Shown here: in pieces, positions 1-64,000 of the stretch | Numbering within the stretch: position 1 is the first letter of the stretch | How the letters are laid out: every line of letters starts with the position of its first letter | Source of the DNA: Octopus sinensis | Taxonomy: Eukaryota | Length of the DNA: 64,000 nucleotides | Direction of reading: 5' to 3' | Assembly (NCBI RefSeq): GCF_006345805.1 | Contig: NC_043003.1 | Location: 79,980,001 to 80,044,000 of the forward strand | The notes under the pieces: generated by a model | Told to the model about the DNA's origin: nothing | Seen by the model: only the letters and a program-made list of their open reading frames with translations | Database searches by the model: none | Program-made: the position numbers and the translations under genes

Positions 1-174
1 AGATATGTCGTTATTTTTGATATATGTACGGATCACAGTAATTTAGAAATTGCCATCTTTCAAAATGTTTCATGATCTTTTGTATACAAAATTTCGAATG
101 AAATTGAAAGCCTGTATCGAGAATGTTTTAAACATATCAAAGACACAAAACTGTATTGACACAACAACGACGTC

Positions 175-374
175 ACTTATATATATATATATATATATAT
201 ATACAGAGAGAGAGAGAGAGAGAGAAATGCGTGCGTGGGTGTGTGTATGCGTGCGTAGGTGTGTGTGCGAGCGTGTATGCGTATGTGTGTGCGTGTAAGT
301 ATGTGTGAGTAGTATTATATATATGCTACACATATATATTATTATATTATAAATACGCACATAATAAATGCTAT

Positions 375-456
<82 letters not shown>

Positions 457-587
457 TATATATATATAACAGATATATATATATACGCATATATACACAC
501 ATATATATATATATATGTACATACACACCACACACACACACACACATATATATATATACACACACACACACACATATATATATATGT

Positions 588-647
<60 letters not shown>

Positions 648-650
648 GGT
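175..650. repeat. Compound microsatellite (AT)n/(AG)n/(GT)n/(AC)n
   Basis: Dinucleotide tracts seen directly; they produce the IYIY/VCVC pseudo-ORFs. Confidence 0.98.
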
Positions 651-746
651 GCATCAGCATGGCCACAGCTCTGAGCTGAAACTAGAAAAAAAAAAATAAC
701 AATGATAAATCCCAGAGCGAGTTATAAACAGTAGCGGCAACACATC

Positions 747-835
747 GTGACGTATATTTGCCATTTGAATATGGCTAACCATTGAATATGGCTAACTTAG
801 GGGTTAGCCATATTCAAATGGCAAATATACGTCAC
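747..835. repeat. Perfect 34-bp inverted repeat (hairpin), 21-nt spacer
   Basis: gtgacgtatatttgccatttgaatatggctaacc (747-780) is the exact reverse complement of 802-835; the spacer contains a partial third copy (ttgaatatggctaac). Confidence 0.95.
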
Positions 836-859
836 TATATATATATATATATATATGTT

Positions 860-3800
860 GTTATATTTCGGAATGGTCATATTGCCAGTTTAGCCAATTT
901 TCGGTATTGTGCATCGTCCCGTGTACATTTGTGAAAGGGAACAATTTTGAATTTTCCGTACCTGCATATTTTCAGATGTTACTTAATGGAATCTTGTGCA
1001 ATTCCTCTTGTTGGATATGTTGTCTGTGGGTTCTTGCACATTGCTAGAAGGAATTATTTGTTTCGCCAATGTAATTTTCTTTGCAGTTTGGACAGGTAGT
1101 GCAGTATATGAGGTTTTGCATTTTGCAGTTCATATCTGCATGTATTTTGAAAAGGGATACGCTCTTGAATTTTATGTGGGAACCAGTTTCTAAGTATTTG
1201 AAGTTTTTGCATTTTCCACATCTATCTCCACATTCTTTTACAAAGAATTCTGATTGATTCTCCGATTTGAAGTACGCTCTTGTGAACTGTTTTTTAAGAT
1301 TTTTTGGAAGGCGTCTACTATTCCATAAGGTTTTCAATCAGATTTTTCATTTTGGGGATTTGTAGGAGTATAAGGAAGTTCGATTTTATGACGTGAAAGA
1401 TGTTGGTTATTCCAGGAGTGTGTGTATTAACGGACGGAATCATGTTTTCATTAACTTTTTCCTTAGGTATCCGTAGTTAGGTGATATTCAGTTTCTTCGC
1501 CTTTTTAATTCTCTCGTTAATTAATCCTAATGGGTATTTCTGCATTGTGAGGAAGTCTTTGAATTCGTTGAGTCGGTTTTCATATATTTTAGGGTCAGTA
1601 ACTATAGCACAGATACGTCTTGCAATACTGTATGGGCTGTTTCTTTTGATGTGTGATGGATGTCAAGAGTAGAAATTTAAACATTGGTGTATGTCAGTTT
1701 TTTTTTTGTATATGTCTGTTGTGACTGCGGAGTTCTGTATTTTTATGTGGATATTCAGGAATGGTAATTCAGTGCAACTGGATTCTGTCTTGAATTTGAT
1801 GGATGGGTGAAGTGTATTCAGTATATTGTTAAATATACTTAGATCTTCATTCAATCAATCCCAGAAGACGAAGCAATCATCAAGGAAGCGTTTCCATTTT
1901 TTAAATGATATATTTCTTGTATTCCTGATCAAAAGTTATTTCTACTTCCTTATCAAGTTTTTCTTCCAAGTATCACATAAATAAGTTTGCATATGAGGGC
2001 GCAAACTGCGTTCCCATAGCCGTGCCCTTTTATCTGTCGATAAAGGTATTTTCTTCTAGTACTAGGCGTGTGGCCTTGGTGATGAAGTCAGTCTTGGAGC
2101 GTTCACGTATCCGCCTCCTATGTTTCTCTAGCCAGTGTTTGATTGCTTCTAGGCCTAAAGTGTGAAGTATATTAGTATAGAGATTGGTGATATCAAAACT
2201 TATATGTATAGTACCTTCCGCGACAGTGTGAAGGAAGTGTTGGATGAAATCTATGCTATCCCGTACATAACTGGGTATTAAGGAGCACAAATGTCTTAGG
2301 AGCATATCTAAAAAATGATTTAGTTGTTGTGTTGGTTCTTGAGGTCCAGCATTTATTGATCTTAGTTTGAGGTCAGCAAGCCTTAGTATTTTTACGTACT
2401 GGTTCCTCTGCTTATTTATGGCACTTTGTATTTCGGAGCTCTTGTAGTTTTTGGGTAATACGTAGAAATTGCTCTGTTTGATTACAGAGTTGCATATATA
2501 ATCTTCCTCCTTGTCTGTGAAGGAATTTTGGAATTAATTGATTAGTCTTCTGATTTTATTCATTATTGATTTTTCTGAGTGTCTTTGTAGTATGTTCGGT
2601 TTGTTAACATATCCAATATTTTATCTTTATTATAGTCCTTATCCATGATTACTATCGCCCCTCCCTTATCGGCTTCTTTTAGGAGGATTGAGGTGTCATT
2701 CTTCCTCTTCTTCTTCACGAAGGTTTTGCTTGCATCTGTGGGTATTTAGGGGAAATTTTGAAATCGTGTCTATATACGCGTCTAATTATTTATCCTTTAC
2801 TTTGTAGGAGATTTATTTCAGACTATTATTCATCATTTAAATCTTTATTGCTGAAGAATTCTATAAGTCGGAGGTGGCGGTTGAAGTGTTCAATATCAGA
2901 TTTCAGTTAAATGAAATTAGGGGTTGGTGTCGGGGTAAACGTGAAACATTTTAATAGGAGGGTCATCTTATTCTTGTTGAGGTTTCTATTTGATAAATTT
3001 ATGAGATTCGGGTCTATATATGTTCTGTGTGTTCATTTAAATTTTGTGTTTTATCGGGTCCCGTGCTTGATTTTGGTATTTTCTCACTACAAAAGGAATT
3101 GTCTTACCATGTCTCCATTTTCTGATTTCGGCGTTCTGGTTCCCATGTAGTTGGGAGGATCGTTTATGCCTTTTATAAATCGGTTGGTTATAAGTTTTGT
3201 TTTCTTCCCATCTTCCATGCTTTTTTCGCCATTCAGGATATATGGTATTTTGGGTCGTAAATCGTGGGTTGCTTGAGTGTTATCATGATGATTATTATTC
3301 ATATTATAGTACCTGTGATGTCCGTATTTCATTTGTCTTCCTTCCCATGTATTCACCCATCTAGCGTAATGTTATTACGGGTTGGTGTCTTTCATGTGTT
3401 TTTTCCTTTGAATTTATCCATGTGTTTGAAATTATGTGTTGATGGTTGTCTTCTATATTTCATGTGTTGGCAATTTGCAGTGTTATGTACTGTAGAATAT
3501 GGGTTTCTAGACTGTATTCTGGTGAGATGGGGGTCATTTCCGCGTATGTTCTTCGGTAATTAGAAATTCGATACCTTAGTCTGGTTCCTCTGGGGTCGGT
3601 GTCTACGTTTGTTTTCGATTTCTTCGTATTTTTTTTTGTTGTGGTTTCGTTTCCATAACGGATTTTTCTCCGTGTTTTTTTTTTATAGTGAACCACTCTT
3701 GTAGTTTTTCCCACATTTTCATGGATTTTTCTTCTTCCTGCTTTGTGTCTTCTTCCCATAGATTTTGCAGTTTTACATCACATTGATTGTCACTCCGATC

Positions 3801-4510
3801 AGCGATTTCAGCAAACATAACTGGGTCAATTGTTTTTACTTTATCTTCGTGTCGTATCTTTCGTGATTTCAGAAGAGCGACTTCTGCTTCTAGTCGGCAT
3901 AAAGCTAAATTCGCACGAATTGTTGTCTCTTCCAGTGATTCATTTCTTATTTCTTTAATAAGAAATTTTCTGGGCAGGATTGGGTTTTCTTTGCTTCGCC
4001 AATTCTGGTAGGTTTTGACTATATCGTTGCATCGAATGTTTTTCCAATATGCATGTTTCCGTTGATTAAGAAGTTTCTTTCAGAGATGTGGTTTCAAGTA
4101 ATTTTGTTGTATATCAAGTCTTGCTATTTCCTTGTTGTTATTCGTCTCTGTTGTTAGAGTACTTTGTGTATGGGTATCATTCATAGCTTTATCTGCATTG
4201 GTGATGGTGCATTGGTGTCAAGTCTTGAGACAAGTAAATTCAAGTTAGATATATCTGTGAGAAGTTCTGCATTTTTGGCATTTTCCGGCTGCGAGTTTGA
4301 TTGTGATCCATTCATTTTGGCGCCTTGTACATCTAAGGAGGTATGTATACAATGTTAGGTGTAGTGTACAGAAATTGAATATTGAGAAAAAAGTCATCAG
4401 AAGTTTGGGAAAAAAATCTTTTTATTTCTTCATGAGCGCTTTCATTCGTTTCTCGAACATGTCAAATTGTAAAAATTTTGTGAATGTACAAACAGCTTGT
4501 TTATTTATAT
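860..4510 (-). mobile_element. Penelope-like element (Neptune-type), near full length, decayed
   Basis: Minus-strand fragments: probable ATG at 4315; RT motifs SYVRDSIDF, SFDITNLYTNI, KGTAMGTQFAPSYANLF, WKRFLDDCF; thumb LNTLHPSIKF..LPFLNI..TDIYKKKTD; Cys linker CGDRCGKC; GIY-YIG NLIYCTTCPNCKENYIGET. Multiple stops and frameshifts. Confidence 0.9.
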
Positions 4511-4949
4511 AAAACATGTTTTGGGTGGGGGGGATTGTTGAGAAGAACAGAACATTGTTTTTGTTTTTGTGGGTGAGGTTCCATCACAATGGAGATTGAT
4601 AGATAGAAATATAGGTAGGTTGATAGGCTGATAGATAGATGGATAAAGAGATAGATAGATAGTCAGGTAGATAGATAGACAGGTAGGGAGAGGGAGGCAG
4701 AGAAGGTTGATTCCCCTTCATATTCACCATTCATTTATTTATTTAGTCATTTACCATTGTATCGGAATGGTTTAAGGATGGTGACCGCTTAAAATAAACA
4801 AAACAAATGTACTCAAATTAATTATTGTAAAGCTGCGGTAAGAAATCAACAGAAGATTAATTTTGACCCATAATGCCTGCAATAACCTGTGGAAAAACAA
4901 ATGATTTCGCGTGAGTACTGTATACATTTATCCTGTGATTCTATTGAAT

Positions 4950-6944
4950 ATATACGCACCTGCGATTTTATTAAATTCATAGAGCACTCAGAATTTACGC
5001 ACACGCTTTTGAATTTTCACTCATATATCTCGGTTGAAAACCCTCCCCTTAAAACTAACGGCCACAACAAGACTATATGTATCAAACTATCACACAATTT
5101 TTCAAAACTCAAACTCCCTTCAGTTTTGAACTACAAATTTCCTCATCAAAGCCGAAAGTTCTGCACTATCATATACATATCATATACATATTTTATCTCC
5201 AAGCATCTCTAAATATTTATCTCAAATACAAATACAATCTACACTAATTCTTCACTGTTGTAGTATACGTTTCTACACAACTAAACACTAACGCAAAGAG
5301 TAAATCAATAATTAACTAACAAATATATTAAAAATAAAGCCAAAACTCTAAGATGACTACTCAACAAGAAAAATCTAAGCAAAATTGGTCTGAGAATAAA
5401 ATAGACCTTCTGATAAATTCATGGTACTGTCTTACCCAAACGGAGAACATAGGCACATCATGCCGCGACCTAATAGCCAGACGTATAATTCAACTTTTCA
5501 GAAACCGCTCCGAGAAGCAGATTCAAAACAAACTTAAACAAGCTGGAATGGCATTTAAATTAATTAATAGACATTTTGAAAACCTCCAACGTGTTTTCTC
5601 TTCAAATACTGGTCACAGCAACAACAACAACACTCACCACAGTAACAACAATAGCAACCATCACAGCAACAACAACGACCACCTCAGCAAAAACAACAAT
5701 CACCACAGCAAAAACAACCTCAACCACAGCAGGAGCAACTGACCCAGCCTCAACATTTAACACTCCTTAATTCAAACACAATTGATGACCTACTTAATGA
5801 AACGGTCAACTTCTCAGACTCCAGCTGTTCACAGCCAATTTGACCAGAGGTTGTCACCCACCCACCCATCAAGTTTTCAACAGCAGCAACAATTACGGCA
5901 ATAAGAATCAAAACATCAACAACTACAGCTACAGCAACCACCTCAAAAACAGCAACAGTCAGAGCTTCAACTTACTACTATCCCAATTTGTGATCAACCA
6001 ACTAAATGCTTAATTAAGATCCCTTAATGTACACAAATTAAAATCTATGCCTCTCACAGCCCTCACACCCCAAAATATACCTATTTCTTTATTACCCACA
6101 AGGGGCTAAACAAGGACAGACATAGGTATTAAGTCGATTACATCGACCCCAGTGCGTAACTGGTACTTAATTTATCGACCCCGAAAGGATGAAAGGCAAA
6201 GTCGACCTCGGCGGAATTTGAACTCACATCGTAACGACAGACGAAATACGACCACGCATTTCGCCCGGCGTGCTAACGTTTCTGCCAGCTCGCCGCCACA
6301 AAATATACCGCTATTCACTACACAAGAGGCTATGCACTGGCACTGACTGTAAATTCACTCATATACCAGGGACTAGACGCTCAATCCCTCCTCACAACAG
6401 TCGCTACCATCAAAGTGCAAAATCTAAAACAACGCCATTACCACCACCGCCACCAACCTCATCAAATACTAATTCAATTTTTTTTAAAAATCACTCATAT
6501 TACACGGAACCCAACAGTCTGCCGCTATTCCCAGCGTAACAAATTACGTCTACAGTATAATTGTCCATTTACCCATCTCCCGGCGACTCACCGCTCAAAT
6601 AAAAAGTCAAATACAAAACCTACAACCACGAACATTTTCAGTTCTCCAAATAGAATTCTCTTTCAGTCATAATGAATCTCGCAAAAAAGCTGCAAAAAGA
6701 CATTCTAGCCATCACACAATGCCACTCTCCACCGCTACCCATTGTTGCTATTGACAACCAAATCATCAAAACAGTCAAAATCAGTCACCGGTATCGCCTC
6801 AACATTTTTGCTCAATGCACAAGGCATCAGCCGTTCCACCAATGCCCCAAAATGGAAGATCCAATTTATTGATGACTGGGTTGATGGCCACTCACACCAT
6901 ATCCCCTTTTTCTTCCTCACAGAAACGCATCTCAATAATTTCCA

Positions 6945-6950
<6 letters not shown>
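4950..6950 (+). mobile_element. 5' fragment of an APE-type LINE: ORF1 with Myb/SANT-like domain and two degenerate CCCH fingers, then the start of the endonuclease
   Basis: 5353-5560 WSENKIDLLINSW..RSEKQIQNKLK; CCCH-like RYSLHKRLCTGTDCKFTH and VCRYSQRNKLRLQYNCPFTH; LLNAQGISRS..KWKIQFI..FFLTETHL resembles APE domains I-II; ends at (TA)n near 6950. 5' boundary uncertain. Confidence 0.65.
6082..6298 (-). mobile_element. tRNA-derived SINE family A (Deu/Nin-like core), young copy
   Basis: Reverse complement of ggcggcgagctggcagaaacgttagcacgcc..tcgactttgcctttcatcctttcggggtcgataaattaagtaccag..aaagaaatagg; 11-bp TSD caaaatatacc at 6071-6081 and 6299-6309. Confidence 0.92.
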
Positions 6951-6983
<33 letters not shown>

Positions 6984-7539
6984 CACATATATATACAGTT
7001 TACATCTACTTAATTCCCTCAAAAGTCATTGGTCGGTAAAGAACATTCCATAAGACACTCAATATACCGATGAGAGACACTGAACGCGAAAACATGTGGT
7101 TAGGAATCGAACGTTTTAACCAAGTATGGATGTAGTCATGTATGTGTATATCGTTGTTCATAGAAAGAAGTGAAAATTACTAAATGCATGAAATAGAATT
7201 CATTATAATAATTACGTGAAACGAACTGAGATTTTCACTGCTGTAACTTTGAGTTTTGTGTCTTCACTTATCCAAATCGTCATTATGTTTTCGTTTTATG
7301 GAAATTGCTGTTTTCGATTGACACTTTTTCAACTACCGCACCTTAATAAAAATACATAGTAACTTTCTGGCATGTCTTCCACACATGCGGTTTCATTTTT
7401 GTGATTGTTATTCCCTACTTGTCTCATTCCACTCGGTATTAAATCACTTTTGCATTCCCAGTGTTGTATAGATTATCAAGTTCACTTTCATTTCCACTCT
7501 CTCAGAAATATATCCTCTCTCAACTTTAGAGTTCATATT

Positions 7540-7690
7540 GGCGCAGGCATGGTTGTGTGATAAGAGGGTTGCTTCCACATCATGTGGTTTTGCAAACGGT
7601 CCCACAGCATGGCAACTTGATTAAGTGTCAACTCACATTGTTCTGGGCTGACTAAAGCCTTGTGAGTGGATCTGATAGACAGAAAGCAGC
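7540..7690 (+). mobile_element. SINE family B, degenerate
   Basis: ggcgcaggcatggttgtgtgataag..gactaaagccttgtgagtggatctgatagac, homologous to the copy at 53181. Confidence 0.75.
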
Positions 7691-8539
7691 TCGAAACGTA
7701 AAAAACTTTCTCACCTTCGTGAGCTTCAAACTAATACAACTGCTTATTGTTTATACACCTGTCTCATATTTAAAACCAAACTTAAAAATATGATACAACA
7801 TAAATTTTCCCGCTGCCAGAGAGAATTTCGCTATTACCAAATAGCGAATGACACCACCTCCGTTTAAGATGGGGAGATAATTCAAAGAATCAAGAATTGT
7901 CTAAAGAAGAAAAGCCAATCTCGAGTAATGGGGAGTGAAGATTATTGAAGGTATATGGGTATATGTTATATGGAATTTTTGTACGTGTATTTGTTTATAT
8001 TCCAACTTTTACATGTGTGAGAATGCCTTTGAAGTTACAGCTTGTCATCGTCAGACAATAAGGTTGTAAATGTTTACTAAGCATATACACTACAAAAGAA
8101 TATTGAGTACACCTTCAGTTTAATGCTTAATCATTTTCATATATAACCTGCTATGAAAAGAAACATTAACATTATACATATAAGATATTACATAATATGA
8201 TTTATATAATGCAATTTATTGCATAATATATCATATAACATAACGTATTATATAATGCATTGTATTACATAATGTATCATATACATGATATCCAATATAT
8301 TATGTAATATGTGTGTGTGAGTGTATATGTGTATCACTATCTGCGTGTGTGTATATGTTACCGTTTTAGTAGTTTAGCCATTGGAATGCGTTCCTGATGG
8401 GTTTCCGTCTTCAATGCCTCAATCAAAAAAATCAATCTCAATGCTAATTTTTAACGTCTGACCGATACTTTTACGCAAGCAATGGTAGTGAAACAAACAC
8501 AAGCACAAAGATATACATACATTTATATACATATATTTG

Positions 8540-8650
8540 ACGGGCGTCCACACAGTTTCCGTCTGCAAAATTCACTCCCAAGGCTGATGCTGTAATAGAA
8601 GGCAATTGCCTACTACGTCATGTAGTGGGACTGAACCCAAAACCACGAAA
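8540..8650 (-). mobile_element. SINE family B, degenerate partial
   Basis: gacgggcgtccacacagtttccgtctgcaaaattcactc..agtgggactgaaccc is the reverse-complement form of family B. Confidence 0.7.
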
Positions 8651-9164
8651 TTTTTCCAGACACCCATATACAGACACATTCGCGCACGCACACACACCTA
8701 CACAAGCACATTCATGAACTTTCACGCTGATCATAGCCGTCATTCATGTTTCTCGCTCTGTACCCAACGGATCATCGACTGTGTGACAACAGGAAGAAGT
8801 TAGTGATTGATCATCATTTCGAATTAATTTATGATCTTATGATTAATCGCGAGTTCAATAACCTAAGCCTCATGCTGTCTCTCTCCTTCTCTCTCTGGAT
8901 ACATTCATACATACATACATACTTACATAGAGATACATGTATATATATATTTATCTCTACACGTATACATACAGTGACATGTGTAAATATTGGGTTAAAA
9001 CGTCTTATACCTTGAAGTCAAAGCTTTTTCTGTCCAAATAGGTTTTAACCTGTTAGAATAGGAAATATTTATATGCTGTTAAGTGTAGCTTTATCCACTT
9101 CGAGTTCTATAGTTAAAATAGAACTTTTCCCGTCCTCTCGCAGTTTCTAAATTCTTTCGTTATA

Positions 9165-9204
<40 letters not shown>

Positions 9205-9293
9205 TTCGTTTTGGGATTTGTATTTGCTTTGCAAGATTCTTTATATGAGTTCGTGTGTTGAAGTATATTCTGTTGTGTCTGAGGAGAGTAATT

Positions 9294-9330
<37 letters not shown>

Positions 9331-9589
9331 TTTCATGAGCTAAGTTATTCTGTCCAACGCGCTGTGTTATATCAACATTGACATAGACAACACATTTTCC
9401 TCCCGCCTTAGACATGCAACCACATATTGCTGCAGAAGTTATTACAGAATATAAGGACCCGGGTAGTTGACTGATGATTTTATTGATCTCCCTCCACCCC
9501 ATCCCTCAAGCAAATAGCAAAAGTGACGTGACTAAGCACCAGAAGGTATTGCCAGTCGTGCTTCTTTTTCTACCAGCTTGGTCATCATC

Positions 9590-9613
9590 GTCTACTACTA
9601 CTACTACTACTAT

Positions 9614-9700
<87 letters not shown>

Positions 9701-9828
9701 CACTACTACTACTACTAATAATAATAATGATATTAATACTGCTGCTGCTGTTGCTTCTACTGCTGCTGCTGCTATTACAACAACTACTACTACTACTACT
9801 ACCCCCACTACTACTACTACTACTACCC

Positions 9829-9870
<42 letters not shown>
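9590..9870. repeat. (ACT)n trinucleotide microsatellite
   Basis: Long act/tac tract; source of the poly-T and poly-V ORFs. Confidence 0.98.
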
Positions 9871-10099
9871 GATATTTATAAATATATCAAACGTTAGAAA
9901 AATATGATAAATAAAATGATTGTATCCGATTCCTGTGTAGTTTGTATAATTTGGACAGTGTCCAAGAGAAATGGCGTGGAAGCGTTTAGTCCATCGCTTT
10001 AACATAAATTAAGATGCAGAGACAGGAGGGACAGAGAGAAAGATAGAGAAGGACAGTGAACGTGAAAGATAAAGACAGAAAAGATATGAGCATGTAAAA

Positions 10100-10161
10100 G
10101 AGAGGGAAGGAGAGAGAGAGGGATAGGGAGAGAGAGAGGGAGGGAGAGAGAGAGGGATAGG

Positions 10162-10197
<36 letters not shown>

Positions 10198-10200
10198 TTG
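10100..10200. repeat. (AG)n / GA-rich microsatellite
   Basis: Seen directly. Confidence 0.95.
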
Positions 10201-10793
10201 AGCCACTGCGCTCTACTGCATGTGACTAGCTTCTATTTCTTGTGTTTCTATGCGCTGACAAAATATTGATGGAACTGAACTAAATTCAGTGTGTACACCG
10301 TGATATATAGATAGACTTGTGTATAAACACCGCTTATCTACACATATAGGCGTACCTATATATATATGTATGTGTTTGGGGATGTACAGTGATACACGTT
10401 TTATATACGAGTGTCATCTATAATTCATAGTTATCTGTTTGCGTTTATGTCAGTGTGTGTATGTGTATACATGGATGTATTTATGCTCACATACACGTAT
10501 CAGTTAGAGATATTTGCAATGTTCTGTTGATGTTGTGAAGATTTTTTTTTCTAACTCACACAGCCTAATTAGTGTTAAAGAAAGGTCTCGATGGGAAAGT
10601 ACGGATGTTATTGACAGTGATGTGACACAAACGAGAGAAAAAATAACAAAAACAAAGTGAAAGCCTTTGATGACGTGAAATAATCATGCATCCATACACA
10701 TTCTCATACAAACACACAAACGCATACATACACAAGCAGAAGCATACATAAACATATGTATACAAACATATATTCATACATATGTACGCAGAT

Positions 10794-10834
<41 letters not shown>

Positions 10835-11259
10835 CACGCACACATACATATATATTTATACATACATATATGGATTTATACACACATGCACAGATATAAA
10901 TCAACTAATTTGGATACAAAATATCGCAGGACCCATCACTGTACACATTGTATATATTATATGTCTGTCTGCATGTGTGCATACATAAACACATCAGAAT
11001 TAACTTGTCTTGACATGAAAAATTTCTATTTTAAAGAAATGCGGATATACGTGAAGTGAAATATTGTTTGTGTCATCCAATGGTACATCAACGCAATTCG
11101 ATGTCAAGAGAAATGGCTTCGATCAGGAACCGAAACATCGCAGCTGCCTTGATAAACGTGACAGACGGCATAAAAATTATCATTTATATTTCAGTCTTTG
11201 AGATAATTATCTTCAAATTTTGAATATATTTTTCATACCATTATATTTGTACTGGAATA

Positions 11260-11660
11260 AGCCTGCGAGCTTGTATAAAAGTTAGCATACCAGGCAAAAA
11301 ATAGAAAAAATTTCGTTCGTTTTTACATTTTGAGCTCGAGGTCTCGATTTTGCTTTTCATTCTTAGGGTGTCGGTAAAATAAGTACCAGTCAAGTATTGG
11401 GGTCGATATAACCGACTTTCCCCTCCTCTCAAAAAGTGTTGGCCCTGTGCCAAAATTGTATACCACTTACCGTTAGTACTCCAGACAAAACGCCCAGCTT
11501 ATTTCGTCAGTCCTTTTGTTCTGAACACGAGGTTCACTTCGACTTACATCTTTCAGAGAAGATAAAAGAAGTAACAGCTAAGTACTGGGTTTGATGTAAT
11601 CGACCTCTCCCTCCCTCAAAAACTGCTGGATCTGCATCAGAACTGAAATCTATTATTTTT
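11260..11660 (+). mobile_element. Two tandem degenerate family-A-related SINEs
   Basis: Each retains core remnants (cggtaaaataagtaccagtcaagtattggggtcgat; gtactgggtttgatgtaatcgac). Confidence 0.65.
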
Positions 11661-11890
11661 GTAACTACAATAAAAATCTGAGTGATTGATTTAATCGGTT
11701 AGCCAGTTAAGCACTACTATTTCACCATGTTGCCTGTACGTAGGGATTTTTGTTTTGTCGTCTAATTCAAGCCAATTCTCTGGTCTGAATATAAATTTCT
11801 CCTTTCGCTCTGCATGCTTCAGAAGCCCTGAAAAACAGCTTTGGGTACTACTTTTCACCATCTAAGATATTAAAAAATCTTCTACATATA

Positions 11891-11927
11891 GGTGCATGCG
11901 TGGCTGTATGGTAAGAAGCTTGCTTCC
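11891..11927 (+). mobile_element. SINE family B head fragment abutting a LINE 5' end
   Basis: ggtgcatgcgtggctgtatggtaagaagcttgcttcc followed by an abrupt switch to unrelated sequence. Confidence 0.65.
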
Positions 11928-11934
11928 GCGAATG

Positions 11935-13590
11935 CGTTGGTCAGTGTTTTTCTTTGCACTGCTAGGGATCACGTCGCTGTACACCAACGTTGTGAATTAT
12001 TGAACAAGTGAAGCACAACTACAAGGTAAGACATTTGTTTTTTTTTTGGGGGGGGGGATTCAGTAGGGGTTTGTTGCTCGTGTTTATTTATTTTGTCGAA
12101 CAAGAAATCTCCACTGAGCTCCGGGCATTTGTCTGCCTGTAGTCGTGTTTTGGAGTCTCACTTAGCGGTGAGAAGTGTGTTTTGGGGGCGTATCCCTACT
12201 AAAATAATTGCGAACATTGTGCTTATTTTTTACCTATTCTTTGGTGAAATTGTTGTGTGACTGCTTTGTGCCCTGTATTACTAAGTGGACTACCGAGTTG
12301 GCCAAGAGTACCAATACGACCAGAAGAATAGTTTGCTGTGCTTTTGAATTGTTTTTCATTTCTTCATCCTTCCTTCATGTTTTAACTCTTTCAACTTTTG
12401 TTTTACTCTGAACTTTTTTCTCAAAAAACATGGCAAAAAGATGAACAACACTGCGTTGGAGTGGGAGATTATTCCACCCACACAGTGGATGAAAGACTTT
12501 GAAGAGAGGACGGTGGTGTTGAGAATTTACTAAAAATCGCTCGACACCATCGCCCTCTTTAAAAAGATACAATTGAAAAGAGTTGGCAGAGTATCTGCCG
12601 TTTATAAAATTTATTGCCGGTGGGGTCAAGTATGCAACGATGTTGTTACTACTTGACACCCCTGAAGAGGCTCGCATATTTTCGAGCCAGCCTTTAGAGG
12701 GCAAGAGACTTTGTTTCTTCCCACGTATTGTGGGAAGAAGTTGACAAGAGCTTGGGTCTGCGGGTTGCCGCCTGAGATAGAACCCGAGTGGATAGAAGAC
12801 ACTATACGACGGGGTCTGGCTGGCAGAGGTTCCAAGCTGCTTAATGTTAAAATATTGCCGGCGGCTGATTGGATCAGGTTAAAAGCTGTTTTGACCCTGT
12901 GGACCCAATCAGCTAAGAATCTGGTCTTTCCAGATTTTTGAAAATGGCCGATTGCAGATATCCAGTGATACTTGAGGGACGCCACTCCAAAGTGTCACCT
13001 TTGCCTGAAACCAGGCCACATTAAAAAGAACTGTCCCTACGACCAGAGTTAGTTGAGGAAAAGCTCCCCCTCCTCCTTCGGAGGGAGAAATTGAGGCAGT
13101 TGAGGAGGTGGAGACCTCCTTGAAAAAAGGAGGAAAAGGAAGAAGGTGGGCAACAATGGTTGCCCACTGAAGGACCCCAAACCTGCGGGAGGGAGGGATG
13201 ATCCTCCGGTTAAAGCAGAGGAACTACACCCTCTCGTATCAAAGATGCAAGAAAAGAGGAAAAAGAATTGGGCATTGCCGGCTGTTAGCAATACACTGCC
13301 GGAATGTCCTGAAACCTCGTCGGTGGAAATTGTGCCACCGACGGAAGAATCTGTAGTCCCTCCCAGTATAATAAATGAGGAATTTGTGATCTTCTTTCTT
13401 AAGGGGGGGGACCGTAGAGAACTTTGTGAGGAATCTGGAAAGTCGGGAAGAGGAGGTCTTTTCCTACATTGAAAGCTCGGATTGGCCTCAGCAGGTGGCT
13501 TGCGGAGATTATGGTGGAAAATGATTTCTGCAGTGTGATGGACTTCTTTACCAATGACAAATACAATTTTTACCTATGTGGCCACGACTT
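11935..13590 (+). mobile_element. Tx1/L1-like LINE 5'UTR plus ORF1 (gag-like, CCHC knuckle); no ORF2
   Basis: Frameshifted ORF: ERTVVLRIY..LFLPTYCGKKLTRAWVCGLPPEIEPEWI; intact CX2CX4HX4C knuckle CHLCLKPGHIKKNC at 12993-13034; homologous to the copies at 20130 and 27960. Confidence 0.7.
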
Positions 13591-14316
13591 GTGACTGCAG
13601 GCAATCCTGCAGTCACTTTGTACATTGCCTATTTGATGGTGCTACTCTATTATTTGAAAAAGGGGTGTTGATTTTCATATCATGTAAGTTATACAGTTAT
13701 GCGTCTTCACTCAAAACACTTAGCTCTCAATCATTTAGCCCATCAAACTTAAAATATTTGCTGCAAATGAGTGGCGTGCAAAATAACTCTATTGTTATAT
13801 CCTGTAAATATTCGAAATAAGGTGATGTCGAAATCCAATCTATCCCTGTGGATTGGTATGGCTAAGTAAAGGACTCGAATTTCTGGTGGGGTTAGTACCA
13901 TCTAGAAGCTATAAGGGATGATCAGTCATTAATAAATAACTATGATCAAGAAAGGTAAAACAATCTCCTCAATCAGTCGAGAACTAATGAATTGTCAAAT
14001 GTGGACTGTCGAAAGGAGAGGAATTGTTAAAATCTAAAAGGTAGCATTTTTTTCTTCAAATTCAATTTCTCTTTCTCTCACATTCTTTGTCTCGTCATTC
14101 ACTGATAAATTCTGAGACAAATACTATTCAAGCCAACAAAAGAAGCACTACATGGTCTTTCGACCACTTAAAAACAGCAGTCAAGTCTCTCTAAAATTCC
14201 GTGTTAAATGATTCTAGGTTAATTGTACGCAGCGAGATGTGGAATGGTCACGACTAAAAAACATTTTATCTTTAAGCTGAACGCTGATGACCTGAGATTA
14301 ATGAAAAGCATTCAAG

Positions 14317-14368
<52 letters not shown>

Positions 14369-15074
14369 GTGTGTGTGTGTGTGTAATTTAACTTGTTATA
14401 ATCTGAAAAAAAAACACAAAAAAACAAACGTTTGCCAATACAAACAAATGATTATACGCCATTGATGAGTTGTATTTCTAACTATGAACAAAGCGCTACA
14501 TCTGCCTTGGGATACGATCCATTGACGTTTTGGTTGGTAATCTGATAAGATATCGACTTTCGAATAGCTTCGATGCAGTTACAATATATAGGATTCTTCT
14601 GATTCTTACACAATTTTCTGACTGTAATTAATCATCGATAGTTTTTTTTTTTTCCTCCCGCATGTGAAACTTTGAACTTGACGGTTGCAACTTCTGTGAA
14701 ATGCAGACATTATTATCAAAAGAAAGAAACAGTTCTCGGAAAAATGTCAAAAACATTCTAAAAGAATATTAGAGACTTTGAATAATCTTTGTTGGTTTTC
14801 CTTCATGGAGTTTCTTTTAGTCTTTCTTTCTTTCTTTCTTTCTTTCTGTTTTTTCTTTTTGACGAATTGATTACCTGAAACCATTTACGTTTGAGACAAA
14901 ATGACGTGAAAATTGGGTTTGAGTATCGCAATTGGCTGTACAGAGAAAACACAACCTTAGGCTCTTATTTTTTTTATAATTCCTACAAAAAGAATATCAT
15001 TGTTGGAATGCATTAAAAAAGGTACATACACGCGCAAAAAAACACACATATAATAATTGGAAATGTAAGATAAG

Positions 15075-15260
15075 CTAATGCATGGTCTGCTGGTTAGAAT
15101 GTTTGTCTCGAGATTATGAGATTGTGTGTTCAGTTCTTGGTGTATATATTTTGCGCGTTTAAGTATTTCATTTCGCGTTGTTACAGTCTGGTTACGTAAA
15201 AATGAAAACTAACCTATTGCTGTGTGCAGTCTCAGACTAACACATACTCAATGACCCACT
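15075..15260 (+). mobile_element. Very degenerate CORE-like SINE
   Basis: tRNA-like head gcatggtctgctggttagaatg..gagattgtgtgttcagttc and a weak core remnant. Confidence 0.4.
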
Positions 15261-15930
15261 AGGTCAAAGGTGACAAGATAAGAGTGTGTTTATGTCTGTT
15301 CACGACAACACAAGTAACTAAAATTATTGCTGAAAGCATTGTACATGCAATCAGATCATACTTGTCTATAATTCTTTAAAACAATGAATAACTGATAAAA
15401 AATATACTCTACTCGGGTCGCTTAAAATAAACAAAGTAATTACCCATAGGAGTTCATTGCTGTTTAAAATATATGACAGCAAAGGTCAGGAGAGTGTAGA
15501 TAAATAAATATATGAATACGATGCAGCTTTTCTAACGACATATTGTAACGTAAAGTAAGTCTTATTTGAACAAACAACTTGACTTCGAAGAGAAAAAAAT
15601 GCTAAAACTAGCACAGCTAAAATGTTTCTCGCTTTGGTCTTCAATCACTTTCCAACAAACAATAAATGCTATGAAATCCTCAAGCGAAACTGTAATCAGC
15701 TGAGTTATTCTGGATGTACAAACGTTATTATTTTTACGAACGCTAAACGTATTCCTGGAAAAATTTGTTGCATCTTATCACGGCATGGTCAATCCAGAAA
15801 AATTGCTCTCTTCGTGATAGTTACAGGGTGAAATCATTCGTATAATACAGCAATGTGCATTTAAGCAAAAAGCAGACCAATATCTTACGTTGAAATGGTT
15901 TAACATAATTTTAAAACTTGCATTTTTCAG

Positions 15931-16166
15931 TGTGCGCTCTCCTTTGATAAACCTGAATAAAAATTAGCGTCTGTTTTGTTGAAATATATTGAGCTTCTAA
16001 GAAAGAAGTAACAGATTACATTCACTATAATATGGTCACCAATGCTTTGCGATTTCTCTTACCACCATGGAAATTCGCGGTCGAACCTCAGCTCTTAAAT
16101 GTATATATGTGAAAAGTTGCTTATTTTGTCTCATGATTTTATCAAGATTAGAAATCTCATTTTCAG
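15931..16166 (+). other. Candidate internal exon (5'UTR plus first coding segment) of a host gene
   Basis: Acceptor ttgcatttttcag| at 15930; donor CAG|GTAAAT at 16166/16167; non-repetitive sequence. Confidence 0.5.
16067..16166 (+). CDS. Candidate first coding exon encoding a signal-peptide-like N-terminus MEIRGRTSALKCIYVKSCLFCLMILSRLEISFS(G), phase-1 donor
   Basis: Kozak context ACCACCATGG; 33 codons + 1 nt open to the donor; basic n-region and hydrophobic core. No downstream exon identified in the window. Confidence 0.5.
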
Positions 16167-17059
16167 GTAAATAGATTCCTAATTATGCACTTGGCCGTAA
16201 TTAGTCCCCACATATATCTAACGCGAAAAAAAAAAAAAAAAAGGGAGCGATAAGCAGCGAGATGAGATAAGTTCACAACTGAAATTATTAGTCTGCTAGA
16301 CGTCCGTTTGGGATTTTTGTCGTTTTCACATTTATCACCATTTTTTTTATCAAAAACGACTATATTCAAATCGAAAGTTTTTGTTAAAAACTTTTCAAAT
16401 TTTCTTTTTATTCCATTTTATTTGTTTTGGAATACTAACTTTTCTATATTCATCAGCCCAACATTTAAGACTTACAATCTTATTATTACAATCATCTATC
16501 CAAATTTTCCAACAATTGACTGTTTTTCGTACATATCGCGGTATGATGCAAAAGACCTTGGAATTGATTTTATGACTGAGAGAACCATAAAGTTATATAA
16601 TAGTAAATCCTGTTAGATGTCCTCGTATTATGTACTTTTTACGCGCGATATATCTATGAGTGTAATTAATTGTACGAGTGCTGAACCTAAAGTAATAGAA
16701 AAATAGACATAACATATTTTATTAACTGAGTTATATCGTTCAAAATAATTTCCATCACTGAATCCAGCAAAATGTCTGCTTGAAGACATTAATGTATGCA
16801 CTTTTTCACTCACTTTTTCATAGCCATTTTCGCTCCATCTATGTTACCAAACCATAGTCGCCGAAAAATATTTTTCTATTGATCTAGTCAGAAGGCATGA
16901 ATCCCGAACTGAACGGTAGATGGCGTACCACTGACTAACCTAATTTGCCGATTGCTTGATTTATTATCGTAGTTGTATTTTCTTGCGCATTGTCATAGTG
17001 AAAGCGGATTGTTTTCAATTTTGTCTCGATCTCTCCTTCGCAACTTCTCTAAGATCTTT

Positions 17060-18400
17060 TAAGTGTCTCAATGTATCGCTAGCTGTTCACTGTATAGCCA
17101 TGTTCCAGAAAACCTAGGTGAATGATGCTCTTGCCGTCCGCCAAAACATTCACCTTGACCGTTTGCACAGACTGATTCGTGAATCTCTTGGCAGCTTCAT
17201 AATACCCGAAACTCATTTTCGCCACGTTCACATAGACCTCGTGGAACTCTGGTCTGTTAGCGACGGATCGTCCTATATTCTAGTTTGTGTTGATCGCTTC
17301 ATACGGTGGCTGGAAGATATACTGCTAGCTGATATCTCTGCGGAAACTGTAGTGCGAGCCCTGATAGCGGGTTGGATATCACGTTATGACGTTCCTGCTA
17401 TTATAACAACATATCGTGGGCGGTAATTTGGGTCACATCTATTCGCATACACACCAAGTTATCATGCAGCTCCTAATAGCATGGTGAAACGATTCTACCG
17501 ACAATTAAAGGCTGCGCTACGCCGTTGGAGTGTATTACCTCCCTGTTGTTTTGCGCTGCCGTTCAGCAGTCAAAGAGGGCTTGGAATACTCCCCGGCGGA
17601 GCTTTTGCACGGCGCCCTGTTACCTTTACCTGGACACATGATTTCTCCAGTCAACCAAGACACTGAAGACCGAACTTTATATGTGAACCGCCTGCCTGCG
17701 TACCTCCAGTACATGCCACCCATGAACCCACGTAGGTAAATCAACAAATCCTTTGTTCCAAAGGACATCACGTCCTGGACACACATTTTCCTGGAGAACG
17801 ATTCTGTGAGATACCCTCTCACACAACCATATGTAGGACCTTATCGTGTCGTTTCCAAAACAGACAAGCATTTTACCATTGATATTCTCTTATCTTCTTT
17901 CTTAGCACTCCGTCGGTTACGATGATGAGGGTTCCGGTTGATCCGAATCAACGGAACAGCCTGCTCGTGAAATTAACGTGTAAGTGGCTGAGCACTCCAC
18001 AGACACGTGCACCTTTAACGTAGTTCTCGGGGATATTCAGCGTGACACAGAGAGTGACAAGGCCGGCCCTTTGAAATACAGGTACAACAGAAACAGGAAG
18101 TAAGAGTGAGAGAAAGTTGTGGTGAAAGAGTACAGCAGGGATCACCACCATCCCCTGCCGGAGCCTCGTGGAGCTTTTAGTTGTTTTCGCTCAATAAACA
18201 CTCACATCGCCCGGTCTGGGAATCGAAACCGCGATCCTATGACCGCGAGTCCGCTGCCCTAACCACTGGTCCATTGCGCTTCCACCATTGATATTAATGG
18301 TGGAGGAGAGACAGTCTCGCTGGATAGACTGGAACAGGCCTTTACAGACGCTTTAATACCAGAGCCATATTCTCCCCAGTCTTACAGTGCATCACCTAAA
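17060..18400 (+). mobile_element. Gypsy LTR retrotransposon integrase relic
   Basis: HFRHVHIDLV..YILVCVDRFIRW..DISAETVVRALIAGWISRY; VKRFYRQLKAAL; GPY motif PYVGPYRVVSKTDKHFTID, resuming as INGGGETVSLDRLEQA after the SINE. Confidence 0.9.
17887..18283 (-). mobile_element. Young tRNA(Arg)-like SINE (about 400 bp; OR1-like) inserted in the integrase
   Basis: Head gtggaagcgcaatggaccagtggttagggcagcggactcgcggtc..ggtttcgattccc with A/B boxes; 12-bp TSD accattgatatt at 17875-17886 and 18284-18295. Confidence 0.92.
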
Positions 18401-19252
18401 AAGCAAACACCATCGCAAGCAACACAAAGCCAATCGCACTAACATCTTCTCACATTAACATTCGTCACGTGCATTGGCTCAGAAAGCTTTCCAACACTAT
18501 ATATATATGAACTGGCATGTTAGGCCTTGTTTGTGTGTTCTTTTCACTTTTGCTTTTTGCTTTTTTGTTCGTTTTGCTTTGCATGCTTTTTCCTTTCTTT
18601 GTTCATCATATGTTTTTCAAAAATTGTGATTGTAGTTTTCTCTCGCTTTTGCTTGGCGTGTTGCATTGCCTCTCGGCTGCACCAACCTTCAGTCTGCGGA
18701 GAGGTAATGTAGTGAGTACATGCCAGCAAATCATTATGTCCCTTGACAGAGACAAGTGAGATGGTTCTTGTTGTTTGCCAGATAGCGCCAATGTGTGGCA
18801 AAGTATAAACTGAGAGGTTAACAAACAGCTTCAACCAGTCAGCCAGTCTGCAGAAGACCTCGACGCAACGACCATCAGCGAACAAAACTCTGTTCCAACC
18901 AGTTTCACACCCAGTAGTCTCTGCTTCTGTAAAGCTCTTATATGCGGAGTTTGCAAGCCTATATATTCTGGAACGTATTTACAATACAGTATACGAAAAG
19001 AAACGCAACTAAGTAAATTATGGACACTTTTTATTTCCAATGTTCTACAATAAGAACTTTTCTTGTTCACGAAACGTTTTATTAGCTCCCGTTCAAATAA
19101 ATGCTGGCTTTCTGTTAAAATTGATGCTTTCTGATTTTACATTACGTTCATGACGTCTGTTGACAATGTTACACTTCCTTCATCTGCTGATCCACTTCTT
19201 TTCAACACATTTTTCAGTAATGCTTTTCTTTAAATTTCTTTGTATTTCCCTT

Positions 19253-19254
<2 letters not shown>

Positions 19255-19349
<95 letters not shown>

Positions 19350-19422
19350 ATACATACATACATACATACATACATACATACATACATACATACATACATA
19401 CATACATACATACATACATACA
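19255..19422. repeat. (CTAT)n(CATA)n tetranucleotide microsatellite
   Basis: Seen directly. Confidence 0.98.
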
Positions 19423-19427
19423 TAGAT

Positions 19428-19638
19428 CGGGGTGCTGAGAAGTTCCTGGCTATGGGTTAAAGAAAACACAGAAGAATTAGTTAACTATGATTTTATTCAT
19501 CATATTTCTCTCTCAATTTCATACAGTTATTGCAGCGCTTTCAGTTTTCCTATGCCACGTAAAAGAACTCAAATGTTGGGCTTTCTGCACGGCCTTTCAC
19601 GATACCCTTAAAGCCAGGAACTTTTAAGCACCCCATCG
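19428..19638. mobile_element. Mariner-derived MITE (about 210 bp)
   Basis: Imperfect TIRs cggggtgctgagaagttcctggct / agccaggaacttttaagcacccc. Confidence 0.75.
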
Positions 19639-19751
19639 TGTGTGTATGTATGTATATACATATATTTATTACACACACATACATATGCTGGATAGAAAGA
19701 ACGGAATAGGTTAGGAATACACGTAGAATAAATTAATTTCTTCGTCTAAAC

Positions 19752-20077
19752 AAGAGGTTTTCAAACTTTTTGGGCCACCGCCCTCCTTATGGCCACACAA
19801 TAACCTCAGCGCCCCCACCCCTATTTTTATGTATAAATAAATATTTTATATTTTACTAATTTATGTATACTATGAATCATTTGATATTTAACATAATATA
19901 TAATATGTATACAATTCTACCATAATATTATAAATTCACAGCGTCCCACAATCCATTGCTTTCCTCCCAATATCTCCTTTTTCTCTACCATCCAGCACCA
20001 TCTCTTTATATACCAGTGCCAATTGGACCCTCTCAATGTCCACCGGAGGGCGGTAGTGCCCACTTTGAGAACCTTTG
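19752..20077. mobile_element. hAT-Charlie-type MITE
   Basis: 8-bp TSD gtctaaac (19744-19751 and 20078-20085) fits the Charlie NTCTARAN target; TIRs aagaggttttcaaa / tttgagaacctttg. Confidence 0.88.
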
Positions 20078-20129
20078 GTCTAAACCATATGTCTCACGTC
20101 TACTTGTTTCTCCACAAGCCCTTGGTTAG

Positions 20130-20950
20130 ATAACCCGCATTCCTAATAGAACAGGAAGAAGTAACAGATACAAAAGTGATTAGTAATAAAACTTCCCCAT
20201 TGAGTGGATGGCGTATGAATTAAGGTTGATTCGGAAAGAAAAGTAACTAATTTCAGAGAGGAGAATAATAACTGAGGTTCTAGCAAATATATTAAATGAA
20301 AATAATAGCCAACAGCTAATGGGGGACTAGAGGTTACTATAAACCTTGGCATTTAACTGGTACTTTAATTTATCGGTCGCAGATGGATGAAAGCACGCAA
20401 CTGTAGAGGTTCCATTTGCATCCGAGGAAACAAAATTCGGTAGCCAGATAAAATTCGGTAACCTCCCTGAAATCGGAAGACATTCCCCCGGAGGTAGATG
20501 TCGCCTAGCTGGTAGCTGCAATACTGCTGGATGTAGAAGATAAGATAGATGTCCTCCAAGTAACGGGAACACCACCGAAGAATTGGCAAGGGCAGACCCT
20601 GGAGATAACCATCCAAGTTGCCCTAGAGGAACTTGAAAGAATGTTCGACACTATAACGGTGGGCGAAGAGGTGGTATTACAAGTTATAGTGGAGGGCAGG
20701 AAGCCCCGCTGCTATAAATTTGGCCAGAAGGGCCGCATAAGAAAAGAGTGCCCTTCATCGACCACAAAGAAACCAGCAGCACTGCAGGCCCGAAGAGAAA
20801 TCGCACCTCCACCTCCTGCAATGACAAGTGGTGCAGGAAGGAGCGTGGAGGAGCCCGGGAAGAAGGATGGCAAGGAGGCAAAAATGGAGGAAGAGAAAAC
20901 AGAAGAATGGAAGACGGGAAACCGGAAAAAGAGAAAAAAGAGAACTCAGG
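20130..20950 (+). mobile_element. Tx1-like LINE ORF1 relic (second subfamily)
   Basis: EDIPPEVDVA(W)LVAAILLDVEDKIDVLQVTG..MFDTITVGEEVVLQVIVEGRKPRCYKFGQKGRIRKECP (degenerate CCHC) with a basic tail. Confidence 0.75.
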
Positions 20951-20954
20951 GTAT

Positions 20955-21710
20955 TGATGTTAGCCAGAAAAGTCATAGCATGCGATCAGAAAATCGAAAA
21001 AGCTCGAAAAATGGGCACCACACAATTTGAATGAAAACCAGAAAATATGCAGATATGAAACTTGTTCATGGCTTCTTCTCCGTAACCAGACCGATCTATT
21101 TATCGACCGTATTGTAATTTCCGATGGAAATCGAATTCTGTACAGTAATAAAAAAAAACGTTCTTCGCAGTGGTTGGACCAAAATGAAGCACCGAAAACC
21201 TTCCCTAAATCCGAGCTCGTCAAAAATAAAGTTATGATGAATGTTTGGTAGTGTACTTCTGGTCTCATCCACCCAGAAAAACCATTACTGCAAAAAAATA
21301 TTGCCATGAAATTGCCAAAATAAACGAAAAACCGCTACTCCTCCGTCCCAGACCGTTCAACAAAAGAGAGCCAATCATTCTTCATGACAATGCTCGACCA
21401 AACGTTTCACCAAAGACGTCCAGAATTTGAGGGAACTTGGCTACGAAGTTCTTCCCCACCCAACTTATTCCCCTGACCTTTTTCCTACGAACTACCACTT
21501 TTCCAGCACTTTGATTGTTTCCCGCGAGAGAAGGAGTTCAAAAATCAAACCGATACTAAAAGTGCGTTGAAAGAGTTCATCAGCTGCAGACTTCCAGATT
21601 TTTATGTTAGAGAATAAACAAACTTGTAACTCATTGGCAAAAATGTGTTGATTGTAATGGTGCTTACTTTGATGAATAAAATTGCCGCATTGTTGAAGTA
21701 TATTGTGATT
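20955..21710 (+). mobile_element. Mariner transposase relic (Hsmar1/cecropia-like), 3' two-thirds
   Basis: KW(V)PHNLNENQK..FIDRIVISD..RSSQWLDQNEAPKTFPK..ILHDNARP..LGYEVLPHPTYSPDL..WQKCVDCNGAYFD; 5' part and both TIRs not seen. Confidence 0.92.
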
Positions 21711-22019
21711 AATTATCATGTAGTTACTCAGTCGTAACTACATGATAATGGTGGTACTTTATTAATCCGTTCCTGACGGGTCTATGTATCAGAAAGTCAA
21801 AATACACGAATAGCCATTCTGATTAAACTAAAAATCTGTGTGGAATTGACATCGCCACATACAAGAATTTCATTGACAACTAAGTGACGAATACATATAG
21901 AAATTGGTAGAATACTTTAAACAACGTTACATCTATTGATAATGAATATCTTCCGACAGAACAGCAATACTCGAACAAAACCATTCAACTATAAGCAATA
22001 AGCTTTCAATAAAAACTCA

Positions 22020-22840
22020 TAGATCAAGTTTATCACTCTCCCTAAAATAGGAGTTTGGTACCAATTGCTAGCTTCAATTTGTGAGCCAGCAAAGCACTGT
22101 ATTTTGCAATGTTGGTCGTACAACATTTTCTAGGTAATCTTCCAATATAGGCCCTTTTGGGTCTCCAAAAAAGTGTTAGCATCACCTCTCCCGTGGAAGA
22201 CTGAGTCTTAGATTTCTTCATCACTGGAGAGCCAGTATGATTTCACTCCATACTCTGTCTTTTGGATTCTGCCTGATAATGAGGGACCCTACTCTGCAGT
22301 AATCTCTCTTGGCATCCATCTTGCACAGACCTTATGGAAGCCGAGTTCATCGTGAATGATTTGATACGTAAAACTAATCTGCAGAGAAGAGCTACCTCAT
22401 CGATGATAACGCACTGGTTCATCATTATCATCTCTCGAGCTTGCTGAATCTTCTCGTCAGTGATAGAGTTGACGGACATCCTACAACCCTCTTCGTGCGT
22501 CACGCTTGTCTGGCCACTTTTAAACTTCTCGATCTACTCATACGCGTTTGTGCATTGTCCCCGTATTGTGCTAAAAGCCTCCGATGAATTTCAGCACCTG
22601 ACACACTTTCCGATCAGATAAAGCGGATCACTACCCTTTGTTCTTCTGTGGTGCACATTGCTAGTGGAGCGGCCACATGCTTACGCTGTAAAGCCTGAAA
22701 GAAAAATGGCACGATCCGGCTCAAACGTCGATCACGTGACCACTAGAGTACCAACTGTAAGCACACATGCACAGTAGGCAGTGTGACATTAATAAAGATA
22801 TGTTTTAAGGAAAATGCGGATAAATTTTGACTTACACTCG
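22020..22840 (-). mobile_element. Mariner (irritans/Hsmar2-like), 5' half
   Basis: TIR TA|CGAGTGTAAGTCAAAATTTATCCGCA ending at 22840; ITDEKIQQAREMIM, KKSKTQSSTGEVMLTLFW, KYSALLAHKLKLAI. Confidence 0.85.
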
Positions 22841-22859
22841 TATATATATATATGGGGTT

Positions 22860-23070
22860 GGTTAAAGGGTTCGTTCACTTTCCTCCTTTGCGCACGCGTA
22901 CTCGTTAGGTAGCTGGCAAGCGTAGTTCGACGCACCCTTGCAACAAAACAGGTTGTATTTTGTGTAATTGAGATCAGCCTGAAAATGGAGAACCAAAACG
23001 AATATTATAGAAGCGTCATACATTTTTTTAAACAGGCAAGATAACAGTGGAAACATGCAGGAAATATTAC
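22860..23070 (+). mobile_element. Possible 5' fragment of another mariner
   Basis: atggagaaccaaaacgaatattatagaagcgtcatacattttttaaac = MENQNEYYRSVIHFL, resembling a mariner N-terminus. Confidence 0.4.
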
Positions 23071-24194
23071 CGCGTTAGGAGTGGGTGCAATATGCTCCCC
23101 TACATGTAGACGAAACCTCATACAACTGGATTGTTTCATTCTTCTTTTCTCGATTTTGCTTCCGCTTTCCTCTACTCATTCCATTCTAGACCCTTTTCCG
23201 ACGACGGAATCGTATAAAAAAAAAACTCTTTGCATCAAACTAATGATTTTAGTTGCGAACGTATTCCGACTGTTTTTTAATTTTTTTTGAAGTGTGCAGA
23301 TATGCTACATCTGCATATCTCTATGTTGATTTGCTTGATCTTTTCGTTAATAATTTTTTATACGTTATCAGAAATGGGCTTTCATCTGTATAGGTATTAA
23401 TAATTTAATTAAGTCATTTCATTTGTGATTATTAAATGTAATTGTCATATACCAAGATCGAAGCCATCACCTCTTCTAAAAGTATTCTTTTGCCAATACT
23501 CTTCTGTTCAATACTTACTAATAAGGTAAATATCTAACATAATGCCATTAGCAGTTATTGATTCCACTTCTCCATCTACTTTACCAACTTCACTGTTTTT
23601 ACGAATGTTCAATAACACACTGATTTGGCGTACACAGCTACTGTCATTTAGCCAAAGTTGATACTAAAATAAAAGGAAGAATATATTTTTTCCAGTTAGT
23701 AGCACAAGAATCACATAACCGAGCTACTCTAAACATTTTCATAATCCATTATCCTTACACTGGCATCTTGTGGAACGTTCTCCTGGTTCGATGGGATTTC
23801 TACAAGAATCAAAAGAAGCTCTGCTTGAACATGACGCACGTTAACTCATCAGTATTAAAGACTCGCTCTTCGATGTTATATATTCCGATTAAATTGTATA
23901 AAAACAACCCTATTATGACTGTACGCTTTATAGTTCTCTTCGTTTTAATACGTTAGCCTGTTTCAGCAACCACAATTAAGGCAAAGTTGGGGTACCATCA
24001 TTTAATAAGGAATCTTCTTTGTAGTCACACAAACTGCCGATAATCTCAGACAATAAAGGCCAAATTGAATAATGTAAGCCTCGATACAAAATATGATAGG
24101 AAGGTTATGGATGGGACATTTTATGATGATAGGTTTACTCGATCAAAGTTCACTGTAGACTAAAGAAAATTATCGGCTATTCTAATAATTTCTT

Positions 24195-24410
24195 TTTAAT
24201 TCGACACAAAGCTAGCAGTCTTGAGTGAAGTGGGGGATGCAAGTCAATTATATCGACCCCAGTACTTGACTAGTTCTTATTTCATTGACTCCGAAAGGAT
24301 GAAAAAGAGAGTCGGCCTTAGCGAAATTTAAACTCAGAACGTAAAATAGGAATATATCCCACGAAATATGTTGTCTAGCGTGCTAACGATTCTGACAACT
24401 TTCTGCTTTA
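24195..24410 (-). mobile_element. Degenerate family-A-related SINE
   Basis: tatcgaccccagtacttgactag..gactccgaaaggatgaaa..aactcagaacgtaa..gcgtgctaacgattctg. Confidence 0.8.
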
Positions 24411-25399
24411 TTTATTCTGGTAATAATACCAACAACAAAAGGAAGAAAACAACAATACGAACAGTAAAACTATCGTGTTCTCTTAGAGAAGATTTATCAG
24501 TTCTTAAATGGTGTTTGAAGCGAATGTAATTCTACCATCTGCACCACACGGCACTATTATGTAGACACTCCTATACCTAACAAAGGTTTCCACAGAATTC
24601 ATAAATGATGTCTTCTATGAAGGAATTGGCAGCAACATATTTTCCCTGAAGCAAGCTTTTCGATTTAAGATGAAGCCCTGTTCTACCTATTACTATATGA
24701 TTTGACATTTTATCTGAATTAATAATTCCATCCATCCTATCTTGATAAATTTATTAGTTTCCATTTAAAGACTGACATCTTTCTCTCTTCCCATCAACAG
24801 GTTCCCATCATTTAAAGATTTAGTAATTCTTATTATACTTTTAGTATAAATTTTACTAATACTAAAATGTTTCACACTTTCATTTAGTTTTCTCAACTTC
24901 ATATATATATTTCTCCCGCACAGGCTGGTATTGTGCTTCCTTCGTCCTATAGACTAGCGTAGCTTTAACTAATTTATAAAGTAGCATTTAATAATTCCTA
25001 TAATCCATTATTCTCAAACACCAATTTTCTATAACTTGTTTCATTAATAATATCTTGCTTACATTTAATTTTCGACCTTCAAATATTTTATAGTTCTTAG
25101 ATATTCATAAATCTTTCAAGATTTCCAATATCTGTACTGCTTGCTTTTCTTTTATTACTACAACCATTTTTTTCTTTTACTATCCTGCCAATTAGTTTCC
25201 TAAAAGACTTTATTATATTTCCAATTTTTTTCTATCTTTTCTAAGAAATAATCTGTGCTGATAGTTCTTTTTCCTTGTAAATTTATTATCCTCGCCTGCT
25301 GCATTTATCAATCTTTATTGGCAGCATAAAAGAAGCAGTAAATTGTTTGGCATTTTAAGAATCTATTGGTATGTTATAGATGGACTTTACTTATTCAAG

Positions 25400-25620
25400 A
25401 TGGTGGGTGATGTATTCTGAGGCATTATTATAGAACCAAAATAAGTTGAATAGTTTCCTTTAGTTGTCCGCATATACTACATTTTGGGTGAACATATTTG
25501 ATAATTTTATGCATATGGAGTTTGATGTAGCTGTGTTTAATTGAACCTCTTGATGTGTTACACAGATCAAAGCTTCCTCTTCAAGTTGTTTTTGCCTAGC
25601 GTCTCCAGAATTCTTTACCA
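25400..25620 (-). mobile_element. Old R4/Dong-like CCHC-region relic
   Basis: Minus translation EEEALICVTHQEVQLNT and, after a frameshift, HPKCSICGQLKETIQLIL, resembling ETEALICAAQEQAL..CRLC..ETIQHI. Confidence 0.45.
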
Positions 25621-27279
25621 TTGATTTCGTACATTCTTTTGTTCATTAAATTATTCGCAATGTTTGGAGTTAAATTCTTTGTTATTCGTAACATTTCCGT
25701 TTTTCACTTAACATCAATGATTGTACTTCTTTTATTCAATAAATATTTCTGATCAGTTATTTACATACAAGAACAAATTAATCTCTTCTGTTGTAAGGAC
25801 TTCTTCTCAACCTATGAGAATTTTCATCCTCAATCACTGTTGCAAGTATAAATAACTTACTACTCTCATTAGCATTTTATTCATATTTTTAGTTTTTCAG
25901 TACTGTATATAATGTCACTATTCCAGCTCCATATCACCGAAAACGAATGTACTAAATACCAGTATTTTTTATTCTTTTTCTATAATTAGATTCTAAAACA
26001 AATTTAATTTTTCTAAAATATTATCTCCAAAACATGTCTTTCAAATTTCATGCATATCCTTGAAAATGTCTGAAAGTTTATAATTAAAACCCCATCACCT
26101 TTCAATACCTTTTTTTCTATAAAAGATATAGTTTTTTTTTCTATTAACCATTCAGCTGCAAACTCGTTTTGTTAAGAACGAACAAAAACCTCTTGAAAAC
26201 AGATTACACCAAGACGTCAATCGCAAAGAAATTTAACTGGAAATATCTTATTTAGATTAACAATAAAGTTTTTAAAAAATGTCTTATTATAACACTAACC
26301 AATGATGGGATTATATTTGCAAAATGTTAATCGTGCCGAAAATATATGTGACAAGCATTCAACATAGATTATACCTACTGTGACAGTCAGGTTCAAAAGA
26401 TTCATATTTGATTTATATTTTTGATATTGTTGTTGCTTAAACTGAAGATCAGCTATTATTAAGCTATATGACTAGATACGTCATATAAAGTATGTTAAAT
26501 CATTCTATCTGTAATAATTCCGTTTTTCGTACTGCAACGATACATCAAAAATTAGATTATGTAGGATATTTTTCATTCCTGGAGTTGGTATGATGCGATT
26601 TAGGTCATTTGGCTGCTATTTCTTGCACATCGAGGTACTAGTTAGAGACTTCATATTTGAAGCATGTGATATTTTCTAAATAACATCAAAAAGTTCCAAA
26701 CCTAAACAAATGTGGATTGAATAAAAACATTTCGAGAGGAAAAAGATAGCATTGCTATGTTTGTATGACGACTTTTAGAGTCTCTCACAGCGATATTTGT
26801 AGCTTTATCTTATCATCAATTTTACTACTCCAACATTGTTATTCATTCGGTAAACCAGACCAATGAAATGTATTAAGATCTTAAAAGAAAAATGAAAAAT
26901 CCTGCAGGAATTTCGACAAGATTGATTTGTATTCATTACGTTTTGTTTGGTTATCTCATTTAATATATCTTTGTATTAAAACTCGTTCATTCAAATATAT
27001 TCTACATGTTATTTGAATGCGTAGAAGATAGGAAACAAATATGCAATGATGCAACAATGCTCCCAATCTACCTCTTTAGACTAATACTGATTAGCTCTGA
27101 ATGATGTAAGGCAAGTGATCTTCTGTGGGATTTAAACTCAAACGTAAAGATCCTCAATAAATACCTCAGAACATTTTTTGAGGTGTGCATATGTGTGTGT
27201 GTGTGTGTGGGGGGGATCTGATGCTTTAACAGTTCATGCAATACACCATCTTGCCGTTGTCATTATAGACTTTTGTTAA

Positions 27280-27514
27280 GGCGGCGAGCTGGAAGAAACG
27301 TTAGCACGCCGGGCGAAATGCTTAGCGGCATTTCGTCTGCGTTACGTTATGAGTTCAAATTCCGCCGAGGTCGACTTTGCCGTTCATCCTTTCGGGGTCG
27401 ATAAATAAAGTACCATTCACGCACTGGGGTCGATGTAATCGACTTAATACCTATGTCTGTCCTTGTTTGTCCCCTCTATGTTTAGCACCTTGTGGGTAAT
27501 AAAGAAATAGGTAT
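27280..27514 (+). mobile_element. SINE family A, young full copy within older SINE debris
   Basis: ggcggcgagctggaagaaacgttagcacgccgggcgaaatgc..gtgggtaataaagaaataggtat; high similarity to 6082-6298 and 56537-56767. Confidence 0.92.
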
Positions 27515-27675
27515 TTAATCAGCCTTTACATTCTCGGTAGAAATTGCGCCAAAGCTGGCTTTACTTGTCATCATTTAGGGGTCAATAAAACATGTACCAA
27601 CAAAGCACTGAGTTGATATCGTCGAATACTTCCACTACCACCCTCGCCCAGATTTCAGGCCTTGTAGCTATAGTA

Positions 27676-28890
27676 TCAGGCTGAGTAAAAAGTAAGCGAC
27701 GGTTTGAAACGCAATATATTTCAATAATGCGGTAATTTTATTCATCAAAGTAAGTACCATTACAATCAACACATATATGCCAATGAGTTACAAGTTTATT
27801 TTGGCAATTTCATGGCAATATGTTTCTGCAGTAACGGCTTTTGTGGATTTTAAGAAGTTATAGTGGATGAGACCAGTAGTACTCTATCAAAGAGTCACCA
27901 TAGCATTCTTTTTCAAGAGCTCAGGTTTAGGGAAGGTTTTCGGTGCTTCATTTTGTTCCAACCACTGCGAAGACCGTGCCTCTGCCAATTCTTGTGGGCT
28001 GTACAAGTGGCTTGGAGGAACACCACGTTCTCCTACAGCGATCACCAGCCAGGACGCACCTATTTCTGGGGGTATGTCTTCTACCTTTATCCCGGAAGCA
28101 CGCCTTCCAAGATATATGGGTAGAAGCACTACCACCTCCGCTTTTGAAGGGGTTGCCGAGTGTAGCCTGGTGGTCACTGCATCTCGGAACCGCACCTCCA
28201 TAACTGCAAACTTTCGGCCCTCATTCTGACAAGCAATCTCTCTCCACAGTGGCTCCAACGCCTCTTCAATTTGGCAACTGTTACTATCTGAAACTTCCCG
28301 TTCACCAACTGCAAATGTTCTGTAAATAACCATTTCCCCTTCACCTTGCATTGCTTCTTGGCAACGGGACACCTTCACATTGCGTCCGTGCTCCCTCACT
28401 ATCTCATATATTCCAATTTCTTGTAAATCAACTTGTCTTTGGTGGCTTCCGGCCACTGTTGCGAAGTCCATCCCTCTGTCTGCACTGTCCAGGGCCTTCA
28501 TAAGTTCTTCCTCTGAAGAAGAGAACTCTGAGGAGCCCAAGATCTCACAATTTATCATCATCTTTTTTCAAAGAGCACTGTCCCTTCTCAAAATAGGAGA
28601 ACAGCGCCAAGAAAACTGTCGTAAGGCAGCAAACACAGGTGTCAAAAAACAACAATCAACAACAAACACAGCTCAACAATAGTTACTAACCCCTGGAACA
28701 ACGCATAAACATACAGGAACAAGTCGAGAGGATTGGAACAACGGGGGGCAAACATATCAATGTTAATTTATTGATGCATTTGGGTAAGTCTATGTCTGTA
28801 TTAATGTTTAAAAAACATTCGGAACTCTGCAAAAAATCCGGTACAAATTCTACATGGTTTAAAACCTTGCTTACTTTTTAATCAACCTGA
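27676..28890 (-). mobile_element. Composite element: mariner TIRs and transposase 3' remnant enclosing a LINE 5'UTR+ORF1 fragment
   Basis: TA|tcaggctgagtaaaaagtaagcgacggttt at 27674-27705 and aaaaccttgcttactttttaatcaacctga|TA at 28861-28892; mariner sequence 27700-27975; LINE-like sequence about 27976-28690. Confidence 0.85.
27887..28561 (-). pseudogene. 224-aa chimeric ORF: LINE ORF1 N-terminus fused in frame to mariner RSSQWLEQNEAPKTFPKPEL
   Basis: Supplied ORF; LLPIYLGRRASGIKVEDIPPEIGASWLV matches the ORF1s at 12711 and 20450; the C-terminal roughly 29 aa match the mariner at 21160. Confidence 0.75.
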
Positions 28891-29299
28891 TAGAAAGGAT
28901 AACATTTTCTTCAATATTCTACTTTCCATATTTCAGCTTTCCTTCGTTTCATTTTCAGTAACGTTATATATTTATGTTTCATCTTTGCATCTGCATTGTT
29001 TTGAGAAACTGATATAATATCGGGCAGCTGTACTACCATTAATGGTTGTACACAACTCAGTCCTTAGATTTCTGACTTCTAATCCAAGTATGTTTCAAGT
29101 TGCCACTTCGCTGTGGAATCAATGAACATTAATTAATTCACATTTATTTCATATGCTGGCCATGCGTCATATCGTCACGCACAGAGAGACATGTTTCTTT
29201 CGTATGCTTATAGGTTGGAAAACTGGAAATAAGTAGGGTTTCTCTATCTCCTTGTAATTCGTGGAATAACTATATGACTACCGTTGTGTGTGTGTTCGT

Positions 29300-29385
29300 A
29301 CATAATACATACATACGTACGTACATATAAATTTGTGTGTGTATATATATATATATATGTGTGTGTATGTCTGTATATATATGTA

Positions 29386-29425
<40 letters not shown>

Positions 29426-29468
29426 CATATATATTACATATATATATAAATATATATATACATACATG

Positions 29469-29548
<80 letters not shown>

Positions 29549-29555
29549 ATATAGT
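29300..29555. repeat. Compound (AT)n/(GT)n microsatellite
   Basis: Seen directly. Confidence 0.97.
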
Positions 29556-30887
29556 TTCTTCCCTTCAACAATCGCAATTATTATTCTTATATATGACATT
29601 TCCGACTTTCAGCTCAAGTAGTTTTCTTAAAATATCTACGTTCAGTAGATTAGCGGTGCGGTCGAGGGAGAGGGTTTTAGCAATGTTGTTAGGATATTAA
29701 GCTGAACAATGTTTACTTGAGCATTTATTTTATTGCCTTTGATTCGTTCAAAATTTATTATCAAAGACCACATTCCCGCTATCATCTTTTTATTCTTCTT
29801 GTTAACATTTATTGTGAATTTTCTCATTATTTGTTTTACTGCTTTTGCTTCAAAAACCAACTGATAATTTAATTTTCAGTTCGATCCTTCTTAATCTTTA
29901 GTCCTTTTATTAATCACATTATACACCCGAATGTCTGTAACTATTTCGATACCTTGGTGATGACTTTTATCGTGATTCATACGTTTTATCTATTCTTTTT
30001 TTTTTGTATCAATATAGCGGCAATTATTCATTCATTATTTCTAATTGTTTCATTAAAGAATCTCAATACTCCCTCTTTCTTACCGATACTAATATACTCC
30101 TCAAATCGAAGCTACTTAACTCTGTGTAACGCAACCAGCAACCATAGGTCAACGTGAGTAGGTGCAACTCACATTTGAAAGCAGAAGGAGCTCTTGTCAA
30201 AGAGTATTGAATCGGCTTATAGTAATTAATTTTCATTTATCTAATAGGCCTGGAATAGGAAAAAGGAAACTCTTCAGTATATTCTTACCGAAACGACGTA
30301 TCCACAACAGCTTTTCCAGATTATACATCAGTATCAAGTAAAATATAACATTCTCCTCCTCCTCATTATCATCATTATCATCGTCATCATAAGCCTTATC
30401 CTCCTCCTCCTCCTCCTCATCATCATCATCATCATCGTCATCAGCAGCAGCAGCCCCAGTAGCAACCTATGCATCGTATTCGTACAGAGTTTCAGATCTA
30501 TATCAGACCTCTAAAGGTAGCATTAAATTACCTTGATTATTTCGGTAGCCCTCCAGGCAGATAGGATATGGTGTTACGTACCTCTGAATGAAAAGTTCGA
30601 ATCAGTTGCAGTATATCTTCTTTTACACTGGTTCTGTATAGTATGTTGCTAATATATTTTGAACACGCCACGATACCGAAACTAAAGAACAGTTTTGTTT
30701 TTCTTGTATATTACGCCTTCTGTAAATCTAACCGTGCACGTAAGACAATACACCCATCATGCTTCGCATTGAAGAATTGATCGAGGGCCCTTCTCATCGT
30801 GAAATACATTGGTCGTGATATTGTTCTTAATCATCTCTCCTACTCTAAACTATTTTTCTTTATCGCTATTTCTTTACCAAAACTTAC

Positions 30888-31500
30888 CGACACTATTCTA
30901 ATTGCTCTTGTAAGAGTTATCAGCCATTTGTTGTCGACGAGTTGATGAAGATCTCTGTTCACGCCCCCGTGGAATTAATTCGTTAATCCAGCATCTGTAA
31001 GCTTTCCGCGCGAGGAAAGAGCGTACAGCTTCCAATAAATGATTTTCTCTCTGAAGTCTATCTAGATCGACTACACAGAGCACAAATTTACGATCTGTGT
31101 AACCGACCCAGTTAAATGGTGGGTAATCAGCGCTCCCAGTATTTACTTCATAAAACACAAATTAGATACGATTCAAATAATCCGATGCAGTGTGATCATG
31201 TTTATATCAGCGCTTCGATAAATCTAGGTGGTAGTTATCAAACAGTTGGAAACATCTCAGCAGAATATTGTTGTTGTTGCTGCTGTTTTTGAGTCATTAC
31301 CGCTATGTATTCCGATGGAGATGTCTGCCAGTATGTTGTTTTTACTTCGTGTAACACGCCGTTGTTGTTTTTGCTGTTCCAGCTATTACGGCAACATAAA
31401 TTCACAGTAGGGCTAGGTAAAGGAGAAAGTGGGCAATCCTTTTTTATGCGCTGTTCCAACAGCCACATGTAAGCCCTGTTTGTGACCCGAAGTTTCCTTT
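30888..31500 (-). other. Candidate non-coding (5'UTR or lncRNA) exon ending at a consensus donor
   Basis: Minus strand gtgtcg|GTAAGT at 30888/30887; unique sequence with many CpGs; 5' boundary unknown. Confidence 0.35.
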
Positions 31501-32388
31501 TGTTTTAAAAATTACTGATTAAGTAATTTACAAATTGCGCCCCAAATGACCTAAACAAAACGAAACTGAACAGTTCTTCCGGATCTTGGTCAGATTAGCA
31601 ACACAACAATTCAAAAAAAAAAAAAACTTTATTGTAGGCTTTTAAAAATAGAATTAATGAATGAATGTAACAACAATAATACGAACGAACCCCAACAGCT
31701 AGAATGAAAATAACAATACTATCAATGTATAACTAAATGTTTGTCCTTGAGAAGAAGCTCTTATTTCCTATTTGCTTACACCTAGGAAGTAATATTTGCT
31801 TACCAATAGAAAGCTAATATCTCCTTCAAGCTTTGCTTTTGTTATATTTATTCAAGCCCCAAAGCATAATTCTCAACAAATGGCTGCTTCACCCATTATT
31901 CCTACTCATGATCGACGATGCACATATTGTCATCCATTAAGGGAAATGTTCTAGTAGTTAAGACCAAACAACTAACAAGCAAATCTGTGGTATTGAGCGG
32001 AATATTTGCTATAACAGTATATCTGCTTCAACGACTCAGCGCTGGATGTGTCTCAAATGTAATGGACAATAAGTCAGTTTCAAAATATTATTGTCCAGGT
32101 CACAAAAACAAATTTCTAGATAAAAGCAAACAAGACATAACACTTGCTGACCAAAGGCAAAAAAAAAAAATTAGTGCTAGACAGGCTTGGAATATTGAGG
32201 AAGAATGAGTTAACAGCAAAGAATAAAGGGATTAGATAAGGAGCATGGCGATGGAAGACTTCAAATCAATTCTTTTTCATATTGGTAAAGTGCTCAGATT
32301 TTTGTCAGGTAGATCGTTTGAGCTCACAAGTATATTTTATAGCATTTCTGTTGCTGCTTATATATTACTATTTTCAATTAATATTAAG

Positions 32389-32389
<1 letters not shown>

Positions 32390-32465
<76 letters not shown>

Positions 32466-32545
32466 CATTATTATCATCATTATTAACATTCTCCTCCTCA
32501 TCATCATCACCATCGTCGTCGTCATCATAATCATCATCATCAGAT
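32390..32545. repeat. (ATT)n/(ATC)n microsatellite
   Basis: Seen directly. Confidence 0.97.
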
Positions 32546-33220
32546 TATATCTTGATTGTTGTAATAGTTAAGAATCGATATTTTTTATGATCTCACTTTG
32601 TTTAATTTCCATCCTCCAGTCATACAATTGTTTATATTATCGAGAGACCTTTACAAAGAGTATTTATAATTTAATGATATCATTATTGGAAGTACAACAA
32701 TTATCAGTATGATAATCATATTAATTACATCATTTCTTTCTTGTATCCTTTCCGTATGTGAGCTAGATGGCTATATGTCTAAGGTATATGTTTATGTATT
32801 TGCGAGGCATGAGTTCAAAATTGTTATAGAAGATTTCGTTGTTAAAATTGCGGTTTCACTTCATCCAACTCTCGGAAATGTAACAGTATAAATACAATAT
32901 TTATGATTACCTATATTTCTGCAGGGAAAATAAACAAACTTTGAATGGAAAGCGAATAGTGTAAAAAAAGAGTTAGAATGGAAAAACACGAAACAGTATG
33001 CAATAAGATTAATATAAAGTAAAGTTGGTACATTATCAGCATGTTAAGAAGTGCAAGAATTCTTAGAGAGAAGTTGAAAGAAAGGTAGAAGACGCGCTTT
33101 TCTGGGAAACTGACTTAGGGTTTGTTTATAAACAGATGACATCTTAATCAGTGGTGTAGAGTGGCTTTTAGTAGCCCTGTACTGTAGTCAAATTGGCCAC
33201 CTTTTTCTTTCGATTGCAGA

Positions 33221-33262
<42 letters not shown>

Positions 33263-36200
33263 GTACAGAGCCCTCGTTGTACAGTCTGCAAGCACATCAC
33301 ATGCTATGAAACTATTTTTGATGCGGCAGCAATTATTGTCTGTGTGGTGGAAGAGTTCTTTCCCAAATGCGGTAAGACAATCGCTTTGCATTAATACTCG
33401 CAGAGACAATTTTAATATAAGTGACCTCAGAGAAATACGAAGACAAGGTGGTAGGTGGTGGCCTTAAGAAATGGCCAGTAGAGAATGTTACTGTTGTTTC
33501 TTTTGACGGTGATATATGTCAAGGAGTGGACCATCCCAGCTTAATACTAATTGCAGGTTCAGAAGGGAATTGAGATTGGTGATGGAAGACAGTACGAAAC
33601 GTCATTCTTCAATAAAGTGGGAACCATATATTGTATTTTTTATAGCTACCAATATAACCACAAAAAGCCCGAAGAAAGTGTATTAGCAACAGCAGCGTCT
33701 TTAGAACAGCTGTAATATTTGTCTTAAATAGACAAACACAAATATTCGCCAATTAGACAAGAAAATGAGGTGGGCGGTACCTGTAGTACAAATAACAACA
33801 GCAACAACAGCAATAGTAATAATTGTTTGTAATGAAGGCACAAGGCCAGCAATTTTGAAGTGGGGACATAAATGGATATCATTGACCAAGCCCCCACTAA
33901 CAGTAATGGGCTTTATGTTTCTAGAAAAGTTTCTAGACAAGCGAAAGAAAATTCCCAGACAATTTTGTATCAAGCCATCGCTTATATTGCTGCACAAGCC
34001 TAGAACTCTTGTCAGAACGAGCGTCTTTGCATAAAGATTCAAATATCTGTGTCGGAGAGTCATCCGACTTGAGCAAGTTCATATGACATATAAAGCTCGT
34101 AGTCATTCAGAAACATCTTAACATGAAGGGTCAATCATTTCTAGTACCAGAAAATCAGACTTTAGTTAGTTTGGACTGCCGAGGCAGTCTTGTATTCTTT
34201 AAGAAAGAGCATGAGTGCGTGTTTCTCGGAAAAAAAACATGTTTCGCTCAAGGCTACTACATCTAAATTAAGTGATCTGAGTTAATTCAGTCGGCGATCG
34301 CACGTCCAGACAACTCGTACAGCTTTACTGAAGATGGTTCATATGCACGTGTATTGATTTTTTGCCTCCACAAAGTGAATTCCTGCAGCATTTTGTACAT
34401 TAGAATCTTTTAAAACTGGACATAGTCCTTTTAAACTAGAAGAGGGCTACATGAGACATATCTCATTATCTACGTAAGATTTTGTTAGGCGTACCACTCA
34501 AAAAGTCTCACTGGCTGCATTTTGCATATGATGGTGTGAAACGGTTGCAATTCCATTGAGAATCATTCTCTCATTATATTCCTAATTTGATCACTGTGAG
34601 TACATCCAGCGCATATTTTAGGGAGAACATTTCCAGTCTACACTCCAACGTTTTTTGTGTATTTTTGTTGTTACTACTACTAACGCCACGAATCCTTTTT
34701 TTAACATATAACAGAAATTCAAGTTTAATGTTATCGCTGAAGTTGTTTTACTGGACTTTGTGTTACATTTGTCGTTGTTGATATTGCTGTTTGTATTCTT
34801 ATTTTTGTTGTGATCTTCCTGCTTTCGTTTGTGTTGATATTGTTATTTGCAGTTGCTAATTATCATCTAGCGCTCATGTCACATACATACTTTTCTCTGT
34901 GCCTTAAGGCTTGCTAATCTTTCAAGTTTTACACTTCAAAGGATGTGAATGTCTCTAGCTCAATCATATCGCTAGATAAGGTATTCGAGGAATACAGACG
35001 TAGCAGAAAGGCCATGGTTCTCTCATATGTTTGTTACTTGGAGGTGTGCACTCGTCGGTGATGTAAGAGAAATCGTTTTTAGCTCTATATTTTACTGTTA
35101 ATGTTATATTTATTGGTGTAATTGACGTTGCTGTTGATGCAGTATTTATTATTGTAGGTTTGTTGTTGGCGTTGTTATCGGTGTAATACTTGTTTTCTAG
35201 CTACTATTTGAGAAACAGACAGAAAATATTGAAATGGTTTCCGTCACAGTAATTGAAGTAAGCTGATTTTTATTTTTGCTCTCTGCAATTACTCGTCGTG
35301 TTTTTAATGCGTTCAATATAGAATTGGTCTGCAAATTTTAAAATATCTTCCAATGTAATTAGTAATTGAATTTTCAGCCGAAATCTTAGGCATTTTCCAT
35401 GAGAGAAGACCAAAAGTCCATTAACTCCGTATGTTTGTTTTTTGTACTATTGCTACCAAATACTAAGAATTTACGCTTGGTGGAACCATATGGATCGTCG
35501 CTTTGGTAGCGCGACAACCCACAAAGCTACAAATGGAGGTAATAAATCCGGTTAGTGGAGTACTTTTATTCTTGTTCCCCATTTCGTAATAAGATTACCC
35601 CGGAAAGATGTTTTGCTTTTTACAAGAGGATCTACTAAATAGCACTGTGCATACATTTCAGGCAAATTGTTACTATTACATATGAAAAAGTTATTACTTA
35701 CTTGCTATTTATTTATGTACGTGGAGATGACTATACTTCCTAGTCATTATCTGTAAATTTGCTTCATCCTTTGTGAGTATTCTGACTCCAAACCTCTTTA
35801 TATATCACTCATCTCACATTACACTGTCATCCTTTTTAGCTTTAGCTTAGTGTTCCGTCCAAGTGATTCTTAGAAATGAGCAATATTTCTCGGCGGTGTT
35901 GATTTTGTTATTCTAGTTTTAATGTTTTCATTATTCTTGTTTTTTTCCGTCAGTTTTTCGTGTTTTACATTTGTTGTTCTTATTTTTTTGTTTCATTCTC
36001 ATGATTCATAATTTTGGTGTCATATGTTTCATTCGATTTTTCGCTGACATTTCAACCCTTTTGTTGGTCTTGTTTCTATTCATTATATTATTTTTGTTTT
36101 CCTTGTTACTGCTGCTGTTTTTGTGTTGTTTCTAGTGTTGTTGTTGTTTGTAATACCCGTGCTTTTTTCCGCATCAATGCAACGTTACACAAAAGAATTA

Positions 36201-36681
36201 CTGGTGTTCTTAGAGATAATGCCTATACATTTATTATTAAATTTCTTTGAAAAAAATCTTCGGTAAAAGTCACTTTTCCGCTCTGACAAGCAAGCCTTTC
36301 AAGGTAGCTTTATCGTTGCCATTACTCTGACTGTCATGGCTGCCTTCCATGATTCCAATGTTTCCGTAGTCAAACGCTGACATATTTTTTAATAAACTAT
36401 TCGTCTGCTGACAGCAGACAACCGGGAAAAAGACTGTCTCCTTAATTAAATTTTAAAATTCTCTGGAACTGTTATAATTAGGAGGTCCACTGAATAGTTT
36501 TAGAACGCCCTTTTGTTCGAGAATATTTTAAACATTATTAACGACAAAAAATCTTTCAGAAGGGAAATTTATGATACACGGTTTAAACTTAGAGTATCGG
36601 TGTATATGATTAGCGCAACATGATAATAATGATGATGATGATGATGATTATAATAATAATAATAATAATAATAATGATGAT

Positions 36682-39600
36682 GTGAGTAACTGAGCAAGTT
36701 AAGAAACACAAGATTTAAAACTTCTCTCTTTTGAGAAAAGACACTTAGTAAAAAGGAAAGAATTTGGGACAGTCATAGAAGAGTTGAAACAGCATATCTT
36801 TTATATCCTTGCATTTGGGTAAATACTACAATGTAACAATGTTACAACACTACAAAAACCAAGTAGGTAACAAACATCTAACAATCTTATATCTCTTCTC
36901 ATCGACGTCTGCGACTGCCTTCACAAATGCGACTGCACACACCACACTGTAATTTGCACTGTCAGTACGCATGTACTTTTATAAGTTTTAGGATAGTTCA
37001 CTTGCTATCTGACAGGGGTGTCAGGATTTAACCGCAACATCTCTCCCTTTTGAGTTTGCCTTTCTTTGGAAATGAATATTTTTCTTTTATTTATTATATA
37101 TTTATTACAGCTTCTCCCCACTTTTTTACTTAATTCCCCGGGAAGAAATTGGAGTAATCTTTTCGTTTTGGCTCCATTTGCAAAAGTACTGTTTGTTTTC
37201 TTTTCCTACTCGATGTACTCGCTGGTTCAATTATTCCTTGAGTTACCTGGACGTCAAAAACGTCATAAAGAAACTCCATTGGTTCTTCATATCTTATTCT
37301 TTCTTCCATAAACCGTTTTTACAGTTGGTTTAAATGTATTTTGTGTTCCCTCGTATGACATTTTACGATGTACGTCATTCTTCCTAAACGTTTAGTTATT
37401 AACCATTCTTCTCAACTGAATATTTAAAGAAAAAACACCTTGCTACCGATTTTGAAGTATTTTATTCTATTTTCGGTGTTTCTCTCCATTTTTCTTTTCT
37501 TTCTGGCAGTAATTTGACAAACACTGACCTGACTTTCCTGGCGAACATTAGTTCAGCCGGCGACATTCCTGAAGTGTTGTTGGGGTTAGGTGTTATTCAG
37601 TAGACACTTAAGAATTGTATCAATGCAGTATCAGCTAGTAGTTCATTCTTAGATTTTTTCACGTACCCTCTTAATTGTGTCTACAAAACGTTCCGCTAGT
37701 CCATTCGATCTCGGATGGTATGATGGAGTAGTAATATGCTCCATTACATATATTTTGCAAAAGTTTTAATGTCCTTCGACGTGGACTGTTTTCCGTTATT
37801 AGATACGATAGTGTCTGGAACGCCACATCGCGTAAAAAGTTCGTCTAGAAATTCCATTGTTTCTCTGGATGTTCGCTTCCTGCATTTACATATTTCCGGC
37901 CATTTCGTGTAACTATTCACAATTATTACCCTCCATTTAACGGTCCTGCGAAGTCTATGTGTAATCTGGATCAAGGTATGTCAGTCCCGGGCCAAGGTCG
38001 TGCTGTTGCTGCCAGGACACAAACCCTGCATACTTTCACCAATTATTCAATATTCTGATGCATATTTGGCCAGTAAACATAGCTCTTCATCAGTGCTTTC
38101 ATTCTCGCAATTCCTAGATATCGCATGTGAAATTCTTTCAGCATACGATTTTGCAAAGAAACAGTTATTGCAACCCTCTGAGCGTGCATAAGTACGACAT
38201 CACATATCGAATACCATTTCGAAACTGTATTACGCTCGAAATCATGAGTTTTTGTATTTGTTTCTGAATTCCCTATGTTTTCCATTTTTATTATGAACAC
38301 ACCCTTCTCTGCTTTAATTCTTATTTCCTCTAAAGTGACATGTAGTTCGCGTACTACGTTGCAGAGTATATTTTTATTTCGATTTTACCTTTTAATGTTA
38401 CTATTACTGTCTCGTCTAACGGCTCATTGTATTTAGGTATCAATCTTGACAGCCCATTTGCATATCCCAGTTTTATTAATGGTAGAAATTCCCTCTTAGT
38501 GTCATAATTTAGCAAGATCGTCCCCCAGCGCTGTAATCGGTTGGCTGTATGTGCGGGGATATCTTTTTGCGATCCGTAAATTGACAACAATGGGCGGTGA
38601 TCTGTCTGAAGACTGACTGTCTGTCCCAGTATGAATTTGTAAAATTGTTTACACCTCCTTCTCAATTTGGCTTTAAATTTTTCAGCCGCCAAAAATGAAC
38701 GTGAAGCATGAACGATGGTTTTTAGGCTGCCAGTTTCATACTTGTGTAAAATTACCGCTCATCCACCACTTTCGCTAGCATCTGATACTACTATTTTAAA
38801 ACTGAGATCAAAGTGCGATCATGACAATTCTGTTGTTAAAACATTTTAAATTTCTTCGAACGCTTTTTGACACCTCTCCAACCAATACCATTTAACGTCT
38901 TTTTTTTTCATTAGGTTGTTTATGTGTGCTCTTACCTTATGCATATTCGGTATATATGTTTGATAATAGTTTTGAGCCGCAAGAACGCTTGTAACGTTGT
39001 AATATTTTTCGGGGGAGGTATATTTTTTTATTGCAATAGATCGTGAAGGATCTGGCCTGCGACCATTTTTATCGATAACTTGCCCAAGATATTTTATTTC
39101 TAACATGAAAAGTTCGCAATGTTCCTCGCTAAGTTTGAATCCATACTCCTTTATTCTGTCAAAGACCCTTTTAACATGTTCCTTATGCTGGCATCGAGAC
39201 TCACTTTTTATGAGTATCTCATCCAAGTAAGCAATGACGAAATCCGTATCCGCAAGCATATTGTCCATCACCTCTTGGAAAATACTAGGTGACATCTTTA
39301 TCTCAAAAAGAAGTCGATTGAATTTATATAAACATTTATTAGTGTTTATCGTTGATAACTTCGAACATTTCTCCTCGACTTGTAACTGTAAATACGCCTC
39401 CGACAAATCCAATTTTGAAAAAGGTTTCCTCCTTTGAGTTTCGCAAACATTTCCTCCGGACTTGGTAATGTGTAATTGTATGTCATCAAGCATTCGTTCA
39501 AGCCTGTTGCAAATCAGTGCATATTCGTATTTTACTATTTGTTCTTCTTTACATAAACAGCATCTGATGCCCATTCTGAATAATCAATTTTTTTATAACT

Positions 39601-42600
39601 CCAAGATTTTCAAGTCTATCCAATTTCTCGTTGACTTGATTCAACGCCATCAAAGGTACATCCCACATCAGTTTAAAATACCGGTACAGCGTTTTGTTTC
39701 ACGTGAAATTTTACTTTTTTATTGGTGCACCTACCGAACCCTACAGAAAAAACACCAGGAAAAATCTTTTTAATTTCCTTTTTTAAGTCCACCGACATCG
39801 TATTTGAATTGGCGTAAGAACTGTTTACATTATTACAAAAAATATTTATGGGGAGCTCCCATAAATTAAATAGTTCCATTCACTCTGTACCAAATATGTT
39901 TGTTGCATTTTTAATACAAAAACGTTGGCCTTCAAAGATTTCCCACGAAATGTCTCCTCACTTATCATTTCACCGCAAAATCGCAATTGTTTCCCTGAAA
40001 TACCACTCGCAATTTTCGAAGTTTCTTCAATATAGGCTTTCCTGTTATTCTCCATTTATCATCGTTAATTATCGTGATATCACTTCCTGTGTGTAGCTGT
40101 CGTCTCGTATTCACATTATTAATTTTTATGGAGACAAATTTTCTTTATTGCATCTCCTTTGCACATGTGTTGATAATACTTTTTTCATCGATTTTTTCGT
40201 TCGACTTTTTCGTTTCACGCAACAGTGTGAATTCTTACGTTCGATTAATACACAACCAAAACGTTTTAGATTTTTAAAAGGACAGTTTCTTTTAAAATGT
40301 ATTTCTCCACACCCATAACATGTCAGTTGTTTTTCTCTCTTCTTATTTCTTACAGGTCAATACGTATATATATTTGAATACGTATATATATTTGAATTAT
40401 CTTCTTCAATTTTTCTGCGTCCTGTCGTAAATCTATAATCCTCTGGCATTCTTCAGCCACTTCCTGTAGAGTTAGTTTCAAATCTTGTTCTAGTTTTATC
40501 AATATCCGAGCCCGTGTCTCTGCACCTTTGCTTGCAGTTAATCCTTGTATAGAGAGTAAACATTTAAACATGTCCGGGGTTAATTCGTTTGATTTAAATT
40601 TTTCCCATTCTCTGCTTACTATTCCGGCATATATAACGAAATCTTCAATGTTTTTTCAATTTTTTGCACTCCCAGCGAATATTGCACTCCCAGCGAATAG
40701 GGAACTTCTTTCACTGAATATTTTAGATGACAGGTTAATTGTTTTCTCGAATCAAATTTCGGATGGTTTTCTCGGCAATACTGTAATTGCGATAATTTTC
40801 ATGTTTTGCAGGGAATAATTTCCTTAAAAGATGTCGTAACTTCTTTTCGTCCGTCCGGTTTCTACATTCTTCTTTGAAGATTCCTTCATACCTTCTGCAG
40901 TATGCAGAACACGAAATATCTTCTTCTGGATTATAAGTAAATTCTTCAACTGAATTAGCAATCCTGTCTCCCGAAAACGAACATGAAGTGTTTTTGGACT
41001 GCAACAATAATTCCAACAACTGCTGATTTTGCTGTTGTATTTGTAGTTGCTGTTCTACCTGTTGTTGTTGTTTCTTTTGTACTTGTTGTTGCTGTTGCAG
41101 TTTCCGTTGCAACTGTTGCTGTTGTTGTTGTTGTTGTAGTTGCAATTGTATCACGGAAGCTAATACGTCTTCCATGTTAAGAACGTCCACAGTGAACTTC
41201 GAATGTCTCGTCGCCACTATTTAATCCTTGCGTCTGGATATAGACTACACTATAATAGTGTTATAACACGAGAAAGACTAAATCAGTAACAAATACTTAA
41301 CAAACTTATATCTCTTCTCAACGACCTCTACGACTGCCTACAGAAATGCAACTACACACCCTACACTGTACGTCGCTCTGTCAGTAAGCATGCACCTTTA
41401 TAAAATTTAGGACAGTTCCCTTGCTTTGCCGCAGGGGTGTCAAGATTTCACCACAGCAGTATCATTGCAGTAGCAGGTAGTCTTCCCAGGTATCAGAGAA
41501 GAATAGATCAGTATTAACAGAATAGATTACATGAAACTGACGCTAGGAGATTTTAAACCAAATAAATGGTGGAGAAGAAAGTCCCGAAGATCATATACCT
41601 AATGCAGAAGAAGCTAGAAAATTCTGGAATAATATTTGGAATAATATTTGGAATCACAATAGAGATGCAGAATGGTTATATAAAGTGAAGGAATAAGAAG
41701 TGAATGAGAAGCACCCAGGTCTAAGACTAGCTAGTGCATGAATGAGTAAAGTGTTAGGGAAAATGCCGAATTGCAAGGGCCCAAGACCGGATTTAGTTGA
41801 AGGGTACTGGTTAAAGAAATTCAATAATTTATATGGGAGGCTGAGAAAACAGCTTCAGGGTTACTTTAATGGAGGAATAATTCCACATTGGATGAATAGA
41901 GGGAGGACAATACTCATTACGAAAGAATAAAAACAAAAGTAACACAGCTAGCAATTATAGACCAATCACTTGCTTAGTGTGGAAGCTGTTAACAGGAATG
42001 CTTTCAGAAAGCTTTGAGAACCAGAATTTACGGCCAGAAGAACAGAAAGGTTACATGATGAAGGCTAGAGGAACGCATGATCTATTATACACAAGTAAAG
42101 CAGATCTAAATGAAGTAGAAGTTAGAAATAAAAATATCTAACAATACTATGGATAGATTACACAAAAGCCTATGACATGATCCTACACTCATATTAAGTG
42201 AATGTATGAGTATATTCAGTATAGCAGACAACATAAGAGAATTAATTAGCTTTAGCATGAAGAAATGGAAAATAGATATCTACTCAGGTGGTACAGTTTT
42301 AGGGAAGGTTATTATCAAGGGGGGAATTTTCCAAGGAGACTCGTTATCCCTTTTAATGTTTGTTTAATATTTGATCCCCCTCAGTTTAGTATTGAAGAAG
42401 GCAAAGGTAGATTATGAGTTTATAAATTGTAAGCGAAAAATTAGCCATTTCCTCTACAAGGATGATTTGAAGCTTTTTAGTAAGAATGAAAATGAGATAG
42501 AGTCCTCAATACAGACTACAGACTATTCAGCAAAAATATAGGCATGGAATTTGTCATGGATAAGTGTGCAATATTAGTCATGGAAAGGGGAAAAGTAGTC

Positions 42601-43920
42601 AACAGTGAAGGCATTCGATTACCAGATGGCCAGACATTAAAATCATTGAAAGTGTTATAAATATCTAGAAATATTAAAAACAGAGAGAGTATAACTATAG
42701 AAATGAAAACGAAAATTGAGGGGTTCATCAGCAGGGTGGGGAAACTAATTAAGTCAAAGCTAAATGGTCCGAATCAGTCGAAGGCTGCAAATACTTGGGC
42801 TGTATCATTACTTAGATACCTAGAAGCTTTTTTAGATTGGATAAAAAAGGAATTAGCAAAAATGGAAGAGGGCTAAGACCAGTAGAAGATTACCTGGAGT
42901 TAGGGAAAGTAGATATAGACTCCTATGTAGGTAATAGTAAAAACAAATATTAAGAGCTGCTAGAGTCACACCAAAATATAGGGAAACCAAAAGACCAAAC
43001 GAAGTTAAAAACCAGAGAACAGAACGAAAGTTATCTGACCGGAGGACAAGGACTTGCATGGTAGATTCCCAAAAGTAGTTACAACAAATAGTAGTAATGA
43101 GACATGGTAATAGTTGCAGAAAGGAAGGGTCAAAAGTGAAAGAAAACGTTTAATAGAAGCACAAGATCAAGCATTAAGGACAAACTGGATAAACACCAAG
43201 TACATTTCCAATGTAGGCTATGCAAATCAAGAGGAAGGCGTTACTCATATAGTAAGTGAATGTAGCATGCTGGCACAGAAAGAGTACAACAAAATACACG
43301 AAGAAAATTCTAACTGAAACCCAACTGCAATTGGGAACTCTCCCGAAAGATTTGTACTGATAGTCAGTGCTGTCCCTTCTGATCAAAATATTGTTAAAAG
43401 AGAAGTGGAGAAATTGTTTAAATACAAATACCTCGAAACTGAAGTATTCAAAATGTGGAGCATGATGGTAAAAACAATACCAATAATATGTGGAGCAGTG
43501 GGCATGATAGAAAATCATATGGATGGAAATATAGAAGCTCTACCTGGATCCTCAACACTATACACTGTCCAAAAAGTATCCCTGCCAGGAAAAGCCCACA
43601 TCCTACGTAAGATACTATCAATCCAATAATACAACCTAAACAAACTACATATACAAGACACACTCTAGACAGTATTTACCCAGTGAAATTAGCTCTCAAC
43701 CAGCAAGCCAGAAAACCAAAGGATTACACACACAACACAAAATACAAGAAGTAACATAAAAAAGACAGCACCACACCGCAAATAAAAAAAAAGCTAACAA
43801 TACAGTACGGGTAATGGTTCACACACTCCCAACAGCAGAAAAGAACACAATGCCGCCACGGCGATGTAGCTGGTAATGCAGTAGAAATTTGCCTCAATCT
43901 ACCAAATATTGACAGTTATA
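36682..43920 (+). mobile_element. R4/Dong-clade non-LTR retrotransposon (RT, CCHC, RLE), 5'-truncated, split by a nested Gypsy
   Basis: VIEELKQHI|IAVAG..RYQRRIDQY is continuous across the Gypsy; KMPNCKGPRPDLVEGYWLK, SNYRPITCL, GIFQGDSLSPL, YKDDLKL, IEAQDQALRTN..THIVSEC, KYKYLETEVFKMW..PIICGAVG; (TAA)n on both flanks. Confidence 0.9.
36799..41458 (-). mobile_element. Full-length decayed Gypsy (Mag/K02A2.6-like) LTR retrotransposon
   Basis: LTRs 36799-37039 and about 41218-41458 (29 mismatches in 149 aligned bases by hand); PBS TGGCGACGAG 41216-41207; PPT aaaagggagaga next to the 3' LTR; TSD atatc/gtatc; gag MEDVL..EEFTYNPE, RT FSKLDLSEAYLQL..AYLDEIL, RNaseH QTDHRPLLSIYG..ANRLQRW, IN VNSYTKWPE..PDTIVSNNG. 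Confidence 0.93.
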
Positions 43921-43921
43921 A

Positions 43922-43940
43922 AATAATAATAATGATGATG

Positions 43941-44004
<64 letters not shown>
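43922..44004. repeat. (TAA)n array
   Basis: Seen directly, between the Dong 3' end and the next element. Confidence 0.97.
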
Positions 44005-44005
<1 letters not shown>

Positions 44006-44006
<1 letters not shown>

Positions 44007-44564
44007 TGCCCTAATGCACTACCAGGCGGTGGTTCTAATGACTTCTGATCGTAACTGTTTGGTTAACATTGTTTTGTTTTGGTATAAAAGATGGGCTACA
44101 GCAAATATTATGCTCAATACCACAGATTTGCTTGCCAGTTGCTTGAATTTAACCAGATAACCATGTTCCTCGGGGGCTGACGTTATGTGCATCTCTGGTC
44201 ACCAGCAGAAGTAGCGGGGAACTTCATAGCCATGTGTTGAGAAGAATTCTTTGGGATTTAAATATTTCCCTTCTGGAAACATGGGTGATTTCATCATCCT
44301 TAAACAACACTTATTCAGGGACGCTTTGAGCGAGTTGGGCTACTCAACCTCATAGAAATTCTAACTGGGCCTCACCGGCAAGGTCATGCGCTGTTTACCT
44401 TGATATAAGATCATCATGTCGCGCACATGGTTTTGATGCATGTGCATATGGTTGTGACGAATATGCCTCGTGTACACTTATCAGACGGGTAATCATGATG
44501 GGTATATTGGCTTCGAAATCTTACCTCAGCGTCACTTTGGTGGATTACGTCGCTTCATCACTCA
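44006..44564 (+). mobile_element. About 560-bp non-coding repeat ending in ..cactc(AAT)n (probable non-autonomous element or 3'UTR of a TAA-associated LINE)
   Basis: Flanked by TAA tracts; its 3' roughly 240 bp is repeated, diverged, at 44651-44886. Confidence 0.65.
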
Positions 44565-44650
44565 ATAATAGTAATAATAATTAAAATAATAACAATAATA
44601 ATAAAATATAATAAACATAATGATAATAATAATATTACAATAATGAACAA

Positions 44651-44886
44651 TATTCAGGGGATCTTTTGCGCAGGAAGGGCTACTTGACCTGTAGAAAATT
44701 CTAACTGGACCTCCATCTGCAAGGTCATGCTGAATATCTTGATATGAGATCACCATGTCGAGCACATATGGTTGTGATGCATTTGCCTGGTGTGTCCTTG
44801 TCAGATGCGTAGTCATGATGGGTATAATGAGCTTCGTGTATTCTACTCCAGCGTCATTTTGATGTCATTCACTCCTCTCTTACTCA
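44651..44886 (+). mobile_element. 5'-truncated second copy of the 44006-44564 element
   Basis: attcagggg..gaaaattctaactgg..gcaaggtcatgc..cacatatggttgtgatgc..gtcatgatgggtata..actcagtaatgataat aligns to 44310-44564. Confidence 0.8.
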
Positions 44887-45126
44887 GTAATGATAATAAC
44901 ATGAATTTACTATATAAAGGCCTTTGACATCATACCGCATTCACGAATCTTGAAATTGCAGAATATCTTGAAAATTTCTTCCGTGATTTCACACTTTCTC
45001 ATGTACAACATAATCTCTAATTATACCACTGTAATGCGGGGCTGACCTCAAAATATATTAATTTCATGGAAAATCTGAGGAAGAGAAATAATCTTCTTAA
45101 GATTATAAATCTAGAAAAGTACAGGA

Positions 45127-45768
45127 CAAGTTATTACACTTGGAAAAATTCAAGTACAGAACAAGAAAAACTTTACTAACATATTGCAGTTAAGGATAAA
45201 ATTTCAAATAAAGTATTTAGATTTAAAAAATATTATTACTTCTATTTGTTACTACTTGCTACTTGTATTAAAAATGAAAAATACCTTATTTAAAATGTTT
45301 TTGACTTTTAAAAAATTCAATTTCTTAATTATTAATTAATAGAAATTTTAAAATAGGTTATAAAAATGATAGTAGTACATAATTAGTACAATAAATAGAC
45401 TAACACAAAAATTAGTTTATTACAGTAAAATCTACCTATAACAAAAAATTCGCAGTAAAATTTGCTTGAGTTGTTGCCAAGTCTTCACATTTTTAGTCTT
45501 GAATAATGCCTATTTTTTACATAATGAATTTACCTACCATATATACTATTCTACTTTGCATAAAACTTTAGCGATATTGTTACTTCTGGCTCTCATTTTT
45601 AAGTATTCTAGTGTGTCAATATTTTAACAATATAATGTTAACTTTCTAATTATAATATTACTTTGAAAATTGAAATCAAATAAATTTTAATATTCAAATT
45701 TTATTTTTAACTGCAATATTTTAAGTAAAAGTTTTCTTGTTCTGTACTTAACCAGATGTAATAACTTG
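45127..45768. repeat. AT-rich foldback element with about 100-bp imperfect terminal inverted repeats
   Basis: caagttattacacttgg..aagtacagaacaagaaaaactttactaacatattgcagttaa (45127-45225) versus the reverse complement at about 45672-45768. Confidence 0.75.
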
Positions 45769-45939
45769 AGTTCAATCATTTAAGATTAATTAAAATATAG
45801 TTTGCTTTTAAAATAAAAAAAAATTTAATTATACTTAAATCCAATTTTGGTTAAGAACTGGATTAGCGAAAAGCTCTGAAAGACGCTACGCGTGAGATAA
45901 TTGCGGCCTTAACAATATTATTCAACTACTACCGTAGTT

Positions 45940-47689
45940 GAATGGTATCAACTGCAGGATTTTCCTAGGTGAATCACTTTCACCTCTAAATTTTGCATAG
46001 CTCTAATACTCCTTACTAGTGAATTTAACAGAACAGGGTATGAATATAAAATCGATCACAAGACAATAAGACGTCTATTTTATATGGATGACTTAAAACT
46101 CTATGGCAAATACGATAATGAGCTTGAAGGACTACTACGTACTGTGAAAGCATTAAGTGAAGATATAGGGATAGAATTTGGTCTTGATAAATGTGCCAAG
46201 GCAACTTTCTAGAAAGGGAAATTGAAATTGAAGACCTCACATTCAGTGGTGTTATATGTCGAAACAGTTATAAAAGACCCTGAGCAGTAACAAATTTACA
46301 AGTACCTCAGAATAGATGAGGTTTCTGGTATTCTGCATGCAAGCATGAAAGATAAATTAGAGAGAAATGTTACAGGAGAGTTTGAGCAGTCCTGACAGCT
46401 GTGTTAAATGCGCGTAACAAGGTGTTAGCCATAAATTCCTTGGCAGTTTCAGTTGTTATTTATTGTTTCATTGCGTTGAACTTGAATATGAACGAAATAT
46501 AAAAAATGATAAGAAAATATATAAGCTGCTGACGTTCAATAAGATGCATTACTCAAAGGCAGATGCAGATTGTCTCTTTATCTTCCCAGAGTCAAAGGGT
46601 GTAAAGGCTTGATCCAATTCGAAATCTCTTACAAAATCACTACATACTGGCCAAATGTCTTGAAACATCTAACGACTGGTTGCTAAAGCTCGTTGAAAAC
46701 CACGAGAGACGTAAGAAGCTTCGTTCTGTCATGGAGAGCAAAACATTTGTTAGAAAGTTCATGCATAATACCCAGATTGAACAGCATGATGGAAGCGTGA
46801 CAACTGTTGTTGCAAAGAAGGTTAAATCAATGGCAAAGCAAAAAGCCTATAAACAATTGACTGACAGGTGGGAACAAAAACCTCTGCATGACAAATATGT
46901 CACCCGTAGCAATGAAGCTCATGTAGACGACAAGCACATCCCCGTGTGGCTACGGATCTCAGGATTAAAGGCAGAGAGCAAAGCCTTTAGCTTGGCTCAT
47001 TGACCGTAACTAGCAAATGTGATGAAAAATAGGGAAGACACAAAGTGCATATGCTGCAACGATGAATTAAATACAGTTGACCACTTAAACTCTGGGTGTA
47101 AATTTTAGCGCCTTATAGAGTATAAACAAGACATGACAGAGTTGTCCAATATTTACACTGGTTAATATGTCGGCATTATAACATCAAACCTGCTGACAAA
47201 TGGTACAAATACCAGCCTGAAGATGTAACTGAGGGAGAAAATGTTGCGATTCTTTGGGACTTTCTAGTACACACAGACCGAGCTGATTGACATCGAAAAA
47301 TGTGGCATCTGAACACGGTTACAATAGTAGTTATTGTAGGAGCACTGGGAATGATTAAACAAGGAACTGAAAGTTATTTGAGGATAATCCCTGGATTACC
47401 ATCCATGCAAAAAGTGCAAAGGATTGTTTTAACTGCTACGTCACACTTTTTGAAAAGCACATTGTCGCTATGAAATTTCTTTCCTCTTACCCCTTTATTT
47501 ATTTTCTTTTATTATATTTTTTCTTTCCTTTATTTTCTTTCTTTCTTACCTTTTTTCTATCACACGACTTTGTAATTGAACAATCTGGTGTATTTATTTT
47601 AATGGTCTATCAATGTGTACATTGAGTTTCTTTGCCCTAGGTCACGGGAAGAAACCCGGATAGAGATAGAAACAAAATTATAAGAAGAG

Positions 47690-47695
<6 letters not shown>
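45940..47695 (+). mobile_element. Second R4/Dong-clade LINE, 5'-truncated
   Basis: FYMDDLKLYG, IGIEFGLDKCAK, WEQKPLHDKY..WLRISGLKAESKAF, YKQRHDRV-like, ILWDF, IVGALGMIK; (TAA)n tail at 47695-47760. Confidence 0.88.
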
Positions 47696-47742
<47 letters not shown>

Positions 47743-47769
47743 TAATATTAATAATAATGGATGCTAATT

Positions 47770-49070
47770 TTGGCGCAGGGCCAGCAATTTTTTGAATCCA
47801 CTGGCTCTTATTTTATCAACCCAGAAAGGATGAAAGACAAAGTTGACATCGGCGGAATATAAACCAGAGCGTAAAGATCGACGAAATGCCGCTTATCATT
47901 TTGTCCGGCTGGCTAAACAATAACAACATCAATAAAACCAAAAGCATAACTGCATATGTCAACCTCATTTGGATATCTAGCGGAATACCCAAAAGATCAT
48001 AACAATAAAAAAAAAATAAAGTTGCAATAAAACAATGGAAGAGAGAGGAACCGAGAAGACAACAAGAGTTATGCCTTGTTTCTTGTTTATGATGATCAAA
48101 AACGGAGTGCTGCGAACTGTTCTTAGTTTTAGAACCTTCTTAATGTACAGTAGAAACTCACACAGAGATGTGAGCAACATGATGCCGATGGTGTAACTAC
48201 TACTACTACTACTATAAAGAATAATATTTTCTGATTTAGCCACAAGGCCAAAAATTTTGAGGGAATATCCTCGATTGCTGTAGTTGATTTGTATTTTATT
48301 TTATCGACTCGAGGAATGCGCATTAGCGGCAAATCTTGACCTCGGTGAAACTTGAATTCAGAACTCAAAGTGCCGTAACAAATGCTATAAGTTATTTTTC
48401 TGATTCTAATAATGATAAAATACTGGTTTCAAATTTTGGCACAAGGCCAGCAAGTCCGGGGAAGGAGGCTAATCTATTACATCAACTCCAGTATTCAACT
48501 GGTACATAGTCTATCGACTCCGAAAGTGAAGATGGACGAAATGCCCCTAAGCATTTGGCCCAGTGCGGTAACGATTCTGCCAGCCCACCGCCATAGACAA
48601 TTCTTTCTACTATAGGCACAAGGCTTGAAATTTTTGGGGAGGGGATAGCCGATTGCATCGATCCCCTCCCCACCAGTGCCCAACTGGTACTTTTGTCATC
48701 GATTCAAAGGATGAAAGACAAAGTCGACCTCGGCGGAATTTGAACTCAGAACGTAAGGACGGACAAAATGCCGCTAAGTATTTTGACCGGCGTGATAAAA
48801 CTTCTGGTAGCACGCCGCCTAATACCGCCTTAAATAATTATGATAATAATAATTCTTTCTACTATAGGCACAAAGCCTGAAATTAGGGTATGGGGATATC
48901 GGGTTACAATGACCTCAGGGCTCCAATGGTACTGCTTTCATCGACCTCAAAAGGATGAAAAGCAAAGTCGACCTCGGTGGAATTCGAACTCAGAACGTAA
49001 AGACGAACGAAATGCCCTTAACATTTTGGCCGACATGCTAATGATTCTGCCAGCTTGCCGTCTTATACTG
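47770..49070 (-). mobile_element. Cluster of five co-oriented family-A-related SINEs
   Basis: Copies at about 47770-47925, 48225-48400, 48420-48592, 48600-48820 and 48852-49060, each with ggcacaaggcc..gaaaggatgaaa..gtcgacctcgg..aactcagaac remnants. Confidence 0.85.
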
Positions 49071-52069
49071 CCTTATATAATAATGATAATAATAACATTA
49101 TCTGTAACTGTAGCAAATTTGGCAAACACATTTAGCAATCATGTATCATTGATAAGAGTAATGACCAAAAGCTGTGTTTGATACTACATTACACTAAAGT
49201 ATTCCATTTTTCTATACTTCTCTACTGTGTAATTTCATTGTTTTCCTTTGATATATGAAATAAAATGTAATTTGCACGGAATATGGTAATGATTTAATAA
49301 TTTAAGTGCGAATGTTGTCAATAGTGATTTGCCGACATTATGTTGCGAGAAGGATATCGAAAACAAGGAATATTAACTTGTTAGGCCATTTAAAAAAAAA
49401 AAAAGAAAAACATAAATTAGTGTTCTTCTGAAACGTTGGTGACCAGGGTGACACGCTCAAACATTAATTAGTGTAGTTAAAAATTGAATATATATAATGA
49501 GTCACATTATATAAGTTGCGTAATATCTGAAATATAATTCTGCACTCGCTTCTAATGTGTACTTGACTAAATAAATGTTCAGTATGCATGAGCATAATGC
49601 GTGAAAAATACATCCTGGTGGAGAAGAAATAGTAGCGAGTAGAGTTTATATTCTTTTTTTTTTTTTACTATTTACTTAATATCTCACTTTGAGTTCAAAT
49701 ATTCCAGTAAATGAGGATTGAAATATTGGGCTAGATTCGATCGATTCCAACCTTCCTTATAAATGTGTGTTCCTGTGCCAAAATTAGAAATAACTTGTAT
49801 GAATAAAAGTAGTATGGCGATATCGTTTTCCTCCAGTAATACAATAAATACTTCTTCCGAAACTTCCTAAAAATATAGGAAACCTATTTCTGATCGCTTT
49901 TTCTTTATTCTTATACAACGCTTAAATTCCAGAGAAAATAACGACTGTGAATCACTCTTACAATTACTTTCTATTGCTTTTTATCTGTAATATGAAATTT
50001 CTTCAGTTCATAATTTTAGTGATTAAATTTGATAAAGACTTGAATGCAAATAATCTACATATAAGGTTTAAGAATACTCAAACTTCCGATTATTTTCTTG
50101 TTCCGCTTTTGTACTCTATAAATGCTTTTATTTATAAGACATAATTAATCTAGTTTAGATGAATGATTTTCATTGCACAGGAAAAGAAGTGCTTTTACAT
50201 TTTTATCAAAAGTTACAATAATGTCTTCATTGCAACATCATTCCAAATTTCTATTTGGAGACATCTTTTCGTTAAGATCTGATAAATACAAGGAAATGAA
50301 TAAAATAAGGATATGTGAAGGAAATTATTACATGCAAAAGCTTTTGAAAAAATTATCTTAATTAATCCGACGGCGATTGATTTCGCCGTTCCATCTCTTT
50401 ACCAACGCGTAGAATCATATTCAAAGGAATTCTGAAAACGCCAATATCTAATCTTCCCCACCATACTGTAGTGCAATGTGCTCAGCAACTGCGTAGCTAA
50501 TTGGCCAATTTAGATTGCATATATTAATAGTTCCAGTCCGTAAGTTTTTGAACACAAATCAGATTATTGAATATAAAAATAATAAACAAAAGAATTTTTT
50601 TTTATATAATTATAAAGGAGAATGACTGGAAACGTTGGAAATAATTCGATAATATATTTATAAGCAACTTAGTCGTAACAGTAGTGCGTTAGTAGAAGCG
50701 TGTGTGATGTAAAGACAGTTTGTGCTGTGAAAATATATTTAATTCAATGTAAGCGAAATAAGGTCTCCGTTGTTGTTTCAAGACACTTTTATTTATTTTT
50801 AATATTTGTTATATTCTAATATTTCCACATGCATGTTTTTTACATGTTTATATTATTAGCTAAAATATTGAACTGATATAAGTTGCTAATGTTAAATTCT
50901 TGTCATTGATTTGCAGCATCGATAAAATTGTGTTTTATAACAACAGCCTAATGTCTCCAATTCTTCTTGTTTTACTGCGTAAATAAACTATTGACAATGT
51001 CACGAAATTCTCTTCCTTTAAAATATAATCGTATATCAATTTAGCTTAAACAATTTCTCTCACTAATTTAATTTTACAATATATACAAAAATATTTAGAT
51101 TAGACACATGGCGTACTTTTCACAATCGTCAATTGAATTTATTCAGTTTATTACAAAATTCTACACCCATGATATTCATTATTTACAATATAACGAAAAT
51201 GACGTTTATTTTTAAAGTATATTCTACAGTACATTTAATAGTTGCTTAGCTTGTAAATATAAACAGTTTATTTTCCCGTCAGACACAATCTCATTTCAAC
51301 CCAATGTAGAAAAAAATCTATAAGTAAATAAAAAAAACAATCAACAAAAAACAAACATACAACCAAAAGCATTTAATATCACAACCGTGCTTAGTTTCAG
51401 TTTTAGAACCATTCTGAAACATTTCGAAAAGAGGAATCACAAAAGCATAGGAAAATATCAACACTGTTGCAAATATTTTCAGATTTTTTGTCTTCTAACA
51501 AATTCTGTTTAATTCAGTATCGACTTCACTTCATATTACCTATATAGTACCTATACTGAATTCAACACAGTGATTTCCGAAAGTTATGAAAGATTAATGT
51601 GCCAGGGAAGAATGAACACTTAACCCAGCAAAACGATCTTTAAGTATTCTTTTTAAGTATTACGTTTTTGAATATACTTTAATGGAAAAGTTATGAAACA
51701 TTTATATACAAAAATGTCTCGGTATCGAAGGTAAAATATATATGTAATAATATCTTTGGCACACGTATATATGAAATGGATGCACCAAATATGATAGGAA
51801 CGAATAGATAAAATCCACCATGTGGTAATTTCAAACAAAGCTAGCAGGTACAACACTCGATGCATGAAATATATCAAATCAATTTTGAAATTCACCTGTT
51901 GAAAAACACGAATAACTGCCTATAAAAAATGTGAATGCCTATGTAAAGACATATATGTCAGTGAGTGTGAGCGTTAAAATGCTACAAACATGGCAGACAC
52001 GATAACATAGCTAAATTGATTGTGGCTTTCAGGCAACCTAGGTCGTGCTGGCTTTCGCGATACATAGAT

Positions 52070-52088
52070 ACACGCATGTATGCACACA

Positions 52089-52122
<34 letters not shown>

Positions 52123-52206
52123 CATACATACATACATACATACATACATACATACATACATACATGCACATGTACATATCTGTTTGCCTGCCAGCTTGCC
52201 TGTTTG

Positions 52207-52251
<45 letters not shown>

Positions 52252-52388
52252 ATATCCATCCATCCATCCATCCATCTGTCTGTCTATCTGTTTATGTCTT
52301 TCTCTCTTTCTCCCCCTCTCTCTCTCTAACTATTTGTCAGTCCATCCATCCGTTTGTCTGTCTATCTGTTTATCTCTCTCCTTCCAAA

Positions 52389-52473
<85 letters not shown>

Positions 52474-52582
52474 GTTTATCTCTTTCTAAATCTACCCATC
52501 GATCCATCTGTCTGTCTATCTGTTTATTTCTCTCTCTCTCTTTCTCTAACTATTTGTCAATCCATCCATTCGTTTGTCTGTC

Positions 52583-52631
<49 letters not shown>

Positions 52632-52930
52632 CTATTTATCTATCTATTTATCTATCTATCAATCCATGCATCCATCCATCCATCCATTCATGCATCCATG
52701 CATCCATCCGTCTATCTGTTTGTCTCTGTCTATCTGTATGTCTGTCTGTCTGTCCAACTATCTATATATCTGTGTGTCAGTCTGCCTGTCTATCTTTCTT
52801 GCTCTCTCAGTCAATCTCTATCTCTCTATCCATGCATGTATGTATGTATGTATGTATGTATGTATGTATGTATGTATATATGTATGCATGTATGTATGTA
52901 TGTATGTATGTATGCATGCATGAATGCATG
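52070..52930. repeat. Compound tetranucleotide satellite (TACA/CTAT/CCAT/GTCT/CT) with an internally duplicated unit
   Basis: ctctaactatttgtca(g/a)tccatccat(c/t)cgtttgtctgtctat occurs at about 52325 and about 52545. Confidence 0.95.
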
Positions 52931-53116
52931 CGTGCATTTAGTTTTATCTGTAACAATTGGTCTAAGCATGCTACCAACATCGCCTTCATTAACTCTTACG
53001 CATCTCTTACACATAACCCCACGCCTGATGGTATGACCATTCTTCTGCCCTATGCATCTCTGTAAATTTGTCTTTATACACAGTTTTAGTTTATGGCTAG
53101 CAATGTTCACACCTAC

Positions 53117-53175
53117 CAAGTGATTCCTGAAGAAATTTCTGGTGAAACAAAATATGCGTTTTGTTCGACTCATTG
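53117..53175 (+). ncRNA. Degenerate type I hammerhead ribozyme motif (PLE pLTR-like)
   Basis: CTGAAGA 53127-53133, GAAAC 53144-53148, stem III acaaaa/ttttgt, stem I gtgattc/gactcat with one mismatch; one extra nucleotide at the cleavage site (GTTC); stem II weak. Confidence 0.45.
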
Positions 53176-53180
53176 TTATT

Positions 53181-53320
53181 GGTTGCTGTGTGGTAAGAAG
53201 CTTGCTTCACAACCACATGGTTTCGGGTTTAGTCGTACTGCGTCACACCTAGGGCAAGTGTCTTCTACTAAAGCCGCAGGTCGACCAAAACCTTGTGAGT
53301 AGATTTGGTAGACGTAAACT
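53181..53320 (+). mobile_element. SINE family B
   Basis: gctgtgtggtaagaagcttgcttcacaaccacatggtttcgggtttagtc..cctagggcaagtgtcttctacta..ccttgtgagtagatttggtagacg. Confidence 0.9.
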
Positions 53321-53996
53321 TGGGTGGGGGAACAAGTTTGCTAAACGCCTTATTGAATGAACGGCTGAAAACTGGTCTAAAGTTCTTTGGATCGATGAAT
53401 CCCGCTCCTGTAACTTTGCATCGGACAGAAAAACTCATGTTAGACGCCGTCCAATTGAAGAATTCCACCATTTTAAGTGTGTCAAGAAAACAGCGTGAGA
53501 GGGAGGTGTGTGTCTGGGGGGGGGGTAATAGTGTGGGCCGCATTCAGCAGCTTAGGAGTTGGTCCAATTGTTAAGGTAGATGGCTGACTGAACAGTGTAG
53601 GCTATCTGCAATTAGTAAATTAAAATGTGCTGCCCTATTTAAATAATCAGATGCCACCAGGATCCAATTTCCAGCAGGACAATTGCCACGATCATAAGGC
53701 GAGATACGTTTTGCAAAATTTTGATCGCAGTAATATGGTAGTTATTGAGTAACAATCCGCAGAACCCGGATTTGAATCCGATAGAAAATTTATGGAATTA
53801 AGTTTCTAAAAGAGTACAAACCATCAAAATTTGTTTTTAAAAGAGTACAAACTATCAAATTTGTCCCAGTTATATAATTTTATTGAAGAAATATGGTAGA
53901 ACATTCCAAATTAATTTTGTGCTCATTTGTCGAACTCCATGTCCCACCGTTGTAAGGTCGTAATTGGAAATAATGACTATCGAACTAGATATATAA
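53321..53996 (+). mobile_element. Tc1 (DD34E) transposase relic, catalytic and C-terminal part
   Basis: NWSKVLWIDESR, VIVWAAFSSLGVGPIVKVDG, FQQDNCHDHKA, NPDLNPIENLW, SMSHRCKVVIGNNDYRTRY. Confidence 0.9.
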
Positions 53997-54369
53997 ACAA
54001 AATCGAAAACACATGAGCGAGATGCGTATGTTGCTAGTTCGTGGGTCGACCGCGCTTTAGGCGTAAGGGAATATGTTCCCAATGTGCCTGTTGTTAAAAA
54101 CACCTGAAAGTAAGCCATAGACAAGCGAGACAAGTCACATCAGGGCCATTGTCAGAGCGACAGGCATCTATGTCTCGTCCTTGTTTTGCATTTGCAATGT
54201 CTCGTACCGAACTACGCCTGCTGCAAGCTATATCGCCGGCTATGATTATGTGCTAAATGGTTTAAAAATAATCTGCTGGCATGTCTCAACGTTTCATGCC
54301 ACAAAAAAATTCTATATGCATATATAGTTAAGAACAAACGAACAAGCATGCGCACGCAAATGCAGTAAT

Positions 54370-55604
54370 TCCAGAATATACTGGAAACCTCACTTTTTAT
54401 TTAGCTATTTTTTCTATCGGCGATATGACTAATTCAAATCAGTACTAGTCTGTATATGTGTTGATATGAATTATTTATACTTTGTACTTCATGAAATAGC
54501 TCTCTATTTTCATTTTTCAAAGACATTTATACTGAAATAAGCTAAAATGCGCATCTATTGTAATATGTAGTAGGACAGACTGTTGGATTGCGGATGGCTG
54601 GAGTATCAACAATCAAAACTGCATTGACTCTCATTGTTTCTAGAGGTGCAGTCCCTAAGATCATGCTGACTTTCCATAATTAATGTAAAACCAGTTTTGG
54701 CAAATATAATTCTTGACAGAAGGCAAAGTTCCCAGAGAGGGACAACAGAATAGTGTAATATTTTGTATTTATATATAGCTGAAGTGCGGTAGTAAATTAC
54801 GATAGAAATAAACCACCAGTTTGCTTACCCTCTATCAACCATAACTGTTCGTCTTTAGCACCATAAACCTGGACACCATGGGAGAGCGGCTATTACTAAA
54901 CCTCTCTTGTCGCTCTTCAGCACTGGTAAGTAGAAAAAAATGTTGTCTAGACTATCAGAAGTCGTCTTAGTCTCAATATACTTATATCATATCCGATGAA
55001 TGATTTTTCCCTCGTTTCCTAACTCTTGTGCGTGTTTAAGTCTGGAGATATTCCCCACCCATAAATGCTTCAACATTGAACGACGCTTACCATGAAGCAT
55101 AGCGGTTGCTCTGTGATGATATGGGAAAACATATTACAGAATTCTGTTGGCCCTTTAGCTGCACATGTCGGAGTTCAAGTCAATGATTATCCGAGTGTTT
55201 TGGATGATTATGTCCATCCTATGGTACATTGTTTGCTGGTGGCAGCTTAAACGTCCAGGGCAATAATGCGCCGATTCAGACAACTAAAGGGATTACTAAT
55301 AGGTACAAAGAACACAAAACTGAAGTCGATCACTTGGATTGACTTGCACAATCACCCGATCGAACATTAGTGATGCATTTGGACCAGCAAGTGACGAGCC
55401 TCTTCCCTCTACCTTTGTCGCTGAAAGATCTAAAAGTGGTTTAACTTGAATGCTTCGATATACTATTAATAACCGCTCAGAATTTGTACGATGCAATTTC
55501 CCGAGGTATTAAAGGTATGATTGATTCTAGAGTTAGATCAACTATGCATTACATATTTAAGCTTTTATTTAACAAGATGTTTCCATTGTTTCATCCAAAC
55601 CCTA
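54370..55604 (+). mobile_element. Second Tc1 element, decayed
   Basis: GQTVGLRMAGVSTIKTALTLIVSRGAV (HTH); TMKHSGCSVMIW, NNAPI, AQSPD; terminal ccaaaccct(a) TIR remnant. Confidence 0.8.
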
Positions 55605-56536
55605 TATAAATAATATTATTTTATCAAATGCTGAACTTCCGTGATTCGCTACTTGGAAACTTTTGTTTCTGATTCCTGCAAATGAAGTGAGAGAACGCAT
55701 TTTCTTACATCACGTACCTTCTATAGCCATAGTCTAAAAAAACACGTTCATCTAAGAAACACATTCACAGTCACCTACCACACTCTAATGCTCAACTCAA
55801 AATCGCTTTGCACAAACTACCTGTCCGCATAACACACTTCTCTTACGATACAGGTAGACATTCATACTTAATCTTGTACTCATACACAAAAACACACACA
55901 GGTACGCATGCACACAAACACACACACACACACAAAACACACAAACACACTACCTTCAAACACAGATGAACGTAAGCATGATTCACATATATGCTATTTT
56001 CCATTACATAACAACCCATTACTCTACAGACGTCTCAACGCTACCTGCGACCTACTACACTCAAAACGCAGCAACAGTTTTCTTTGCTCATTATACACAC
56101 ATTTCTCTTATACTTGTCACAAAGACAAACCTACTTGATACACAGTTAGTCTTTTCTCTCAGATTTTCCATGCTTATTTTCCTTACTCCTCTTTAGCTTT
56201 CTTCCCCAGAAAAAGTACCTTCATTGTTTAACTACTCCTGTATGCATTCAAGCATGTTTCTTCATCGTGATTTGTTTTTCCTTCATCATCTTATCGTTTT
56301 AATATTCCTCCATTCTGATTTAACGAAGAATTTTTCCGAAACGTTATTATTCGTTCCTCTGTAGCTTTAATTACACTGACTTTGCATTTCCTTCATTACT
56401 TTTGATATTCGCTGCTTCCTTACTCAGATACACCCATACATATGTTCTTTGGCTAGAAGACGAGCCAAACCTGTACATGTGAATTCGTGCGTTAGTGTAG
56501 AATATATTGCAAATTAAACAGGTTACTTGCTCCAAA

Positions 56537-56767
56537 AGGTGGCGAACTGGCAGAAACGTTAGCACACCGGGCGAAATGTGTAGCCGTATTTCGTCTACCA
56601 TTACGTTCTGAGTTCAAATTCCGCCGAGGTCGACTTTGCCTTTCATCCTTTCGGGGTCGATAAATTAAGTACCAGTTATGCACTGGGGTCGATGTAATCG
56701 ACTAAATCCGTTTGTTTGTCCTTGTTTGTCCCCTCTGTGTTTAGCCCCTTGTGGGTAGTAAAGAAAT
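56537..56767 (+). mobile_element. SINE family A, young copy
   Basis: 17-bp TSD aggttacttgctccaaa at 56520-56536 and 56768-56784. Confidence 0.95.
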
Positions 56768-57329
56768 AGGTTACTTGCTCCAAACACTGCTTTACTGTAT
56801 TCACACGCTTTTAATAGCATTATTTTTGGAGTAAAACGTGTTTTACAAATTTGGCTAAAGTGTTTTATGAAGGAAATTCAAACTCAGGAAATTTCCGCAT
56901 TTGAATCTTTTAACCTTAACTTTGATGAGATCAAAATTGTAAAGAATAGAAAATGGATAACAAGGTTGGTTTGAATTGTTCTTCAATAAATATCTATACA
57001 GTATTTAAGATGTCAAGAAGTGTCATTTTAAGTTACTTTTAAATGGAAGCGAAGCTTACAAAAAACATATTTTACTGTTTAGATAAAAAGTTGTGTCTAA
57101 ATAACTCCACATAAAATCTAGTTAGCTTGATTAGGTCATGTTCTTTCTTTTGTTTTAATAAAAGAAAAAAGTTCCATGCTGATATGGATATTATAAATCA
57201 ATTTGTTATTCTCGCGGATGTACTGCAACATATTTTGAAGTCCAGAAGCTAGTGGAGATGACGAAGATCTTCATTTCTTTGTCTTCTACAAAGATAATAG
57301 GTCTACACTTCAGTAATCAGGTTATACTA

Positions 57330-57560
57330 CAGAAAAGAAAAGGTTTCACTCTTGTACACCTAGAACTACCGTAAGAAGCAAACTCTTAATTATTCAGAAA
57401 ACAAGACAAAACATGAAGCAACTGCCAATACATTTTAACATTACGCAAATGAAGACAATTTCCCGGAGAACCATAACAAGAATGTTCGAAGCTGCTGGTT
57501 TTCTCGATAATAGAAGAGTAAGGAAGCATTCTTGCCCAAATATGGTAACTATCAAACTGC
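57330..57560 (+). mobile_element. Possible Tc1 N-terminal (second HTH) relic
   Basis: CTPRTTVRSK..MKTISRRTITRMFEAAGF resembles GRPR.TT..VSRRTI.R.L.EAG. Confidence 0.4.
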
Positions 57561-58224
57561 TTTCAGAAAATCATCTAGAACGATGAATCAAGATTTAAGC
57601 TTTATATATACCCTTGGACGATACTGTCGTGGGGCTTGCGAGTGAATGCAAGCGGAGCGTATTTCAACAATTGATTTTTAAATGAAGGTGAAATTAGGTT
57701 ACCGGATGCATTTTCATCCTCAGATGAAGCTTGTAAGAAACAAATAATCAGTTGTTTCCTTGCTATACTAAAACTATTTGACGTACCATTACAGCACATT
57801 CAGGGAAAATTATTTCCTGCAGGGAATATAAAGGTGATTCAATTTTCAAGAACATAGGGTTCCTACTCATACTTAAAAACGAACAAAAGTATGGATAGAG
57901 AACCTAGAAATCTTTGTTCTGCACAGAAAAAAATTCTTATAGAAATCACAGAAAAAATATTTGTGTTTGTATTTTACATACGTTTGGAAGATTTGCAACC
58001 TCTGATGAATTTCGGAAAGTTGTGATACATAACACTGACAATACCGATTCGTGGTAAAAAATGAATCTGATACATACCAAAATAGCTAGGTAACAATGTT
58101 AAGACATGCTATTATACAAATTTGCAGCTGTATCTCTGCATATTTTATATAATTTTAAGAGTAAGATTTGTAAGATTGTGTTATTAGGAAAATTTCTCTC
58201 AGGTTATTTTATATATGTCTAGAG

Positions 58225-58912
58225 TTAGCAAACTTTATGAAAGGTCACTTTGTTTAAGTAGGTGAATGCTGCCATAATCCTCGCCGTCAGTGTATCTTTG
58301 GTGTTACAAGGAGTTGAGTTGGTCTCTCGTTCAACTGCACCTCTAACATAATAATCAAGGGCGTTGCGGTCTGGGGGAGTTACGTGCCCAGATGTTAGAG
58401 ATAATGTGGTCGCAGAAATTCTCTGACGGCCATGCCTGGGTTCTCCTGCATGTGTGGCATGATGCAGAACCCTGTTGTCAGACATCGGCCCTTCTTGTCG
58501 CTATCCTGTCGACCAAGGGCAACATTACCTGCTCCAGGCGCTTGATGTAGGCGTCCGTGTTGAGTCTGAGGCCGTGTGGGAAGATGGAGGCATAACGTCG
58601 ACATCACTAGTGATCACTCCAAATGCCATGATGTTGAATGGATGTTTGATCTTTATCACTCTCGGTACATATCCCCAGACTGCACTGTCCTCAGATTGAC
58701 ACTGACACACTCTGAAATCTTCGTATTTGACCTGCCGGTGCGAATGCCAAGCAGTACATCGTTTCGTACCTACATTTCTGACAGAGTGAACTGTTTTCTC
58801 AAGGACAGTGCCTAAACTGACCTTACTATACTGTGTAGTCGACAAAATGAAACCAAACATTGCGCATGCGTGAAATTAAAGATATAAAGTGGTGACAATT
58901 TACCCATCGCAA
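58225..58912 (-). mobile_element. maT (DD37D) transposon relic
   Basis: KHPFNIMAFGVITSD.DVMPP..HGLRLNTDAYIKRLEQVMLPW..QQ(D)SASCHT..SENFCDH..NSPDRNALDYYVRGAVERETN; D-x37-D spacing on reconstruction. Confidence 0.85.
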
Positions 58913-58927
58913 CATCTCTCTCTCTCT

Positions 58928-59003
<76 letters not shown>

Positions 59004-59007
59004 ATAT

Positions 59008-59340
59008 GTAAAGTATAATAGCCATCTCAATATGGCTAACCACAAAGGGGGGTGTAACTGTAGCTTTTAGCCCCAGGAGATCATCGTCTCCAGCTGGCTT
59101 TAGGCACACCACCTGTGCACTTATGGTATTTGCAGAGGAAGGCCATCCCTTTCTCGTAAGCCTAGGTGATACGCACCGGACTGACAGTTTCGAGGTCGTT
59201 GCCTCTTATCAACGGGCGGTAATCACTAGGTCACGATGAAAGGGATAGCCTGTATGCAAATATATGAGTTTTTCTAGTGACTTCTGCCACTGATTTCGAA
59301 AAACTGTCTGCAAGCATTATTAAATCTCAGATTTAATATA
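59008..59340 (-). mobile_element. PLE pLTR-like or retrozyme-like short element between microsatellites
   Basis: Contains a fossil hammerhead; its terminus 59008-59041 is homologous to the arms of the 747-835 hairpin. Confidence 0.6.
59172..59219 (-). ncRNA. Fossil minimal type I hammerhead ribozyme
   Basis: Minus strand cgcccg TTGATAA gagg caacga cctc GAA actg t cagt C cggtgcg: stem II 4 bp, near-palindromic stem III, GUC site; core differs from CUGAUGA at two positions. Confidence 0.7.
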
Positions 59341-59510
59341 TAATTATATATATATATATATGAACATAAAGATTAGTTGCCAACAGGACTTGGGGGTCCT
59401 ACAAAGATCGATGTTACTGTTGTTTAAGTCCCAAGAAAGCATCTGTATATATCTTGCTGAGAGATTTAGAACAGGTTGTTTTTTTCTCTCTCTTTCTCTC
59501 TGTCTCTGTC

Positions 59511-59605
<95 letters not shown>

Positions 59606-59870
59606 GAAATTTATAGAAAAACAAAAGACAAAGACAGGTGTACGAACAACAAGTAAATATATTAGTTTGGCGTGCGGGGAAGATGAAAAAGTCTTTGGCA
59701 TTTCAAGCCTAGGCACTTGGACAGAAAGGAATATAGGAAAATATACAGAGAGAGAATGAAAAACCTTAAGATTTCAGCGGTCCAGCATTGCATATATGTG
59801 TATGCATTTATATGTATATCGCTATGTATATACATGTCTATGTATATACATATAAGTATATGCATATGTA

Positions 59871-59939
<69 letters not shown>

Positions 59940-60575
59940 TATATATATATGTATGTCCATATACATATGTATATGTATACACATACACACATATATAATT
60001 ATAAAGTAAAGCAATAATACATTATGGCGGATATATCATAAACAATTAATAATTATTTATGAATATATCAATGGCCAAACATGTTATCATAACATACATA
60101 AAAGAAAAATGTTTATAATTATGAAAAAGTCACAATTATAACTAGCAGTGTTACAATAACCCTTACATATGTGCGCACATACTTACACATATATGCACGC
60201 AGGCACACATGCACGCGCGCACGCACACACACACACAAACATTTCTATCGTCCTAATGTATTGTAAGCTTTTTGTAGAGCGTCGATGACATGACAGCGCA
60301 AGTCTTCCCGTTTAATCGTGAATTCCGCCATTGGATGAAGTCATTACATTATTTCGTACTGACTTGCTCATTCTGTTTTCTTGACAGGGATATAGGGGTG
60401 GTTTGCCATTGCTTTACTCAGTTGGATGGCTGTTGGCTCACAAGGATCAACATTCTGTCACGTCATGTTTTTAGTTCTGCTGGATACCTGGATACCAAGA
60501 GGCTCTCCTCACAGCATGTTTTTTAAGTGGGGAGGTCCGTTTATATATATTGCATGTGCATTGTAATATAGCCTC

Positions 60576-62500
60576 TGTTATGGGGATAATAACAATAATG
60601 GTATACCGCTCCCACGTAATGAGCGGTATGTGCTAGTCATTGTAATACTGACAGTGAAAGAGTACGAAGTGGACGGTCATAGATTACTAACTATAATGCT
60701 ATGCCGGGATGGGCGTTATGACAGTCTGACAGAGGATTACAACAATGGCGACGAGGAATTAACAAACTTAGAGGGAGTTTTGAATGTCACAAATGTTTTT
60801 TGTGCGTATGTTATGATATACCAAGTCGTAAAATTATGGAAAAATTGTTGGCGGTTTGCTTGAGTTGCAAAAGCACCACCAACAACAACTGAAAAACAAC
60901 ATCAGAAGCAACAGTAGAAGCAATGACAACAACTACTGTTACTGCAACAAATGCTGCAATTAATAAGTATTAAGTCATAAAAAATGATGCAATTAATGAA
61001 TACTAAGCCGTCAAAAAAGGCTGGAGATGTTCTCGCGAAATTATATTGCAAACTCGAGAATTTAAGCATGAACCAAATGAAGGAGTTACCTTTGAGGCGT
61101 CCTAGAGAAGACACGAACAGACACGAACAGATCTTCAATAGAGAGTGCAAAGATTGGTACGACGATATGAAAACGCGTTTAATCTTAGGAAAACTGGCAG
61201 CAGCAGAACATGAGCATAACAGCAATTACGAACTTCTGAAAAAAAAAACCCTTCTGATATAAACTTTAAAGAGACGTAATGTAATGATCCCCACTAGGTA
61301 ATTTGTTAAAGAACAATGTAATACGGTGTTGGACTGATAAGTACTAGAAGGCCTTTGGCGAATTAAAAACAAACATTTTAACATCGAACTTATCGTTAAA
61401 CAATTTTGATCCGAAGCTGGATATTATATTGGCTACTGATGCGTGTGATTACGGTGTAGGATCCGTGATTCTGCACGAATATGTCGATAGGAATAAAAAG
61501 GCTATATCCCATGCGGCACGATCGTTATTATCAGCAGAAAGGAACTATAGACAAATAGGAAAAGGAGCGTTGGCAATCATATTCGGCGTGAAAAATACCA
61601 TAAATTTATTCAGGGAAGACGCTTATGTCTACAAAGTGGTCATTGCCCACTACTGTCAAATCCCGGTTCTAAGAACGGAATACCAACACACACAGCGAAT
61701 AGACTACAGCGATGGGGTACTACATTATTAAATTATCATTACAAAAAATGGAATATTTATCGTCAAAAATGCAAGAGATTAATATCAAAAGGAGAAATAA
61801 AAAAATGTAATGTGGAATCTAGTACTTGAATTACCGGTAACCCTAGAAGACAAACCTAAAACCGGTAAAGAAATAAAAAGAATAATGTGGCCAAGAAAAC
61901 TAAATGAGACCAGGATTGGTGAATCTATGCACAATTTATTATGGCGTACTGATGTATGCACAGTGAGTAGTGATACCTGAAACCCTACAAAAGAAAATTT
62001 TCTGGGAATTTCAAGTTGGACAACCTGGTATTTCAAGGATGAAATTTTAATGCCTAGCTACGTGTACTAGCCAAAAATGGATAGAGAAAATGAAAATTTA
62101 GTGAAAAGCTCGAGAGGATGTGCTGTATTGACAAAATTACCGACGATATAATGTGAACCTTGGCCAAAAATAGATGATCCGTGGTTGAGACTACACATTA
62201 ATTTGCTGATCCCTTCAACGGTTCATACGATTTAGTGGTAATGGATAGTTTCTCTAAATGACCAGAAATTTATAAGTGTAAAAAGCCAACCTCCTCAACT
62301 GCGACAAATTTACTACATGAGCTGTTTGTGAGATTTGGCATCTCAGACGCGATAGTGTCTGACAATGGAACACAGTTGTGTCTTTTGAATGTAAAGTGTT
62401 TTGTAAAACGTTCGTTGTTGTATATGTAACCATCCCAGATCTAACGAACGCTTTGTCGATATGTTCAAGACAGCCCTACGCAAAATTTCACAAAACCATA
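60576..62500 (+). mobile_element. Internally deleted Gypsy of the same lineage as 36799-41458
   Basis: 5' LTR TGTTATG..TACAACA (about 60576-60744); PBS TGGCGACGAGGA 60746-60757; Q-rich gag; RNaseH ATDACDYGVGSVILH..SHAARSL..ERNY.QI.K.ALAIIFGVK; IN PWLRLHI..VVMDSFSK..PE..DAIVSDNGTQ. Confidence 0.88.
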
Positions 62501-63384
62501 ATTTGTTTGTGAGGGAGATATTAGTGTAGAAAATGGATTTCCATGTATTTTAAGTGATGATCTACACATAATGTGTTGGTGGTGATGTTGAGAATCGTGA
62601 TGGAGTGATTAGAAGCAGTGGTGACAGTGAAGGTGTTTGTTTGTTTTAATTGTTTGGACAGAGGGATGTTTGCAAATGTTATGAAAAGAAAAGTATATAA
62701 AACTTGTCATTAAGATTTGGTTCGCAGAAGCCGCGCATATACATATATATGTATGTATGTACGTATGTACATAAGTACGTGCTTGTGTGTTATATTTGCC
62801 TCTTCATGTATCGTGTGCGTGCGTGAAGGTGCACGTGTGGTTGAGTTGACGAGATCTCGGAAAGGTAGTAATGAGTAAGCACATGAAAAGAAAAAGAAAA
62901 CCCTTAGAAATGAAAGACATTGGAGTGTCTTGCATGATGTTTCTTAAAGAAGATGGCTGTCGGGTGTTTGTAGTTACATCTTATATGGCTAGCACTGGAC
63001 TCAAAAAAGAACAACAGAGTAGTAATACTTGAGTCGTAAAAAGGAAAAGAGAATTCTTTGCAACATATATATCAGGAGCACATTAGAAATTTACAGACTC
63101 GAGACAAACGAATAAAACATACACTAACGTGTTCGAAATGGTTAGACCAATAGTCAGCTTTTTGTGAACGAAATCATCAAGGACATTCCTTTTAAAATGC
63201 TGCTAGGTTATGTGGAAGAAGTGCTTCTATGGGAAGATGCCGTAATCGCTGTGATTTTCTGTTGAACTCCACCAATGTTTAAATATATAAACAAAAATAA
63301 CATACAAGAACTTACATGTATCGAGTTTTTCTCACATAACCATATTTGTATATATCTATAAATTTATACGCACATGTATGCACA

Positions 63385-63742
63385 TACACACGCACATATA
63401 TGCGTGACCCCCTTCAGTCAGACACTGACCATGGGCTTGCACCTAAAGAGTTACTCTCTGAGGCACAAGTCTGGGCAAAGTTGTTTTTTATGGAAGACCA
63501 GCAGTCGCCCATGCATACCAGCCTCCCCTCTCCACGCCACCAGTGTTATCCAAGGGAAAGGCAAAGGCCGATACAGCTTGGCACCAGTGATGTTGCAACT
63601 CATTTCTACAGCTGAGTGAACTGGAGCAACGTGAACTAAAGCGTCTTGCTCAAGAACACAACACGCAGCCCGGTCCGGGATTCGAGCTCACAACCTCACG
63701 ATCGTAAGCTCGACGCTCTAACCACTGAGCCACGCGCCTTCA
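63385..63742 (-). mobile_element. CORE-SINE with tRNA(Arg)-like head (OR2-like)
   Basis: Head gtgaaggcgcgtggctcagtggttagagcgtcgagcttacgatcg; tgtgttcttgagcaagacgctttagttcacgttgctccagttcactcagctgtagaaatgag aligns with the MIR CORE consensus. Confidence 0.88.
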
Positions 63743-64000
63743 CACACACACATATATATTACAGTAACATCAGCGCCAGGTAGTATTAGGCATAAGTAAA
63801 TTTTAGGTTATTTAAAATATGTTTCTTACATATGTCAACTGCTAAAGTCAGATTCACTGCAGTTACCACGGAGAAAATATTTTCTCTTATGATAAAGAAG
63901 GTGTAAAAACACCATGTCTGTCCAATGCTGTCACCTGTCGGATTCCCAGACATCGATGTTTCTAGCTTCTGAGTGGGAATCAATAGGAATTAGCGAAGAG

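What the first reader, a model, noticed from the sequence alone, without database searches (positions are those of the whole stretch)
27676..28890. Mariner-TIR-bounded element carrying LINE 5'UTR+ORF1 cargo, with an in-frame ORF1-transposase fusion
Seen: both roughly 30-bp TIRs and both TA TSDs are present, 1215 bp apart, close to normal mariner size. Most of the transposase is replaced by a LINE 5'UTR and ORF1 N-terminus. A 224-codon ORF is open from the ORF1 start across the junction (..ELAEA|RSSQWLEQNEAPKTFPKPEL..). It is the longest clean TE-derived reading frame in this part of the window. Known: Pack-type DNA transposons capture fragments, and Tx1L/Tx1D composites exist. Inference: either a mobilisable Pack-mariner spreading a retrotransposon ORF1, or a deleted LINE-in-mariner composite. 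This is the best candidate for an undescribed system here.
Basis: partly seen in the sequence, partly recalled or inferred. Interest (0 to 1): 0.72.

Follow-up and report, generated by a model that had tools for sequence, protein, structure and literature searches.

The report
Dead mariner copy holding LINE fragment
This is an ordinary piece of genomic wreckage in what looks like an octopus genome: a dead mariner transposon sitting inside a SINE, with its middle replaced by the front end of a LINE retrotransposon, and a long reading frame across the join that exists only because of a 14-base deletion.

Summary
Two 33-nt mariner-type terminal inverted repeats (27676-27708 and 28858-28890) bound a 1215-bp element. 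Its TA duplications are genuine: the joined flanks rebuild an intact SINE 3' end.

The interior holds about 87 bp of mariner 5' end, then 827 bp of the 5' end of a LINE (242-nt 5'UTR plus ORF1 codons 1-195). It then has two short transposase pieces, about 61 and 19 codons, joined across a roughly 290-bp deletion.

The cargo really is LINE ORF1. It has 107 relatives, and in Octopus bimaculoides homologues sit upstream of an endonuclease/reverse-transcriptase ORF2.

The 224-codon ORF exists but is an accident:
- A 14-nt deletion at codon 176 shifts ORF1 out of its own frame, and only this puts it in frame with the transposase.
- Only 29 transposase codons follow, then TGA TAG where the conserved WW should be.

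No second copy of either junction was found, but no host genome could be searched. The most likely history is a nested LINE insertion followed by deletion; repair gap-filling is the main rival.

Transposition as a unit remains possible but has no support. Interest is low, and this is not a new system.

The parts
27560..27675 (+). Host SINE, 3' half, up to and including the left TA of the target-site duplication (27674-27675)
   Evidence: Aligns with SINE copies at 48586-48725 and 48836-48975 (minus strand). The alignment runs straight across the insertion point.
27676..27708 (-). Mariner 3' terminal inverted repeat (3' with respect to the transposase, which reads on the minus strand)
   Evidence: TCAGGCTGAGTAAAAAGTAAGCGACGGTTTGAA, 27/33 identical to the other TIR.
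27709..27800 (-). Mariner 3' UTR plus the last ~19 transposase codons (..KLVTHWHICVDCNGTYFDE*, 27744-27800). The internal deletion breakpoint lies at the 7-nt repeat AATAAAC (27794-27800).
   Evidence: blastn to the second mariner copy: element 27712-27801 matches 21705..21616 at 92%. tblastn with an Hsmar1-like probe covers aa 322-340. About 290 bp present in copy 2 (21326-21615) are missing here, and the gap lies between two AATAAAC repeats.
27794..27976 (-). Mariner transposase fragment, codons ~163-223 (Hsmar1-like numbering): RSSQWLEQNEAPKTFPKPELLKKNAMVTL**STTGLIHYNFLKSTKAVTAETYCHEIAKIN. TGA (27887-27889) and TAG (27884-27886) replace the conserved WW.
   Evidence: Pfam PF01359 positions 7-68/80, 51.1 bits, E 1.3e-13. 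SETMAR 3f2k_A residues 49-109, E 6.6e-16. 80% DNA identity to copy 2 at 21158-21325.
27977..28033 (-). LINE ORF1 DNA read out of its native frame (ORF codons 177-195, ERGVPPSHLYSPQELAEA). The native frame here reads ENVVFLQATCTAHKNWQRHG.
   Evidence: Almost all of the 107 homologue alignments stop at query residue 176. The other frame matches the family consensus E.KI.ILQAT...NWQGQ. A 14-nt gap at about 28036 is seen against both L011 and the LINE of copy 2.
28034..28561 (-). LINE ORF1 codons 1-176 in native frame: an acidic N-terminus and an RRM-like core. The CCHC knuckle of the family is absent because the fragment is truncated before it.
   Evidence: phmmer: 107 hits, best E 1.6e-21. The family architecture with CCHC is seen in longer members. 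Homologues precede APE/RT ORF2 in O. bimaculoides locus L001. AlphaFold core aa 75-150 is beta-alpha-beta-beta-alpha-beta at pLDDT ~90. Foldseek top hits are mostly RRMs but none is significant.
28562..28803 (-). LINE 5' UTR (242 nt). LINE homology begins at TAATACAGACA (28803), probably the 5' terminus of the LINE.
   Evidence: 78% identity to the region upstream of the ORF1 start in Logan contigs L008-L010. Homology starts 12 nt inside those contigs, and the 12 nt before it are unrelated.
28804..28857 (-). Mariner 5' subterminal sequence: a short 5' UTR and about the first 16-20 transposase codons (..FFAEFRMFFK). It ends in TTTTTTAAAC just before the LINE.
   Evidence: Read directly from the sequence. 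The resemblance to the N-terminus of Hsmar1-type transposases and to the mariner N-terminus in L008 is from inspection and memory, so this assignment is inferred.
28858..28890 (-). Mariner 5' terminal inverted repeat
   Evidence: TCAGGTTGATTAAAAAGTAAGCAAGGTTTTAAA.
28891..28925 (+). Right TA of the target-site duplication (28891-28892) and the remainder of the host SINE 3' end (gaaaggat..)
27887..28561 (-). The 224-codon ORF: 176 ORF1 codons, 19 frame-shifted codons and 29 transposase codons, then a stop
   Evidence: No homologue of the fusion was found in the protein collections.

Best explanation
A mariner element of the Hsmar1-like type inserted by cut-and-paste at a TA in the 3' end of a SINE. 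That step is shown.

The copy, or its donor, then became a non-coding chimera. The proposed history, which is inferred, runs as follows:
1. A full-length LINE retrotransposed in sense orientation into the mariner at about transposase codon 20. The LINE carries an RRM-like plus CCHC ORF1, followed by an endonuclease/reverse-transcriptase ORF2.
2. A deletion of about 5 kb then removed everything from ORF1 codon 195 through the LINE 3' end, together with about 430 bp of mariner (codons ~20-162). It left an almost blunt joint at 27977|27976.
3. Two further small deletions followed. One is about 290 bp between AATAAAC repeats in the transposase 3' half. The other is 14 nt in ORF1.

The 14-nt deletion shifts the ORF1 frame so that it happens to run into the transposase frame for 29 codons, producing the 224-codon ORF.

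The element encodes no transposase, no complete ORF1 and no ORF2. It is a relic, not a system. It could move only if a related transposase acted on its TIRs in trans, and nothing shows that this happened.

The confidence of 0.55 is for this specific route of nesting followed by deletion. That the element is a non-functional chimeric relic, whatever the route, I hold at about 0.85.
For: **Mariner insertion.** TIRs and a genuine TA duplication, with the empty site reconstructed from SINE copies.

**Mariner identity and decay.** Pfam 51 bits and SETMAR E 6.6e-16. Stops replace the conserved WW. Only about 100 of about 340 transposase codons are left.

**LINE identity.** 107 homologues. ORF1, then Exo_endo_phos, then RVT_1 synteny in O. 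bimaculoides.

**Cargo starts at the LINE 5' end.**
- Homology with the independent LINE copy L008 begins at 28803. Upstream of that point the two sequences match at only 2 of 12 positions.
- Recognisable mariner sequence ends within about 10-15 nt of the same point.
- A cargo that starts at the LINE's own 5' terminus is what a full-length retrotransposition gives. It is not what template switching at an arbitrary point gives.

**Frame is accidental.** The 14-nt gap is seen against two other LINE copies, and homologue alignments stop at residue 176.

**Deletion at microhomology.** The 290-bp deletion lies at AATAAAC.

**No sign of copies.** No other copy of the cargo or of either junction was found in the window, in fetched loci or in the protein collections.
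Against: - The LINE 5' terminus rests on one comparator locus with only 12 nt of upstream flank.
- No LINE 3' end, poly(A) or LINE target duplication survives, so the retrotransposition step is inferred from one junction only.
- The model needs a large deletion that ends inside the mariner.
- A second mariner fragment 6 kb away also has a LINE ORF1 piece, from a different subfamily, fused 5' in the same orientation. One-off nesting does not predict this, and it hints at a recurrent joining process.
- Copy number in the host genome was not testable.
Confidence: 0.55

Rival explanations
1. Repair gap-filling (filler DNA). A double-strand break inside the mariner, or an excision gap, was repaired by synthesis that switched template to a LINE copy and back. 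This replaced about 430 bp of mariner with 827 bp of LINE, with no retrotransposition into the element. [quoted passage not shown]
For: PMC8277862: TIR elements in 100 animal genomes capture foreign DNA mainly by transposition-independent gap filling, and 98.6% of cases are single-copy.

The element also carries a separate microhomology-flanked deletion. This shows that break-repair events happened in it.

A neighbouring mariner fragment (20395-21705) has an internal LINE ORF1 piece joined to an internal mariner position, with a SINE fragment on the other side. That patchwork fits template switching better than retrotransposition.
Against: The cargo appears to begin exactly at the LINE's 5' terminus, which would be a coincidence under template switching.

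The 3' joint has at most 1 nt of microhomology.

No parental LINE copy lies within the 64-kb window, although gap filling shows a cis bias.
Confidence: 0.27
2. Mobilisable Pack-like mariner. The chimera formed elsewhere by either route and then transposed as a unit into this SINE, using a transposase supplied in trans. It would then be one member of a family spreading a LINE promoter and a truncated ORF1.
For: Both TIRs, a clean TA duplication and a near-native length of 1215 bp are the minimum a mariner transposase needs.

The TA duplication dates only the arrival of the TIR pair, so it is equally compatible with arrival of the finished chimera.

Tc1-Mariner families have been recently active in Octopus vulgaris (PMC13282606).
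Against: No second copy of the cargo, the junctions or the ORF was found in the window. None was found among 107 ORF1 relatives, in the 5.8-billion-cluster protein search, by exact look-up or in metagenome contigs.

Only 4 of 281 unique animal Pack-TIRs are multicopy.

These negatives are weak, because no cephalopod genome could be searched as DNA.
Confidence: 0.13
3. A functional ORF1-transposase fusion protein: the 224-aa product is maintained by selection, for example as a domesticated RNA-binding protein.
For: The ORF is open for 224 codons in 36%-GC DNA, and the ORF1 part has a confidently predicted beta-alpha-beta-beta-alpha-beta core.
Against: - The frame exists only through a 14-nt deletion that mistranslates 19 codons.
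- The transposase part is 29 codons from between catalytic residues, followed by two stops in a conserved motif.
- The CCHC knuckle is lost.
- There is no homologue of the fusion anywhere.
- The low dN/dS of 0.23 against L008 reflects LINE lineage evolution before capture, and dS is saturated.
Confidence: 0.02

Closest known systems
Internally deleted non-autonomous mariner / Tc1-mariner derivatives (MITE precursors formed by microhomology-mediated deletion, e.g. PMC3814204; deletion derivatives in Rhodnius and aphids, PMC4678618, PMC5490172)
   Same: Both have about 30-bp TIRs, a TA duplication, loss of most of the transposase, and an internal deletion between short direct repeats (AATAAAC here).
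   Different: Most of the interior here is foreign DNA: 827 bp of LINE. It is not just shortened mariner sequence.
Pack-TIR / Pack-MULE elements (PMC8277862)
   Same: Foreign DNA lies between the two ends of a TIR transposon. The element is probably single-copy. Formation by break repair is plausible.
   Different: Pack-TIRs are defined by non-TE (host) cargo, and this cargo is another transposon. No parental copy was identified nearby. The 3' joint has at most 1 nt of microhomology. Mobilisation is not shown.
Nested TE insertions, and the Tx1L-in-Tx1D composites of Xenopus (recalled from memory, not checked in a paper here)
   Same: A LINE lies inside a DNA transposon in the same orientation, and the LINE's 5' end is present.
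   Different: Tx1L is site-specific for a sequence in Tx1D and keeps its 3' end. Here the LINE 3' end is gone. The one related LINE copy with an upstream flank (L008) is not preceded by mariner sequence.
Ac/Ds and P-element derivatives with filler DNA (PMC3260210; P element work cited in PMC8277862)
   Same: Transposon ends are retained and the interior is replaced by unrelated sequence during repair.
   Different: Those fillers are usually short and start at arbitrary points. Here the insert begins at what seems to be the LINE's own terminus.

Membership tests
mariner (Tc1/mariner superfamily), non-autonomous copy | TA target-site duplication | tested here: met
   TA is present on both sides. 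The joined flanks rebuild an intact SINE site, cctatagTAgaaag, as seen in two other SINE copies.
mariner (Tc1/mariner superfamily), non-autonomous copy | Terminal inverted repeats of about 28-33 bp | tested here: met
   33-nt arms with 27/33 identical. These are the only two such sites in 64 kb, with 0 expected by chance.
mariner (Tc1/mariner superfamily), non-autonomous copy | Internal sequence homologous to a mariner transposase | tested here: met
   PF01359 at 51.1 bits against a cut-off of 24. SETMAR transposase domain E 6.6e-16.
autonomous mariner | Intact transposase of about 340 aa with DNA-binding domain and DD(34)D triad | tested here: not met
   Only codons ~1-20, ~163-223 and ~322-340 remain, and there are two stops in the WW motif.
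Pack-TIR (PMC8277862) | Internal cargo is non-TE host sequence | tested here: not met
   The cargo is the 5'UTR and ORF1 of a LINE.
Pack-TIR (PMC8277862) | Same chimera present at several TA-flanked sites (multicopy, mobilised) | not testable with these tools
   No cephalopod genome is searchable as DNA. There was none in the window, the fetched loci or the protein collections.
LINE ORF1 of the RRM + CCHC kind | Homology to an ORF that lies directly upstream of an APE/RT ORF2 | tested here: met
   In L001 (O. bimaculoides CM046605.1), ORF1 at 15749-16573 is followed by Exo_endo_phos pieces at 17042-17938. The adjacent copy has RVT_1 at E 2.2e-11.
LINE ORF1 of the RRM + CCHC kind | CCHC zinc knuckle | tested here: not met
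   The knuckle is present in longer family members. It is absent here because the fragment ends about 60 codons before it.
LINE ORF1 of the RRM + CCHC kind | RRM fold | tested here: inconclusive
   The model core is beta-alpha-beta-beta-alpha-beta at pLDDT ~90. The Foldseek top list is dominated by RRM domains, but the best E is 0.075.
Complete LINE insertion by target-primed reverse transcription | 3' end / poly(A) and flanking target-site duplication | tested here: not met
   The LINE stops at ORF1 codon 195 and is joined directly to mariner codon ~163.
Tx1L/Tx1D-type site-specific nesting | Related LINE copies always preceded by the same transposon sequence | tested here: inconclusive
   The one comparator (L008) has an unrelated 12-nt upstream flank. 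That is too little sequence to be firm.

The most novel reading that the evidence does not exclude
The chimera is one member of a mobilised family: a mariner-TIR vehicle that has transposed as a unit while carrying a LINE internal promoter and a truncated RRM-type ORF1.

The repeated LINE-ORF1-then-mariner junctions may also point to something more general. There are two in this window and one looser case in contig L008. They could reflect a recurrent, directional joining mechanism between these two transposon classes in octopus genomes.
Probability: 0.1. Interest if true: 0.4.

Novelty: new member of a known kind. Interest (0 to 1): 0.12.

Why it matters
It matters little as it stands. It is a clean, well-delimited case of a transposon-in-transposon relic, and of how an apparent in-frame fusion ORF can arise by accident.

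Its use is mainly cautionary for annotation. A 224-codon ORF with detectable domain similarity on both sides would be called as a chimeric gene by an automatic pipeline.

If genome-wide searches showed that the junctions are multicopy, it would be a rare animal case of a Tc1/mariner element carrying retrotransposon sequence around.

If LINE-ORF1|mariner joints turned out to be over-represented, that would say something about break repair or LINE integration in the repeat-rich cephalopod genomes.

Tried and rejected
**Searches that found nothing**
- Whole-ORF homology search in the 5.8-billion-cluster collection gave no hit. The word index misses relatives at about 55% identity or less, which the exhaustive HMMER search then found.
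- A profile search with alignment A1 in the same collection gave only 2 hits, because of the candidate cap.
- Exact-sequence look-ups found nothing on record for the ORF, for an RT ORF of the window, and for P0038 and P0054. The host assembly could therefore not be identified.
- The metagenome scan for relatives found none. This was expected, because that collection is not cephalopod.
- Foldseek against PDB gave no significant match.

**Technical failure**
The search was redone with X at the stops.

**Ideas rejected**
- My own first guess put the mariner 5' part as far in as about 28740 (INIDMFAP resembling NINNAFGP). The alignment with L008 shows LINE homology from 28803, so this was wrong.
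- I considered that the element and mariner copy 2 descend from one ancestral LINE-mariner composite. Their ORF1 DNA is only about 66-70% identical while the mariner DNA is 80-92% identical.
- I considered a site-specific LINE of the Tx1L kind. The L008 upstream flank is unrelated.

**Test that was run but is uninformative**
- dN/dS as a test of function was computed at 0.23 over 91 codons. It does not help, because the divergence predates capture and dS is saturated.

Full report
**1. What is there**

The finding's coordinates are accurate.
- The repeat finder reports one long inverted repeat in the region. Its arms are 27674-27708 and 28858-28892, 35 nt including the flanking TA, and 83% complementary.
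- A 22-nt pattern taken from the arms occurs only at these two places in 64 kb, with none expected by chance.
- A looser scan (at least 20 of 27 shared positions) finds no third site.
- The TIR sequence, TCAGGTTGATTAAAAAGTAAGC.., is of the mariner type.
- TIR outer edge to outer edge is 1215 bp (27676-28890), and TA lies on both sides.

**2. The TA duplication is genuine**

The left flank is the 3' half of a SINE that is common in the window. The right flank continues that SINE.
- Joined with a single TA, the flanks read ..tttcaggccttgtagctatagTAgaaaggat.
- This aligns without a break against two intact SINE copies..ccttgtgcctatagTAgaaagaatt, at 48600-48631 and 48852-48883.

A TIR-bounded element therefore arrived here by a mariner-type integration. 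This says nothing about what its interior looked like when it arrived.

**3. The mariner parts**

The element reads on the minus strand. Downstream of the junction the frame gives RSSQWLEQNEAPKTFPKPELLKKNAMVTL**STTGLIHYNFLKSTKAVTAETYCHEIAKIN.
- It matches Pfam Transposase_1 positions 7-68 (51 bits, E 1.3e-13).
- It matches the Hsmar1-derived SETMAR transposase domain (E 6.6e-16).
- In that alignment the two stops, TGA and TAG, stand exactly where the conserved WW is.

A second fragment of the same mariner family lies at about 20945-21705 on the plus strand.
- It matches the element at 80% over 184 nt and 92% over 90 nt.
- Relative to it, the element lacks about 290 bp of the transposase 3' half. 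The break lies between two AATAAAC repeats.

With it, the element retains codons ~163-223 and ~322-340. Upstream, about 16-20 N-terminal codons remain next to the 5' TIR; this last point is inferred from inspection. About 100 of about 340 transposase codons are left.

**4. The cargo is the 5' end of a LINE**

The word-indexed protein search found nothing. The exhaustive HMMER search with ORF residues 1-195 found 107 relatives at E<=1e-3 and 16 at E<=1e-10 (best 1.6e-21).

Longer members show the family architecture:
- an acidic N-terminus;
- a conserved core, RG.KFGTVEVRF ... LLP.Y.GRR.S.I.V..IPPE.D..WLVAAV;
- then ..NWQGQ.. and VEGRKPRC(Y/F)KCG..GH....CP, a CCHC knuckle;
- and a K/E-rich tail.

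One member is annotated in Octopus bimaculoides.
- In its chromosomal locus, L001, a 274-aa homologue with a zf-CCHC hit is followed about 470 bp later by ORFs matching Exo_endo_phos.
- The neighbouring copy carries RVT_1.
- So the family is the ORF1 of an endonuclease/RT LINE.

An AlphaFold model built on the alignment has a confident beta-alpha-beta-beta-alpha-beta core at residues 75-150. Foldseek against PDB gives no significant hit, but the top of the list is mostly RRM domains. RRM-like is therefore suggestive only.

The 242 nt upstream of the ATG are LINE 5'UTR.
- Logan contigs L008-L010 carry a 56%-identical ORF1 N-terminus. They align with the element from 28803 down through the UTR, at 78% identity, and into ORF1, at 70%.
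- Homology starts 12 nt inside those contigs. Upstream of that point the two sequences agree at only 2 of 12 positions.
- Recognisable mariner sequence in the element stops within about 10-15 nt of the same point.

The cargo therefore spans 27977-28803 (827 bp) and probably begins at the LINE's own 5' terminus. This last point rests on one comparator and is an inference.

**5. The fusion ORF is an accident**

Nearly all 107 alignments end at query residue 176.
- Beyond it, the ORF reads ERGVPPSHLYSPQELAEA, which matches nothing.
- Another frame of the same DNA reads ENVVFLQATCTAHKNWQRHG, which is the family consensus.
- DNA alignment with two other LINE copies (copy 2 in the window and contig L011) shows a 14-nt gap in the element at about 28036.
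- Without that deletion, the ORF1 frame would enter the mariner out of frame and stop after about 17 codons.

The same alignment places the LINE|mariner joint between 27977 and 27976. It has at most 1 nt of microhomology.

The 224-codon ORF is thus made of:
- 176 true ORF1 codons;
- 19 mistranslated codons;
- 29 codons from the middle of a dead transposase.

It lacks the CCHC knuckle and any transposase domain.

The ORF1 part being stop-free is what one expects of a fairly young LINE fragment. dN/dS against L008 is 0.23 over 91 codons, but dS is saturated and the divergence predates capture. It says nothing about selection on the chimera.

**6. How it arose**

Three histories fit the anatomy.

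(a) Nesting then deletion.
- A full-length LINE retrotransposed into the mariner at codon ~20.
- A deletion then removed the LINE from ORF1 codon 195 to its 3' end, plus about 430 bp of mariner.
- I favour this because the cargo seems to start exactly at the LINE terminus.

(b) Gap filling by template switching during break repair.
- This is the route proposed for most animal Pack-TIRs (PMC8277862).
- It is favoured by the patchwork look of the neighbouring mariner fragment and by the other deletion in the element.
- It is disfavoured by the terminal start of the cargo, the near-blunt joint, and the absence of a LINE parent within the window.

(c) Either route elsewhere, followed by transposition of the finished chimera into this SINE.
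- The TIRs, the TA duplication and the size allow it.
- Nothing supports it. No second copy of the cargo or junctions turned up in the window, among ORF1 relatives, or in the protein collections. None appeared in metagenome contigs or in other ORF1-bearing contigs.
- These negatives are weak, because no cephalopod genome could be searched as DNA.
- In the survey of 100 animal genomes only 4 of 281 unique Pack-TIRs were multicopy.

**7. Comparison with known kinds**

It works like, and is, a non-autonomous mariner relic. TIRs, TA duplication and transposase homology were all tested and met. An intact transposase was tested and not met.

It resembles a Pack-TIR but fails the definition, because the cargo is itself a transposon. 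It resembles Tx1L/Tx1D nesting (recalled from memory) but shows no site specificity and has lost the LINE 3' end.

It is a new instance of a known kind of wreckage, not a new system.

**8. Unexplained**

Two of the three LINE-ORF1-like fragments in the window lie directly 5' of a fragment of this same mariner family, in the same orientation. These are the element itself and copy 2 at 20395-21705.
- Their LINE parts are only about 66-70% identical, while the mariner parts are 80-92% identical. They are therefore independent events.
- Contig L008 also has a mariner N-terminus about 490 bp downstream of its LINE fragment.
- Five other ORF1 loci show no mariner nearby.

In a genome that is about two-thirds repeats (PMC13282606) this may be chance. 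It needs a genome-wide count.

**9. Host**

The GC content is 36%, TA/CA microsatellites are abundant, and the closest named relative is in Octopus bimaculoides. These point to an octopod genome. The species was not identified.

Noticed in passing
window 20395-21705 (+): This is a second fragment of the same mariner family, from codon ~85 to the C-terminus, with no recognisable TIRs. Fused directly at its 5' side, in the same orientation, is an internal LINE ORF1 piece (codons ~150-300, including the CCHC knuckle CYKFGQKGRIRKECP). The LINE piece comes from a different subfamily, about 66-70% identical in DNA to the cargo of the element. A reverse-oriented SINE fragment lies upstream of it.
   Followed up: partly
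window 12400-13100 (+): A third LINE ORF1-like pseudogene (..VCGLPPEIEPEW.., CHLCLKPGHIKKNCP) with several stops and frameshifts. No ORF2 is evident downstream and no mariner is adjacent. This stretch has the highest GC in the window (43%).
   Followed up: partly
window 16887-17198 (-): A divergent mariner-like transposase fragment, 28% identical to an Hsmar1-like probe over codons 172-279. It belongs to a different family from the element.
   Followed up: no
window 48500-49060 (-), 56559-56771 (+), 6077-6276 (-), 47812-47916, 24241-24344, 11337-11604: Many copies of the SINE that hosts the element. At 48.5-49.1 kb at least two copies lie head to tail. Their conserved 3' end, ..ccttgtgcctatagtagaaaga, supplied the empty-site test.
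   Followed up: partly
window 28562-28803 vs L008 13-249: The LINE 5'UTR is better conserved between the two LINE copies (78%) than the ORF1 coding sequence (70%). It is far better conserved than synonymous sites (pS 0.62). This suggests constraint on the UTR, for example an internal promoter.
   Followed up: partly
L008 1-1296 (Logan SRR11869390): This contig is another patchwork. It has a LINE 5' end with ORF1 cut at codon ~93, then about 490 bp including a repeat also seen at window 27460-27515. A mariner N-terminus (codons ~3-91) follows in the same orientation, without a TIR.
   Followed up: partly
window 38846-39574 (-) and 40735-41217 (-): A 242-aa ORF with a strong RVT_1 hit (E 1.5e-23). 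About 1.2 kb upstream on the same strand lies a 160-aa ORF with a poly-Q stretch and a DUF7083 hit (E 2.6e-9). Together they look like a decayed retroelement, possibly LTR-type, unrelated to the finding.
   Followed up: partly
window 21690-21745 (+): A near-perfect palindrome, ttatcatgtagttactcagtcgtaactacatgataa, sits where the 3' TIR of mariner copy 2 should be. It is either a small insertion or a rearranged TIR.
   Followed up: no
window 70-666, 9474-9872, 29244-29700, 52016-53065: Long microsatellite or low-complexity tracts (TA/CA-type, an ACN-rich run, CTAT-type). They generate spurious ORFs of 130-318 codons in the mechanical ORF list.
   Followed up: no
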